Shown: piece by piece, positions 1 through 47,481 of the stretch | How the letters are laid out: every line of letters starts with the position of its first letter | Numbering within the stretch: position 1 is the stretch's first letter | Source: a bacterium | GTDB taxonomy: Bacteria > Hinthialibacterota > Hinthialibacteria > Hinthialibacterales > Hinthialibacteraceae | Reading direction: 5' to 3' | Length of the DNA stretch: 47,481 nucleotides | Assembly (NCBI GenBank): GCA_963663405.2 | Contig: CAXXSM010000085.1 | Span: 1 to 47,481 of the forward strand | Translations under genes and position numbers: made by a program | Notes under the pieces: model-generated | What the model was told of the DNA's origin: nothing | Databases searched by the model: none | What the model saw: only the letters and a program-made list of their open reading frames with translations

Positions 1-234
1 CAGCGCATAATCGATTCGCTTGGGCTTGATATCACAGATCGCAGGGATCTTTACATTTGGAAATGTGACAAGAATACGGAGCAAGCTGCAACCACGTCCT
101 CCCATACCAATCATTCCAAGTCGAACCGTTCGATTATGATCGCTCTTCGCAAGACTCTGTTTCATGGATTGAGCCGCTAACGTGGAAGCGGCGGTCATGC
201 GGATAAAATTTCTACGGTTAGGCCGCTGAATCAT
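1..234 (-). CDS. Gfo/Idh/MocA-family oxidoreductase with Tat signal (5' part; runs off the window edge)
   Basis: Not in the ORF track. Manual translation from the ATG at 234 (AAAGGA RBS upstream) gives MIQRPNRRNFIRMTAASTLAAQSMKQ...VRLGMIGMGGRGCSLL...IPAICDI, i.e. an RRxF twin-arginine motif followed by a Rossmann GxGxxG motif. Confidence 0.85.
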   Translation of the reverse strand, partial: MIQRPNRRNFIRMTAASTLAAQSMKQSLAKSDHNRTVRLGMIGMGGRGCSLLRILVTFPNVKIPAICDIKPKRIDYAL

Positions 235-410
235 GTGTGTCCTTTCCAAGATATCATTTTATTGATTCACCATTTTACCATTATTTTTGACAGCGCGCGT
301 ATTGATTGTTGGATTTGATTAAACTTCCGAAGAGATTTGTACAGTGTCTTATCGATAAAAAAACCTATTCGCATTTGCTCCAGACGTTTTCGTAACCGTT
401 TACTATGTTT

Positions 411-3290
411 TTACTTTAGACGTTCACCGTGTGTTATCACGGTTATCCAGACCGCTTGATCCTGCGGGCCGTCCGTCTCACAGGAGAACCTGATTTCGTT
501 TTTCCCAGAATGCAGTATCGGCGTCATGCCCACTGGCGCAACCTCGCTGAGAACAAAACCATTCGGATCATAAAATTTGCATTTGCCTGAACCTGTGTAT
601 TCCAAATACGAATCGCCGGTTAGCGCGCCGGGGAACATTATGGATACGCCGTCGATTGTTACGCGCGGATTGATGATTTTTGAGGGTGAGGTTCGTAACG
701 CTTTGATTGGTCCCAACCGGCAGGAAACATTCTGCCGCGGTCCCAGATCGTTCAGCAGCAGGGCAAATCGGTCAATCTCGCGCCAGCGCAAGGAAAGAAG
801 ACTGTGTTTCCAAAGGTAGGGCCAAACGTAATCGAAAACTCTTTCGCCTTCACAATGAGGGAATACGATATAACGCCAGCTCTTGAAATCAAGATCGACG
901 TAGTGATCTGTCGTCACACCACGCTGAATACCTAAATGCAGGTTGAGCAGCGCTCCGCTCCCGTCACCGTATACCCAGACGCCCAACATTTTGTTGGCGG
1001 ATAAGTCGCGCAATTTCTCGTAATATAGTGTGTGCGAGCACCAGTGACTGGGGGTATCAGAGGGATTGGCGGCTGATAAATTAAAGGTATGGTATTTGTC
1101 GTTTAGCCATTCATCCGATGGCTCCAAGCGAGAGACAAGAGATTTGGTTGTTTCGTATTCGGCTTGCTTCAGGCTGGATTGATCCAGTAGGGTGATGTTG
1201 CGTGGATCGTCAAAAGAGGCGGGAAGCAGCGCGCCTCGGATTCGAATCGATAATGACTGCTTGTTGAATTCGTTGACATGGTTCAACCGCCCGTGACCGT
1301 CTTCCAGCAGGAGGTATTTGTCTGGAGTGTATTGTATTTTGTTGAAGCGCCACTCGCCGTTGTCCTCATCCTGACACAACGTGTAATCAACACCCGGTTC
1401 GCGGAGGAGGGTTTTGATTTTTTCCGGGAAGTAGTTCGTCCGCCGCAGTGTGTCATAACGGCGGAAAATCTCCATGATCTCGCCTGTCCGTCCGTTGCCA
1501 TCCAGGAAACCTTTGGTGGTCTGCAGCGAGGTTCCTGTATCGTAGGCGATTGTTTTCATGCAGCCGTACTCGATCTCCTCGGGCAGTTTCGCGTAGTGGC
1601 TGGGATTGTTTAAGTAGAGACCCTCCCAGCCCAGCTCGCCGGGACAAAAATTTTCGTGGTACAGTTTAATACAGTCTAGGCGTGATACTTCTAGAAAGCG
1701 CCTATGCGCATAGAACGGGTAATCATTGGAAGCAACCCTGGAGGTGATATGCCACATCAGGTTGTCGTTGTAACTGGATTGGACCAGCAGGTCACGATTT
1801 ACGCGGCTGAACATGTCGTAGGCGAACTTGTTGACGTGATAAAATGACGGGCCTTGAGACGCGAGTATTTCAGCGCCGTCCAGGTAAAGCCAGTCGAATT
1901 GGCAGTAGTTGATCACATGCGCCAAACGCGCGGACACCTCGGTCATCATCGTACTGTTGGTCGCGGGCGCGAAATGGCGCCATTTCTCCGCCAAATAGTA
2001 GACCTTGCCGCCCTTGGCGTGAGCCGTGGCGCGTGTGCCACACTCGCCGCGGACACATCCAGTGAACGCGTAGCAGGGTCCGGTTGTGTATTCGTTGTAG
2101 GCGATGATCTCATCGCCGATTTGAATGTGGAGCCCTGGGCCATAGATACGGTAATCGAAACGTGTGATCATCCCTTCTGGTGAAGAAGTGACGGGAATAC
2201 TCGTGTTGGAAGGGTCTATATCTTCGGCGAGTTCGAACTCGCGGATTTTCGCTAATCGGCGATCCGGAAAGGGGGTGACGTATGGATCGTTGAAGCTGAC
2301 CGCGCCGGTGTTTGTGTGCAATCCCGCTTTGAGCCCTGCGGCATTGATCCGGGCGACGGTCTCGCGTAATTCCTCCAGGCCACGGGGGAATTGCTGTGTA
2401 TCAATAAGGTAATGTCCGTGGGTCATGAACGGATTGGTGCAGATGTAACTAAATCCACCCGCCTTGGCGTAAGCAATAATTTCGTCAACATCTTTCGCGC
2501 CAAAATCGATAAATAGGTAGCTGGTCTTCGTTTCATCAGAGATCTTTCCCCACTGCCCGGCGATTGTGGGATGGGGCATCTGGAACGCTTGTTCGAACTT
2601 CGCTATGGTCTCTCGCAGTTTCTCGCCGCCGGAGCCGGTTAGCAAGGCCACTTTTGGATTGCCTTCCACTGGCAGTTCCGGGTATAGCGTTGCGGTAAGT
2701 GTTTTACTCTGCTCAGGATCCGGCTCATACTGGCGGCCGCTTTCGACGAAATCAGCAGGAAACCACCTTTCGTCAGTGGCGGTGAGTAGCATCGAGTTGA
2801 CATTGAAATCGATCGCCTGCGCGCAGACAGCGAAATCACTGTTATAGCAGGCGTTGATGATGGCTCCGATGTGGCCCGGAATATCGGCTGCAAGATTGAT
2901 TATCCGCACTCTATCAATGCGGCCTTTTATTTGCTCAACTTCAAAGACAAACCACTCATGCGCCGGGCTGATCTTGACATGGAGCTGGACATCGCAGCCA
3001 TCGAAATCGACAACGACACGGCCATCCTTTAGCTTCACTGCGGTACTCGGTAAGACTTCATCACCCACGAAAACTTTCATGAATGGATTGGGAATCCGGT
3101 GGTCTAAATAGTCTTTCCCGTTAGCCTTGCTGCGGAGCGATTCGTTTTGACCGTCCGCGCTGACGCAATAGAGAGCATAATCATTTTCCAGACAAAGAGT
3201 GTTTCCTTTTAGATACACATTCTGCGCGTCACTGGCGAGACCGCTCAAGAATGACAAAAGAGCAAGGGCCGAATAGAGAAAGGATTTCAC
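411..3290 (-). CDS. Secreted hypothetical protein, putative glycoside-hydrolase-like TIM barrel with accessory beta-domains
   Basis: 959-aa ORF, GTG start with GGAGG RBS, Sec-type signal peptide. Segments GLEELRETVARINAAGLKAGLH and FDWLYLDGAE resemble (beta/alpha)8 glycosidases of the GH27/36-like type. Family cannot be assigned. Confidence 0.6.
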   Translation of the reverse strand: MKSFLYSALALLSFLSGLASDAQNVYLKGNTLCLENDYALYCVSADGQNESLRSKANGKDYLDHRIPNPFMKVFVGDEVLPSTAVKLKDGRVVVDFDGCDVQLHVKISPAHEWFVFEVEQIKGRIDRVRIINLAADIPGHIGAIINACYNSDFAVCAQAIDFNVNSMLLTATDERWFPADFVESGRQYEPDPEQSKTLTATLYPELPVEGNPKVALLTGSGGEKLRETIAKFEQAFQMPHPTIAGQWGKISDETKTSYLFIDFGAKDVDEIIAYAKAGGFSYICTNPFMTHGHYLIDTQQFPRGLEELRETVARINAAGLKAGLHTNTGAVSFNDPYVTPFPDRRLAKIREFELAEDIDPSNTSIPVTSSPEGMITRFDYRIYGPGLHIQIGDEIIAYNEYTTGPCYAFTGCVRGECGTRATAHAKGGKVYYLAEKWRHFAPATNSTMMTEVSARLAHVINYCQFDWLYLDGAEILASQGPSFYHVNKFAYDMFSRVNRDLLVQSSYNDNLMWHITSRVASNDYPFYAHRRFLEVSRLDCIKLYHENFCPGELGWEGLYLNNPSHYAKLPEEIEYGCMKTIAYDTGTSLQTTKGFLDGNGRTGEIMEIFRRYDTLRRTNYFPEKIKTLLREPGVDYTLCQDEDNGEWRFNKIQYTPDKYLLLEDGHGRLNHVNEFNKQSLSIRIRGALLPASFDDPRNITLLDQSSLKQAEYETTKSLVSRLEPSDEWLNDKYHTFNLSAANPSDTPSHWCSHTLYYEKLRDLSANKMLGVWVYGDGSGALLNLHLGIQRGVTTDHYVDLDFKSWRYIVFPHCEGERVFDYVWPYLWKHSLLSLRWREIDRFALLLNDLGPRQNVSCRLGPIKALRTSPSKIINPRVTIDGVSIMFPGALTGDSYLEYTGSGKCKFYDPNGFVLSEVAPVGMTPILHSGKNEIRFSCETDGPQDQAVWITVITHGERLK

Positions 3291-3716
3291 AAGTGATCCT
3301 CCGTGGATAGGTTTGGGGATTCTTTAGCGCTAACGTACCGATTGTTAATAACGGCCGTTTCGTCGAGTGAGATACCGATTCTGTGATGTTATAATGTCTT
3401 CGATCGCTAGGCCTCTTTGGCCTTTCCGCATAATAAATCGAAATCGGCTATCAAGGCAAGGATATGGGAAAAATGAATCGCAGATCCATACAGCCCAGCG
3501 ACTTTGTCTGTACCCGTGATTTGGATCGTCTTTAGTTATTATTGATGATATAGACATTTATACTTTATTTTGCAAAAATCGTTGATGATTTATTGATAGA
3601 TATTTTTAAATTAATCAACACAAGGCGTATCTTCGGCGCTGTTTATGAGTTCACTCGTGAGAGTCATGAGGTTAATATAAGGAAAACATCCATACGAGAG
3701 AAAGGGATTTCTGGTT

Positions 3717-4841
3717 ATGAGTAAAAAATACCGTGTTGGGATTATCGGTGTCTGTCATGTGCACGTTCACAATGTCGCGGCGATCTTTCAGAATCATCCG
3801 AAGGTGGAATTAATCGCGGTTGCCGACACAACGCCCGATACGCCGGAAATCAGTGAGTCCGCGTATACAAGGAAATGGAACTTGAATTATCTTGTTAATG
3901 ATATGGGAATTCCCAACGTGTATGACGAGTACCAGGAGATGCTGCGAAAAGAGAATCTCGATATTGTGATCTGCAATTCAGAAAACGCAAAGCATCCAGA
4001 AGTGGTTCAAGCGTGCGCGGAAACCAAGACGCATGTCTGCGTAGAAAAACCGATGGCTTCATCTCTGGCTGACGCGCTTGAAATGGATCGTTTCCGCCGA
4101 GACGCGGGAATCGAGACTGCGATTCATTGGTATATGCCGTTTTCACCCCAAATGATGAAGATGAAAGCGTTGATTGAAGAGGGCGCGATTGGAAACATCC
4201 TTGAAGTCCGAACCCGGATCGCACACGCGGGGCCTCTGGCGGTTGGCGCGAGACATCCCGGACCGAATATTGAAACCGAATCCATGACCGAAGCCGAAAA
4301 GGCTTCGACGTGGTGGTATCAACAGACGGCGGGAGGAGGCGCCACGATCGATTTTTGCAGTTACGGCGCCGTCATCGCCCGTTGGTTGATTGGCGAGACC
4401 GCCACGGATGTTATGGGGATGCGGATGAACTTGAACAGCCCCTGGGCCGAAGCCGATGACAACGGTGTTATTACCGCGCGTTTCCCTAAAGCGGTTGGGG
4501 TGTTTCAAGGATCGTGGACGACGCTGTATCCAGGCGAGTGGGGGAATCCGGTTGTCTATGGAACGGAAGGCACGATCGTTGTCGATGAATGGGGCTCCGC
4601 GCCGGGAGTGTATGTATGGCGGGGGCAAGAAAAACACGAAGAATTCTACAAACCGGATTCGTCCAGCCTTGAATATCCCGATATCGCCCATGCGTTCATC
4701 CATTCTCTTGACACCGGCGCGCCGTTGCATGAAACGCTGGATCCGGTCTTCAATCTGGACGCCATGGCGATTGTCGACGCGGGGATTCGTTCCGCGGAGA
4801 GTGGGAAGTTGGAAGAAATCCAAAGGGTGGGGGAAGAATGA
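3717..4841 (+). CDS. Gfo/Idh/MocA-family oxidoreductase
   Basis: YRVGIIG N-terminal Rossmann strand, HVCVEKPMA motif, GGGATID segment; 374 aa. Confidence 0.9.
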   Translation: MSKKYRVGIIGVCHVHVHNVAAIFQNHPKVELIAVADTTPDTPEISESAYTRKWNLNYLVNDMGIPNVYDEYQEMLRKENLDIVICNSENAKHPEVVQACAETKTHVCVEKPMASSLADALEMDRFRRDAGIETAIHWYMPFSPQMMKMKALIEEGAIGNILEVRTRIAHAGPLAVGARHPGPNIETESMTEAEKASTWWYQQTAGGGATIDFCSYGAVIARWLIGETATDVMGMRMNLNSPWAEADDNGVITARFPKAVGVFQGSWTTLYPGEWGNPVVYGTEGTIVVDEWGSAPGVYVWRGQEKHEEFYKPDSSSLEYPDIAHAFIHSLDTGAPLHETLDPVFNLDAMAIVDAGIRSAESGKLEEIQRVGEE

Positions 4842-5207
4842 TCGTGTAGAAATATCTTATTAGAATATGAAATAGACAAAGGAAAAGCGGATAGAATGTT
4901 GTAAACTTTCTGTCCGTTTTGTTTTGTATTGATATAATATTGTTGTTAAATAAGGATATTAAATTATATTTTATATAACGTATTCTTCATGTAACGTTAT
5001 GATTCTTTTTTAGTGATTTTTAGTTAATTTATCATTAATCAATTTTGGTCCGCTATACAATTATACAATTCTGTTATAAGATCGCTAATATTAAATTCAT
5101 GTGGAAGCGACGATCTGTTTTTCTTTAATTGGCCGCCAATAGGAAAACAGGGAGCCAATGGCGAATCCCCTATGGAAAATAAATCTTACTTAATAGGAGA
5201 AGATTAG

Positions 5208-7151
5208 ATGTTATCTTTTAAAGAAGGTGTTCCTAAAAAGAATATGCTTCATTCATTGGTTTTCGGTTTTATGGTATTTCTGTTTATTTTACTCATTATT
5301 GGGGATATTCATGCTCAGATGACTACGAGAGTGAGTGTTGATTCATTTGGGAATGAGGGAAATGAGCGGAGTCTCCAATCATCCATTTCTGCAGATGGGC
5401 GTTATGTTGCCTATTGTTCAGAAGCAACCAACCTCGTTCCCAACGATACAAATAGGACATTTGATTGTTTTGTTCATGATCGCCAGACAGGGAACACAAC
5501 TCGGGTCAGCGTAGACTCTTCTGGGATTGAGGGTAATGGTAGTAGTCCAAATCCGTCTATTTCAGCGGATGGGCGTTATGTTGCCTTTGAATCATATGCT
5601 TCTAATTTCGTTCCCAATGATACAAATGGAGTATTTGATATTTTTGTTCATGATCGACAAGTAGGGAACATAACAAGGATCAGTGTAGACTCTTCAGGAA
5701 TTGAGGGAAATGATGTAAGTCTTTTAGCATCTATATCAGCGGATGGACGTTATGTTGCCTTTATTTCATTAGCTTCTAATCTCGTTCCCAACGATACGAA
5801 TAATACATGGGATTGTTTTGTTCACGATCGTCAGACAGGGAACACAACTCGGATCAGTATCGATTCTTCAGGGATTGAGGGAAATTGTGGTTTTTCTTCT
5901 CCATCTATATCGGCGGATGGGCGTTATGTTGCCTTTAGTTCCGGATCTGATAATCTCGTTCCAAACGATACAAATGGAGAAAGTGATTGTTTTGTACACG
6001 ATCTTCAAACCGGGAATACAACTCGGGTCAGCGTAGACTCTTCAGGAATAGAGGGAAATGATGGAAGTTTTAAACCATCCATATCAGCGGATGGGCGTTA
6101 TATTGCTTTTGTATCAGAGGCAACCAACCTTGTTCCCAACGATACGAATAATGCATCTGATTGTTTTGTACACGATCTTCAGACAGGGAATACAACTCGG
6201 GTTAGCGTAGACTCTTCTGGGATTGAAGGGAATGATAAGAGTTTTATCCCATCTATATCAGCGGATGGGCGTTATATTGTCTTTTATTCAGATGCAACTA
6301 ACCTCGTTCCTAACGATACGAATAGTAAAGATGATTGTTTTGTACACGATCGTCAAACCGGGAACACAACTCGGGTCAGCGTAGACTCTTCCGGGATTGA
6401 GGGAAATGGTACGAGTTTTAAACCATCTATATCAGCGGATGGACGTTATGTCTCCTTTCAATCATATGCATCTAATCTAGTTTTCGATGATACAAATGGT
6501 TATGAAGATATTTTTGTTCATGATAGATATGGATCAAAATACATGGTCAACGGTAACGGTACTGGTGGTGGAGATGGCCGATATTGGCCTGTGATAGATG
6601 TACCTGGCGTTGATGACGGCTATTTCGACGCTCGATTTACTCCAGCGACAGTATTGAGTGGCGCAGAACTATTCTCCAGCTGGTGCGCGGATAATGATAC
6701 ACCCATCAAACTTGGTTGGTGGTATGATAATGCGCCTTGTTATTCCTCACTTAATTTTTCAATTGACTGTGCTCCCTTTGTGAATATTGGAAATGTTGGA
6801 AAATTGCCTAGCGTGAACGCCTTGTTGGTTTTATATCGCGAAGGTGAATGGGATGCTGGTGTTGAAATTAGCGATCATACCTATTTTGTTACGAATAGCG
6901 ATATCCAGGCGATTATATGGACACTGCTTTTCAATGGAATCCCCCAAGGTGGTGGTATCACGTGGCAGGCGCCACTCGTCGAGGCTTTGGCTAATCTTGT
7001 CGACGGAATGGAGCCCATATATACGACGGGTTCCGATATTCCGATCACAATTATCATCGACACGACGGATCAGGTTAATCTGTTGGAAGTTCCCTATTGG
7101 CTGTATGAAGATTTAGTGGCCGCGGGGATTGTAGATGAATGTGTGAACTGA
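5208..7151 (+). CDS. Secreted TolB/PD40-type beta-propeller protein with C-terminal thioester(TED)-like domain
   Basis: Hydrophobic N-terminus, seven 58-aa repeats (TTRVSVDSSG..PSISADGRYVAF..NLVPNDTN..D.FVHD), then a C-terminal domain with WCAD, IQAIIW and DQVNLLEVP. Confidence 0.8.
   Translation: MLSFKEGVPKKNMLHSLVFGFMVFLFILLIIGDIHAQMTTRVSVDSFGNEGNERSLQSSISADGRYVAYCSEATNLVPNDTNRTFDCFVHDRQTGNTTRVSVDSSGIEGNGSSPNPSISADGRYVAFESYASNFVPNDTNGVFDIFVHDRQVGNITRISVDSSGIEGNDVSLLASISADGRYVAFISLASNLVPNDTNNTWDCFVHDRQTGNTTRISIDSSGIEGNCGFSSPSISADGRYVAFSSGSDNLVPNDTNGESDCFVHDLQTGNTTRVSVDSSGIEGNDGSFKPSISADGRYIAFVSEATNLVPNDTNNASDCFVHDLQTGNTTRVSVDSSGIEGNDKSFIPSISADGRYIVFYSDATNLVPNDTNSKDDCFVHDRQTGNTTRVSVDSSGIEGNGTSFKPSISADGRYVSFQSYASNLVFDDTNGYEDIFVHDRYGSKYMVNGNGTGGGDGRYWPVIDVPGVDDGYFDARFTPATVLSGAELFSSWCADNDTPIKLGWWYDNAPCYSSLNFSIDCAPFVNIGNVGKLPSVNALLVLYREGEWDAGVEISDHTYFVTNSDIQAIIWTLLFNGIPQGGGITWQAPLVEALANLVDGMEPIYTTGSDIPITIIIDTTDQVNLLEVPYWLYEDLVAAGIVDECVN
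5320..6530 (+). repeat. Seven intragenic tandem repeats of 174 bp (58 aa)
   Basis: CTCGGGT[C/T]AGCGTAGACTCTT recurs near 5500, 6022, 6196 and 6370, with variants near 5326, 5674 and 5848; period 174 bp. Confidence 0.9.
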
Positions 7152-7178
7152 CGATTGAAAAAAATTCGCATTGAAAAG

Positions 7179-7215
7179 AAAATCCCCGGAGGGATGGAAT
7201 TCCTCCGGGGATTTT
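7179..7215. terminator. Bidirectional intrinsic terminator, copy 1
   Basis: AAAATCCCCGGAGG-loop-CCTCCGGGGATTTT, a perfect 14-bp inverted repeat 28 bp after the stop of the 647-aa gene. Confidence 0.8.
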
Positions 7216-7262
7216 GATTTGCATCCATTATACTAATGAAATATCATAGGAGAACGAAATAA

Positions 7263-8534
7263 ATGAAATCTGGAATCAACCGTCGGCAATTCTTTTGCGC
7301 TACTGCGCTGTCTTCGATGGCCGCATGTAGGGCGTCTCGTTCGTTTCAAAGTGACCGTCTGAACGGCGGAACGCATCAAAACCGGTTCTTTTTTACCACA
7401 CAAGGGAAGACGGCTATGATGAATGCCGATGGAAGCGAGTTGCATTATTTCGAGTTCGATCAGCCCGATCAGGTAACTTGGCAACCCGCTGGTTTTTTTA
7501 CTGATGGACGGCGCGTGCTATTCTTAAGCATGGAAGCCAGGCGGGATGGTCCGGGAAAACCATTCGCCGAATATTACCATACGACGCCCACCCACATCTG
7601 GATTTACGATCTCGTCAGTAATTCGTTAACTGAAATCGCCACTCAAAACAGGCTGGCTCCTTTCTATACACCGCAACTTCTGCTCAACGATGAGCGTATC
7701 CTTATGCAGGTTGTGCGCAATAAGAAAGGCCAAATTATCAGCATGAATCTTGATGGTTCCGATGCGCGGGAATTTACCCGCGCAGGGGAAGGCATGCCTT
7801 ATGGATTGAGTTTGAGTCCGGCCGGCAAGCGGGTGGCCTATCATATCGCCAGTCCGTCAGGATATCAGATTTGGACGAGTGACATTGATGGAGATAACCG
7901 GACCCTTGTAGCGAGTCACCCCGACCATCTTTATTTCTGTCCTAACTGGTCTCCCGATGGCCAGTGGCTGATGTTTCAGGATTGTCTATTCCGGAAAGAT
8001 CCCGGGCATGACTGGGCTGATTTGTACCTCTGCCGGCCGGATGGATCGGAACATCGTCTGTTGACAAAAGGGCAGCCGCTTTGGTTCGGGGCAACCTACG
8101 GTTCTCCCGGCAATCGAGGCGGCGGCTCCAATATTCCCGTCTGGACTCGTGACAATGCGATTCTTTGCTCTTACCGGTTGCCTAATTCCAAAGTTGCGTG
8201 GGAGTATCAGCCCCAGCGTCCCGATGTAGATCATTTTAATCGGGATTACAAGCCGGATCTGGCGTGTGGAGGAACGGAAATCCGCCGGATCGATCCTCGT
8301 GATGAATCGATTCTAAGAATCACTCATTCCAACCCGCCGGTTTGGGACTTTAGGCAGTGCGAATCACCTTGTGGTGATTTGATACTCTTTTGCCGCGCGG
8401 AAACGGGTGAGGCGCCCGCTATTTGGGTTGTGAACTCCAATGGGGAAAATCCCTGCTTGTTGACGAAAGGCTTGGATGGCCAAGGCGCGGATCATCCCCG
8501 CTGGGTTCCTCAGATGACATTGGGAAAAGTGTAA
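7263..8534 (+). CDS. TolB-like beta-propeller protein with Tat signal
   Basis: NRRQFF twin-arginine motif; PD40-like repeats (LSPAGKRVAY, PNWSPDGQWLMF, ADHPRW); AGGAG RBS. Confidence 0.8.
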   Translation: MKSGINRRQFFCATALSSMAACRASRSFQSDRLNGGTHQNRFFFTTQGKTAMMNADGSELHYFEFDQPDQVTWQPAGFFTDGRRVLFLSMEARRDGPGKPFAEYYHTTPTHIWIYDLVSNSLTEIATQNRLAPFYTPQLLLNDERILMQVVRNKKGQIISMNLDGSDAREFTRAGEGMPYGLSLSPAGKRVAYHIASPSGYQIWTSDIDGDNRTLVASHPDHLYFCPNWSPDGQWLMFQDCLFRKDPGHDWADLYLCRPDGSEHRLLTKGQPLWFGATYGSPGNRGGGSNIPVWTRDNAILCSYRLPNSKVAWEYQPQRPDVDHFNRDYKPDLACGGTEIRRIDPRDESILRITHSNPPVWDFRQCESPCGDLILFCRAETGEAPAIWVVNSNGENPCLLTKGLDGQGADHPRWVPQMTLGKV

Positions 8535-8603
8535 GCAATGAACGTACTTTTTTGATATCACATAATGAAGGCTAATAACGCAATTTTGCTTAGCTGGATA
8601 AAA

Positions 8604-8641
8604 AAAATCCCCGGAGGGATGGAATTTCCTCCGGGGATTTT
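8604..8641. terminator. Bidirectional intrinsic terminator, copy 2
   Basis: Same 14-bp stem as 7179-7215 with a loop one T longer; lies between convergent genes. Confidence 0.85.
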
Positions 8642-8662
8642 GGTTTGTATTTAATATATTGA

Positions 8663-10135
8663 TTAGAGGGCTTCGAGTTTGATTTTGGCGCCGTTGTTGT
8701 TGATTGATTCTTCGCCCGCGAAACTGGCGGCGGCGGCTTTCATGCCGCGCATGCCGTCGCAGAGGTTGGGGGCGCCGGTGCGGATGGTGTGGGCGAAGCC
8801 TTGGAGTTCCCATCGGTATGGATCGTAGGGAGACATATCGGAGGTTCCTCCACCACCGGTCGCTTGACCGGAGACGTACGCGGCGAACGCGGCTCCACCG
8901 GCGTCTTCTGCGGCGACATCCACGCCTGTGGCTTTCGCGGCTTCCGCCTGTTTGGATTTGGTCTCATCCCAACCGGGTTCCCAGAAGAGGTAATATTCGT
9001 TTTCCTTACTGAGAATGATCGTGCCGCGTTCACCCATGATCTGCTCGTAATATTGGTCGAATGAGTTGCTGGAGATGGAGGAATAGGTGACAACCTGTCC
9101 ATCAGGATAACCGAAGATGGCGTAAATGTGGTCGTCGATTTCGCGGTCGTCTTTGCTGTAACCGCGAATGAAGTTGCGGTATTCCTCGAAGGTGTTCCAA
9201 GGAAAATCGGTTCCTTCCGCTTTGGCTTTATCTCGATCCGCTTCGAATTGGACTTTGCTGGCGTAGACACCGCTTTTGTAGAGTTGATCCTGCTCTGCTT
9301 GGGTACGTTGGTGAGCCCCGTACGCCATCGCCCAGGCAGGCATCGCGTCCACATTGTTTTTCCCAAAGACCCAGTTCGTGATGGCCATTTGGTGGCTGCA
9401 GAGTTCCGTCCAGAATCCGTGTGAATAATCAGTGTACCAACGCCAGTTCACCAAGTGCTGCATGTCTTTGTAGCCGAACGGCTGCGGATTGAAACTCTGC
9501 GCTTCGCTGAGCAGGGCTCTCGGCACGTGAACCCAGTGGTTCCAGTCGTTGTTGCGGTGCCAGAGCGCGCGGATGTGATAGATGCTTCCGAGCAGACCGT
9601 CTTTGCACATGCGGTACGCGTCCCAATAGAGGGGATTGTAGAAGCGTTGGTGGCCGACCTGGAGGTTCAGGTTCTTCTCTTTCGCGAGCCGGATCATTTC
9701 CTTGCAGTCTTTCAGGTTGTAGGCCATCGTTTTTTCGGTGAAGACGTGCTTACCCGCTTTAAGGGCGTCAATCGCCATAGGACCGTGGTATTTCAGCGGT
9801 GTGGCGATGACGACGGCTTCGATTTCAGGATCGGCCAGCATATCTTCGTATTTTTCGTAGATTTTGGGATTGGGCGAATGTTTTGTTGAGACGATGATAT
9901 CCCGGCCGAGTTTGCGGCTGTCGGGCCGGATATCGCAGAGGGCGATCATATAAAGATAGGAGGGATCCATCACGCTCATGAGCATGCGGCCTTCCACGCC
10001 GGATCCGACGATCCCGGCTTTGACGGGCCCTACGTTGGTGGCGGTCATGGCGAAGGCTCCCACAGCGGGGAGCGTGCCAACCGTTTTTATAAAGTTTCTA
10101 CGGCCAATTAATTTCTGTTCATTGGTTAACTGCAT
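8663..10135 (-). CDS. Gfo/Idh/MocA-family oxidoreductase with Tat signal
   Basis: GRRNFIK signal, AGIVGSGVEG Rossmann motif, KHVFTEKTMA, LQVGHQR, NWRWY..YSHG..TELCSHQ; GGAAGG RBS. Confidence 0.9.
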   Translation of the reverse strand: MQLTNEQKLIGRRNFIKTVGTLPAVGAFAMTATNVGPVKAGIVGSGVEGRMLMSVMDPSYLYMIALCDIRPDSRKLGRDIIVSTKHSPNPKIYEKYEDMLADPEIEAVVIATPLKYHGPMAIDALKAGKHVFTEKTMAYNLKDCKEMIRLAKEKNLNLQVGHQRFYNPLYWDAYRMCKDGLLGSIYHIRALWHRNNDWNHWVHVPRALLSEAQSFNPQPFGYKDMQHLVNWRWYTDYSHGFWTELCSHQMAITNWVFGKNNVDAMPAWAMAYGAHQRTQAEQDQLYKSGVYASKVQFEADRDKAKAEGTDFPWNTFEEYRNFIRGYSKDDREIDDHIYAIFGYPDGQVVTYSSISSNSFDQYYEQIMGERGTIILSKENEYYLFWEPGWDETKSKQAEAAKATGVDVAAEDAGGAAFAAYVSGQATGGGGTSDMSPYDPYRWELQGFAHTIRTGAPNLCDGMRGMKAAAASFAGEESINNNGAKIKLEAL

Positions 10136-10219
10136 GATCTTTTCCTTCCTCTGTATCGAAAATTTTTTAGTTTTTCAAGTTTAAAAAATCACGTTCCGTT
10201 TGTGACGGAATTGGGGCGC

Positions 10220-10924
10220 TTAGGTTGTTGCTTTGGCTTCGACGGAGGCGGGCGCCTCGGTTTTTTCTTCCGCAGTCACTTTCGGGCGGCGCCGGAGCAG
10301 GTTGTCTAGGCCGCCGTACAAGCCTGAATCCAGGCTGGCCAAGGCGGCGAGAGCAAGGAACTCGAGCATATTCTTATTGACGATTAAGTAGTTGCCTTCG
10401 GTGTTAATCATGTGTTTGCCCGCCCATTGCGCGTGTTGGATGTCCGAAAAGAACTGCGGCCAAGCATTAAAGACTGGTAACAGATCCAATGGTGGTGTGG
10501 CGGCGTAGAACATCGCAAGGAGTGTCATGGCGATAAGCGTGGAAAGGCGGGTGAAGAGGCCCAGCATCAAGCCCGCGCCAGCGATGGTCAACATCCAGGG
10601 CATGAGGAAGTTGGACAGTTCCAGCATCCAGGGAGTGGACAACGCCTGGTTCAATAAATCGGGCGATGAGACCACTTCTTTGCTGAGGAACCATTGATAA
10701 ATCGTACTTAGGCCCCAGGTCTCTTTAATTGTCAGCGCGCCGATGGTGTTGAAGATCGGCGATAGCGGTCCCCAAGACCCCATTAGATATCCTTGCGCGG
10801 TCCAATTTGGCTGCGCCAGTTTGACAATTCCTTCTCGCAGGAAATGCCACCCGATGCCAACACGCAGCAGGACTACGAAGAACTGCTGCCATCCCGTTAG
10901 GTAAAAGCGTGGTTTGCCGTTCAT
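10220..10924 (-). CDS. DoxX/DoxD-family membrane protein
   Basis: LLRVGIGWHFLREGIVKL, GLMLGLFTR and IVNKN motifs; several TM segments; ATGA overlap with the upstream ApbE-like gene. Confidence 0.85.
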   Translation of the reverse strand: MNGKPRFYLTGWQQFFVVLLRVGIGWHFLREGIVKLAQPNWTAQGYLMGSWGPLSPIFNTIGALTIKETWGLSTIYQWFLSKEVVSSPDLLNQALSTPWMLELSNFLMPWMLTIAGAGLMLGLFTRLSTLIAMTLLAMFYAATPPLDLLPVFNAWPQFFSDIQHAQWAGKHMINTEGNYLIVNKNMLEFLALAALASLDSGLYGGLDNLLRRRPKVTAEEKTEAPASVEAKATT

Positions 10925-12003
10925 GATAGTTCGGTTAATACCTCCAAACGTTCTTGACTGATATTCGACGTGATGATTTCCGTATGACCGTTTTCATCGG
11001 GTGAACAAAGAATCAAAACGCCAATATTTGTATGCTTTTTACAGTATTCCAACGTCTTCTCAATCCCCATCACGTAGAACGCTGTGGAGAGCGCTTCCGC
11101 TTCGGCGCCGGTAGGGGCGATGACGTTGACGAGGGAGAGATGCCCCGCCGGCCAACCCGTTCGTGGATCAATGATATGCCCGTATTTTTTGCCTTCATGG
11201 ACAAAATGCTGCAATTGATCACCGGAGGAGGAGAAGCCTTGATCGCAGAGCCCAATCTTCGCAAGTGGTTTGGATGAATCCAACGGGTTGCGAATATTGA
11301 TTTCCCACACGGTTTTCCATGCGGGAGCGCCGGACGCGCACACACTGCTGAAACCGCCACGTGTAAGGACGTTTTTTAATCCCCTTTGGCGCGCGATACG
11401 CAGGGCACAATCCAAGGCGAATCCTTTGCCGATGCTGGCCGGTGTTAATTCGATCCCTTCTTTCTTGAAAAAGATCGTATGTTCGGTGTTATCTAACTCT
11501 ACGAAGTCCATGCCGGTTTTATTTCGGGCTTCCGCTAATTCGTCCGGAGAGGGCAACCGGCCTTGACGTTGGAAAAATCCCCAACACCGGGTGAGGGGGG
11601 TACAGGTGATGTCGTAGGCTCCCTCAGTTCGCTTATAGTATAGTTGGGCGATTTTGACGAGGTTGTAGACTTCTTTGCTGACGTGAACTGGCTCTATTGC
11701 CGCCCGTTGATTGACTTTTTGCAGTTCACACTCGCCTTGCCAAATATTGAAAATGGATTCGATGCGGTCGACTTCATCCAGCATCTTCATCCCCACAGCG
11801 CGGATTTCCGGTTTTTCATAAGCGCAGTAGATTATCTCGAAATCGGTCGCCATCGCCTCGCGTTTCAAACGCGCATACGACCGGTCCAGCCCCAAAAAGG
11901 CCAGCGGTTCTTTGATATCGACCAGATCGGCGATCCCGCTCATGAATTGTTCAAAGCCGTTATGAAACAGTCCCCGGCGGCTTTGCAGGGGAGGTAATCC
12001 CAC
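10921..12003 (-). CDS. apbE: FAD:protein FMN transferase (ApbE family)
   Basis: AMATDFEI, GAYDIT, SIGKGFALD, SSSGD, HIIDPRTGWP and AEALSTA are the hallmark ApbE segments. Confidence 0.9.
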   Translation of the reverse strand: MGLPPLQSRRGLFHNGFEQFMSGIADLVDIKEPLAFLGLDRSYARLKREAMATDFEIIYCAYEKPEIRAVGMKMLDEVDRIESIFNIWQGECELQKVNQRAAIEPVHVSKEVYNLVKIAQLYYKRTEGAYDITCTPLTRCWGFFQRQGRLPSPDELAEARNKTGMDFVELDNTEHTIFFKKEGIELTPASIGKGFALDCALRIARQRGLKNVLTRGGFSSVCASGAPAWKTVWEINIRNPLDSSKPLAKIGLCDQGFSSSGDQLQHFVHEGKKYGHIIDPRTGWPAGHLSLVNVIAPTGAEAEALSTAFYVMGIEKTLEYCKKHTNIGVLILCSPDENGHTEIITSNISQERLEVLTELS

Positions 12004-12231
12004 CGTGGAGTTCTCCTATATAAGTTCAGTATAATAATGTATTCGCATAGAATGAAAGCTGGGCTAACATACAAACCTATTTATTGTAATTACTTTTTAC
12101 TAATTCTGGTAGGTTATAGGAAAGACGAAAAGGGAAAAAAGCCGGGGCGCCGTTGGAATGGGAGCAAAAAGAATATCGATTGAGGGGATTCGCTGGTTTT
12201 TCATTTTGAACGGAACATCACGAAACTATGT

Positions 12232-13605
12232 CTATCGGTCTCCATCTACATCCCGTTCCCAGGCTTTGAATGATGATAATAGATCTTTCACCAATTTTGG
12301 TTGTTGAGTAGAAATGTCTTTGCATTCACCGATATCGTTGTCGAGATTGAACAACTGGGTTTGATTTTCCATCCCCACGAGTTTCCAGGGCCCCCGCCGA
12401 ACCGCCCAGTTGTCTCCTCTGCGCCAGAATAGATCCCGTTTTGGGAGTGGATCGCCGTCAAATAGAAGCGGCGCGATCGATACGCCGTCAACATCGTCCG
12501 GCGGTTCCACGCCGGCCAAGCCAGTGAATGTTGGCAGCATATCCATCGTCATCACGGTTTCGTCCGTAACCGTTCCTGGTTTGATGAAGCCCGGGCGCCA
12601 TGCGATAGCGGGTTCGCGGTGACCGCCTTCCCACACGTCTCCTTTCTGACCACGGCATGGGCCGTTGCTGGAGATTTCTCCTTTGAACAAGCCGTTGTAA
12701 TCGAGGTAACCGCCATTGTCGGATGTGAAGAATACAAGCGTATTGTCTTCCAGTTCCAGTTCCTTAAGCGCCGTCATAATGTCGCCGACGCTTTTATCCA
12801 CCGCTTCGACCATTTCCTGTACGACAGGACGCGCTTCACCTTCGGGGTGCGGTCCCAGTTTTTGCAGATTCCAATAGTCCGTTCCTTTTACGCGATGCGC
12901 TTTCTCGTTTGGCCCCTGCCAGGGAAAGTGAATTACCAAGTGGGCGGCGTAGAGAAAGAAGGGGGTATTCTTGTTTTTTCGCATGAATTCAATGCTGTGC
13001 TTTGTGATTAGTTCAGAACTGTAACCCTCTTCCATTTCGATTTTTTTGTTGTGGTACCAATCTTCCGTTCCAGATCGGCTGATGTGGGAAATGTGATCAC
13101 CGTCACCCGTCAGCAGGCCGCGGAAATCGTCAAAGCCGAAATCGGTTGGCATGTGGGGGGATTGGTAACCCAAGTGCCATTTGCCATACATGCCTGTCGC
13201 GTATCCTGCTTTCTTTAGAACCTGGGGAATCGTGACAGCGTTAGTAGGTAAACCGATATGTGGCGATTTGGCGGAGAGAGCGCTTTCGAATGGTTTGCCG
13301 AATCGATTCTGGTACTTGCCGGTGAGTAGCGAAGCGCGTGTTGGGGAACACATCGGGCCGTTCGCATGATAATCGGTGAATCTAAGACCTTCCTTCGCCA
13401 GTTTGTCGATGTTGGGTGTCTTGTTTCTTGGATGGCCATAGCAGGCTAGATCGCCGTAACCCAGATCATCGGCCATGATGAAGATGATATTCGGCTGGTT
13501 TCTTTTTGGTTTGGATTGATTCCGTGCAGAGGAAGCCAATGGGAATCCCGCGCAGCCGCCCGCCGCCATCGCTGCGAGAGCATGGAGAATTGTTCGACGG
13601 TTCAT
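12232..13605 (-). CDS. Sulfatase (formylglycine-dependent, arylsulfatase A-like)
   Basis: PNIIFIMADDLG, CSPTRASLLTG (CxPxR), GKWHLG, FTSDNG, WEGGHR; N-terminal NRR signal. Confidence 0.95.
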   Translation of the reverse strand: MNRRTILHALAAMAAGGCAGFPLASSARNQSKPKRNQPNIIFIMADDLGYGDLACYGHPRNKTPNIDKLAKEGLRFTDYHANGPMCSPTRASLLTGKYQNRFGKPFESALSAKSPHIGLPTNAVTIPQVLKKAGYATGMYGKWHLGYQSPHMPTDFGFDDFRGLLTGDGDHISHISRSGTEDWYHNKKIEMEEGYSSELITKHSIEFMRKNKNTPFFLYAAHLVIHFPWQGPNEKAHRVKGTDYWNLQKLGPHPEGEARPVVQEMVEAVDKSVGDIMTALKELELEDNTLVFFTSDNGGYLDYNGLFKGEISSNGPCRGQKGDVWEGGHREPAIAWRPGFIKPGTVTDETVMTMDMLPTFTGLAGVEPPDDVDGVSIAPLLFDGDPLPKRDLFWRRGDNWAVRRGPWKLVGMENQTQLFNLDNDIGECKDISTQQPKLVKDLLSSFKAWERDVDGDR

Positions 13606-13716
13606 TGATGATCCTTTGTTTCTTTATTAAAATTATTTGATTGGAACATCCGGCAGGTGAGTACTTTTAAATAAGAAAGTATAACCACGTATCTTGCATA
13701 ATTTCCGGAACGTAGC

Positions 13717-13751
13717 GCCAGGGCAGATGAAAAACCTTGCCCTGGCCACCC
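13717..13751. repeat. Palindromic intergenic repeat family B, copy 1
   Basis: GCCAGGGCAGATGAAAAACCTTGCCCTGGCCACCC hairpin; related copy at 17173-17204. Confidence 0.6.
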
Positions 13752-13818
13752 GCCTTTTTAACATAGGCATAATCATACCTTACTGAAATCAAGTTGGATT
13801 CGATAGGGGCGCGTTCTT

Positions 13819-15101
13819 TTATGATGGTGCGACCATACTCATGAGTAATCCACAGAGCCAGGCTCCGTACGTTCCCAGCGCGTAGCCGACCACCGCCACT
13901 AATACACCGACTGGGGCGAGCGCCGGATGAAAGGCGCTGGCCACGATGGGGGCCGAGGCCGCGCCGCCGATATTCGCTTGGCTGCCGACGGCGAGGCAGA
14001 ATACGGGAGCCTTGATCAAACGGCCTACAATCAGCAGCAGCAAGGCGTGAATGCTTATCCAGATGACTCCGACGATGAAGAGATCCGGTCTTTCCATGAT
14101 CGACATCACATCCATTTTCATTCCGATGGACGCGACGAGAATATAGAGAAACACCGAGCCGATCCGGGACGCGCCGACGCCTTCCAAGCGTCTTGCGGGA
14201 GTGAAAGAGAGTAGCAATCCACTGGTTGTCGCGATGACAACAAGCCAGAAAAAGGAACTGGTTAGACTATATTGATCTAACGCGGGACAGGTGGATTCGA
14301 TCCATACGCTAAGGTTATCCGCGCCCATATGGGCAATGGCGGTTACGCCGAAACCGGCGGCCAGCACATTCATTGTATCGGCCAGGGTGGGGATTCGTTC
14401 GATTTGAGACTTATAGTCTTGCATCTTTTTGCGTAGATGTTCTATATCGCTTGTATCGGCTTGATTGAAACGGTCAATTGTTTCGGCGTTTCCGGCCATC
14501 AGGAGCAGGATCGCCATCCAGACATTCGCTACGATATGTCCACGGTGACAAGAGTCGCAAATATATCATCTCCGACGTTGAACACTTCTTTCATGGCGGC
14601 TTGATTGGCTCCCCCGCCGATCCAGCTGCCTGCGACAGTGGTTAATCCACGCCATATCGCATCTGGGCCTTGTCCTCCAACCGTTTCGGGGCTGACCATA
14701 GAGACAAGCAGGATCGCCAGTGGGCCTCCAAGGATGATTCCTGTTGTACCGGTTAGGAACATGATCAGCATTTTGGGCCCAAGCCGGATCACCGCTTTCA
14801 GATCAATGCTCAAAGTGAGCAGCACAAGACAAGCGGGCAGCAGGTAGCGCGACGAGACGAAATAGAGGTTTGAATGATCGGCGGAAATGATATTCAAGTT
14901 GGTCAACACCGCTGGGATGAAATAACAAAGGAGAAGTGAGGGGACGTATTTATAGAAAGTCTGGAATAGGCGCTTTTGGCTGGAGGAGGTGTGGAAGACC
15001 AGCGCGAGAATGACGATTAAGATACCGAGTGTGACCGCGTCGTTGGTGATGTATGGGGTGGATTCATTCAATGTGGATGTCTCCGGTGTATGATTAAACA
15101 A
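13819..15101 (-). pseudogene. DUF819-family membrane protein, frameshifted near 14530
   Basis: ORFs 14529..15101 and 13819..14517 are the two halves (GSWIGGGANQAA; SQANIGGAASAP). Adding one base in GAC ATA ^TC GTA GCG AAT GTC TGG ATG restores a continuous VDIxVANVWMA reading. Confidence 0.8.
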
Positions 15102-15110
15102 AGTATCTCA

Positions 15111-15132
15111 CGGGCGGGGACGCCCGCGCTCC
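15111..15132. repeat. REP-like palindrome family A, copy 1
   Basis: CGGGCGGGGACGCCCGCGCTCC; its reverse complement matches 18614-18635 at 21/22 positions. Confidence 0.75.
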
Positions 15133-15306
15133 ATTTTAAGATTATTGTATTCGTTATGGTTGTGAAAGGTTATCGGACGCCGGGACGAAGGCAAAATTAT
15201 AACAGGTCACTCTATCCATACCTGCTATGTTGGAGTATATAATATATTTTTCGTTTATCGCTTCGCTAGATCAAGCATACATATAATTATGAATAGGAGG
15301 AATCCA

Positions 15307-16329
15307 ATGACAGACTACCGCGTGGGATTGATCGGTTGTGGCTGGGTCGCGGGAGAACATATCGCCGCTTATCGGAATAACCCCCAAACGGAATTGGTGG
15401 CGCTCGCGTCCTATACGAAAGAAGAAGCGAAACAGAAGGCGGATGAATGTGGTGTCTCCGTTCCGGTTTATGATTCGTTGGACGCCATGTTGGAGAAGGA
15501 AAACCTGGATATCGTGTCCGTCACCTCACCGCCGGATTATCACGTCGAACACGCGATGAAAGTGGCGGAAAGCGGGGCGAGCCTGGTACTTGAAAAACCG
15601 ATCGCCCTAACCGCTGATTCGCTTCATCAACTCGTTGCATGTGTAAAGAAAAACAATACGAAATCGATTGTTAGTTTCGTGCTGCGCTGGAATCCACTTT
15701 ATTCGATTATCCGTTCACTGATTGATGACGGATCGCTGGGGGAACTGTTTTATGGGGAGGTGGATTACTACCACGGTATTGGACCTTGGTACAAGCAATA
15801 CGAATGGAACATTACCAAACGCGCGGGGGGCAGCACGCTGCTTTCCGCCGGGTGTCATGCGGTTGATGGCCTTGTGTGGTTTATGGGGAGCCGGGTGAAA
15901 GAAGTACATGCGTTCGGCGTACATTCGAAAGCGGAAATCTATAAGGCGTATGAATACGATCCCACTGTCGCCGCCATTCTCAAGTTTGAAGACGGGCGGG
16001 TTGGGAAAGTGACCAGCTGTATCGAATGTAAGGCTCCGTATATGTTCCGAATTACGCTCCTAGGCGACAAAGGAACCATTAAAGACAATCAACTTTTTTG
16101 TGAGAAACTGAACGGGCAAACGAACTTCGCCACGATTCCCACGATCCTGCCCGATAGTGGTGATGTCACCCATCATCCATTCCAAGGTGAGATCGATCAT
16201 CTTGTGGAACGGTTGGATAAGGGGGAAGATTCGGATGTTCCCATTGATTACGCCGCGCATATTATAGAAATCTGCCTGGCGGCGGAACGATCCGCGGAAA
16301 CCGGAGAAACCGTCACACTTCCACTTTGA
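15307..16329 (+). CDS. Gfo/Idh/MocA-family oxidoreductase
   Basis: YRVGLIGCGWVA, LVLEKPIA, GGSTLLSAGCHAVD. Start moved to the ATG at 15307 because AGGAGG lies just upstream. Confidence 0.9.
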   Translation: MTDYRVGLIGCGWVAGEHIAAYRNNPQTELVALASYTKEEAKQKADECGVSVPVYDSLDAMLEKENLDIVSVTSPPDYHVEHAMKVAESGASLVLEKPIALTADSLHQLVACVKKNNTKSIVSFVLRWNPLYSIIRSLIDDGSLGELFYGEVDYYHGIGPWYKQYEWNITKRAGGSTLLSAGCHAVDGLVWFMGSRVKEVHAFGVHSKAEIYKAYEYDPTVAAILKFEDGRVGKVTSCIECKAPYMFRITLLGDKGTIKDNQLFCEKLNGQTNFATIPTILPDSGDVTHHPFQGEIDHLVERLDKGEDSDVPIDYAAHIIEICLAAERSAETGETVTLPL

Positions 16330-16389
16330 GAGAACGGATTTTGCCCACTGGCCCAACCGGTGGAAATTGAGTAATGAGGAAAAATAAAT

Positions 16390-17139
16390 ATGAGAATCGC
16401 TGCCATACACGCGCATCCCGATGACGTGGAATTTCTCGCGGCGGGGACGCTCGCGCTGCTGCGGGAACGGGACTGTGAGATTTTTATCGCGACTGTCAGT
16501 TCGGGAGACAAAGGCTCTCCCGATAAAACGCGGGAAGAGACCACCGCTACACGGTTCGAAGAGGCCCGGCGATCGGCGTCAATCATTGGGGCTGAATATG
16601 ATTGCCTGGGGATGCGTGATTTTGAAATTTTCGATGATGACCGATGCCGCCGTCTGGTGACGGAATACCTCCGGAAGACACGTCCTGATATTGTGATCAC
16701 CGCGTCGCCGGGTGACTATCTAACCGATCACGATATGGCTTCCATCTTAGTGCGCCACGCTTGTTTTTTCGCGCCGGTCCGGCTTTACGAGACAGGGACG
16801 GCGCCTCCGGCTGAACATATCCCCGCGCTCTATTATATGGATCCGATCGAGGGGATCGACATTCATGGAAATCGGATCGTTCCTGATTTCTGCGTGGATA
16901 TCTCATCCACGATTCAAACAAAGGAATCGATGTTGACTTGTCATGAATCACAGCGTGAATGGCTGCGTCAGCATCATGGAATGGATCAATACATTCAATC
17001 CATGCTTGAATGGTCGAAAACAAGAGGCGGGGAATATGGCTTTCAGTATGGTGAGGGGTTCCGCCAGTATAGAGGGCACGCGTATCCACGCGAGAATAGG
17101 CTGGTGGAATTGCTGCCGGCTGAGAAAATACGAATGTGA
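16390..17139 (+). CDS. PIG-L/LmbE-family deacetylase
   Basis: HAHPDDVE metal-binding motif, R..EA, DY..DH, CHESQ, GEGF. Confidence 0.92.
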   Translation: MRIAAIHAHPDDVEFLAAGTLALLRERDCEIFIATVSSGDKGSPDKTREETTATRFEEARRSASIIGAEYDCLGMRDFEIFDDDRCRRLVTEYLRKTRPDIVITASPGDYLTDHDMASILVRHACFFAPVRLYETGTAPPAEHIPALYYMDPIEGIDIHGNRIVPDFCVDISSTIQTKESMLTCHESQREWLRQHHGMDQYIQSMLEWSKTRGGEYGFQYGEGFRQYRGHAYPRENRLVELLPAEKIRM

Positions 17140-17172
17140 ATTTATGGTACGGTAGGTTTGATGGATTTAGCT

Positions 17173-17204
17173 AGGGCAGAAAAAAACCTTGCCCTGTGTA
17201 CCCG
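17173..17204. repeat. Palindromic intergenic repeat family B, copy 2
   Basis: AGGGCAGAAAAAAACCTTGCCCTGTGTACCCG between convergent genes; matches 13720-13752. Confidence 0.6.
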
Positions 17205-17253
17205 TTATGGTTTGGAACCGGCACGATCATTCTCCAGTAATGGTCATTTGATT

Positions 17254-18528
17254 TTAGTTAAACCATAGAGCGAAACCAACGAAACGTCCATTGAAGGAAT
17301 TCATCAGTCTTCGCCAGAAATCAGGTTGAGTGAGTTCGCCCTCTTCTAGATAAGGCGCCGCCGCCGTTCCTTGAAACCAGAGTACCAAATCGAATGGCCG
17401 TGGCTCCGTGAAGAATCGTTTCAGGTTTATTCCAACGGATTCCTTGCCTCGCCAGAAGGGAATGAGTTTCTTGCCTGATAACAGGTCTTCGGCTTCATCG
17501 AGAAATGCAAGCCATTGTTGGATCATCTCCTGAGTGATCTCGACACCGGGAATGACTCCAGTCTGGTTTGGATTTGGAATCCATTCGTGATTGTCGTCTG
17601 TTTCTTTTCCATATAAAGTCCATGATTCGCGGCTGAGTTTGATTGTCTGATGCAAATGATCGAGAGCCGATTCACTATGTTTGGCGTCTATAACGGGAAA
17701 GTTAATTAGATGGATGAGCGAAATGGCGTCTACGATTGTTGTGTAGTTATAATGTGTATTGCTTTCTTGCCGTTGTTTCAGGAATGGATAAGAAGTTTCT
17801 GGATTTTCGAAAAACAAATGCGCTGTGTGATCAAACAATTTTGAGTCGTCGTACGTCAAGTAGAGTTCAAGGATGGCAGAGAGTAAATGGCAATAACCAC
17901 GGAGCCACGGAACGTCTCCGGCGTCAAAATTGATGAGAAAACTTGCCGCCTGTTCTTCGGTGATATCCATTTGGCGATTCAGCTGGGCGTAGATGCGCCA
18001 CAACGCTTCTTGATCAGTTTTTTTTCCATCAGTATCGAAATCAAAGTATGTCCTTCCAAAGTATATACCGAGTTGCGCCGTCTCATCTTTGATTTGAGAG
18101 AGGGTTTTCTCTGCTTTCATTAGATCTTCGATCATTTGCCGGGCGATTCGTTTTACATCATCATTGCCGATCGGCTCTGGATTTGGATTGGGGGGGACCG
18201 GCAGCCGCAGGAAGGGAAGTTGAAATTCACTTGGCGCGCGGAGACCGTATCGATACCAGGATTGTCCAAGGTTCTGAACGGCGTCAACAAATTGCAACAG
18301 GCCAATGGCAAAACGCAGGTTGTCATTGTCCGGATCACTGCGTAATTCTTGGGTCAATGTTTCTACGCCATTCTCTATTTTGGCTTCCGCGAGATATGTG
18401 TTCACTCGCGCTTCGATCGTTTCCTGAGTGTTCGCGCAATTCACTATAGGAACTGCCGCGGTTACGAAAAGCGCCAATATTGCCAACCAGCAGGCACGGT
18501 TTATCATCGGTGTTCTCCTCTGATCCAT
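17254..18528 (-). CDS. Secreted hypothetical protein (mostly alpha-helical)
   Basis: 424-aa ORF with a signal peptide. True start may be 18507 (AGGAG upstream). Ends FVGFALWFN. No recognisable catalytic motif. Confidence 0.7.
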   Translation of the reverse strand: MDQRRTPMINRACWLAILALFVTAAVPIVNCANTQETIEARVNTYLAEAKIENGVETLTQELRSDPDNDNLRFAIGLLQFVDAVQNLGQSWYRYGLRAPSEFQLPFLRLPVPPNPNPEPIGNDDVKRIARQMIEDLMKAEKTLSQIKDETAQLGIYFGRTYFDFDTDGKKTDQEALWRIYAQLNRQMDITEEQAASFLINFDAGDVPWLRGYCHLLSAILELYLTYDDSKLFDHTAHLFFENPETSYPFLKQRQESNTHYNYTTIVDAISLIHLINFPVIDAKHSESALDHLHQTIKLSRESWTLYGKETDDNHEWIPNPNQTGVIPGVEITQEMIQQWLAFLDEAEDLLSGKKLIPFWRGKESVGINLKRFFTEPRPFDLVLWFQGTAAAPYLEEGELTQPDFWRRLMNSFNGRFVGFALWFN

Positions 18529-18613
18529 TGTATGGATTACGTTCTTTTTTAGTGGAATGACTCAAGACATCTCCAATCTTTACGAATGACTGTCGATGTT
18601 GTTACGTAAAAAT

Positions 18614-18635
18614 GGAGGGCGGGCGTCCCCGCCCG
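18614..18635. repeat. REP-like palindrome family A, copy 2
   Basis: GGAGGGCGGGCGTCCCCGCCCG, an inverted copy of 15111-15132. Confidence 0.75.
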
Positions 18636-18658
18636 CCACTTCGTTCATGGATAGACAA

Positions 18659-18681
18659 GGAGCGGCCAACCAAACCGCTCC
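18659..18681 (-). terminator. Hairpin downstream of the aminotransferase gene
   Basis: GGAGCGG-N9-CCGCTCC stem 37 bp past the stop; U-tract is weak. Confidence 0.4.
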
Positions 18682-18717
18682 CTATAAGAGAATACAAAAA
18701 TATATGGTGAATTTCGA

Positions 18718-20070
18718 TTACGCGTTCTTTATCGCTTCCGCGTTTGCTTGGATTTTGCGGATGGCTGTAACGATGTCGTCCATGTCCTGTTTACTGCCGA
18801 GGAGCATATTTTGGTAGAACCAAACGGCTTCTTCGTTGCAGAGTTTGTCGTTTTCGGGTGTTTCGTTTTCGGCGAAGTATTTTTTGATGTATTCCCGGCC
18901 GTAGATTTTGGTGAATCCTTCGGATTGAAGTGTCTCTTTGAGGAAGGGCTCGTGGTTGAGGGGGGTGTAGCCTTTCCCGCAGGAAACACCTTCTTTGTTT
19001 AAAGCGCTGATGAATTTGGCGCGCGGCAGTCCTGAAAATTGGCTGGAGTCATAACGGAACATGTAAAGGTGATAGGCGTTTCGAGTGGTTCCATCGTACA
19101 TTCTTGCCGGTACGATGCCCGGGATCTCATCCAATTGTTCTGTGAGCCACGCCGCGTTTTGTTCGCGCCGTTGAGATTGTTCTTCCAACCGTATCAATCC
19201 GCGAAGCAACACCGCGCCTTGGAATTCAGTCATCCGTCCGTTCATCCCGTTATGAATATATCCGAAGCCATACTTATTGGTGCGTTCCCGCCCGTTGGAG
19301 TGGAATGAGAAACAACGATCCATCAATTCTTCGTCATTACAAAGGACCGCGCCGCCTTCTCCTCCGCTTAAATTTTTCGTAACTTGGAAGCTGAAGCAGC
19401 CGGTGTCGCCTAATGTCCCTACTTTCTTGCCCTTCCATTCAGCCAAGTGCGACTGACAGGCGTCTTCGATCAACGCCAAGTCATGTTTTTCCGCGATGAA
19501 TTGAACTGTGTCCATATCCGCGACGTTTCCGCCCAGATGGACGGGGATTATACAGCGGGTTCGGCTGGTGATGCGGTCTTCAATTTTTTTCGCGTCGATC
19601 TGGAACGTCTCCCGGTCAGTGTCTACAAAGACAGGAATCGCATGATGCAGCAAAACAACGTTCACTGTGGCGACAAATGTATATGGAGGCACGAGAACTT
19701 CATCACCCGGACCGATCCCCAATGCGCCGAGAGAAGCTAAAAGGGCGCTTGTGCCGTTCATCGTAGCCAGGCATTCTTTCGCGCCCATCAGTTTCGCGTA
19801 TTTCTTCTCAAAGGTACTGACATGATCTCCGTTAAGACGGCACCAGCCTTTATCGTGAAGCACTTTATTCCAAGCTTCATCGTCACCTTCGCCGATCATC
19901 GGCCAGGAGGGAAATCCACCGGTATGCGCAGGCTTTCCCCCTAAGATCGCCGGTTTTGCCGCCGTTTCCGAAGCCTGGGATCGAATCACTGGTCCTGCAA
20001 GGGATACTCCCGCTGTCCCCAACGCCGCCGCTCCGATAAAATTCCGCCGTTTCATTTCTTCTTTCGCCAT
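18718..20070 (-). CDS. DegT/DnrJ/EryC1/StrS-family PLP aminotransferase with Tat signal
   Basis: NGTSAL, GPGDEVLVP..TFVAT, IEDACQSH, FSFQVTKNL (PLP lysine), GEGG; MKRRNFIG signal. Start at 20070 chosen from the AAAGGA RBS. Confidence 0.92.
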   Translation of the reverse strand: MAKEEMKRRNFIGAAALGTAGVSLAGPVIRSQASETAAKPAILGGKPAHTGGFPSWPMIGEGDDEAWNKVLHDKGWCRLNGDHVSTFEKKYAKLMGAKECLATMNGTSALLASLGALGIGPGDEVLVPPYTFVATVNVVLLHHAIPVFVDTDRETFQIDAKKIEDRITSRTRCIIPVHLGGNVADMDTVQFIAEKHDLALIEDACQSHLAEWKGKKVGTLGDTGCFSFQVTKNLSGGEGGAVLCNDEELMDRCFSFHSNGRERTNKYGFGYIHNGMNGRMTEFQGAVLLRGLIRLEEQSQRREQNAAWLTEQLDEIPGIVPARMYDGTTRNAYHLYMFRYDSSQFSGLPRAKFISALNKEGVSCGKGYTPLNHEPFLKETLQSEGFTKIYGREYIKKYFAENETPENDKLCNEEAVWFYQNMLLGSKQDMDDIVTAIRKIQANAEAIKNA

Positions 20071-20418
20071 TGTACCGTATCCTTTCAACCAGAATTTTAG
20101 GTAATTTGATCTAACGAAATTATATACACATTTCCTTATTCAATTGGAGAGAGGAAATCGGTTTTTTTAAAAAGATGGTTGAAAATCATTTGGGGAAGGA
20201 TTAAGAACGATGATGGTAAATGGATGTTATTTCAACTATTTCGTCTCTCACACTCACTCGTGTATCCCAGCCTTTAATTCCAAAAATTTACAGCGCTTGA
20301 CGTTGTCGTGTATCGTTTGATTGCAATTTATTTTTGGGTGTTTAATTCAATCAATATAATCTTCATTGTATTTTGGTTAAGAATGGGAAATGCGGTAAAA
20401 AAATGAAAATTTTTCAAA

Positions 20419-20448
20419 TTGACATATTGACATTTCTCCATTTTTAAT
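20419..20448 (+). promoter_or_regulatory. Candidate sigma70 promoter for the 2784-aa gene
   Basis: TTGACA (20419) - 18 bp - TTTAAT (20443); a second TTGACA at 20427. AT-rich context makes chance matches likely. Confidence 0.35.
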
Positions 20449-20527
20449 GTGATGATAATTGCTATTCGGTACGTCAATCAATCCATATTTTTTTTTCAAT
20501 TTGTAACTAAATAGAAAGGGCCGAAGA

Positions 20528-23500
20528 ATGGTGAATTTAAAAGTTCTTTATAATCGAATGATGAATTCCAGGCTTTCTATGGGGCTCACGTGTATATTTT
20601 TGTTACTGGCTCTATGTAAAATCGTGCAGGCGCAGAACGCAATTCTTTTAGGCGATCTTAACCATGATGGTGTCATTGATACACGGGACGCATTGATGAT
20701 CATGCGTGCTGTGGAAGGGCTCGATACATTGACAAATGAGGATTTCGAAACCGCGGACGTGTATCCTATTCCGGGTTTAAATGGGCGCGCTGTTGGAGAT
20801 GGCAGCGTGACGGAAGATGATGTGCTGCGGATTCTCTATCAGGCGGCTGGTCTGCTTCCTACGGGGGAATTGACCGGTGATTATTCGGATTCATCCCCCA
20901 CGATCTCCGATTTCGAACCTCAGAGCGGTTCGGCGGGAACTGAGGTGACTATCATTGGGAGTAATTTTGTCAGTAGTACGCCGGGTGAAAACGCGGTGTT
21001 TTTTGGAGATGTGGAAGCGGAGATTATTCGTATTACAGGAACAGAGATCACTGTCTTGGTTCCCGATGGCGTACATTCGGGGCAGATTATCATTCGCACG
21101 CCGGGTGGAACCACTGTCAGCGGGGCGGATTTTGACGCGGTTGAATTGCGCGAGGGCGTATTGAACGTAGGAACCGTCTTTGATCCACAGGATTTCACGG
21201 TCGTGAGTAAGTATGGTGAGACGGACATTCAAGACGCGAACGGCGGTTTCTCCATTCCCGTGGCGATCGATAAGATCACAATTGTTGGAGCGGTTCCCAA
21301 GGGGGAGGAAGAAAATTCTTTTCTTCTTATCCATATCCCAGAAGAAGAAGAGACCGAACCGGAATCGATTGTAATCGATGAACATACGACAGCGGTGGCG
21401 GTAACTTACTTCAATCCTTTTTTTATTACGGATAATCTGTTCGCGGCGCGGATGTTGATGGAGACGATGGAGACGGTTCCTGAAGTGCAGGCGCTGGCGG
21501 ATGTGATCGCGGCGCGGTATCCACAGACGCCGGAAGCATTGGATGACGAGGAGGTCGAGGCGGCGTTGATACAAGCGGTCAACGCGGTGATGGAGGCTCT
21601 TCCGGAAGAGTATACGATTGATCTCGATACGGTGGATTTTTATGCGAAAACCAGAACTCCCGCCCGGTATGATTCGGATGATTTTCGCACGGCGAAACAA
21701 ACCTGGTCCCCTTCAACTCTCGATCGATGGTCGCAGCTGAAGAATCCGTCCGCTTCAATGTATGGAGGTGGGGGAGATACTGTGGCTGTTAAGACCGATA
21801 GTTTGGATTTGGATTATATAAAGCTTAAGTATGATAGGGCGAGTCATTCCATTTTTCCAAAACGGTCTCTGAATTATAGTCCTCTCGATTGGCTGGTGGC
21901 GCTCTACAAGGTTGATCCCGTCAGTATGCCGAAAGGGATAGGGGAATCGTATTTTACCTTGAAGAAAAGACGCGTTCGGCTGACGGGATATGAAAAATCA
22001 GGTGTTGTTGAAGCGAATCTGTGGACCGCCAAAATAGATGTTTTAGGGCAGGTATTGAAATTGGCGATTGATGGGATCCAGGGATTTCTCGGACTCGCCA
22101 GTAAACAAGGGATCGCTTTGCAGGGCAAGGAAGATTCAATTTACATGCTGCGCGCCTACAGTGGCGTGTTTTGGGATCACCTAAAATTGACGGGTGATGA
22201 CAAAGACGCCATTCCCGCTTTCCGGGATGGGCCTCGGCTTCATAATTACGCCGTCGCGATGAACGTGGTTCTCGTGCTGGTCGATGTCTGGGCCATCGTT
22301 TCCGAGAAAGAAGGAATGGTTCGTGACGCGATGAAAAAGGGATTGCGGGAAGCGTATAAAGTCATGACCCGTGAATATGGGGAAACCGGTATCCAAGGGA
22401 ATTCAAATACAAAAGACATTTTAAAAATCGTGGTGAAAGTCGTGGTTTCGGCGAGTAAAAAAATGGCCGACGCATTCGCTCGTGAAGGACTGAAGGCCGC
22501 GTCAAAAAAAATGAGTGGGGTTTTGCAGAAAATTCTTGGGAAAGCTGTGCCCATCTTGGGCATATTAAAAAAGATCTCCAAAGTGGGGAAAGTGGGCGAA
22601 CGTATTCTTGGTATGACAGGTTATGTCTTTTATCTCGACTATTACTTCGATCTTCCTATAGGGATTCCTCGGTATAACGTTGCGCGGGGACCCACGCCCT
22701 TGGAAGTGGGTATTGTCATGGTCGGTGATCCCTTCATACCGGTCATTGAGTCGATATCTCCAACGACGGGGGGGTATGGAACGGTCGTTACAATCAATGG
22801 CAGGAATTTTGCGGTGAACGCCAAGGATAATGTCGTGAAATTTAATGATATTAAAGCGGAAGTGTTGTCATCGGATAATCAGGTAATCCTCAAGGTCCGG
22901 GTTCCTGATGGTTTGCCGCGGGGCCGCGCGTCAATCACCGTGGATACTCCAGCTTCCATGAAATTAGGACGTAACAATGATTTTAATGTCGATCCGGCGC
23001 CTGTTATTGAAAGTGTTTCTCCTCTCGCTGGATACGGCCCATCAGGGAACGCGCCCGGGGAACCATTTGCGGGGAATCTTGGTATGGAAGTGACGCTGAT
23101 TGGTTATAATATGCGGCCAATTGGAACGGAAGAAGAATATAAAGTTTTCTTTGGAGATACGGAAGCGGAAATCGTCAGTCAATCCGCTGATAAAGTCGTC
23201 GTTCGGATTCCAAAAACCACGGCTGGCGCCAAAGACCTCTTCATTCGCCGGAACAGTGATGGCAGGGAGAGCAAGCATTTTCAATTTACGATATGGGGGC
23301 GGCCTGTTGTGGACAGTATATCGTCCCGAAATGTGATGGCGGGAGAACTCATTGTTGTTAAAGGCGCGAATTTTACTGACGCCCGTGTGCAGATCGGCGA
23401 TACATTCGCGTCCATTCAACCGTCAGTGGCGGAAGACGAGTTGCATATCATCATGCCAAACATTGGGGAGGAAGGAGATTCGTTCCCATTGAAGATATGG

Positions 23501-26500
23501 AATCAAGCGAATCAGACCACTTCCGGCACAATTACGAGAAAGGCGGGAGTGAAGGTTCCAGAATTAACTGCGTTGCCAAGAGGGATGGAGATACCCGTCC
23601 AAACCAATAGTTCGACGGTCAAACCAGATGGGATAATCTCCCTGGCTGAAGCCGTGGCTTTCGCCAATGGATCAAGCAATCCATTCGAAATCGGCCAATG
23701 GGATAACGCGAATGAGAAATGGACTCTTACATATAATCAGATTAAGTTGCCCGCATTGGATGAAGATGGAAATTATGTGAGGGATGAAGAAGGCAATATA
23801 AGTTATTATTATGAGTGGGTTCAGAGCGCGACGCAAAAAGAAGTGTTGGACATTAATAATGGCGGCGCTCATGAAACGCGTGAGGTTTATCATAAGAATA
23901 AATACCACTCAGACATTATGAATGGCACAACAATCACTCAGCTGTCATATATTATGGATATCGATGCACAGCAACAACAGGAAGGGGACTTTGTTAATTT
24001 TATCGCGGACGCCGATTTTAATTATAAAACTTTTAATGGTGGACTTTACGCGGACCGGATTTATCCAGCCACAGACATGAAAGTGTTTAAACTGACGTCG
24101 CTGCAGCTGGGTGAACAGGATACGCTTGCCTTTTCCGGCCGGACGATTGAACTCGAGGGGAGTTTAATCGCGCGAGATAGATGCATGGTCGAAGCCGATA
24201 CGATTCGGCCGAAGCAATCGATACTGATCGAACAGGCGAATCGTGTGATTATCTATTCCGGCACAATTGAGGGCGCCAATTCGGATGGAGTGAAGATTCG
24301 CAGCGGATATGGGAATACCATTTACAGTAAGATTCAACAATGCGGCGGCGAGGGTGTTTCCATCCAGTATGGGGGAAAGAATAATATCGATACGAAAATC
24401 ATATCATGCGGCGGTCATGGTGTGGAAATTACCAACAGCGATCAGAACGATATTGTTGTGAATGCGACGTCCTGTACGGGATCAGGTATATCTATCGATA
24501 GTGGAGACTCCAACCAAATTACTCTGAACGCCAATCAATGCGGCGGTGATGGGATTACAATTTTAAAAGCGAAACTGAATCACGTGACCATTGGAGAGAT
24601 CCGAAGTTGTAATGCAGGTGTTTATCTAAATGAATGTGAACAAACCACTCTGAACAATAAAGGCGGTATCATCCGTGATTGCCGCACAAATGGAGTCACA
24701 ATTGAAAAAGGATGGGGCAACTCAATCAACGCGTATCGTTCCTATCGGATTTTCAAAAACAACGATCATGGAATCGAGATTATCAATTCTTCGAAAAACT
24801 ATATCCGGGACGCCCAAATCGCGGGGAATGAATGCGGGATTGTGATTCGTGGAAGCGATAGTTACGAGAATACGATTTCCAGCTGTTATATTGGCCGATT
24901 TGTCGATCCCGATGAATCTGATGGCCCCTATTACAACACGTATTCTACGCTTGGAAATCGTAGTCATGGAATGTATATCTATAGCGGGGCGAATGATAAT
25001 GTTGTGGAATGGATCGAATCGTCCGCCAATCAAGGGCACGGTATTCTTTTAGCAGGATCTGGCGTGACATTCAATGATCTTTACCGCTGCTCGTTTGGGA
25101 CTCCACGAGGCGGCGCGCTTTTCGAGGAAACTATCAATGGAAACAGTGGAGATGGGGTTCGGATTCAACAAGGCGCGTCAGATAACACAGTCGTGGAATG
25201 TTATATACATGGTAATTCTCAAAATGGGATTACTTTGAAAGACAGTGGAACTAGTGATAACTGGATTAATGAATGTGAAATTGGCGTTGATTTCAGTACC
25301 GATTCGCAAGGGAATAAAGTCTTTGCTGCAAATCGCGGGTACGGTATTGAAATCTTGTCCGGCGCGGCATTGAACGATATCGATACGTGTGAGATTGCCG
25401 TGAATGATAAGGGAGGGATTCTTTGTAATGGATTGAATGGATCGTCCGAGTATGAAAATTCAACGCCTCTCATTCATGATTGCGTCCTCGGCTACGAACG
25501 CGATCCCTTATACTTTGGAAAACGCGGCTCACGCGCAATGCAGGCGGCTGCGGGATCCGTTTTTGGGATTCATATCAAAAACAGCCAAAATCTCCTGCTC
25601 GCGCGGAATAAAATCTACTATTTCGACACGGGTTTGGTTCTCTCCGGCTCGACGCGGCAGTTGCGGTTGGAAGAGATTGAAGCACGGAAAAACGATAAAT
25701 TCGGTTTCTATTTAGAAGGAGCGATCGGAATTACATTTACAGACTTTGTCACACGGAATAATACTTTGGATGGCGTTTTCGCGCAGTATTGTTCTGATCT
25801 TCAATTTATCGAGAACGGTCTTACGCAATATAATGGCGGGTCCGGCATGTATTTCGACGCGTGTGACACCGTGACGCTCTCCCAAGTTTCGATGGGATTG
25901 GAGAATGGACAACATGGTCTCTCGATCGATAACTCCAGTGGGTTTACCGTCCAAAAATGTAATAGTTATCAAAACGATGAACATGGTGTCTTGATCGCCA
26001 ATGGATCGTCAAATATTCAGCTGCTGCAAGGCGGATACAGTGACAATGTAGGGATTGGATTGAAAATTGTTGACTCGAGTGATGTTGAACTCGTTGGATA
26101 CTTCTCCATGTTCTTCAATCAAGGGGGTGGAGTGTACATCGAAAATTCAGGGGATATTACGATTGGAAAAGGCAACCAAGGTGGGATTATCGATACCATT
26201 GAGAATCCCTGCCTCGTGATTACCGGTGAAGATACCCAAAACATTTACGTGTATTCCAACACACTTGCGGATTGTGAGGAATTCGCGTGCGTTCAGATTG
26301 ACGGTGGTTCGAATATTTGGATTGGAGGTTGGATACCGGGCTGGGGAAATTATATCGGCTCGAATGAGAATGTTGGCATTCTCGCCGAAGGCGTGGTGAC
26401 TAACTTATATATTATCAACAATATCATTGGAGGATCGGCCGCCGCGCCCGATGGGACGATGACCGGGAATTCTATCGGTGTTTTGTTGCGGAATGGACTC

Positions 26501-28882
26501 TGCGGCGCGACGATCAGTGAAAATATAATTCAATTCAATGAGTCACATGGAATCCATCTTCTCAACAGCGCTTGCAGCAATCTGATTACGACAAATACGA
26601 TTCAACAAAATGGCGATGACGGGATTCGTGTGGAGGGGATCGCGTCGATTTATAACCGAATCACCCGGAATTCCATCACTCGTAATAATGGAAAAGGAAT
26701 CCAGTTGATATCGAGTGGGAATGGTGGTATCGCCGCGCCGGTGATTGATGAGATTTCTTATGGAGGCAAGGGGGCGTCCGGTGTGATTCATCCTGTGCCC
26801 CCCAAAGGTTCTTTGGTTGAATTGTACGCGGATGAAGCGGACGAAGGCCGTTCACTGCTTGGAATTGCGCCTGTTTATGGCAACAACTTTTATGTGAATG
26901 TGGCCATTCCGGTCGGGATGAATCTGCATGCGATTGCGATTCATCCGGATGGGAATACGTCGGAATTCGGGCCGGTCATTCTAGCGGATCAGTACGAAGC
27001 CGGTTTTGTGTTTACATCGGATATGGGGACCGCGCAGGATATCTATCTAAGTGACCCGCGCAGCGATATGCCCATTCAATTAACAGACGATCCCTCTAAT
27101 GATTTTGATCCCCAAGCGGCGGTGAATGGGGATGGATATTTATTTGTTTCGGATCGAAGCGGGAACACGGATTTATGGCTGCAATTGTTTGACTCTTCAG
27201 ATCCCGTTCAACTGACCTCGAATACAGCGCCGGATTACGATCCGGATTGGTTGAGTGAGTTGGGGAAAGCCGTATTCACATCGGAGCGGGATGGGAATCC
27301 TGAAATCTATGTGATGGAGACCGCGGCGGACGCCGGGGAAATTGGTGAGTTGACCCTCACAGAAGGCTCTGAAGCGTTGACTTCCACTGCTGAAACAGCC
27401 GGCGACGCTTATGGAATGCTGCTGAATTCCGGCAATGGGAATATTACAAAACTGATGTTCTACATCGCGCAGGATCCCGCGCCCTTTGAATGGGGGATCT
27501 GGTCTGTTGAGAACGATAATCCTGAAACGGCGCTCTTAACCGGCACAACGACTCCAACCGATATTGGCTGGCATACTGTGGATATCCCACCGCTTGAAGC
27601 GCCGGAATGGTTTATTATCACACTCACATTTTTAGAGGATCAACGTCCCCAGATCGGTGTCTCAACTTCCTCCCAATTCTTGGGGTATTACCGTTTCAGC
27701 GCCGCAGTGGATATGTGGCTGAATATTTTTGATACTCCTATTATGATGAAAGCGTTGGTTGAACCGTTCCCACCTTTACGGGTGACGGATCATTCCGCAG
27801 TGGATCGGTATCCAGCCTGGTCGCCGGATGGAAGTAAGATTGCTTTCGCGTCCGATCGGGGTGGATCGATGGATATCTGGGTGATGAATGCGGATGGAAG
27901 TAATCCCCAGCGGTTGACGGACGGTGAGGGAGAGAATACGAAACCGGCTTGGGCGCCGGATGGCTCCTCAATTGCTTTTGTTTCAACGCGGAGTGGAAAT
28001 CCAGAAATTTACCGAATGGATGTGAATGGAGAAAACGTGGTTCGTTTAACTCAGAATGAAGAAGAGGACACAGATCCTGTGTGGGGCGCCTCAGGGAATT
28101 ATCTTCTCTTCGCGTCGAATCGGGATGTCGGTTATGAAATTTACCTGCAGACACTGGCTGGTTCTAGCGCGAAACGGAAGACCTATACAAACGTGGATTC
28201 CATCCAGCCGGATTGGGCGTCATCGGAATTTCTGCTCCGTGCGGAGGAAGCGCTTTCTACCGCCGAAGAAGAGGAACCGCTTGCGAAGCGGCGGTCCCGC
28301 CCCCTCGCGGATGGGGATATACAACTCGCTGTCTCTGATTCGCAAGCTGGATCCGGTCAAACCGCTGAAGTGTCTTTGAATGTCACGGGCGCGGATCAAC
28401 TAGGCGCCGTCGCGCTGGAATTGGCGTATGATCCAACCATTCTTCGTCTGATCGATTCCCCAACGGTTGGAATCAGCGATCAATCCTTGTATGTGATGAA
28501 TCCGGAACTGTATCCAGACGATCGTGGATTGTTGCGGTTCCATTGGGTGCGCGCGTCGGGATTGAGTGGAGATACGGACGCGTTGAATCTGAAATTTGAG
28601 GTCAAAGAGGAACCGGACGCGTATGAGACGGCGATTCAATTGATCTCCGCCGAAGCCTATGATACAGAAGTCAATCCAGTCAACATCAATGTTATCGATG
28701 GTTTGCTTACGATTACGAAACTGATTCTCGATGTGGATACTTGGATCGATCTGTTTTACCTCGCAAATGAATGGGGGCAGGAAGGAACCGGGTTGAAAGC
28801 GGACTTTAATTTCGATGAGAGGTGTGATGATGAGGATTTGGTGGAATTTATCCGTCTCTGGAAACGTTCGCGGGAGCAATAA
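20528..28882 (+). CDS. Large secreted multidomain surface protein: dockerin, IPT/TIG domains, right-handed beta-helix, PD40 propeller, cohesin, C-terminal dockerin-like
   Basis: Signal peptide; GDLNHDGVIDTRDA...GDGSVTEDDV dockerin; IPT starts PTISDFEPQSG, PVIESISPTTG, PVIESVSP, PVVDSIS; long Gly/Asn/Ile beta-helix region; PAWSPDGSKIAF repeats; cohesin-like GQTAEVSLNV..LAYDPTIL; terminal ADFNFDERCDDEDL..F..W. Confidence 0.85.
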   Translation: MVNLKVLYNRMMNSRLSMGLTCIFLLLALCKIVQAQNAILLGDLNHDGVIDTRDALMIMRAVEGLDTLTNEDFETADVYPIPGLNGRAVGDGSVTEDDVLRILYQAAGLLPTGELTGDYSDSSPTISDFEPQSGSAGTEVTIIGSNFVSSTPGENAVFFGDVEAEIIRITGTEITVLVPDGVHSGQIIIRTPGGTTVSGADFDAVELREGVLNVGTVFDPQDFTVVSKYGETDIQDANGGFSIPVAIDKITIVGAVPKGEEENSFLLIHIPEEEETEPESIVIDEHTTAVAVTYFNPFFITDNLFAARMLMETMETVPEVQALADVIAARYPQTPEALDDEEVEAALIQAVNAVMEALPEEYTIDLDTVDFYAKTRTPARYDSDDFRTAKQTWSPSTLDRWSQLKNPSASMYGGGGDTVAVKTDSLDLDYIKLKYDRASHSIFPKRSLNYSPLDWLVALYKVDPVSMPKGIGESYFTLKKRRVRLTGYEKSGVVEANLWTAKIDVLGQVLKLAIDGIQGFLGLASKQGIALQGKEDSIYMLRAYSGVFWDHLKLTGDDKDAIPAFRDGPRLHNYAVAMNVVLVLVDVWAIVSEKEGMVRDAMKKGLREAYKVMTREYGETGIQGNSNTKDILKIVVKVVVSASKKMADAFAREGLKAASKKMSGVLQKILGKAVPILGILKKISKVGKVGERILGMTGYVFYLDYYFDLPIGIPRYNVARGPTPLEVGIVMVGDPFIPVIESISPTTGGYGTVVTINGRNFAVNAKDNVVKFNDIKAEVLSSDNQVILKVRVPDGLPRGRASITVDTPASMKLGRNNDFNVDPAPVIESVSPLAGYGPSGNAPGEPFAGNLGMEVTLIGYNMRPIGTEEEYKVFFGDTEAEIVSQSADKVVVRIPKTTAGAKDLFIRRNSDGRESKHFQFTIWGRPVVDSISSRNVMAGELIVVKGANFTDARVQIGDTFASIQPSVAEDELHIIMPNIGEEGDSFPLKIWNQANQTTSGTITRKAGVKVPELTALPRGMEIPVQTNSSTVKPDGIISLAEAVAFANGSSNPFEIGQWDNANEKWTLTYNQIKLPALDEDGNYVRDEEGNISYYYEWVQSATQKEVLDINNGGAHETREVYHKNKYHSDIMNGTTITQLSYIMDIDAQQQQEGDFVNFIADADFNYKTFNGGLYADRIYPATDMKVFKLTSLQLGEQDTLAFSGRTIELEGSLIARDRCMVEADTIRPKQSILIEQANRVIIYSGTIEGANSDGVKIRSGYGNTIYSKIQQCGGEGVSIQYGGKNNIDTKIISCGGHGVEITNSDQNDIVVNATSCTGSGISIDSGDSNQITLNANQCGGDGITILKAKLNHVTIGEIRSCNAGVYLNECEQTTLNNKGGIIRDCRTNGVTIEKGWGNSINAYRSYRIFKNNDHGIEIINSSKNYIRDAQIAGNECGIVIRGSDSYENTISSCYIGRFVDPDESDGPYYNTYSTLGNRSHGMYIYSGANDNVVEWIESSANQGHGILLAGSGVTFNDLYRCSFGTPRGGALFEETINGNSGDGVRIQQGASDNTVVECYIHGNSQNGITLKDSGTSDNWINECEIGVDFSTDSQGNKVFAANRGYGIEILSGAALNDIDTCEIAVNDKGGILCNGLNGSSEYENSTPLIHDCVLGYERDPLYFGKRGSRAMQAAAGSVFGIHIKNSQNLLLARNKIYYFDTGLVLSGSTRQLRLEEIEARKNDKFGFYLEGAIGITFTDFVTRNNTLDGVFAQYCSDLQFIENGLTQYNGGSGMYFDACDTVTLSQVSMGLENGQHGLSIDNSSGFTVQKCNSYQNDEHGVLIANGSSNIQLLQGGYSDNVGIGLKIVDSSDVELVGYFSMFFNQGGGVYIENSGDITIGKGNQGGIIDTIENPCLVITGEDTQNIYVYSNTLADCEEFACVQIDGGSNIWIGGWIPGWGNYIGSNENVGILAEGVVTNLYIINNIIGGSAAAPDGTMTGNSIGVLLRNGLCGATISENIIQFNESHGIHLLNSACSNLITTNTIQQNGDDGIRVEGIASIYNRITRNSITRNNGKGIQLISSGNGGIAAPVIDEISYGGKGASGVIHPVPPKGSLVELYADEADEGRSLLGIAPVYGNNFYVNVAIPVGMNLHAIAIHPDGNTSEFGPVILADQYEAGFVFTSDMGTAQDIYLSDPRSDMPIQLTDDPSNDFDPQAAVNGDGYLFVSDRSGNTDLWLQLFDSSDPVQLTSNTAPDYDPDWLSELGKAVFTSERDGNPEIYVMETAADAGEIGELTLTEGSEALTSTAETAGDAYGMLLNSGNGNITKLMFYIAQDPAPFEWGIWSVENDNPETALLTGTTTPTDIGWHTVDIPPLEAPEWFIITLTFLEDQRPQIGVSTSSQFLGYYRFSAAVDMWLNIFDTPIMMKALVEPFPPLRVTDHSAVDRYPAWSPDGSKIAFASDRGGSMDIWVMNADGSNPQRLTDGEGENTKPAWAPDGSSIAFVSTRSGNPEIYRMDVNGENVVRLTQNEEEDTDPVWGASGNYLLFASNRDVGYEIYLQTLAGSSAKRKTYTNVDSIQPDWASSEFLLRAEEALSTAEEEEPLAKRRSRPLADGDIQLAVSDSQAGSGQTAEVSLNVTGADQLGAVALELAYDPTILRLIDSPTVGISDQSLYVMNPELYPDDRGLLRFHWVRASGLSGDTDALNLKFEVKEEPDAYETAIQLISAEAYDTEVNPVNINVIDGLLTITKLILDVDTWIDLFYLANEWGQEGTGLKADFNFDERCDDEDLVEFIRLWKRSREQ

Positions 28883-29110
28883 GTGGTTTTAAATTGTATT
28901 TTTTACTTTGAATATGGTATCGGTTTAAAGAACATATTTGATCAAAACGTTACAGGTTATTTTCGGGCATGAACATATTGTGAGATGAATTTCAGATGGA
29001 TCGATTAGAATCCAATGTCTTCCCTGCTTGATTTCTTCAAATCTTTCCCCTTGAAATCCACAAATTTATAAATAAAAAAATTGATTTTTGGATAACTTTT
29101 TATATTTATA

Positions 29111-29119
29111 TGGTATAAT
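29111..29119 (+). promoter_or_regulatory. Candidate extended -10 promoter upstream of the riboswitch
   Basis: TGGTATAAT (TGn-TATAAT) about 75 bp upstream of the aptamer. Confidence 0.35.
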
Positions 29120-29192
29120 ATAAAAATAAATTATAGTAATTTTTTTAATTAATACGATACATAATTATAAAGTTAGTTTTATAAAATAATAG

Positions 29193-29281
29193 ATATTGAG
29201 TAAAAGTCGAACCTGTTGTGAAGCAGGGGCGGAAAGCCACGGATCTCAAGTCGGGAGAAAGCCGGGTTGCCTAAACAATAT
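29193..29281 (+). ncRNA. GEMM-I (c-di-GMP-I class) riboswitch aptamer
   Basis: G-TC-GAA-CCTGTT-GTGA(GNRA loop)-AGCAGG-GGC-GG-AAA-GCC-ACGGATCTC..GAGAAAGCCGGGTTGCC follows the GEMM-I P2/J2-3/P3 layout. Possible P1 extension ATATTG(29193)/CAATAT(29276). Confidence 0.88.
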
Positions 29282-29302
29282 AAGGCGCCCGGATTTTTTT
29301 TT
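29262..29302 (+). terminator. Riboswitch expression-platform terminator
   Basis: CCGGGTTGCCT...AGGCGCCCGG stem followed by A and nine T; its 5' arm is the 3' strand of the aptamer. Confidence 0.85.
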
Positions 29303-29415
29303 GTGTAATATTTTGTTGTATATATTTTTATTGAGGAGGTGTGACAAAAGCTGGTTTTATTTGTTGTTTTATATTAATAAGTATAGTGATTTACTGATTG
29401 AAAGGAAAGAGAAAA

Positions 29416-30378
29416 ATGAGGAAATGTATTAATCTATCCGTAATTGGGATCGTCGCGGCGATGATTGTTATCGCTTCACCTTTGGCTTCCGCAGTTGTTA
29501 TGGTTCCTTTGATTGCGGGTCAATTTATGGATGTTGGATCAGTCACTGTAGATGATGACGGTGAATTTTTGTACGTAAAATTTGTTGTTAACGAAGGAGT
29601 TGAATTAATTGAGACGCACGTATATGTTGGTCAGGGTGAACCAGAATCTTCAGCTCCTGGCCGATTCCCATATAAGAATCAAGGGGATTCTTATAAGATT
29701 CCTTTAGGGGATCTTTCTGGAACGATCTACATCGCGGCGCATGCCGTTGTTGATCTCTCTCAGGTTTGTGTAGATTGCATTCCATTTCATGCCACACTTC
29801 GTGCATACTGCCCGGGCTTTCTCGGTTATTTGGATGTAGAGATCAACGATTCTCCAATGCAGAAGGCGTGGTGTGTTGATACAGATCATTTGATTAATTG
29901 CTACGAAATACAAAAATTATACGGGGATGTGATTGGTTATTCCAGTTACTCGCCTGAAGGCGCAGCTTTGATAGATATTCCTGAGAATATTGGCGCGTTA
30001 AATTACTTACTGAACCACGACGATGGCTATGAGATCAATGATATTCAACGAGCGATTTGGGGACTGATTGACGATTTCCCTGAACAAGGCCTATTGTACG
30101 ATTATTTTGGCGATAATGAATGGAAACCGAATCAGTTTTATCATCCTGATATTGTAAACGCCTTGGTGAATGAAGCATTAGAGAATAATGATTATATACC
30201 CGAATGTGGAGATATTTATGCGGTAGTTGTTAAAATACTCAATGTCGCTGTAGAAAAGCAAATCATTGTTATTGAATGTAATGTTCCCTGCGGAGAAGAG
30301 ACCGCCTGGGGAGATGGCTATCGATTTGGGAAGAAAAAGAACTGGGCGATGTGCTTTGAGTACATTATTGGTCAGTAA
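29416..30378 (+). CDS. Secreted protein with putative Cys-Gln thioester (TED-like) domain
   Basis: ATG at 29416 after AAAGGA; signal peptide ending ASA; WCVD, LNYLLN, IQRAIW and KQIIVIE motifs inside a beta-rich domain (PLIAGQ..PGRFPY..IAAHAVV / ETAWGDG..NWAM.FEY). Confidence 0.75.
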   Translation: MRKCINLSVIGIVAAMIVIASPLASAVVMVPLIAGQFMDVGSVTVDDDGEFLYVKFVVNEGVELIETHVYVGQGEPESSAPGRFPYKNQGDSYKIPLGDLSGTIYIAAHAVVDLSQVCVDCIPFHATLRAYCPGFLGYLDVEINDSPMQKAWCVDTDHLINCYEIQKLYGDVIGYSSYSPEGAALIDIPENIGALNYLLNHDDGYEINDIQRAIWGLIDDFPEQGLLYDYFGDNEWKPNQFYHPDIVNALVNEALENNDYIPECGDIYAVVVKILNVAVEKQIIVIECNVPCGEETAWGDGYRFGKKKNWAMCFEYIIGQ

Positions 30379-30411
30379 ATCTATTATTACCAATATAAAT
30401 CACTAAATTGG

Positions 30412-30449
30412 ATAGGGCGTTATCTACTCATTTCAAGATAACGCCCTAT
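30412..30449. terminator. Bidirectional terminator between convergent genes
   Basis: ATAGGGCGTTATCT-N10-AGATAACGCCCTAT, perfect 14-bp stem. Confidence 0.8.
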
Positions 30450-30451
30450 TA

Positions 30452-32800
30452 TTATTCGATCGTCTTTTTATCAATAACCTGCGCCAGGCTGTTATAGGCC
30501 GTAAGACGGCATATTTTTGAATCGAATTCCAATATAAGAAAAACCTCGATTTGATCGTTGCCGGTTATTCTCTGGGACGCGTTGGATGACAATCCTCCGT
30601 AATCGACCGATCCACCACTGCCCGCCGTGATGTAATGGATCCCTTTGATCGGCGCCAGCCGTTCGTATATGTGGTTGTGGCCTTGCAAGACGAGAGAGAC
30701 GTTATGTTTTTGGAAAAGGGATTCCAATTTTTGTCTGATTCCCATATTTAGGGGAGAGTCTCTGGCAGTAGAGTACAGTGGATGGTGCAGGGCAATGATT
30801 TTCCAGGCCGACTGGCTTTCTCCCATGACTTGTTCAAGCCAATTTATTTGATCGGGATCCGGTTCGGGCTTATCGCCGTAGAAAGAGTTTGAATCCAGGA
30901 AGAATACTTCCACCAATCCATCGCCGAATGTCTTTGTGTAATAACGCCGGTCTTGCATGTGGAAGAGTGGATAGGTGAGTTCAAATGATTGAAGACCGTA
31001 CATGTAGTCGTGATTGCCCAAGACGGCGTAAAAAGGAACGCCGGTTTTCAGCAAACTGGCGAATGGTTTCTCGAATTCTCTTCGCGCCACAGCGGTTGGA
31101 TTCCCGATATCCGCTTCTCCGCTGAAGAGATTGTCACCTAGCATGAGTATACCATCATCAAAGCTCTTCGCGCCGTAGACTAAACGCATTGCTGAGACGA
31201 CAGAGATATGACGGGATCTCCCTTTTCCCTTTCCTGTGTCACCCAAGACAGCTAGCCGGACGACGTGATGATCTTTCCGGGAAGGTTTGCACACAAAGAG
31301 ATGCCGGTCATAAGTGAGTTTGGTTTCTTGATATGAGATATCCGCCGTTTTGAGTAATGTCCGCAGTGTTTTAGCCCGTCTCTCTTTATCTAAAATAAAA
31401 ACATGGGCGTAATTTGAGGATTGCAATCCTTGAATTTCCTCTGTTATATGTTCTGGCAGGATATAGAACGGATACGGTCTCTCTTTGGTTGTTACGCGTT
31501 CCACGAGGGACTGATCATAGAAGCCCAGGCCTTCCAGATGATCTTTCACGGCGATGATTTCATAAGTCTCATTCGGCAGGTGGCTTTGAATCAAAGTATA
31601 TAGGGCGCGCATATCCCGTTCTGATGGAACACAATAAGCCATATACCATTTGAATCCCAAAAGAAAGATGATCCAAAACGTCAAATAACAGACTCCTCTT
31701 AGAGAGAAATGCAATTGGTTTCCTCTCCATGCGTTGTTTGAAGATTGGAAAAGACGAAGACGGGAAGCCGTTATTGCGAACGCGGGAAAAATAGGGAGCG
31801 CATAGAGTGGAAGTCTGGAACTGGCCAGACAGAGAACGAGAATGGAGATGGTGATCCAAAGCGTTAGAAGAAGATTGGCAGGAATGCTGAGGCGCTTTCT
31901 CCAAATAGCGCGGTCGAATAAATCTTTTCTATTCCGCCAAAGCGCAGGCCACCAGGCAAGGGACCAAGGGAGTGTTCCCCCAAGAATCACCGGCAGATAG
32001 ATAAAGATTTCGTATAGCTCCGTATTGCGGTCGTATTTTGCTGAAACGGTCCGCCCTACGACTTGATTATCCCAGAAATAGGCCAACGCGCCGGGGAATT
32101 CATTTGCAATATAAGCATACCAGCTGAGTCCAATCGCGCAAAAGAGGACAAAACCCGGGATTGCCCACCACGTGAGAAACCAGCGCAGCGCGCGCCTTTG
32201 AATGATAAGGTAAAAAAACATAACGCCGGAGGGAATCAAGGCGGCGGGCCCTTTCGTTAGAAAACCTAGACCGAAGGCCGCGCAGAGGAGTAATTTCCAG
32301 AATCCCACATGCCGCGCGTCTGGTTCGACGCTCTTCCAAAAGCAGAAAAAAGACGCGGTTGTCCACAAAGCGAGTGGAGTGTCGGGAGTGACGATATTGG
32401 CCGCTGTGAAAGGGAAAAGCATAGTGGCATAGATCACGCCCGCCAGCAATCCTTCGCGCTTCGAGTACATTGATTGCCCCAATAAGAAGACCAGTCCAGT
32501 GGTCAGTATGTAACAGAGCGCATGAAAGAGGCGCGCGCCCCATTCATTATGTCCCAGCAGCCACAATCCCGCCGCGGAGCCCCACAAGCTCAGTGGTGGT
32601 TTATCCAACCAAGGTTCATACTGGAGACGGGGCGTCAGATAATCTCCTGTGTCCACCATCGCTTGAGCAATACAGACATAGAAGCCCTCATCCGGTGAGT
32701 ATATGCCCCGCGAGCCTTGAAACGCGAAAGCCAACATGAATAAAGCAGAGATAATGATAAGTATTTCAGAATAGTTCTTCGTTTGAGTGGTCATATGCAT
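30452..32800 (-). CDS. ArnT/PMT-like membrane glycosyltransferase fused to C-terminal metallophosphoesterase
   Basis: N-part: PDEGFY, DKPPL, EWGARL, GFLTKGP, LPW, YALP with many TMs. C-part: GDTG, GDN, GNHD, HHP, GHNH calcineurin-like motifs. Confidence 0.9.
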   Translation of the reverse strand: MHMTTQTKNYSEILIIISALFMLAFAFQGSRGIYSPDEGFYVCIAQAMVDTGDYLTPRLQYEPWLDKPPLSLWGSAAGLWLLGHNEWGARLFHALCYILTTGLVFLLGQSMYSKREGLLAGVIYATMLFPFTAANIVTPDTPLALWTTASFFCFWKSVEPDARHVGFWKLLLCAAFGLGFLTKGPAALIPSGVMFFYLIIQRRALRWFLTWWAIPGFVLFCAIGLSWYAYIANEFPGALAYFWDNQVVGRTVSAKYDRNTELYEIFIYLPVILGGTLPWSLAWWPALWRNRKDLFDRAIWRKRLSIPANLLLTLWITISILVLCLASSRLPLYALPIFPAFAITASRLRLFQSSNNAWRGNQLHFSLRGVCYLTFWIIFLLGFKWYMAYCVPSERDMRALYTLIQSHLPNETYEIIAVKDHLEGLGFYDQSLVERVTTKERPYPFYILPEHITEEIQGLQSSNYAHVFILDKERRAKTLRTLLKTADISYQETKLTYDRHLFVCKPSRKDHHVVRLAVLGDTGKGKGRSRHISVVSAMRLVYGAKSFDDGILMLGDNLFSGEADIGNPTAVARREFEKPFASLLKTGVPFYAVLGNHDYMYGLQSFELTYPLFHMQDRRYYTKTFGDGLVEVFFLDSNSFYGDKPEPDPDQINWLEQVMGESQSAWKIIALHHPLYSTARDSPLNMGIRQKLESLFQKHNVSLVLQGHNHIYERLAPIKGIHYITAGSGGSVDYGGLSSNASQRITGNDQIEVFLILEFDSKICRLTAYNSLAQVIDKKTIE

Positions 32801-33013
32801 TAATCATTGTGGCAAATTTGATCTTATCGATACTGTTACTTTGTTGTATAGGAAGTGTATGCGCCGGGCATAAAAAGACAAGTCAATAATATAAATCGGT
32901 TGGGAATTCTGGTTGTTCAAAGGGTATTGAGACAATTGAACCAATTGATCTTTTTATCGTTAGGTCAGTTTAACCGTCTACTAATATGTGTGGATAGTGT
33001 ATAAATAGAAACG

Positions 33014-33373
33014 TTAAGTTTGAGAGAGCATGAAGAGAGGGACGACACCCAGCCAACTTAATGTTGTGGTGACAACCCAGTGGATAATGTAAAATACGAA
33101 CGCGTCGGATATGTTATTCAGCTGAAAGGCGAAGTAGATCAGTCCCCAATAGACAAGAAACGCAATAGGGATGGAGCCCAGCAGAAAATAGGACACGGCG
33201 TGGGCCGCGAGGGTTAGAACGACAATCATCAAAGCGGCCAATGCGTCGTCTTTTGGGCTAGCCGGATCTCCCTCCCATTCGGATTGGGTCTTGCCAAGAA
33301 TACGCGCTGTGAGAAAAAGTGAGTTCCAACAAAAAACGATGGATGATAGATAGGTAAGAACGGTTTCCCCCAT
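33014..33373 (-). CDS. Small hypothetical membrane protein
   Basis: About four hydrophobic segments. ATG at 33373 follows AGGGGG; the ORF track extends to 33427. Confidence 0.65.
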   Translation of the reverse strand: MGETVLTYLSSIVFCWNSLFLTARILGKTQSEWEGDPASPKDDALAALMIVVLTLAAHAVSYFLLGSIPIAFLVYWGLIYFAFQLNNISDAFVFYIIHWVVTTTLSWLGVVPLFMLSQT

Positions 33374-33445
33374 TTTTCCCCCTATTGATTTTATAATGGA
33401 ATGAAGGGCGTCCCTGAATGATGACACCCTTCGTCCCTTTTGTGT

Positions 33446-36400
33446 TTAGTACAGCGACCAATTCTCGACCGGTGTTTCACGTTCGCCTATGTTTACATCG
33501 ATTGTATAACTGTGCGCGCCGCTTGATGATAAGACGGTCAATTCTAAAGTATAGATCCCTTCCTGCAGTCCGAAGACGTTCCATACGCCAAGAGGGCCGT
33601 CTAGAACAGGCGCGCCGCTGGATGCGATCTCGGTCGTCACTTCCGGCTGAATGCCTGCGCCATAGGAAAGGTGATATGATTGAAATCCGGGCGCGTAGGC
33701 TGTGCCAGTTATTTCGATATCCTGGTTGATGTAATCACCGCGAATTGGATCGGCGATATACGCCATAGGCCAATCGCCGGAGAGCCGGTAGAACTCATCG
33801 GGGAAGAACGAATAGCCCGATGATGAACGGACGCGGATGAAGACTTTTCCGGAGTAATTCTCCGTCTCGATCGAGACGGTTTCATCCGTCGTTTCTCCAT
33901 TGTTGGAGCCGCCCATTCCATTGTGATCCGCATTATATATCTCGAGTCGATAATCGGTGGGGAGATGGCTGAGAAGTAGATCCATCTGACCGGGTCCGCT
34001 GAAAACTGTCCAGTAATAATCGTAATCACCGCCATGAGACAAGTAGGATTCCTCTACTTGCGTAGGCAGCAATGGCACGGCGGATTCCCAGTCATTGTCC
34101 GGTTCATGCCGGTCTACGCCCGGTGTGATCGTTACGAGCAGCGTGTATGGCTGAAGGATGTTGTGACCGGATGAGGAACGAACACGCACATAGTACTCAC
34201 TCGACTCAAGAACATCGGCGATGATCTGTTCGTCCTGCGTGCCGCTGTTGACGGAGGAGCCGATGCCGGAATGATCCCATTTAAAAAGTTCAAGCCTGTA
34301 GTCGGCGGCTAGATCGGTCAGATCCACTTGGATGCGTGAAAAGGCGTCCGCGTGGAAGATGTAGTAATCATAATCGCCGCTGGAAGAGATCGTGGCTTGG
34401 AGCGCTACTCCAGGCGTGATTGGTTTTGCTGAACGCCAATCATCGTTTGGCTCATATGGATCGATTTGTTCAGTGAAATCAACGGTCAATGTGTAGCGTC
34501 CAGTTGGTCCGGCGGGTGTTCCTGATTGATTGCGAATCCGGATATACCATAAGCCCGGCGCTGTGATATCCGCCACCGCGTGTTCATCGAAATTCAAATT
34601 ATTCGCGGAACCAGTAATCCCCGTGCGCCAGGGACTGTAGATATCGAGGCGGTAATCGGAATTTTCAGGAATGTCCGTCAGGTCCGCTGTGAGTTGTCCA
34701 TAGGTTGGAATCTGCAGGGCGTACCAATCTTCATCCGATCCATCGGCGATGGAGCCTTTAATCGTGCTTGGATAGGAAATACCCATCGCTTCCTGATACC
34801 AGCCATTTGGTTCCATTGGATCGGTTTCCAAATTGGCGCCGGCGTTGTCCACTTGGATTGTCACACGTGTTTCATTCACACGCCCTGCGGCTTGGACTGT
34901 TAGGCGCAGCGTGTATACGCCATCGCTTAAAACTGTCGTGTCCCAGGCGCCGATTTCACCCCTAAACGCGGGCGCCGCATTGGGCAGCGCGGTCCAGGAC
35001 GTGGGCTGAGATCCGGAACCGTATTCTAATGTAACCGCATCGACGCCATTGGGAGACGCGGCGATGCCCTGAATGCTGAGAACGCCGTTGACGACACTGT
35101 CATCATAGAGTGAGAAGATACCGGAAAGCGGATCGGTGGAGGGGAATGTTCCCGTCAATGTATAGAGCTGCGCCGCGTTCCATTCTCCACCGATTACGAG
35201 GTAGTAGTAGCCTGGTCCCAGCGTGTTGACGAGGCGTTCGCTGGTTGTGTTGTTATTGTCGTATCCCATGATCCAATTCATATTGGTACCATAAAGATTC
35301 AGGTTGAGATTGAGATTCAGATTTGTCAGATCCAATCTTGTTAGGCCTTCTTCGGGGAGATAGAAGGTGAACACATCGTTGTCATCGCTGAAATCACGCG
35401 CGCCTTGGAGGGGGATACCAGAATAGAGCGGTGTGGCGTTTTTCCACCATTCGTCGTTCGGTTCCCACGGATCGGCGCCTTCGAAATAATCGGCGAGGAG
35501 GGTATAGGGCTGTGTTGGATCGGATTCTCCACTAGAACTGACGATGGCGTATATTCGTTCATTCAAGCCGGGATCGATGATGATTCGTTCGGGATTCAAT
35601 CCAGCGTTATCAGAACTGGTGATCCAATTGAGATTGCCATTATAGATGTTAATCCGGTAATTGGCTGGGAGATCGGAGAGTGTGAAGACGATCCTGCCGG
35701 GCCGTATTGCGTTGACATAATAGATATCGCTGTCGTTATACCAGCCGATATAGTCTTGGACGGGAACGCCGGGCGTCAATTCACGCGCTTCCTCCCATCG
35801 GCCGTCTGGTTCGGCGGTGTCTGTCGAGGGTGTCCATTCCACGCGCAGCCAGTAGAAGTCAATCGCTTCATACCCGCCCGAACTATTAACGATGGCATAA
35901 TAGCGAGCGGGATAAGAGGGGGTTAATGTGATCATTTCATCCCGCCAGCCCTGATTGTCGGAGCCGGTGATCCAACCCAGATTGCCATTATAGATATTCA
36001 TGTTGGCGTTGAATCTAAGATCGGTTAGATGAAAAACGAGTTTGCCCGGCCCCGGCGTATCGACGTAGTAAACGTCCTGATCCCCTTCAGGGAAGAGCGC
36101 GAGGGCGTTGGAATTCGGGAAGAGCGGGTACGCGTCGTTCCATGTGTTGTTCGGTTCGTACCGGTCGACCGGTGTTGTGTCGAGGACGGTGGTATTGATT
36201 GTGAGTGATCTCGTTTCGGTTTCCGTCTGGACCTCTAAAATCAGATAGTACGGTCTGGATTCAACGGCGCTTGTATCCCACCTGCCCAGTTCTCCACGCG
36301 CTACCGGTCGATTGCCGGTTGTGATAACAGTTTTCGCGTCTGGGTCCGCCATCGGCGCGTAGGAAAGGGTGTAACTCTGAAATCCATCGCCTACCGCCGT

Positions 36401-39400
36401 GCCGGTAATCGAGATCCCTCCACTGATCGATTGACCGGTTCTGGGATAGATGAAATCCAAGAAAAGGTCATGTGGCATGAACGAGGTAGTGAGACGATAT
36501 GGTTCATGCACGTCGTATCCATCAGAGGATCGAACGCGGATGAATACCGTGCCCCCGTAAGAGACGATTGAGTAGACTTCTTCGTCCCATACGTCTGAAT
36601 TGTTGGAACTCCCCATTCCATTATGATTGTAATCGAAGACTTCTAATCGATAATTCTGCGGCAGGTCGTAGAGATGAACATAAAGTTCACCCGGATAGGG
36701 TGTTGTAAGGCGGTAGTAGTCGTAATCGCCGCTGGTGGAGATATACGATTCGACTGTTTCACCGATATCGATGGGTGTAGCGTTGGCCCAGTCATTGTTC
36801 GGTTCGTTTGTCTCAAATCCAGGACGCCAATCGGCGCGCAACGTGTAAGGTTCCACCGGAGAGGCGCCGCCGGAACTTTCACGGACGCGGATGTAATAAA
36901 TCCCCGGCGCGGGCACATTCACGATCGTTCTTTCATCAAGTTGACCGGAATTGTTAGAGCCGCCCACTCCATTGTGAGAGAAATCGAACACTTCCACCCG
37001 GTAATCCCGTGGCAGATCGGTCAGTGTCACATCAAGCGTCCCTGGTTCGAATAATTCTACTGTGTAGTAATCGTAATCCCCGCTATAAGTCATAAAAGCT
37101 TGGATGTCGGTATCGAGAGGAATCGGGCTGGCGTGAGCCCAGTCGTTGTTGTTTTCGTATACATCTTCGGCGGGTTCGAATACGATGGTGATGGTGTAAG
37201 GAGCGTCTACACCCGCCGCGTTCCCGCTCTGATTTCGAACAAAAGCGTAATATGTTCCCGGTTCTGTAACGGCCGCGTAGACATATTCATCGAACGTGTG
37301 ATTGTTCGCCGATCCGCCGATGTTTTGCTGGTAAAGGTTATAGAGATCCAACCGGTAATCGGAGGGGAGACCGGTCAACTGTGCCCGCAGCGCGCCCATC
37401 CCCCGGATATCGAACCGATAATAATCCCCGTCGGAGTTATCGCCTATGAACGATTGATTGTGATAAAAAAGTAAAATGGGCGTGGCGGTTAACCAGCTAT
37501 AGTTTGGTTCATATGTGTCCGCGCCGGTTGCGAGGGCGTTGTCGAGAGTGACAGTAGTGGTCGCCTCTGTCACTTCTCCACCGGTTCCCATTGTCCGCAG
37601 GCGGAAGGTGTAAACGCCGTCCGGCACAGGATTCGTTCCCAATACGCCAAGGACATCATCCACGACCGGTTGAGTTAGAGAATTGATCTGCGTCCATGAA
37701 ATGGGCGCTGTACCGGCTCCATACTCAAGAATCGCGCTTGCGAAATTCGTACCCGACGCGGCGCCATGCACGACAATCGAGCCATTGACGGTGGAACTGT
37801 TTGGAGGCGCGGTGATCATGGCGATTGGCTGTTGACCGGGGTATGTGACGCGAATTGTGTATGGACTCGTGAAATCGTAGTTATCGCTGTCCACGGCGAG
37901 ATAGTAAACGCCGGGATCGAGTGTGCGGACAATGAGTTCATCTTCCGTTCCGCCATTCCACGAACCAGTCAACCACGAGAAATTATTGTCATATAGCGAG
38001 AGGCCGAAATCACCGGGCAGGTCTGTTAACGTAGCCCGTATTTCACCTGCGGCGGGCATTTGGAAGATGTAGAAATCAGCGTCGGATTTAGAAGAGAGAT
38101 ACGATTGCAGAGCCGCGCCGGATTGAATGGGGGTGGCGTGCTCGAAGGTGTTGTTTGGTTCAAATGTGTCGTGTCCTTCGATGAATCCAATTGTAAGATT
38201 GTAAGGTTTTAACGCGCTGAATTCGCTTCCAGCGGATGAAACGATCACATAGTACCGGCCCGCTTCGCTGATATCCCAATTGATACGTTCGGTAAGGTTT
38301 CCGCTGTTATCAGATCCTGTCAGCCAATTCAGGTTTCCATCGTATAAATTGATCCTGAAATTACCGGGCAGGGAAGAGAGCGTGATTCGCATGCCACCGA
38401 ACGATGGCGCGTCAAAGGCGAAGATATCCTCATCACCGGGGTAACTGAGATTGGAGAGGATCGGTGTATTCGCGGGCACGGATGGGGCGGTTGGCCAACT
38501 GTTGTTTGGTTCGTGTGTGTCGTTTCCTTGGCTCCATGCGGCTTCGATCGTATACGACGCGAATGGATTGGGAGTCCCGCGTGAAGAAGCGGCGATCGCG
38601 TAGATGATTTGCGCTTGGCCGCTGTTAATGATCACGGATTCTTCCGTGAGATCGAGATTGTCCGAACCGGCCCACCAATTGAGATTTGCGTTATACACGT
38701 TGACTCTATAATCCGCAGGCAGTCCTGTCAGCCGGACATCACACACACCCGGGCCGGGGAGAACGATCCGGTAGATATCCTGATCGTTATCCGGATTGAT
38801 GTAGGCCTGCAACGGTTGGTTGAGGGGAAGCGGCGTGGTTGGCTCCCAGCCGTTGTTCGGCTCGTATGGATCATCCGGTGGCTCTGTGACAAGAGTTACG
38901 TTCACTTCGTCTACTGCGCTTTCTCCCGTGCCGGTGAGCACTGTCAGACGAATCACGTAGGCGCCCGCCGCAAAGCCAGTTGTGTCCCAGACTGCCAACT
39001 GATTGCGATTGACCGGTTCGGTTTGCGCATCTCCAATGGGCGTCCATGCGTCGGGTTGGTTCGCGGGCCGGACGTCTATGTTATAACTCGCGAACGCGTC
39101 CGCGAGGGCGGTTCCGTAGATACGGATTGAGCCCCCAACCGTGCTGTTATTGCGTGGACTGTCAATATTCGCGGCCAGCGCGAAGGAGACGTAGGAAAGA
39201 GTTAATGTATACGGCGCGCGCATGTCGTAAGAGCCGTCTGATGAACGGACGCGCACGAAAATCGTTCCTTTAGCGATTTCCGCCGTGACGGTTTCATCGG
39301 CGGCGCCGGAATTGTTTGACGAACCTTTTCCATTGAGGTTGCCGTCGAATAATTCCAACCTGTAATTGCTGGGAAGATTGGTCAGGGACGCTGTCAAACT

Positions 39401-42400
39401 ACCGTTTTCTGGAATGAGGATTTTCCAGTAATCTTGATCGCCCGAACTGGAGAGATACGATTCCGTGGTGGAGTTTGGTTCGATCTCTATTGAATGCCAC
39501 CAGTCATTGTTTGGTTCATCCGTGTCGGAACCTGGAGTAAATTCAGTTATTAACGTGTAAGGTTCCGCCGTTCCAGTTGGGCCGCCGGAATTACGGATCC
39601 GGATGTAAAAATCAGCCGCCTCTTGTGTGTCAAAAATTACTTGTTCATCGTTGACGCCGTTATTGTTGGAACCACCCCGGCCATTATGCGCAAAATCGTA
39701 TATTTCAAGAATATAATTTCCGGGCGGGTTGGTGAGGGTGACATCCACAGTCCCTCGTCCAGGCGTGGAAATTAGGAAGTAATCGTAATCCCCGTCGTAT
39801 TTGAGATAAGATTGGATCGTTTCGCCGATAGTAATCGGTTGCGCCGCCGCCCAGTCGTCATTGGATTCGTAATTGTCGTTTGGCGCCGCCGCTGAGATGT
39901 AGACGCTGCGGAAGATCTCAACGGGATTGAGCGACGCGCTGGTCACCAGCAGGCGAAATAGATATTGACCGTCAGCTAAACCAGAAACGTCCCACGTTCC
40001 AAGCGGGCCTTCGGCGCCGGGATCTCCACTGCTGGAGATGAAGGTCCATTCCTGTGGATTGGAACCGGGTCCATACGCCAGTTCATACGCGGCGAAATCA
40101 CTGCCTTTCGCTGTGCCTAGAATGGTCACAGCGCCGGTGATTGATTCTGCATGACGGGGATAATCGATCGCGGCGGAGATGGGATTCGGGCTGAGATTCG
40201 CTGTTATCACATAGGGTTCATCAAGACTGTAGTCATCACTATCCACAATCGCGTAATAGACGCCGAGGCGTGAGATGTTGATCACCGCTGATTCATTGCG
40301 GCGTTCAATTCGGTCAGAACCTGTCAACCAACTCAGGTTTTCATTATAGAGATTGATCCGCCCATTGAACGGCTGGTTGGTTAATGTGACTTCTAGGCTT
40401 CCGAATTCGGTTACGGGAATTTTGAATATATCGTAGTCATTGACATGATGAAGGTAGGACTCAATTGGCGTTCCGAGGGGCAACGCAACCGCGTCTTCCC
40501 ACGCTTCGTTGGGTTCACCATTGTCTGTTGAGGGGGTGAATTCCGCTAGGAAAGTGTAGGGTGTGTACGCGTTAAAATCACCGCTGTTCGCGTTCACCAT
40601 GACGAAATATTCGCCGCCTTCCTGGGTGATATATTCGATTACCTCATCACGCATCTCTGGCAAGTCTGATGTAGTGATCCAACTCCGGTTCGGATCGTAG
40701 AGATTCATCCTGTAGTTGCCCGGCAGGTTCAGCAGGCTGACCGTCAGCCTGCCCCGCGCGGGCACATTCACGCTGAATACGTCTGTGTCGTTGTAGGATG
40801 AGATATAGGTGTCAATGGGAGCGCTGAGAGGCGCGGGAATGGCTTGATTATAAGAATCATTCGGTTCCAATACGTCTTCGGGCGGTTCGGATACAACCTG
40901 GACGGTGCGAAGCGTGTTGTCTGAACGACCGATTTCGTCGGTTGCGGTAAGACGGATTGTATAGATACCCTGCGTTAACGTTGTGGTGTCCCATGTGGCT
41001 AAGGTTTCGTGTACACGTTGGTAGATTGATGGATCGCCGATAGGCGTCCATACGCTGGGCGACTCCCCGGCGCCGTATTCCAACGTGTACTGACTGAAGG
41101 GAAGATTCGTCGCGGCGATACCGCGAATGGGCACAATTCCGCCCACGGTCGCGTCTTCACGTGGGTATGTAATGCGTGTGACGACAGCGTAGACTTCCAC
41201 ATCAATATTCAATGTATAGGGATTTTCCATGTCGAACTGGCTGCCGGCGGGCCGTACCCGGATGTAGATCGTTCCATCTTCGAACACATCGGTTTCAACT
41301 AATTCGTCAATGGCGTTGGGATGATTGGAGCCTCCGATACCGTCGAGATTGTCGTTGAACACTTCGAGGCGGTAGTCCTCGGGTTGACCGGTCAAGGAGA
41401 CGGTTACGTGGGCTAGATCGGTTAGATCAAACTGATAGATATCGTAATCCCCCGGTCCGGATAGATAGCCTTCCACTGGGGCGCCTGGCGTGATTGGCGC
41501 GGCGTGTTCCCAATCATTATTGGGCTCTGAGAGTTCAGAATTCCCCCGGTCGAAAGTGACGGTTAGATTATAGGGTTGATTGAAGCCGCTTGAACCGCGT
41601 GAATTGCGGACACGGATGTAATAGATTCCCGCTTCATAAATGGGAGCTTGGACGACTTCGTCTTCTGTACCCGTGTCATCCGCGCCGCCTATCGTATTAT
41701 GAGTAGGGCCGAACACTTCCAATTTATAATCAGCGGGTTGATTTGAGAGAACCGCCGTCAGCATACCATAATTGACAGTAGCGGAAGGGATTTCGACGGT
41801 GAAATAGTCGTCATCGCCCCCAGACTGAATATAACTTTGAATGGTATCGCCCAGCGCGATGGGGGACGCCGCCGTCCAGTCGTAGTTCGGCTCATACGTG
41901 TCAGGGCCTACCGTTGAATTAACGTAGACCGTGATGGTTTGGACCGCTGTATCTCCCGCGCTGTTTTGCGTTGTTAACCGAAGGGTGTAGGGGCCATCAG
42001 CGAGACCTGTTACGTCCCAAGCGCCTAAGGAGCCGTTCGTGACAGGGGTATTCGAACTAGAGATAGTCGTCCAGGCGTCCGGCGCCGTTCCTCCTCCAAA
42101 TTCGAGTTGGTAGGACGCGAAATCCTGACCAAGCGCTGAGCCGTTTGTTTCAATTACACCATTTGTGTGTTGGTTATGGTGGGGGTACGCCAGCTGCGCT
42201 GTCAGAGGCTCCGGTGTGAAATTCACTGTCAACGTGTAGGGCGCGGCGTCGGTGAATTCGTTGCCTCCAACAATGATGTAAACAGGTTCGATCCGGGTCC
42301 AATCGCGGATGATCGCCTCATCGGTCGTTCCGTTGTTGTCGGAATTGGTGACCCAGCTGAAATTTCCATTGTATAACGAGATCCAATAGTTTTTTGGAAG

Positions 42401-43312
42401 ATTCGTCAATCGAATATCGAGATGCCCCGGCGCGGGGAGATCGAATCGGTAAACGTCCCGGTCGTTGGAGGTGCTGATATAGGAATGAATCGGCGCCGCG
42501 TTCGAAATGGGAATAGCCTGGGGGAATGAGTCGTTAGGTTCGTTTGTATCCGTGCCGGGGGATGTGGATACTTCAATCGAATAGGGATTGAACATATCGT
42601 ATTCCGAACCACCGACAAGCGCGTAGACAAAGGTCGGTTCCAGCCGCAGGTTTGTATATTCCATTAATTCTTCGTTGACGCCATTATTATCACTGCCCAT
42701 CAACCAACTATGATTGGCGTTGTAAAGATTCAGATTTAAATTCGCTGGGAGAGAAGTTAATTCAATGAATAAGGTTGAAAAAGCCGGGATGTCAATCCGG
42801 TACATATCCGTATCCCAAGGGGAACTGCGATAAGATGATAATGGCGCGCCTGAGGATAAGTGTGTCGCGTAGAACCAGCGATCGTTGGGTTCATTCGTTT
42901 CGAAGCCGGGTTGGTATGTGACGGAGAGCGTATAGGCGCCACTATTTACCGCGCGCCCATTCGAATCCACAATCAGGTAATAGGTTCCCGCGCCCCAGAC
43001 GTCCCGGTCGATCAGTTCGTCGAAGAGTTCGGAATTGTCGGAGGTTTCAAGCCACTTCCGGTCGGGATTGTAGAGCTGAAGGCGGAAATTGCCTGCGAGA
43101 TTCGTGAGTGTCACCTGGAAGTGACCCTGGTCAATTCCCTCGATGCGATAAAAATCTACATCATTATGGCCGCTAAGTGTTTCAGCGATCGCTCCTCCGG
43201 ATGCGATTGGTGTAGCTAAATCGAACGAATCATCCGGTTCGGCGGCGCTAATAATCATAGATGCGGACATGAAGAACAGAGCTGCGAGTGTCAAAGGATG
43301 AATTTGCTTCAT
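33446..43312 (-). CDS. Giant secreted repeat protein: 21 PPC-like and 8 Ig-like modules with C-terminal VENWSLY tail
   Basis: Signal peptide; modules starting E[P/S/N][N/D]x with D.D.Y and LT.LP.[N/D]Y (pre-peptidase C-terminal-like), separated by G.A....F..Y.LEYG.G..P..W...WD...G.Y..RL Ig-like units. No catalytic domain seen. Confidence 0.85.
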   Translation of the reverse strand: MKQIHPLTLAALFFMSASMIISAAEPDDSFDLATPIASGGAIAETLSGHNDVDFYRIEGIDQGHFQVTLTNLAGNFRLQLYNPDRKWLETSDNSELFDELIDRDVWGAGTYYLIVDSNGRAVNSGAYTLSVTYQPGFETNEPNDRWFYATHLSSGAPLSSYRSSPWDTDMYRIDIPAFSTLFIELTSLPANLNLNLYNANHSWLMGSDNNGVNEELMEYTNLRLEPTFVYALVGGSEYDMFNPYSIEVSTSPGTDTNEPNDSFPQAIPISNAAPIHSYISTSNDRDVYRFDLPAPGHLDIRLTNLPKNYWISLYNGNFSWVTNSDNNGTTDEAIIRDWTRIEPVYIIVGGNEFTDAAPYTLTVNFTPEPLTAQLAYPHHNQHTNGVIETNGSALGQDFASYQLEFGGGTAPDAWTTISSSNTPVTNGSLGAWDVTGLADGPYTLRLTTQNSAGDTAVQTITVYVNSTVGPDTYEPNYDWTAASPIALGDTIQSYIQSGGDDDYFTVEIPSATVNYGMLTAVLSNQPADYKLEVFGPTHNTIGGADDTGTEDEVVQAPIYEAGIYYIRVRNSRGSSGFNQPYNLTVTFDRGNSELSEPNNDWEHAAPITPGAPVEGYLSGPGDYDIYQFDLTDLAHVTVSLTGQPEDYRLEVFNDNLDGIGGSNHPNAIDELVETDVFEDGTIYIRVRPAGSQFDMENPYTLNIDVEVYAVVTRITYPREDATVGGIVPIRGIAATNLPFSQYTLEYGAGESPSVWTPIGDPSIYQRVHETLATWDTTTLTQGIYTIRLTATDEIGRSDNTLRTVQVVSEPPEDVLEPNDSYNQAIPAPLSAPIDTYISSYNDTDVFSVNVPARGRLTVSLLNLPGNYRMNLYDPNRSWITTSDLPEMRDEVIEYITQEGGEYFVMVNANSGDFNAYTPYTFLAEFTPSTDNGEPNEAWEDAVALPLGTPIESYLHHVNDYDIFKIPVTEFGSLEVTLTNQPFNGRINLYNENLSWLTGSDRIERRNESAVINISRLGVYYAIVDSDDYSLDEPYVITANLSPNPISAAIDYPRHAESITGAVTILGTAKGSDFAAYELAYGPGSNPQEWTFISSSGDPGAEGPLGTWDVSGLADGQYLFRLLVTSASLNPVEIFRSVYISAAAPNDNYESNDDWAAAQPITIGETIQSYLKYDGDYDYFLISTPGRGTVDVTLTNPPGNYILEIYDFAHNGRGGSNNNGVNDEQVIFDTQEAADFYIRIRNSGGPTGTAEPYTLITEFTPGSDTDEPNNDWWHSIEIEPNSTTESYLSSSGDQDYWKILIPENGSLTASLTNLPSNYRLELFDGNLNGKGSSNNSGAADETVTAEIAKGTIFVRVRSSDGSYDMRAPYTLTLSYVSFALAANIDSPRNNSTVGGSIRIYGTALADAFASYNIDVRPANQPDAWTPIGDAQTEPVNRNQLAVWDTTGFAAGAYVIRLTVLTGTGESAVDEVNVTLVTEPPDDPYEPNNGWEPTTPLPLNQPLQAYINPDNDQDIYRIVLPGPGVCDVRLTGLPADYRVNVYNANLNWWAGSDNLDLTEESVIINSGQAQIIYAIAASSRGTPNPFASYTIEAAWSQGNDTHEPNNSWPTAPSVPANTPILSNLSYPGDEDIFAFDAPSFGGMRITLSSLPGNFRINLYDGNLNWLTGSDNSGNLTERINWDISEAGRYYVIVSSAGSEFSALKPYNLTIGFIEGHDTFEPNNTFEHATPIQSGAALQSYLSSKSDADFYIFQMPAAGEIRATLTDLPGDFGLSLYDNNFSWLTGSWNGGTEDELIVRTLDPGVYYLAVDSDNYDFTSPYTIRVTYPGQQPIAMITAPPNSSTVNGSIVVHGAASGTNFASAILEYGAGTAPISWTQINSLTQPVVDDVLGVLGTNPVPDGVYTFRLRTMGTGGEVTEATTTVTLDNALATGADTYEPNYSWLTATPILLFYHNQSFIGDNSDGDYYRFDIRGMGALRAQLTGLPSDYRLDLYNLYQQNIGGSANNHTFDEYVYAAVTEPGTYYAFVRNQSGNAAGVDAPYTITIVFEPAEDVYENNNDWAHASPIPLDTDIQAFMTYSGDYDYYTVELFEPGTLDVTLTDLPRDYRVEVFDFSHNGVGGSNNSGQLDERTIVNVPAPGIYYIRVRESSGGASPVEPYTLRADWRPGFETNEPNNDWANATPIDIGETVESYISTSGDYDYYRLTTPYPGELYVHLYDLPQNYRLEVFDYNHNGMGSSNNSDVWDEEVYSIVSYGGTVFIRVRSSDGYDVHEPYRLTTSFMPHDLFLDFIYPRTGQSISGGISITGTAVGDGFQSYTLSYAPMADPDAKTVITTGNRPVARGELGRWDTSAVESRPYYLILEVQTETETRSLTINTTVLDTTPVDRYEPNNTWNDAYPLFPNSNALALFPEGDQDVYYVDTPGPGKLVFHLTDLRFNANMNIYNGNLGWITGSDNQGWRDEMITLTPSYPARYYAIVNSSGGYEAIDFYWLRVEWTPSTDTAEPDGRWEEARELTPGVPVQDYIGWYNDSDIYYVNAIRPGRIVFTLSDLPANYRINIYNGNLNWITSSDNAGLNPERIIIDPGLNERIYAIVSSSGESDPTQPYTLLADYFEGADPWEPNDEWWKNATPLYSGIPLQGARDFSDDNDVFTFYLPEEGLTRLDLTNLNLNLNLNLYGTNMNWIMGYDNNNTTSERLVNTLGPGYYYLVIGGEWNAAQLYTLTGTFPSTDPLSGIFSLYDDSVVNGVLSIQGIAASPNGVDAVTLEYGSGSQPTSWTALPNAAPAFRGEIGAWDTTVLSDGVYTLRLTVQAAGRVNETRVTIQVDNAGANLETDPMEPNGWYQEAMGISYPSTIKGSIADGSDEDWYALQIPTYGQLTADLTDIPENSDYRLDIYSPWRTGITGSANNLNFDEHAVADITAPGLWYIRIRNQSGTPAGPTGRYTLTVDFTEQIDPYEPNDDWRSAKPITPGVALQATISSSGDYDYYIFHADAFSRIQVDLTDLAADYRLELFKWDHSGIGSSVNSGTQDEQIIADVLESSEYYVRVRSSSGHNILQPYTLLVTITPGVDRHEPDNDWESAVPLLPTQVEESYLSHGGDYDYYWTVFSGPGQMDLLLSHLPTDYRLEIYNADHNGMGGSNNGETTDETVSIETENYSGKVFIRVRSSSGYSFFPDEFYRLSGDWPMAYIADPIRGDYINQDIEITGTAYAPGFQSYHLSYGAGIQPEVTTEIASSGAPVLDGPLGVWNVFGLQEGIYTLELTVLSSSGAHSYTIDVNIGERETPVENWSLY

Positions 43313-43421
43313 TTTCTTTCACCAAAAAGGAACGCATTTGGATTTCTGCTAAGTAATGATTACAAGATTTTACACTTTTTCTGATGTAAATGAATGGGTA
43401 GTTGTCCATATTAACTGCAAG

Positions 43422-43810
43422 TCAAAAATTGGTGAATCTTAGGAGTTCCCCCATGCCCCAGACGTGATCAGTCAGGTTCGCAGCCATGAAGGGAGTCGTG
43501 GATTTGCCATGCCGCTTGGTTAATGTTCCGTGTGGTTTACATAAGTGGTAATAGGCCAGTGTCAACGCGAGTTGATGGTGGTGGTTTTCCTTGGATTTGG
43601 AGAATCGGATCGATTTGCGTACGCAACGTGAATCCATGTGACGAATGATCCCGTTATTTCTCTCCACGTAGGATGTGTTGATTGTTCGGCTGACTTTGGA
43701 TGCCGCCAAAATCGTTTCCACTCTTGCTGGATCACCAAAAATCACTTTTCGTGTGACTTCAACCACTTTATATTGTTTGTAACGTTTCATGACATGAACG
43801 TACACCAGAT
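43422..43810 (-). pseudogene. IS1-family-like transposase, C-terminal fragment
   Basis: INTSYVERNNGIIRH..RCVRKSIRFSK, YYHLCKPHGTL, TPFMAANLTDHVW; the N-terminal part with the first DDE residues is missing. Confidence 0.8.
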
Positions 43811-43945
43811 CGTTCGGGATCGAGGAATAAACCGGCTACGCCATGGACGGTCAGGGTTTTCCGGAGACGGGTGTCTATCCGATACCGTTGGTTGAGGGTG
43901 GCCTTGCGCGCTTTTTCGTAGACTTCCTGGGCCTGATCCTTGTCT

Positions 43946-44377
43946 TCAAAGAACAACCGGTGAGGGCATTCTCAAGAGTTCATTTCCAAGGTCAATGTTA
44001 GCGGAGCCCTTTTTACTCAGACCCGTCTTTTCCACAATCCGTTCGACGGTCCGGCGTGAACAATCCACTTTGTAGAGGCGTAAGATTTCTTGCCGCAAGT
44101 TCTCCCCCGGCAAGTGAGGTTGTTCGAGTTTCCGGTGAATGATGAAGTTGACAATCTCTTGGTTGAGAGCGAGGAGGGGGCGGCGGCCCATGGAGGATCC
44201 AAGTAAAGCCACGTACCCCCGCTGCATGAACATCCGTTCGAGCCGGTAGAAATACTCCCTGGAGAACCCAAAGAGGCGGCAGGCTTCAGCCACAGACATC
44301 GTGTCACTTCGAGCCGCGCGAAGCATCTCATATCGAACCTGGGGCAGGCCTCTTTTTTTGAAATCTATGGAATACAC
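43946..44377 (-). CDS. Helix-turn-helix protein of the transposase/recombinase-associated type (probably 5'-truncated)
   Basis: QVRYEMLR...SVAEACRLFGFSREYFY HTH and a second HTH-like SRRTVER. GTG start only 4 bp from the upstream stop, with no RBS. Confidence 0.65.
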   Translation of the reverse strand: MYSIDFKKRGLPQVRYEMLRAARSDTMSVAEACRLFGFSREYFYRLERMFMQRGYVALLGSSMGRRPLLALNQEIVNFIIHRKLEQPHLPGENLRQEILRLYKVDCSRRTVERIVEKTGLSKKGSANIDLGNELLRMPSPVVL

Positions 44378-44381
44378 GGTG

Positions 44382-45650
44382 TCAATAAAGCATGTAATTC
44401 TTAACTCCCGTGGCCCGGTCGTTCCCCAGTGATATGGCGAACAGGATCAGAGTCGGCGCATGTTGCGGAACATCGTTGGGCAATAGGATCGCCTTGAGGG
44501 TACGGGTCGGATCGATGCGGTACAGTTGCCAGATCATGTAAATTCCTCCCTCCGGCATGCCCCAACTGATGGTCTCCATTCCCGGCCAGATGCGAATCCC
44601 GGAACTCGCTTTAACGACCGGCCCCGTAAAGATTCCCAGGCGATGCACTCGCGGTCCCCAAGGATTGTTCGGCTGTCCGATGGCGTTGAGCGGCGCTGCA
44701 TCTTCGAACTTGAAGTAGATCGTTCTCACCGTGCCGGATGACAGAAACGGTGTAAGGTCGAAATCGCGCAGTTCCCGGTTGGTTTGGATTCCATCGGGAT
44801 TTCCAGGGGGGGCGGTATACACCTTGTCCTCAGTCGCAGAATTATATACTTCTGTGTACGTTTGATCATCCGTGGAGATGGACATCTTCACGTTGCCCCA
44901 CATTTCCGTCCACAGGGTCGCCGATTTCAAACCGGCGGGAATGTCCATCAGGTAAATGAAATAGGCGCCCTCGCCATTGCAATACGTGAACTGTCCTAAA
45001 TTGTGATCCATATTGCCCTCTCCATACCAGAAGTAGATGGGACCGTTGGGATCACCCTGATAGCACATGTAATCATTGACAATTTCACTTGCGTCGCCGT
45101 CGGCCGGAGCGACCCACTCCGGTGGTTTCCAGAACCAGTCCGGCACGACACCCATGGGAATCCAATCGCCCTCCCCATCATCATAAATCGGTTTGAAACT
45201 GTTCCTTTCCGAGCGGGGATCATAAACTTCACCGGTGTCGGGATCCACATCAGCCCCCCAACCAGACACTCCCCCCGGCCAAGGTCCATCATCAGCGGTC
45301 GACGCCATAAACACGTATTGATACTTTCCTTCGGGAACCGAAACGGTGTCGCCCGTGACACCATAATAGGCGTTTGGATTGCCTATTGTCATATCCGGCA
45401 GTAAAAAGGAAACCATCCCGTCTTCCGAAACATTGACCTGTCCGGGAATCACATCCGGTGGCAGCGTAGAGACCTTAATCCCCGGGCCACCGCTGGAGAT
45501 GTTGGGATCGTCGTCCTGGAACCAGATCACCCTATTCCAGATGCTGTCCAGATTCACCGGCGTAATGTCATACTTCTGCGCCTGTGCCATGGGAACCACC
45601 ATCAATCCAGCCAACATCAACATGATCATTCCGAAATATTTCTGTTGCAT
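44382..45650 (-). CDS. Secreted beta-sandwich hypothetical protein with C-terminal VKNYMLY tail
   Basis: Start reassigned to ATG 45650 (AAGGAGG RBS; signal MQQKYFGMIMLMLAGLMVVPMAQA); 422 aa; Gly/Pro/Asp/aromatic-rich, suggestive of carbohydrate-binding folds. Confidence 0.75.
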   Translation of the reverse strand: MQQKYFGMIMLMLAGLMVVPMAQAQKYDITPVNLDSIWNRVIWFQDDDPNISSGGPGIKVSTLPPDVIPGQVNVSEDGMVSFLLPDMTIGNPNAYYGVTGDTVSVPEGKYQYVFMASTADDGPWPGGVSGWGADVDPDTGEVYDPRSERNSFKPIYDDGEGDWIPMGVVPDWFWKPPEWVAPADGDASEIVNDYMCYQGDPNGPIYFWYGEGNMDHNLGQFTYCNGEGAYFIYLMDIPAGLKSATLWTEMWGNVKMSISTDDQTYTEVYNSATEDKVYTAPPGNPDGIQTNRELRDFDLTPFLSSGTVRTIYFKFEDAAPLNAIGQPNNPWGPRVHRLGIFTGPVVKASSGIRIWPGMETISWGMPEGGIYMIWQLYRIDPTRTLKAILLPNDVPQHAPTLILFAISLGNDRATGVKNYMLY

Positions 45651-45964
45651 AGCGATACCTCCTTCGCGGATGTATTTTGAAAAACCAAAATCTTCCCAAA
45701 CGCCGCATTCTTTCACACAGCCCGAATGTTTGTCAACCGCGGTCCATCGAAATGCAGGCCAGTCATATAGAAAAAATGATGGAGCGCGCAGCACCCCCGA
45801 CCCAAAATGGGTTGAGCGGGAGGGGGTGAATGGAATTTTTGGAATATTCTATCTTCTTTATTGTCCGATTTTAGTAATGACAAACTATACCATGAGTTTC
45901 AGAGCGTATTTCAATATTGGTAAGATGCGTGGAAAGAGTCATGTATTAATATGGAAAGTGTAAA

Positions 45965-46049
45965 AAAATGAGTTTCCAGAACAATCTCATTCGCAAACAC
46001 TTCCGCGACTCATTTTCATTTGCAGGTTGGGATCTCAATTCTGATGGTT
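45965..46049. repeat. About 85-bp intergenic element, copy 1
   Basis: AAAATGAGT-N34-ACTCATTTT-CATTTGCAG..GATCTCAAT..TGATGGTT. Confidence 0.8.
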
Positions 46050-46351
46050 TATCTGTTTTCTTCAACTTCCGGATATTTTCCATTCATTCGATACACAAAG
46101 GCTAAGACTTCGGCGGCGGCTTTGTAGAGATCAGGAGGGATGACATGCCCTAGGTGGATTGTGGAAAGGATTTCAACGAGATCGGGATCACGATAGAGGG
46201 GAATGTCATATTCTTTCGCAATGGCGATGATCTCTTCAGCAATGATTCCCTTTCCCTTGGCGACGACGACGGGCGCGGAGTCTTCCTCTCGATTGTAACG
46301 AAGCGCTACTGCGCGGCGGCGGGATGGGGGAATCGATTTGGGATCGGACAT
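46049..46351 (-). CDS. Stand-alone FlhB/EscU C-terminal-domain-like protein
   Basis: AVALRY...APVVVAKGKG..AEEII..A....IP...D..LV..L......IPP.LY.A.AEVLAFVY; 100 aa. Confidence 0.9.
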   Translation of the reverse strand: MSDPKSIPPSRRRAVALRYNREEDSAPVVVAKGKGIIAEEIIAIAKEYDIPLYRDPDLVEILSTIHLGHVIPPDLYKAAAEVLAFVYRMNGKYPEVEENR

Positions 46352-46391
46352 GATTAATTTGTTTCGTGAAATTCGATCTTATAGAATTTAT

Positions 46392-46478
46392 ATGAAAATG
46401 AGTTTCTACAACTTGCTCGTACGCGATTACTCTCATAACTCATTTTCATTTGCAGTTGTGATCTCAATCATGATGGTT
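46392..46478. repeat. About 85-bp intergenic element, copy 2
   Basis: Perfect 13-bp inverted repeat ATGAAAATGAGTT..AACTCATTTTCAT, then TTGCAG..GATCTCAAT..TGATGGTT. Confidence 0.8.
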
Positions 46479-46488
46479 CTTGCGTGAT

Positions 46489-47481
46489 TTATCTGTGTTT
46501 TTCTTTGGCGATTTCAAATTCCATGTGCAGGCGGGAGCGAAGGGCCTGTTGGGCCGCTTTGCGCACATTATAAACAGGATCTTGTAGGAATGGCATCAGA
46601 GCGCGAATATCTTCATCGGTTCCTTTGATGCCGATTCCCCGGACGGCCATTTCGCGGATGTGCGGGCGCCGGTCGTTCGCGCCATCCCGCAGATAGTCTT
46701 CGAGATGAGGCAGATCGACTTCGCCTACAACCCAAAGGGCGCAGGTTTTTGTCCACTCATCATCACTTTCTAACATCTCAATCAACACGGATTCGTACTC
46801 CTGATATCCCCAGAGCAGCAATTGCTTGAGCGAGTTGGCTTTTTCCCGGAGAGCGTCGGATTGCGCGCTTTTTTTGACGAGGTTGATCATTAGTTCGCTA
46901 GTCGGTTTTGAGACTGGCAGCCGCTCGATCGCGTTGGCGCGGACGCGTGGATCGGGATCGTTGAAGAAATATTTGAGCGCTTTGAAACGAATCTCTTCGT
47001 TCTTGATCCGGCCGAATCCAGCAATTACGGTAGCGCGGATTTTTGAGTTCGGATCGCGGGACATACGGCGGTAGACGGGGATCGCCGTCCCCAGATTTTC
47101 CACATCCAGCATGGCGAGATATTTGAGCCGGTCCAATTCTTCAGGCGATGTGGATAGATACGACATTTCTTCAAGAAAATTGGGTTTTAAACGAATTAAA
47201 TATTCCAACAAGATTTTGCGTTTCCGCCGGGAACACGAATCGAATTTATTTAAAAGGTAATCTTTAAGGATTTTATAAATTGTATCGATCGCCGCCTGCC
47301 GAACCTTCTTTTTCTTGCTCTGCAACAAGTGGGAGATTCGATCGATGATCGTCAAGTCTCCTTTTTTATTCAAATATCGCAGTGTAGCCAGCAATAACCG
47401 TTCGTCCGTCTCGGTTAAAAATTCGAATACTTCATTCCGTAGTCCTAGTTCTTCGCTGTTGCCCAGTACCTTCAGGATACG
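46489..47481 (-). CDS. HEAT-repeat protein (5' end outside window)
   Basis: DPNSKIRATVI, DPDPRVRANAI, DRRPHIREMAV, DPVYNVRKAA repeats; the frame stays open to the window edge. Confidence 0.85.
   Translation of the reverse strand, partial: RILKVLGNSEELGLRNEVFEFLTETDERLLLATLRYLNKKGDLTIIDRISHLLQSKKKKVRQAAIDTIYKILKDYLLNKFDSCSRRKRKILLEYLIRLKPNFLEEMSYLSTSPEELDRLKYLAMLDVENLGTAIPVYRRMSRDPNSKIRATVIAGFGRIKNEEIRFKALKYFFNDPDPRVRANAIERLPVSKPTSELMINLVKKSAQSDALREKANSLKQLLLWGYQEYESVLIEMLESDDEWTKTCALWVVGEVDLPHLEDYLRDGANDRRPHIREMAVRGIGIKGTDEDIRALMPFLQDPVYNVRKAAQQALRSRLHMEFEIAKEKHR

Follow-up and report, generated by a model that had tools for sequence, protein, structure and literature searches.

We present evidence that a secreted protein with an inserted thioester-type domain, encoded in an uncultured bacterial lineage, is probably under the control of a c-di-GMP-I type riboswitch acting as a transcriptional ON switch, which would bring about covalent attachment or cross-linking at high c-di-GMP. 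The aptamer match, the bases of its pocket, the overlap of two alternative RNA structures, the fold similarity of the protein and its motifs were all obtained by computation on the window (the whole stretch of 47,481 nucleotides analyzed here) and its homologs; from these we infer ligand binding, read-through, bond formation, target and cellular location. All coordinates given below are on the forward (+) strand of the window.

The gene, hereinafter P0001 (29416..30378 in the ORF list), codes for a protein of 320 aa, of which aa 1-26 are predicted to form a Sec signal peptide. The original prediction of a secreted product agrees with its N-terminus, which, read by eye, is first basic, then hydrophobic and then displays an Ala-x-Ala. 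Sequence searches do not place it in any described family: P0001 has no match in Pfam or NCBIfam even at E 10, a 41-sequence profile recovers nothing below E 0.18 among the PDB sequences, and the clusters retrieved from the ESM Atlas (best score 0.94) are all unnamed "hypothetical protein" ones. The predicted structure is more informative. An AF2 model (mean pLDDT 83.6, pTM 0.71) comprises an N-terminal β-sandwich (aa 28-113), an inserted thioester-like domain (approximately aa 120-290) and closing strands (aa 294-317), suggesting a small secreted protein with a predicted thioester-type domain inserted into a β-sandwich scaffold. In a Foldseek search against the PDB, all eight matches at E≤1e-3 are streptococcal thioester domains (TM by target 0.45-0.53), the best being Cpa (4c0z, E 1.2e-4, TM by target 0.51) with SfbI (5a0l) also among them; weaker matches include those from C. 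perfringens (5a0g/5a0d) and FNE (5dcq). The similarity to the solved thioester domains is moderate, with TM of 0.45-0.56 by target length and rmsd of 4.5-7.6 Å. The model nonetheless displays the β subdomain and three-helix core of the thioester domain (TED) fold, and with nothing else retrieved at E≤1e-3, the thioester protein originally proposed downstream of the aptamer is borne out at the level of the predicted fold.

Thioester domains are described as carrying, in order, a Cys motif, a helical TQxx-hydrophobic-W motif and a later β-strand Gln, the last of which forms the bond (PMC4450167). The same order is seen in P0001. The candidate thioester Cys, C153 (codon 29872..29874), lies in a [YFL]C-hydrophobic-hydrophilic type motif, in which it is preceded by W rather than Y/F/L, and 40 of the 41 sequences in the alignment, which contains P0001, have a Cys in this column. 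The helical motif, Q211-W215 (codons 30046..30060), maps to helix 207-218 of the model, with the Q conserved in 40/41 and the W in 41/41 sequences. The candidate bond-forming Gln, Q282 (codon 30259..30261), stands at the start of a β-strand (283-289) and is also conserved in 40/41, although its hydrophobic-Q-x-hydrophobic-hydrophobic motif is weak. We rejected Q211 as the thioester Gln, since the Gln of the helical motif is not the bond-forming one in the characterized domains (PMC4450167). Thus, the Cys-Gln thioester of the original prediction stands as far as its motifs are concerned, but only with Q282 as the candidate Gln; if Q211 had been intended, that part does not hold (PMC4450167). 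At E≤0.1, 18 of the 41 aligned sequences are matched by the Pfam TED model (PF08341), P0001 not being one of them; the model exceeds its 22-bit cut-off in two of the 21 relatives scanned singly (P0003, 24.4; P0113, 22.8); its matches in the relatives begin at the conserved Cys. On the basis of the model and motifs we consider covalent binding by P0001 probable: through the predicted C153-Q282 thioester, the protein would be able to form a covalent link with a target that bears amines.

The description of P0001 as a covalent surface adhesin fares less evenly: the predicted thioester fold agrees with it, whereas "adhesin" and "surface" go beyond the architecture because Pfam and NCBIfam searches and inspection of the sequence yielded no LPXTG, stalk, repeats, dockerin or other anchor or sorting motif. 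Hence, P0001 does not have the combination of signal, stalk repeats and anchor that typifies the TIE adhesins, the first of these being recognized by eye only. This raises an alternative, in which a genuine riboswitch controls a protein that is no covalent adhesin: the protein might retain the fold without the bond, or use the bond to cross-link the cell's own matrix or surface glycoproteins or to capture a soluble substrate. The lack of an anchor speaks for such a reading, all the more as the thioester domains described to date are nearly always borne on wall-anchored stalks, going by the portions of the survey consulted (PMC4450167), and so does the presence of the family in archaea, such as Haloferax and Promethearchaeota. 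Moreover, the neighbors of P0001 code for a PMT-type glycosyltransferase as well as for giant surface proteins that carry cohesin/dockerin domains; therefore, targets in the matrix or envelope are as plausible as foreign surfaces. As to the neighborhood itself, the nearest named relatives of one neighboring gene come from Omnitrophota and Hydrogenedentota/Hinthialibacter, at 60-71% identity. Against this alternative, nearly every aligned sequence (40-41 of 41) preserves each of the three TED motifs, which favors a functional bond, and attachment factors are typically under c-di-GMP-dependent ON control, as exemplified by Bc2/Cap (PMC4933901) and CD2831/CD3246 (PMC11477304). On balance we regard it as the most serious of the rival explanations, yet a rather unlikely one.

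To place P0001 in its family, we used an 11-sequence alignment to find homologous loci, of which the best 71 (369,128 bases) are considered here. The best identity among these 71 loci is 33%, and neither the genome of the window nor a close relative of it is present. The named members of the family include representatives from Planctomycetota, Bacteroidota and archaea. Six of these 71 loci contain an Rfam match at the gathering score, and all of them are class II c-di-GMP aptamers (four c-di-GMP-II and two c-di-GMP-II-GAG) on the strand of the gene, 22-355 nt before its start. In five of the six, the conserved 3′ segment of the aptamer also serves as the 5′ arm of a hairpin that precedes a U-rich tract, implying the same ON logic as that described below. 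The check originally proposed, for the same aptamer upstream of homologs, gave these class II riboswitches but no close relative of the aptamer in the window among the 71 loci. The six riboswitch-bearing homologs match P0001 solely in the scaffold (aa 1-127 and 294-318) and are devoid of the Cys and Gln motifs; conversely, none of the 34 loci among the 71 that have the thioester motifs, as gauged by a rough motif regex, shows a riboswitch at the gathering score. Since the riboswitch-bearing homologs lack the thioester insert, the pairing of the two is seen, among these loci, in the window alone. A blastn search of the leader against plasmids gave three matches, all insignificant (E 0.3-4).

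These distributions allow a broader, tentative reading, which we consider somewhat less likely than its negation: P0001 might belong to an undescribed, secreted "scaffold plus warhead" family, wherein a β-sandwich carries interchangeable binding inserts, namely a thioester domain in the window, in other diderm-type phyla and in archaea, and a jelly-roll or lectin-like domain in Chloroflexota. Such a family would have joined the c-di-GMP regulon at least twice through unrelated aptamers, one of class I in the window and, in Chloroflexota and Humimicrobiia, others of class II. If this reading is true, covalent attachment by thioesters is not a Gram-positive specialty, and c-di-GMP riboswitches mark attachment factors in uncultured phyla. 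More generally, the family suggests that thioester domains are more widely spread than the Gram-positive pathogens that defined them, as it has members in candidate phyla and archaea, groups about whose attachment very little is known.

The Infernal search called for by the original prediction supports the GEMM-I-shaped aptamer proposed upstream of the gene with a significant covariance-model (CM) match in the c-di-GMP-I clan. When the entire window was scanned on both strands with 4227 Rfam families using cmscan, the only region matching at the gathering score was 29197..29275, which falls in clan CL00126. The best model, which is the variant RF03167 (c-di-GMP-I-GGC) rather than plain c-di-GMP-I (RF01051), is matched over its full length (1-80) with 59.4 bits and an E of 1.3e-11 in the window; its gathering cut-off being 59, the margin is 0.4 bits. 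A second, lower-scoring model of the same clan also exceeds its own cut-off, and a separate cGAMP model is absent from the matches of all the Rfam searches run. The structure extends beyond the Rfam match. Based on the pair list and energies, the complete aptamer spans 29193..29281: its P1 pairs 29193-29200 with 29271-29281 (29273-29275 bulged), of which 29199-29200 with 29271-29272 form the inner part and 29193-29198 with 29276-29281 the extension by six Watson-Crick pairs, which explains the start coordinate (29193) given originally. Folded alone, 29193-29283 has an MFE of -25.3 kcal/mol and adopts the GEMM-I architecture of P1 and two adjacent hairpins. A GNRA tetraloop (29218..29221) caps the first hairpin, the stem of which pairs 29212-29217 with 29222-29227, and the second hairpin, P2 (29235..29268), pairs 29235-29238 with 29265-29268, 29240-29242 with 29262-29264 and, distally, 29244-29247 with 29255-29258. 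This distal helix of 4 bp has the register proposed originally; in the register of the CM one non-standard pair is marked. Together, these features support the assignment of a c-di-GMP-I (GEMM-I) type aptamer, for which selective c-di-GMP binding is predicted from the sequence.

The CM alignment further allows the ligand pocket to be read base by base. The C at model position 34 (29230) pairs with G29261, located in the bulged AG before the 3′ strand of P2, and is equivalent to the partner in the interhelical Watson-Crick pair, which we take to be C44-G83 in the numbering of Vc2. Such an interhelical pair has been described for the class I aptamer, in which the ligand contacts are G20, A47 and C92 (PMC4744006). 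Vc2 G20 recognizes the G-alpha of c-di-GMP and is replaced by A in the cGAMP binders (PMC6140456), A47 is a ligand-contact residue, and C92 forms a Watson-Crick pair with the G-beta of the ligand (PMC6140456, PMC4744006). In the window, the equivalents of the triplet are G29206 (model position 10), A29233 (model position 37) and C29270, all aligned with high posterior, thus constituting an ordinary c-di-GMP pocket. The G originally assigned to Vc2 position 20 is corroborated: model positions 1-49 align without gaps and with the posterior symbol "*" throughout. We rejected a shifted register, in which A29205 would take position 20 and G29231 position 47, because it would need indels and consume the conserved interhelical base C29230; the CM alignment is gapless there and of high posterior. 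The pair beside the pocket, equivalent to G21-C46, is a U-G wobble (29207-29232).

The aptamer could, alternatively, belong to a variant class with another ligand, either the orphan c-di-GMP-I-GGC class or one resembling the 3′,3′-cGAMP or bispecific GEMM-Ib aptamers, in which case the gene would answer to a different messenger. RF03167 does outscore the other members of the clan, and the U-G wobble near the pocket and the distal P2 helix depart from the consensus. The name GGC denotes the bases at positions 20/47/92, and the variant is expected to have G at the equivalent of A47. There (model position 37), a conserved, upper-case G stands in the GGC consensus, whereas the window has A29233 and the match line is blank, so that with G29206 and C29270 the triplet is the canonical one. 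A full-text search by model name yielded no ligand data for the GGC class in the passages retrieved, where the name occurs in lists of models. As for the GEMM-Ib type, A is the base at position 20 in the binders of 3′,3′-cGAMP, while the window has G, and wild-type Vc2 with its G20 binds cGAMP at approximately 10 uM as against picomolar c-di-GMP (PMC6140456). The control of homologs in other phyla by class II c-di-GMP aptamers also speaks against a different messenger, and we deem a variant ligand improbable.

Sequence reading and the MFE fold identify an intrinsic terminator hairpin (29262..29292), which joins a 5′ arm (29262-29272) to a 3′ arm (29283-29292) by 10 pairs with one bulged U (29268) and a loop of 10 nt, followed by a tail of nine Ts (29294..29302) read from the sequence. 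All 11 bases of the 5′ arm belong to the aptamer, namely to the 3′ strand of P2, the pocket bases 29269-29270 and P1 (29271-29272), while the outer 3′ strand of P1 (29276-29281) sits in the terminator loop. This is exactly the overlap originally claimed: the 11 bases quoted as both the 3′ strand of the aptamer and the 5′ arm of the terminator are 29262-29272. The MFE fold of the full leader is the terminator (-37.6 kcal/mol, z -3.0, with 0 of 200 shuffles equally stable); it was not listed in a simple terminator scan since its 10-nt loop exceeds the 8-nt limit of that scan. The pair lists and MFE folds render the aptamer and terminator mutually exclusive, and the sharing of 29262-29272 by both, ahead of the nine-T run, therefore points to a transcriptional ON switch, in line with the original proposal. 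The distance from the end of the T-run (29302) to the ATG (29416) is 113 nt, close to the 115 bp first estimated.

Upstream of the aptamer, a pattern search finds an extended -10-like promoter element, TGnTATAAT (29111..29119). This pattern occurs four times in the window (shuffle mean 1.88; 11 of 100 shuffles reach four), and according to the ORF list all four occurrences are intergenic and aimed at the next gene. Transcription from this element would begin near 29126, some 67 nt upstream of P1, which we take as suggestive only. A strict two-hexamer promoter scan listed nothing upstream of the aptamer and no promoter-like site between 29302 and 29416. The upstream gene (2784 aa) ends 380 nt before the hairpin. 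That the aptamer is a decayed or chance resemblance, the hairpin a constitutive terminator (e.g., of the 2784-aa gene) and the promoter of P0001 situated after 29302 might be argued from a score that barely clears the cut-off of the best model and from the 113 nt separating T-run and ATG, but we hold this to be highly improbable given the E-value in the window, the retention of all pocket and tertiary-contact bases, the location of the whole terminator arm within the aptamer, which is a hallmark of expression platforms, the -10-like element before rather than any such site listed after the terminator, and the 380 nt that set the hairpin apart from the upstream gene.

The favored reading, a c-di-GMP-I ON riboswitch in front of a thioester protein, can be set out as follows. 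During transcription of the leader, P1 and the two hairpins of the aptamer (29193-29281) can form. Binding of c-di-GMP in the pocket of G29206, A29233 and C29270 would lock 29262-29272 into P2, the pocket and P1, so that this segment could no longer serve as the 5′ arm of the terminator and RNA polymerase would read past the T-run into the gene. Without the ligand, the more stable terminator hairpin would form and transcription would stop at about 29302. A factor for covalent attachment or cross-linking would therefore be turned on when c-di-GMP is high, as in the sessile state. The riboswitch would thereby furnish a functional label for a family that escapes recognition by domain libraries: made at high c-di-GMP and probably binding covalently.

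That c-di-GMP riboswitches turn on adhesins is textbook knowledge, and the value of the present locus is as a well-supported further example in an uncultured lineage that offers an experimental handle, rather than as a new mechanism. Nor is the link between c-di-GMP and a thioester protein new in principle, because in CD3246 of C. difficile a secreted thioester-domain protein is turned on at high c-di-GMP by a riboswitch, as is predicted for the window (PMC11477304, PMC8610288). The aptamer of CD3246 is of class II, as opposed to class I in the window. Further, the sources describe CD3246 as a peptidoglycan-anchored protein of a Gram-positive bacterium with repeats, cleavage by PPEP-1 and a class 2 thioester domain recognizable by homology (PMC11477304, PMC8610288). 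In contrast, the protein in the window has 320 aa, no anchor and a thioester domain that is inserted in a β-sandwich and invisible to Pfam, and it comes from an uncultured lineage.

Bc2 of Bacillus thuringiensis is a class I c-di-GMP riboswitch; Vc1 of Vibrio cholerae is an ON switch, and gbpA codes for a colonization factor. Bc2 is found in the 5′ UTR of the gene for an adhesin, Cap; this collagen-binding protein of a Gram-positive bacterium is not presented as a thioester protein in the sections of the source consulted (PMC4933901). With Vc2 and Vc1, the latter in the 5′ UTR of gbpA, the riboswitch in the window shares the aptamer architecture, the contacts G20/A47/C92 and the interhelical C-G pair (PMC4744006). 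It differs from them in having a plain intrinsic terminator that overlaps the 3′ side of the aptamer, a U-G instead of the G-C beside the pocket, and the GGC variant as its best Rfam model.

Among the thioester proteins, Cpa is a case of a thioester insert in a CnaA/CnaB-type β-sandwich. P0001 resembles the streptococcal Cpa and SfbI and the C. perfringens TIE protein in the predicted fold and in the Cys, helical Q/W and strand Gln motifs, which follow in the same order (PMC4450167), and thioester domains have been listed among the inserts of CnaA/CnaB-type β-sandwich folds (PMC12617251). P0001 is set apart from the solved thioester domains by an identity of just 9-17% in structural alignments and by having neither stalk repeats nor an LPXTG. 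Finally, where the consulted text of a 2015 survey places thioester domains exclusively in Gram-positive bacteria (PMC4450167), the P0001 family extends to members from Planctomycetota, Bacteroidota and archaea.

A single site in the 47,481-base window scored at the Rfam gathering threshold when scanned with 4227 covariance models, namely 29197–29275 on the forward strand, which belongs to the c-di-GMP-I clan CL00126. The best model, RF03167 (c-di-GMP-I-GGC), is covered over its full length and scores 59.4 bits (E 1.3e-11), 0.4 bits above its cut-off of 59, and one additional model of the clan also exceeds its own cut-off there. Stem P1 extends beyond the Rfam match via perfect pairing of 29193–29198 with 29276–29281 and pairing of 29199–29200 with 29271–29272. 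The minimum free energy (MFE) fold of the aptamer RNA up to 29283 comprises P1 and two hairpins (−25.3 kcal/mol). The original prediction, which described a GEMM-I-shaped aptamer, an overlapping terminator and nine Ts in 29193–29302, is borne out by this clan match and by the terminator discussed below, and the covariance-model search that it proposed returned a significant hit.

The covariance-model alignment is gap-free across model positions 1–49 with high posterior probability and places G29206, A29233 and C29270 at the equivalents of G20, A47 and C92 of Vc2, the class I riboswitch of Vibrio cholerae, with C29230/G29261 as the counterpart of the interhelical Watson–Crick pair. In the account of PMC4744006, these three positions are the ligand contacts of Vc2. 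As described in PMC6140456, G20 recognizes G-alpha and C92 forms a pair with G-beta, the GEMM-Ib RNAs sensing cGAMP have an A at position 20, and the affinity of wild-type Vc2, which carries G20, is picomolar for c-di-GMP but ~10 µM for cGAMP. The base separating the two kinds of binders is hence G29206, as had been proposed, and since all three contacts match Vc2, with G rather than the cGAMP-type A at position 20, the pocket as read from the alignment is a canonical c-di-GMP pocket. That the best model is nonetheless the GGC variant instead of plain class I could point to a ligand other than c-di-GMP, an explanation we consider improbable given the canonical pocket triplet. Moreover, at model position 37, which corresponds to A47, the printed consensus of RF03167 shows a conserved G, whereas this aptamer has A29233 and thus lacks the base that seems to distinguish the variant. 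The name GGC presumably denotes the bases at positions 20/47/92. Beside the pocket, a G–C pair is replaced by a U–G wobble (29207–29232), and distal P2 is shorter. We therefore read this RNA as a class I c-di-GMP aptamer with a canonical pocket, whose peripheral features score slightly higher on the variant model.

In the MFE fold of the leader, the terminator hairpin has its 5′ arm at 29262–29272 and its 3′ arm at 29283–29292; the 10 pairs enclose a 10-nt loop and leave one U bulged, and the nine-T tail comes after them at 29294–29302. All 11 bases of the 5′ arm lie within the aptamer, comprising the P2 3′ strand (29262–29268), the pocket (29269–29270) and part of P1 (29271–29272), while the rest of the P1 3′ strand falls inside the terminator loop; the predicted double use of the aptamer 3′ strand thus holds for every base of the arm. 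The complete leader favors the terminator (−37.6 kcal/mol, z −3.0, with none of 200 shuffles as stable). On these folds termination would be the default and read-through would require ligand, which makes the riboswitch, as modeled, an ON switch by design: the ligand-bound aptamer would hold 29262–29272, block the terminator and allow read-through into the gene, whose ATG at 29416 lies 113 nt after the T-run, close to the ~115 bp anticipated.

Upstream of the aptamer, an extended −10-like element (TGnTATAAT) at 29111–29119 (+) is a candidate promoter. The window has four matches to this motif, the others being at 3387–3395 (+), 4930–4938 (+) and 15196–15204 (−). This count is not significant, and because 11 of 100 shuffles reach at least four matches, the promoter reading is only suggestive. 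On our reading of the ORF map all four are intergenic and face the adjacent gene, which hints that extended −10 promoters are in use in this organism. About 160 nt downstream of the 4930–4938 element is a second c-di-GMP aptamer candidate, of class II, at 5094–5178 (+), scoring below the cut-off (38.2 versus 53.5 bits; window E 8.8e-5). This candidate has a 3-base deletion in its conserved 3′ segment, and its end lies 30 nt upstream of ORF 5208–7151 (647 aa, PD40 repeats).

The riboswitch-controlled ORF (29416–30378, +) codes for P0001, a 320-aa protein with a signal-peptide-like N-terminus and no Pfam or NCBIfam match at E up to 10. A protein search recovered 130 proteins at E≤1e-3, P0001 included, almost all unnamed; the few that carry names belong to Planctomycetota, Bacteroidota, Haloferax, and Asgard and other archaea. 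The AlphaFold model from a 41-sequence alignment (mean pLDDT 83.6, pTM 0.71) retrieved eight PDB hits with Foldseek at E≤1e-3, all thioester domains, from SfbI (5a0l) and the N-terminal domain of Streptococcus pyogenes Cpa (4c0z; E 1.2e-4, TM by target 0.51); weaker hits are Clostridium perfringens 5a0g/5a0d, full-length Cpa and FNE. Of the 41 sequences in the alignment, 18 are recognized by the Pfam thioester domain model (TED, PF08341) at E≤0.1, and the model exceeds its 22-bit cut-off in two of 21 individually scanned relatives, the matches starting at the conserved cysteine. As delineated in PMC4450167, thioester domains have a strand-borne Cys motif, a helical TQxx-hydrophobic-W motif that does not form the bond, and a weak strand motif with the bond-forming Gln. 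The family shows the same order, with C153 (40/41), Q211 (40/41) and W215 (41/41) of the helical motif, and Q282 (40/41) in a strand; with all three motifs present in order, a C153–Q282 thioester is predicted. The module (~aa 120–290) is inserted in a β-sandwich (aa 28–113 plus closing strands 294–317), a layout with precedent, as a figure legend in PMC12617251 lists thioester domains among inserts of CnaA/CnaB-type folds. The thioester part of the proposed surface protein thus gains support from the predicted fold and motifs; P0001 showed no anchor, stalk or sorting motif, and its role as a surface adhesin is therefore inferred.

Searching genome contigs with an 11-sequence alignment (A2) yielded at least 71 homologous loci (best identity among those listed, 33%). 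Across the 71 listed loci (369,128 bases), Rfam at gathering score found six aptamers and no other family; each is on the homologue's strand, and all are c-di-GMP class II and none of class I: c-di-GMP-II in L019, L026, L032 and L049, and c-di-GMP-II-GAG as best model in L041 and L066. They lie at ~2024–2380 in locus coordinates, 22–355 nt ahead of start codons at ~2390–2507 (that of L066 read at 2402), in Chloroflexota-type genomes (Dehalococcoidales, Dehalogenimonas, Anaerolineaceae, "Chloroflexi/Chloroflexota") and Humimicrobiia. At five of the six, the conserved 3′ segment of the aptamer forms the 5′ arm of a hairpin with a U-rich tract behind it, which by sequence is an ON design like that of the window; the U-runs of L019, L026 and L049 are clear, those of L032 and L041 weaker. 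These six homologues keep the β-sandwich scaffold with a different insert: the motif expression found the Cys and Gln pair in none of them, and two have weak jelly-roll-type Pfam matches (F5/8 type C; Bac_rhamnosid_N). The two compared directly, L019 and L041, have only the scaffold in common with P0001 (aa 1–127, BLASTP E 5e-20 and 4e-13; closing strands, 1e-3 and 8e-5). By a rough regular-expression count, thioester motifs occur in 34 of the 71 listed loci, none with a riboswitch; all six riboswitches fall among the remaining 37. Found with motif-less, scaffold-sharing homologues, these riboswitches support c-di-GMP control of the scaffold family via an unrelated aptamer class, the pairing with a thioester not being replicated. 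Archaeal members (proteins P0038, P0041, P0076, P0088 and P0089; loci L006, L010, L012, L013, L015 and L016) come from Haloferax, Promethearchaeota/Hodarchaeota, Bathyarchaeota, Methanosuratincola and Woesearchaeota; in the protein from Haloferax both the Cys and the Q/W motif are present, and TED matches it at E 0.0011.

The riboswitch locus is flanked by two giant ORFs, forming a neighborhood of predicted surface proteins: 20528–28882 (+) encodes 2784 aa that include dockerin, TIG, beta-helix/NosD, PD40 and cohesin domains, and 33446–43312 (−) encodes 3288 aa that include PPC and PKD-like domains. Convergent with the controlled gene is ORF 30452–32800 (−; 782 aa), a PMT-type (dolichyl-phosphate-mannose-like) glycosyltransferase fused to a calcineurin-like phosphoesterase. 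Elsewhere, a DUF819 membrane protein is split between adjoining ORFs in different frames, 13819–14517 (−) and 14529–15101 (−), covering Pfam profile positions 1–153 and 161–378; this could be a frameshift, pseudogene or sequencing error.

Overall, the original observation is confirmed and its interpretation supported. A c-di-GMP-type ON riboswitch controlling a functional thioester adhesin is, as a combined statement, probable; we are more confident of the riboswitch than of the whole, and less so of the putative functional adhesin.

Riboswitches sensing c-di-GMP ahead of adhesin genes are well documented, as in Bacillus thuringiensis Bc2/Cap (PMC4933901) and the leader of gbpA, which contains Vc1 (PMC4744006). 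New here are the lineage (one neighboring gene has its best named relatives in Candidatus Omnitrophota, at 71%, and in Hinthialibacter/Hydrogenedentes, at ~60–62%) and a predicted thioester family that is missed by domain libraries and extends past Gram-positive bacteria, to which a 2015 survey assigned thioester domains exclusively (PMC4450167), though later reports may exist. In Clostridioides difficile, class II riboswitches are described as controlling CD2831, which binds collagen, and the thioester-domain protein CD3246, both of them repressed at low c-di-GMP (PMC11477304, PMC8610288), so the central inference has precedent in CD3246. Like CD3246, P0001 is a thioester-domain protein, as modeled, under a c-di-GMP riboswitch; however, the CD3246 aptamer is of class II, whereas that of the window is of class I, a class newly seen here with a thioester-type protein.
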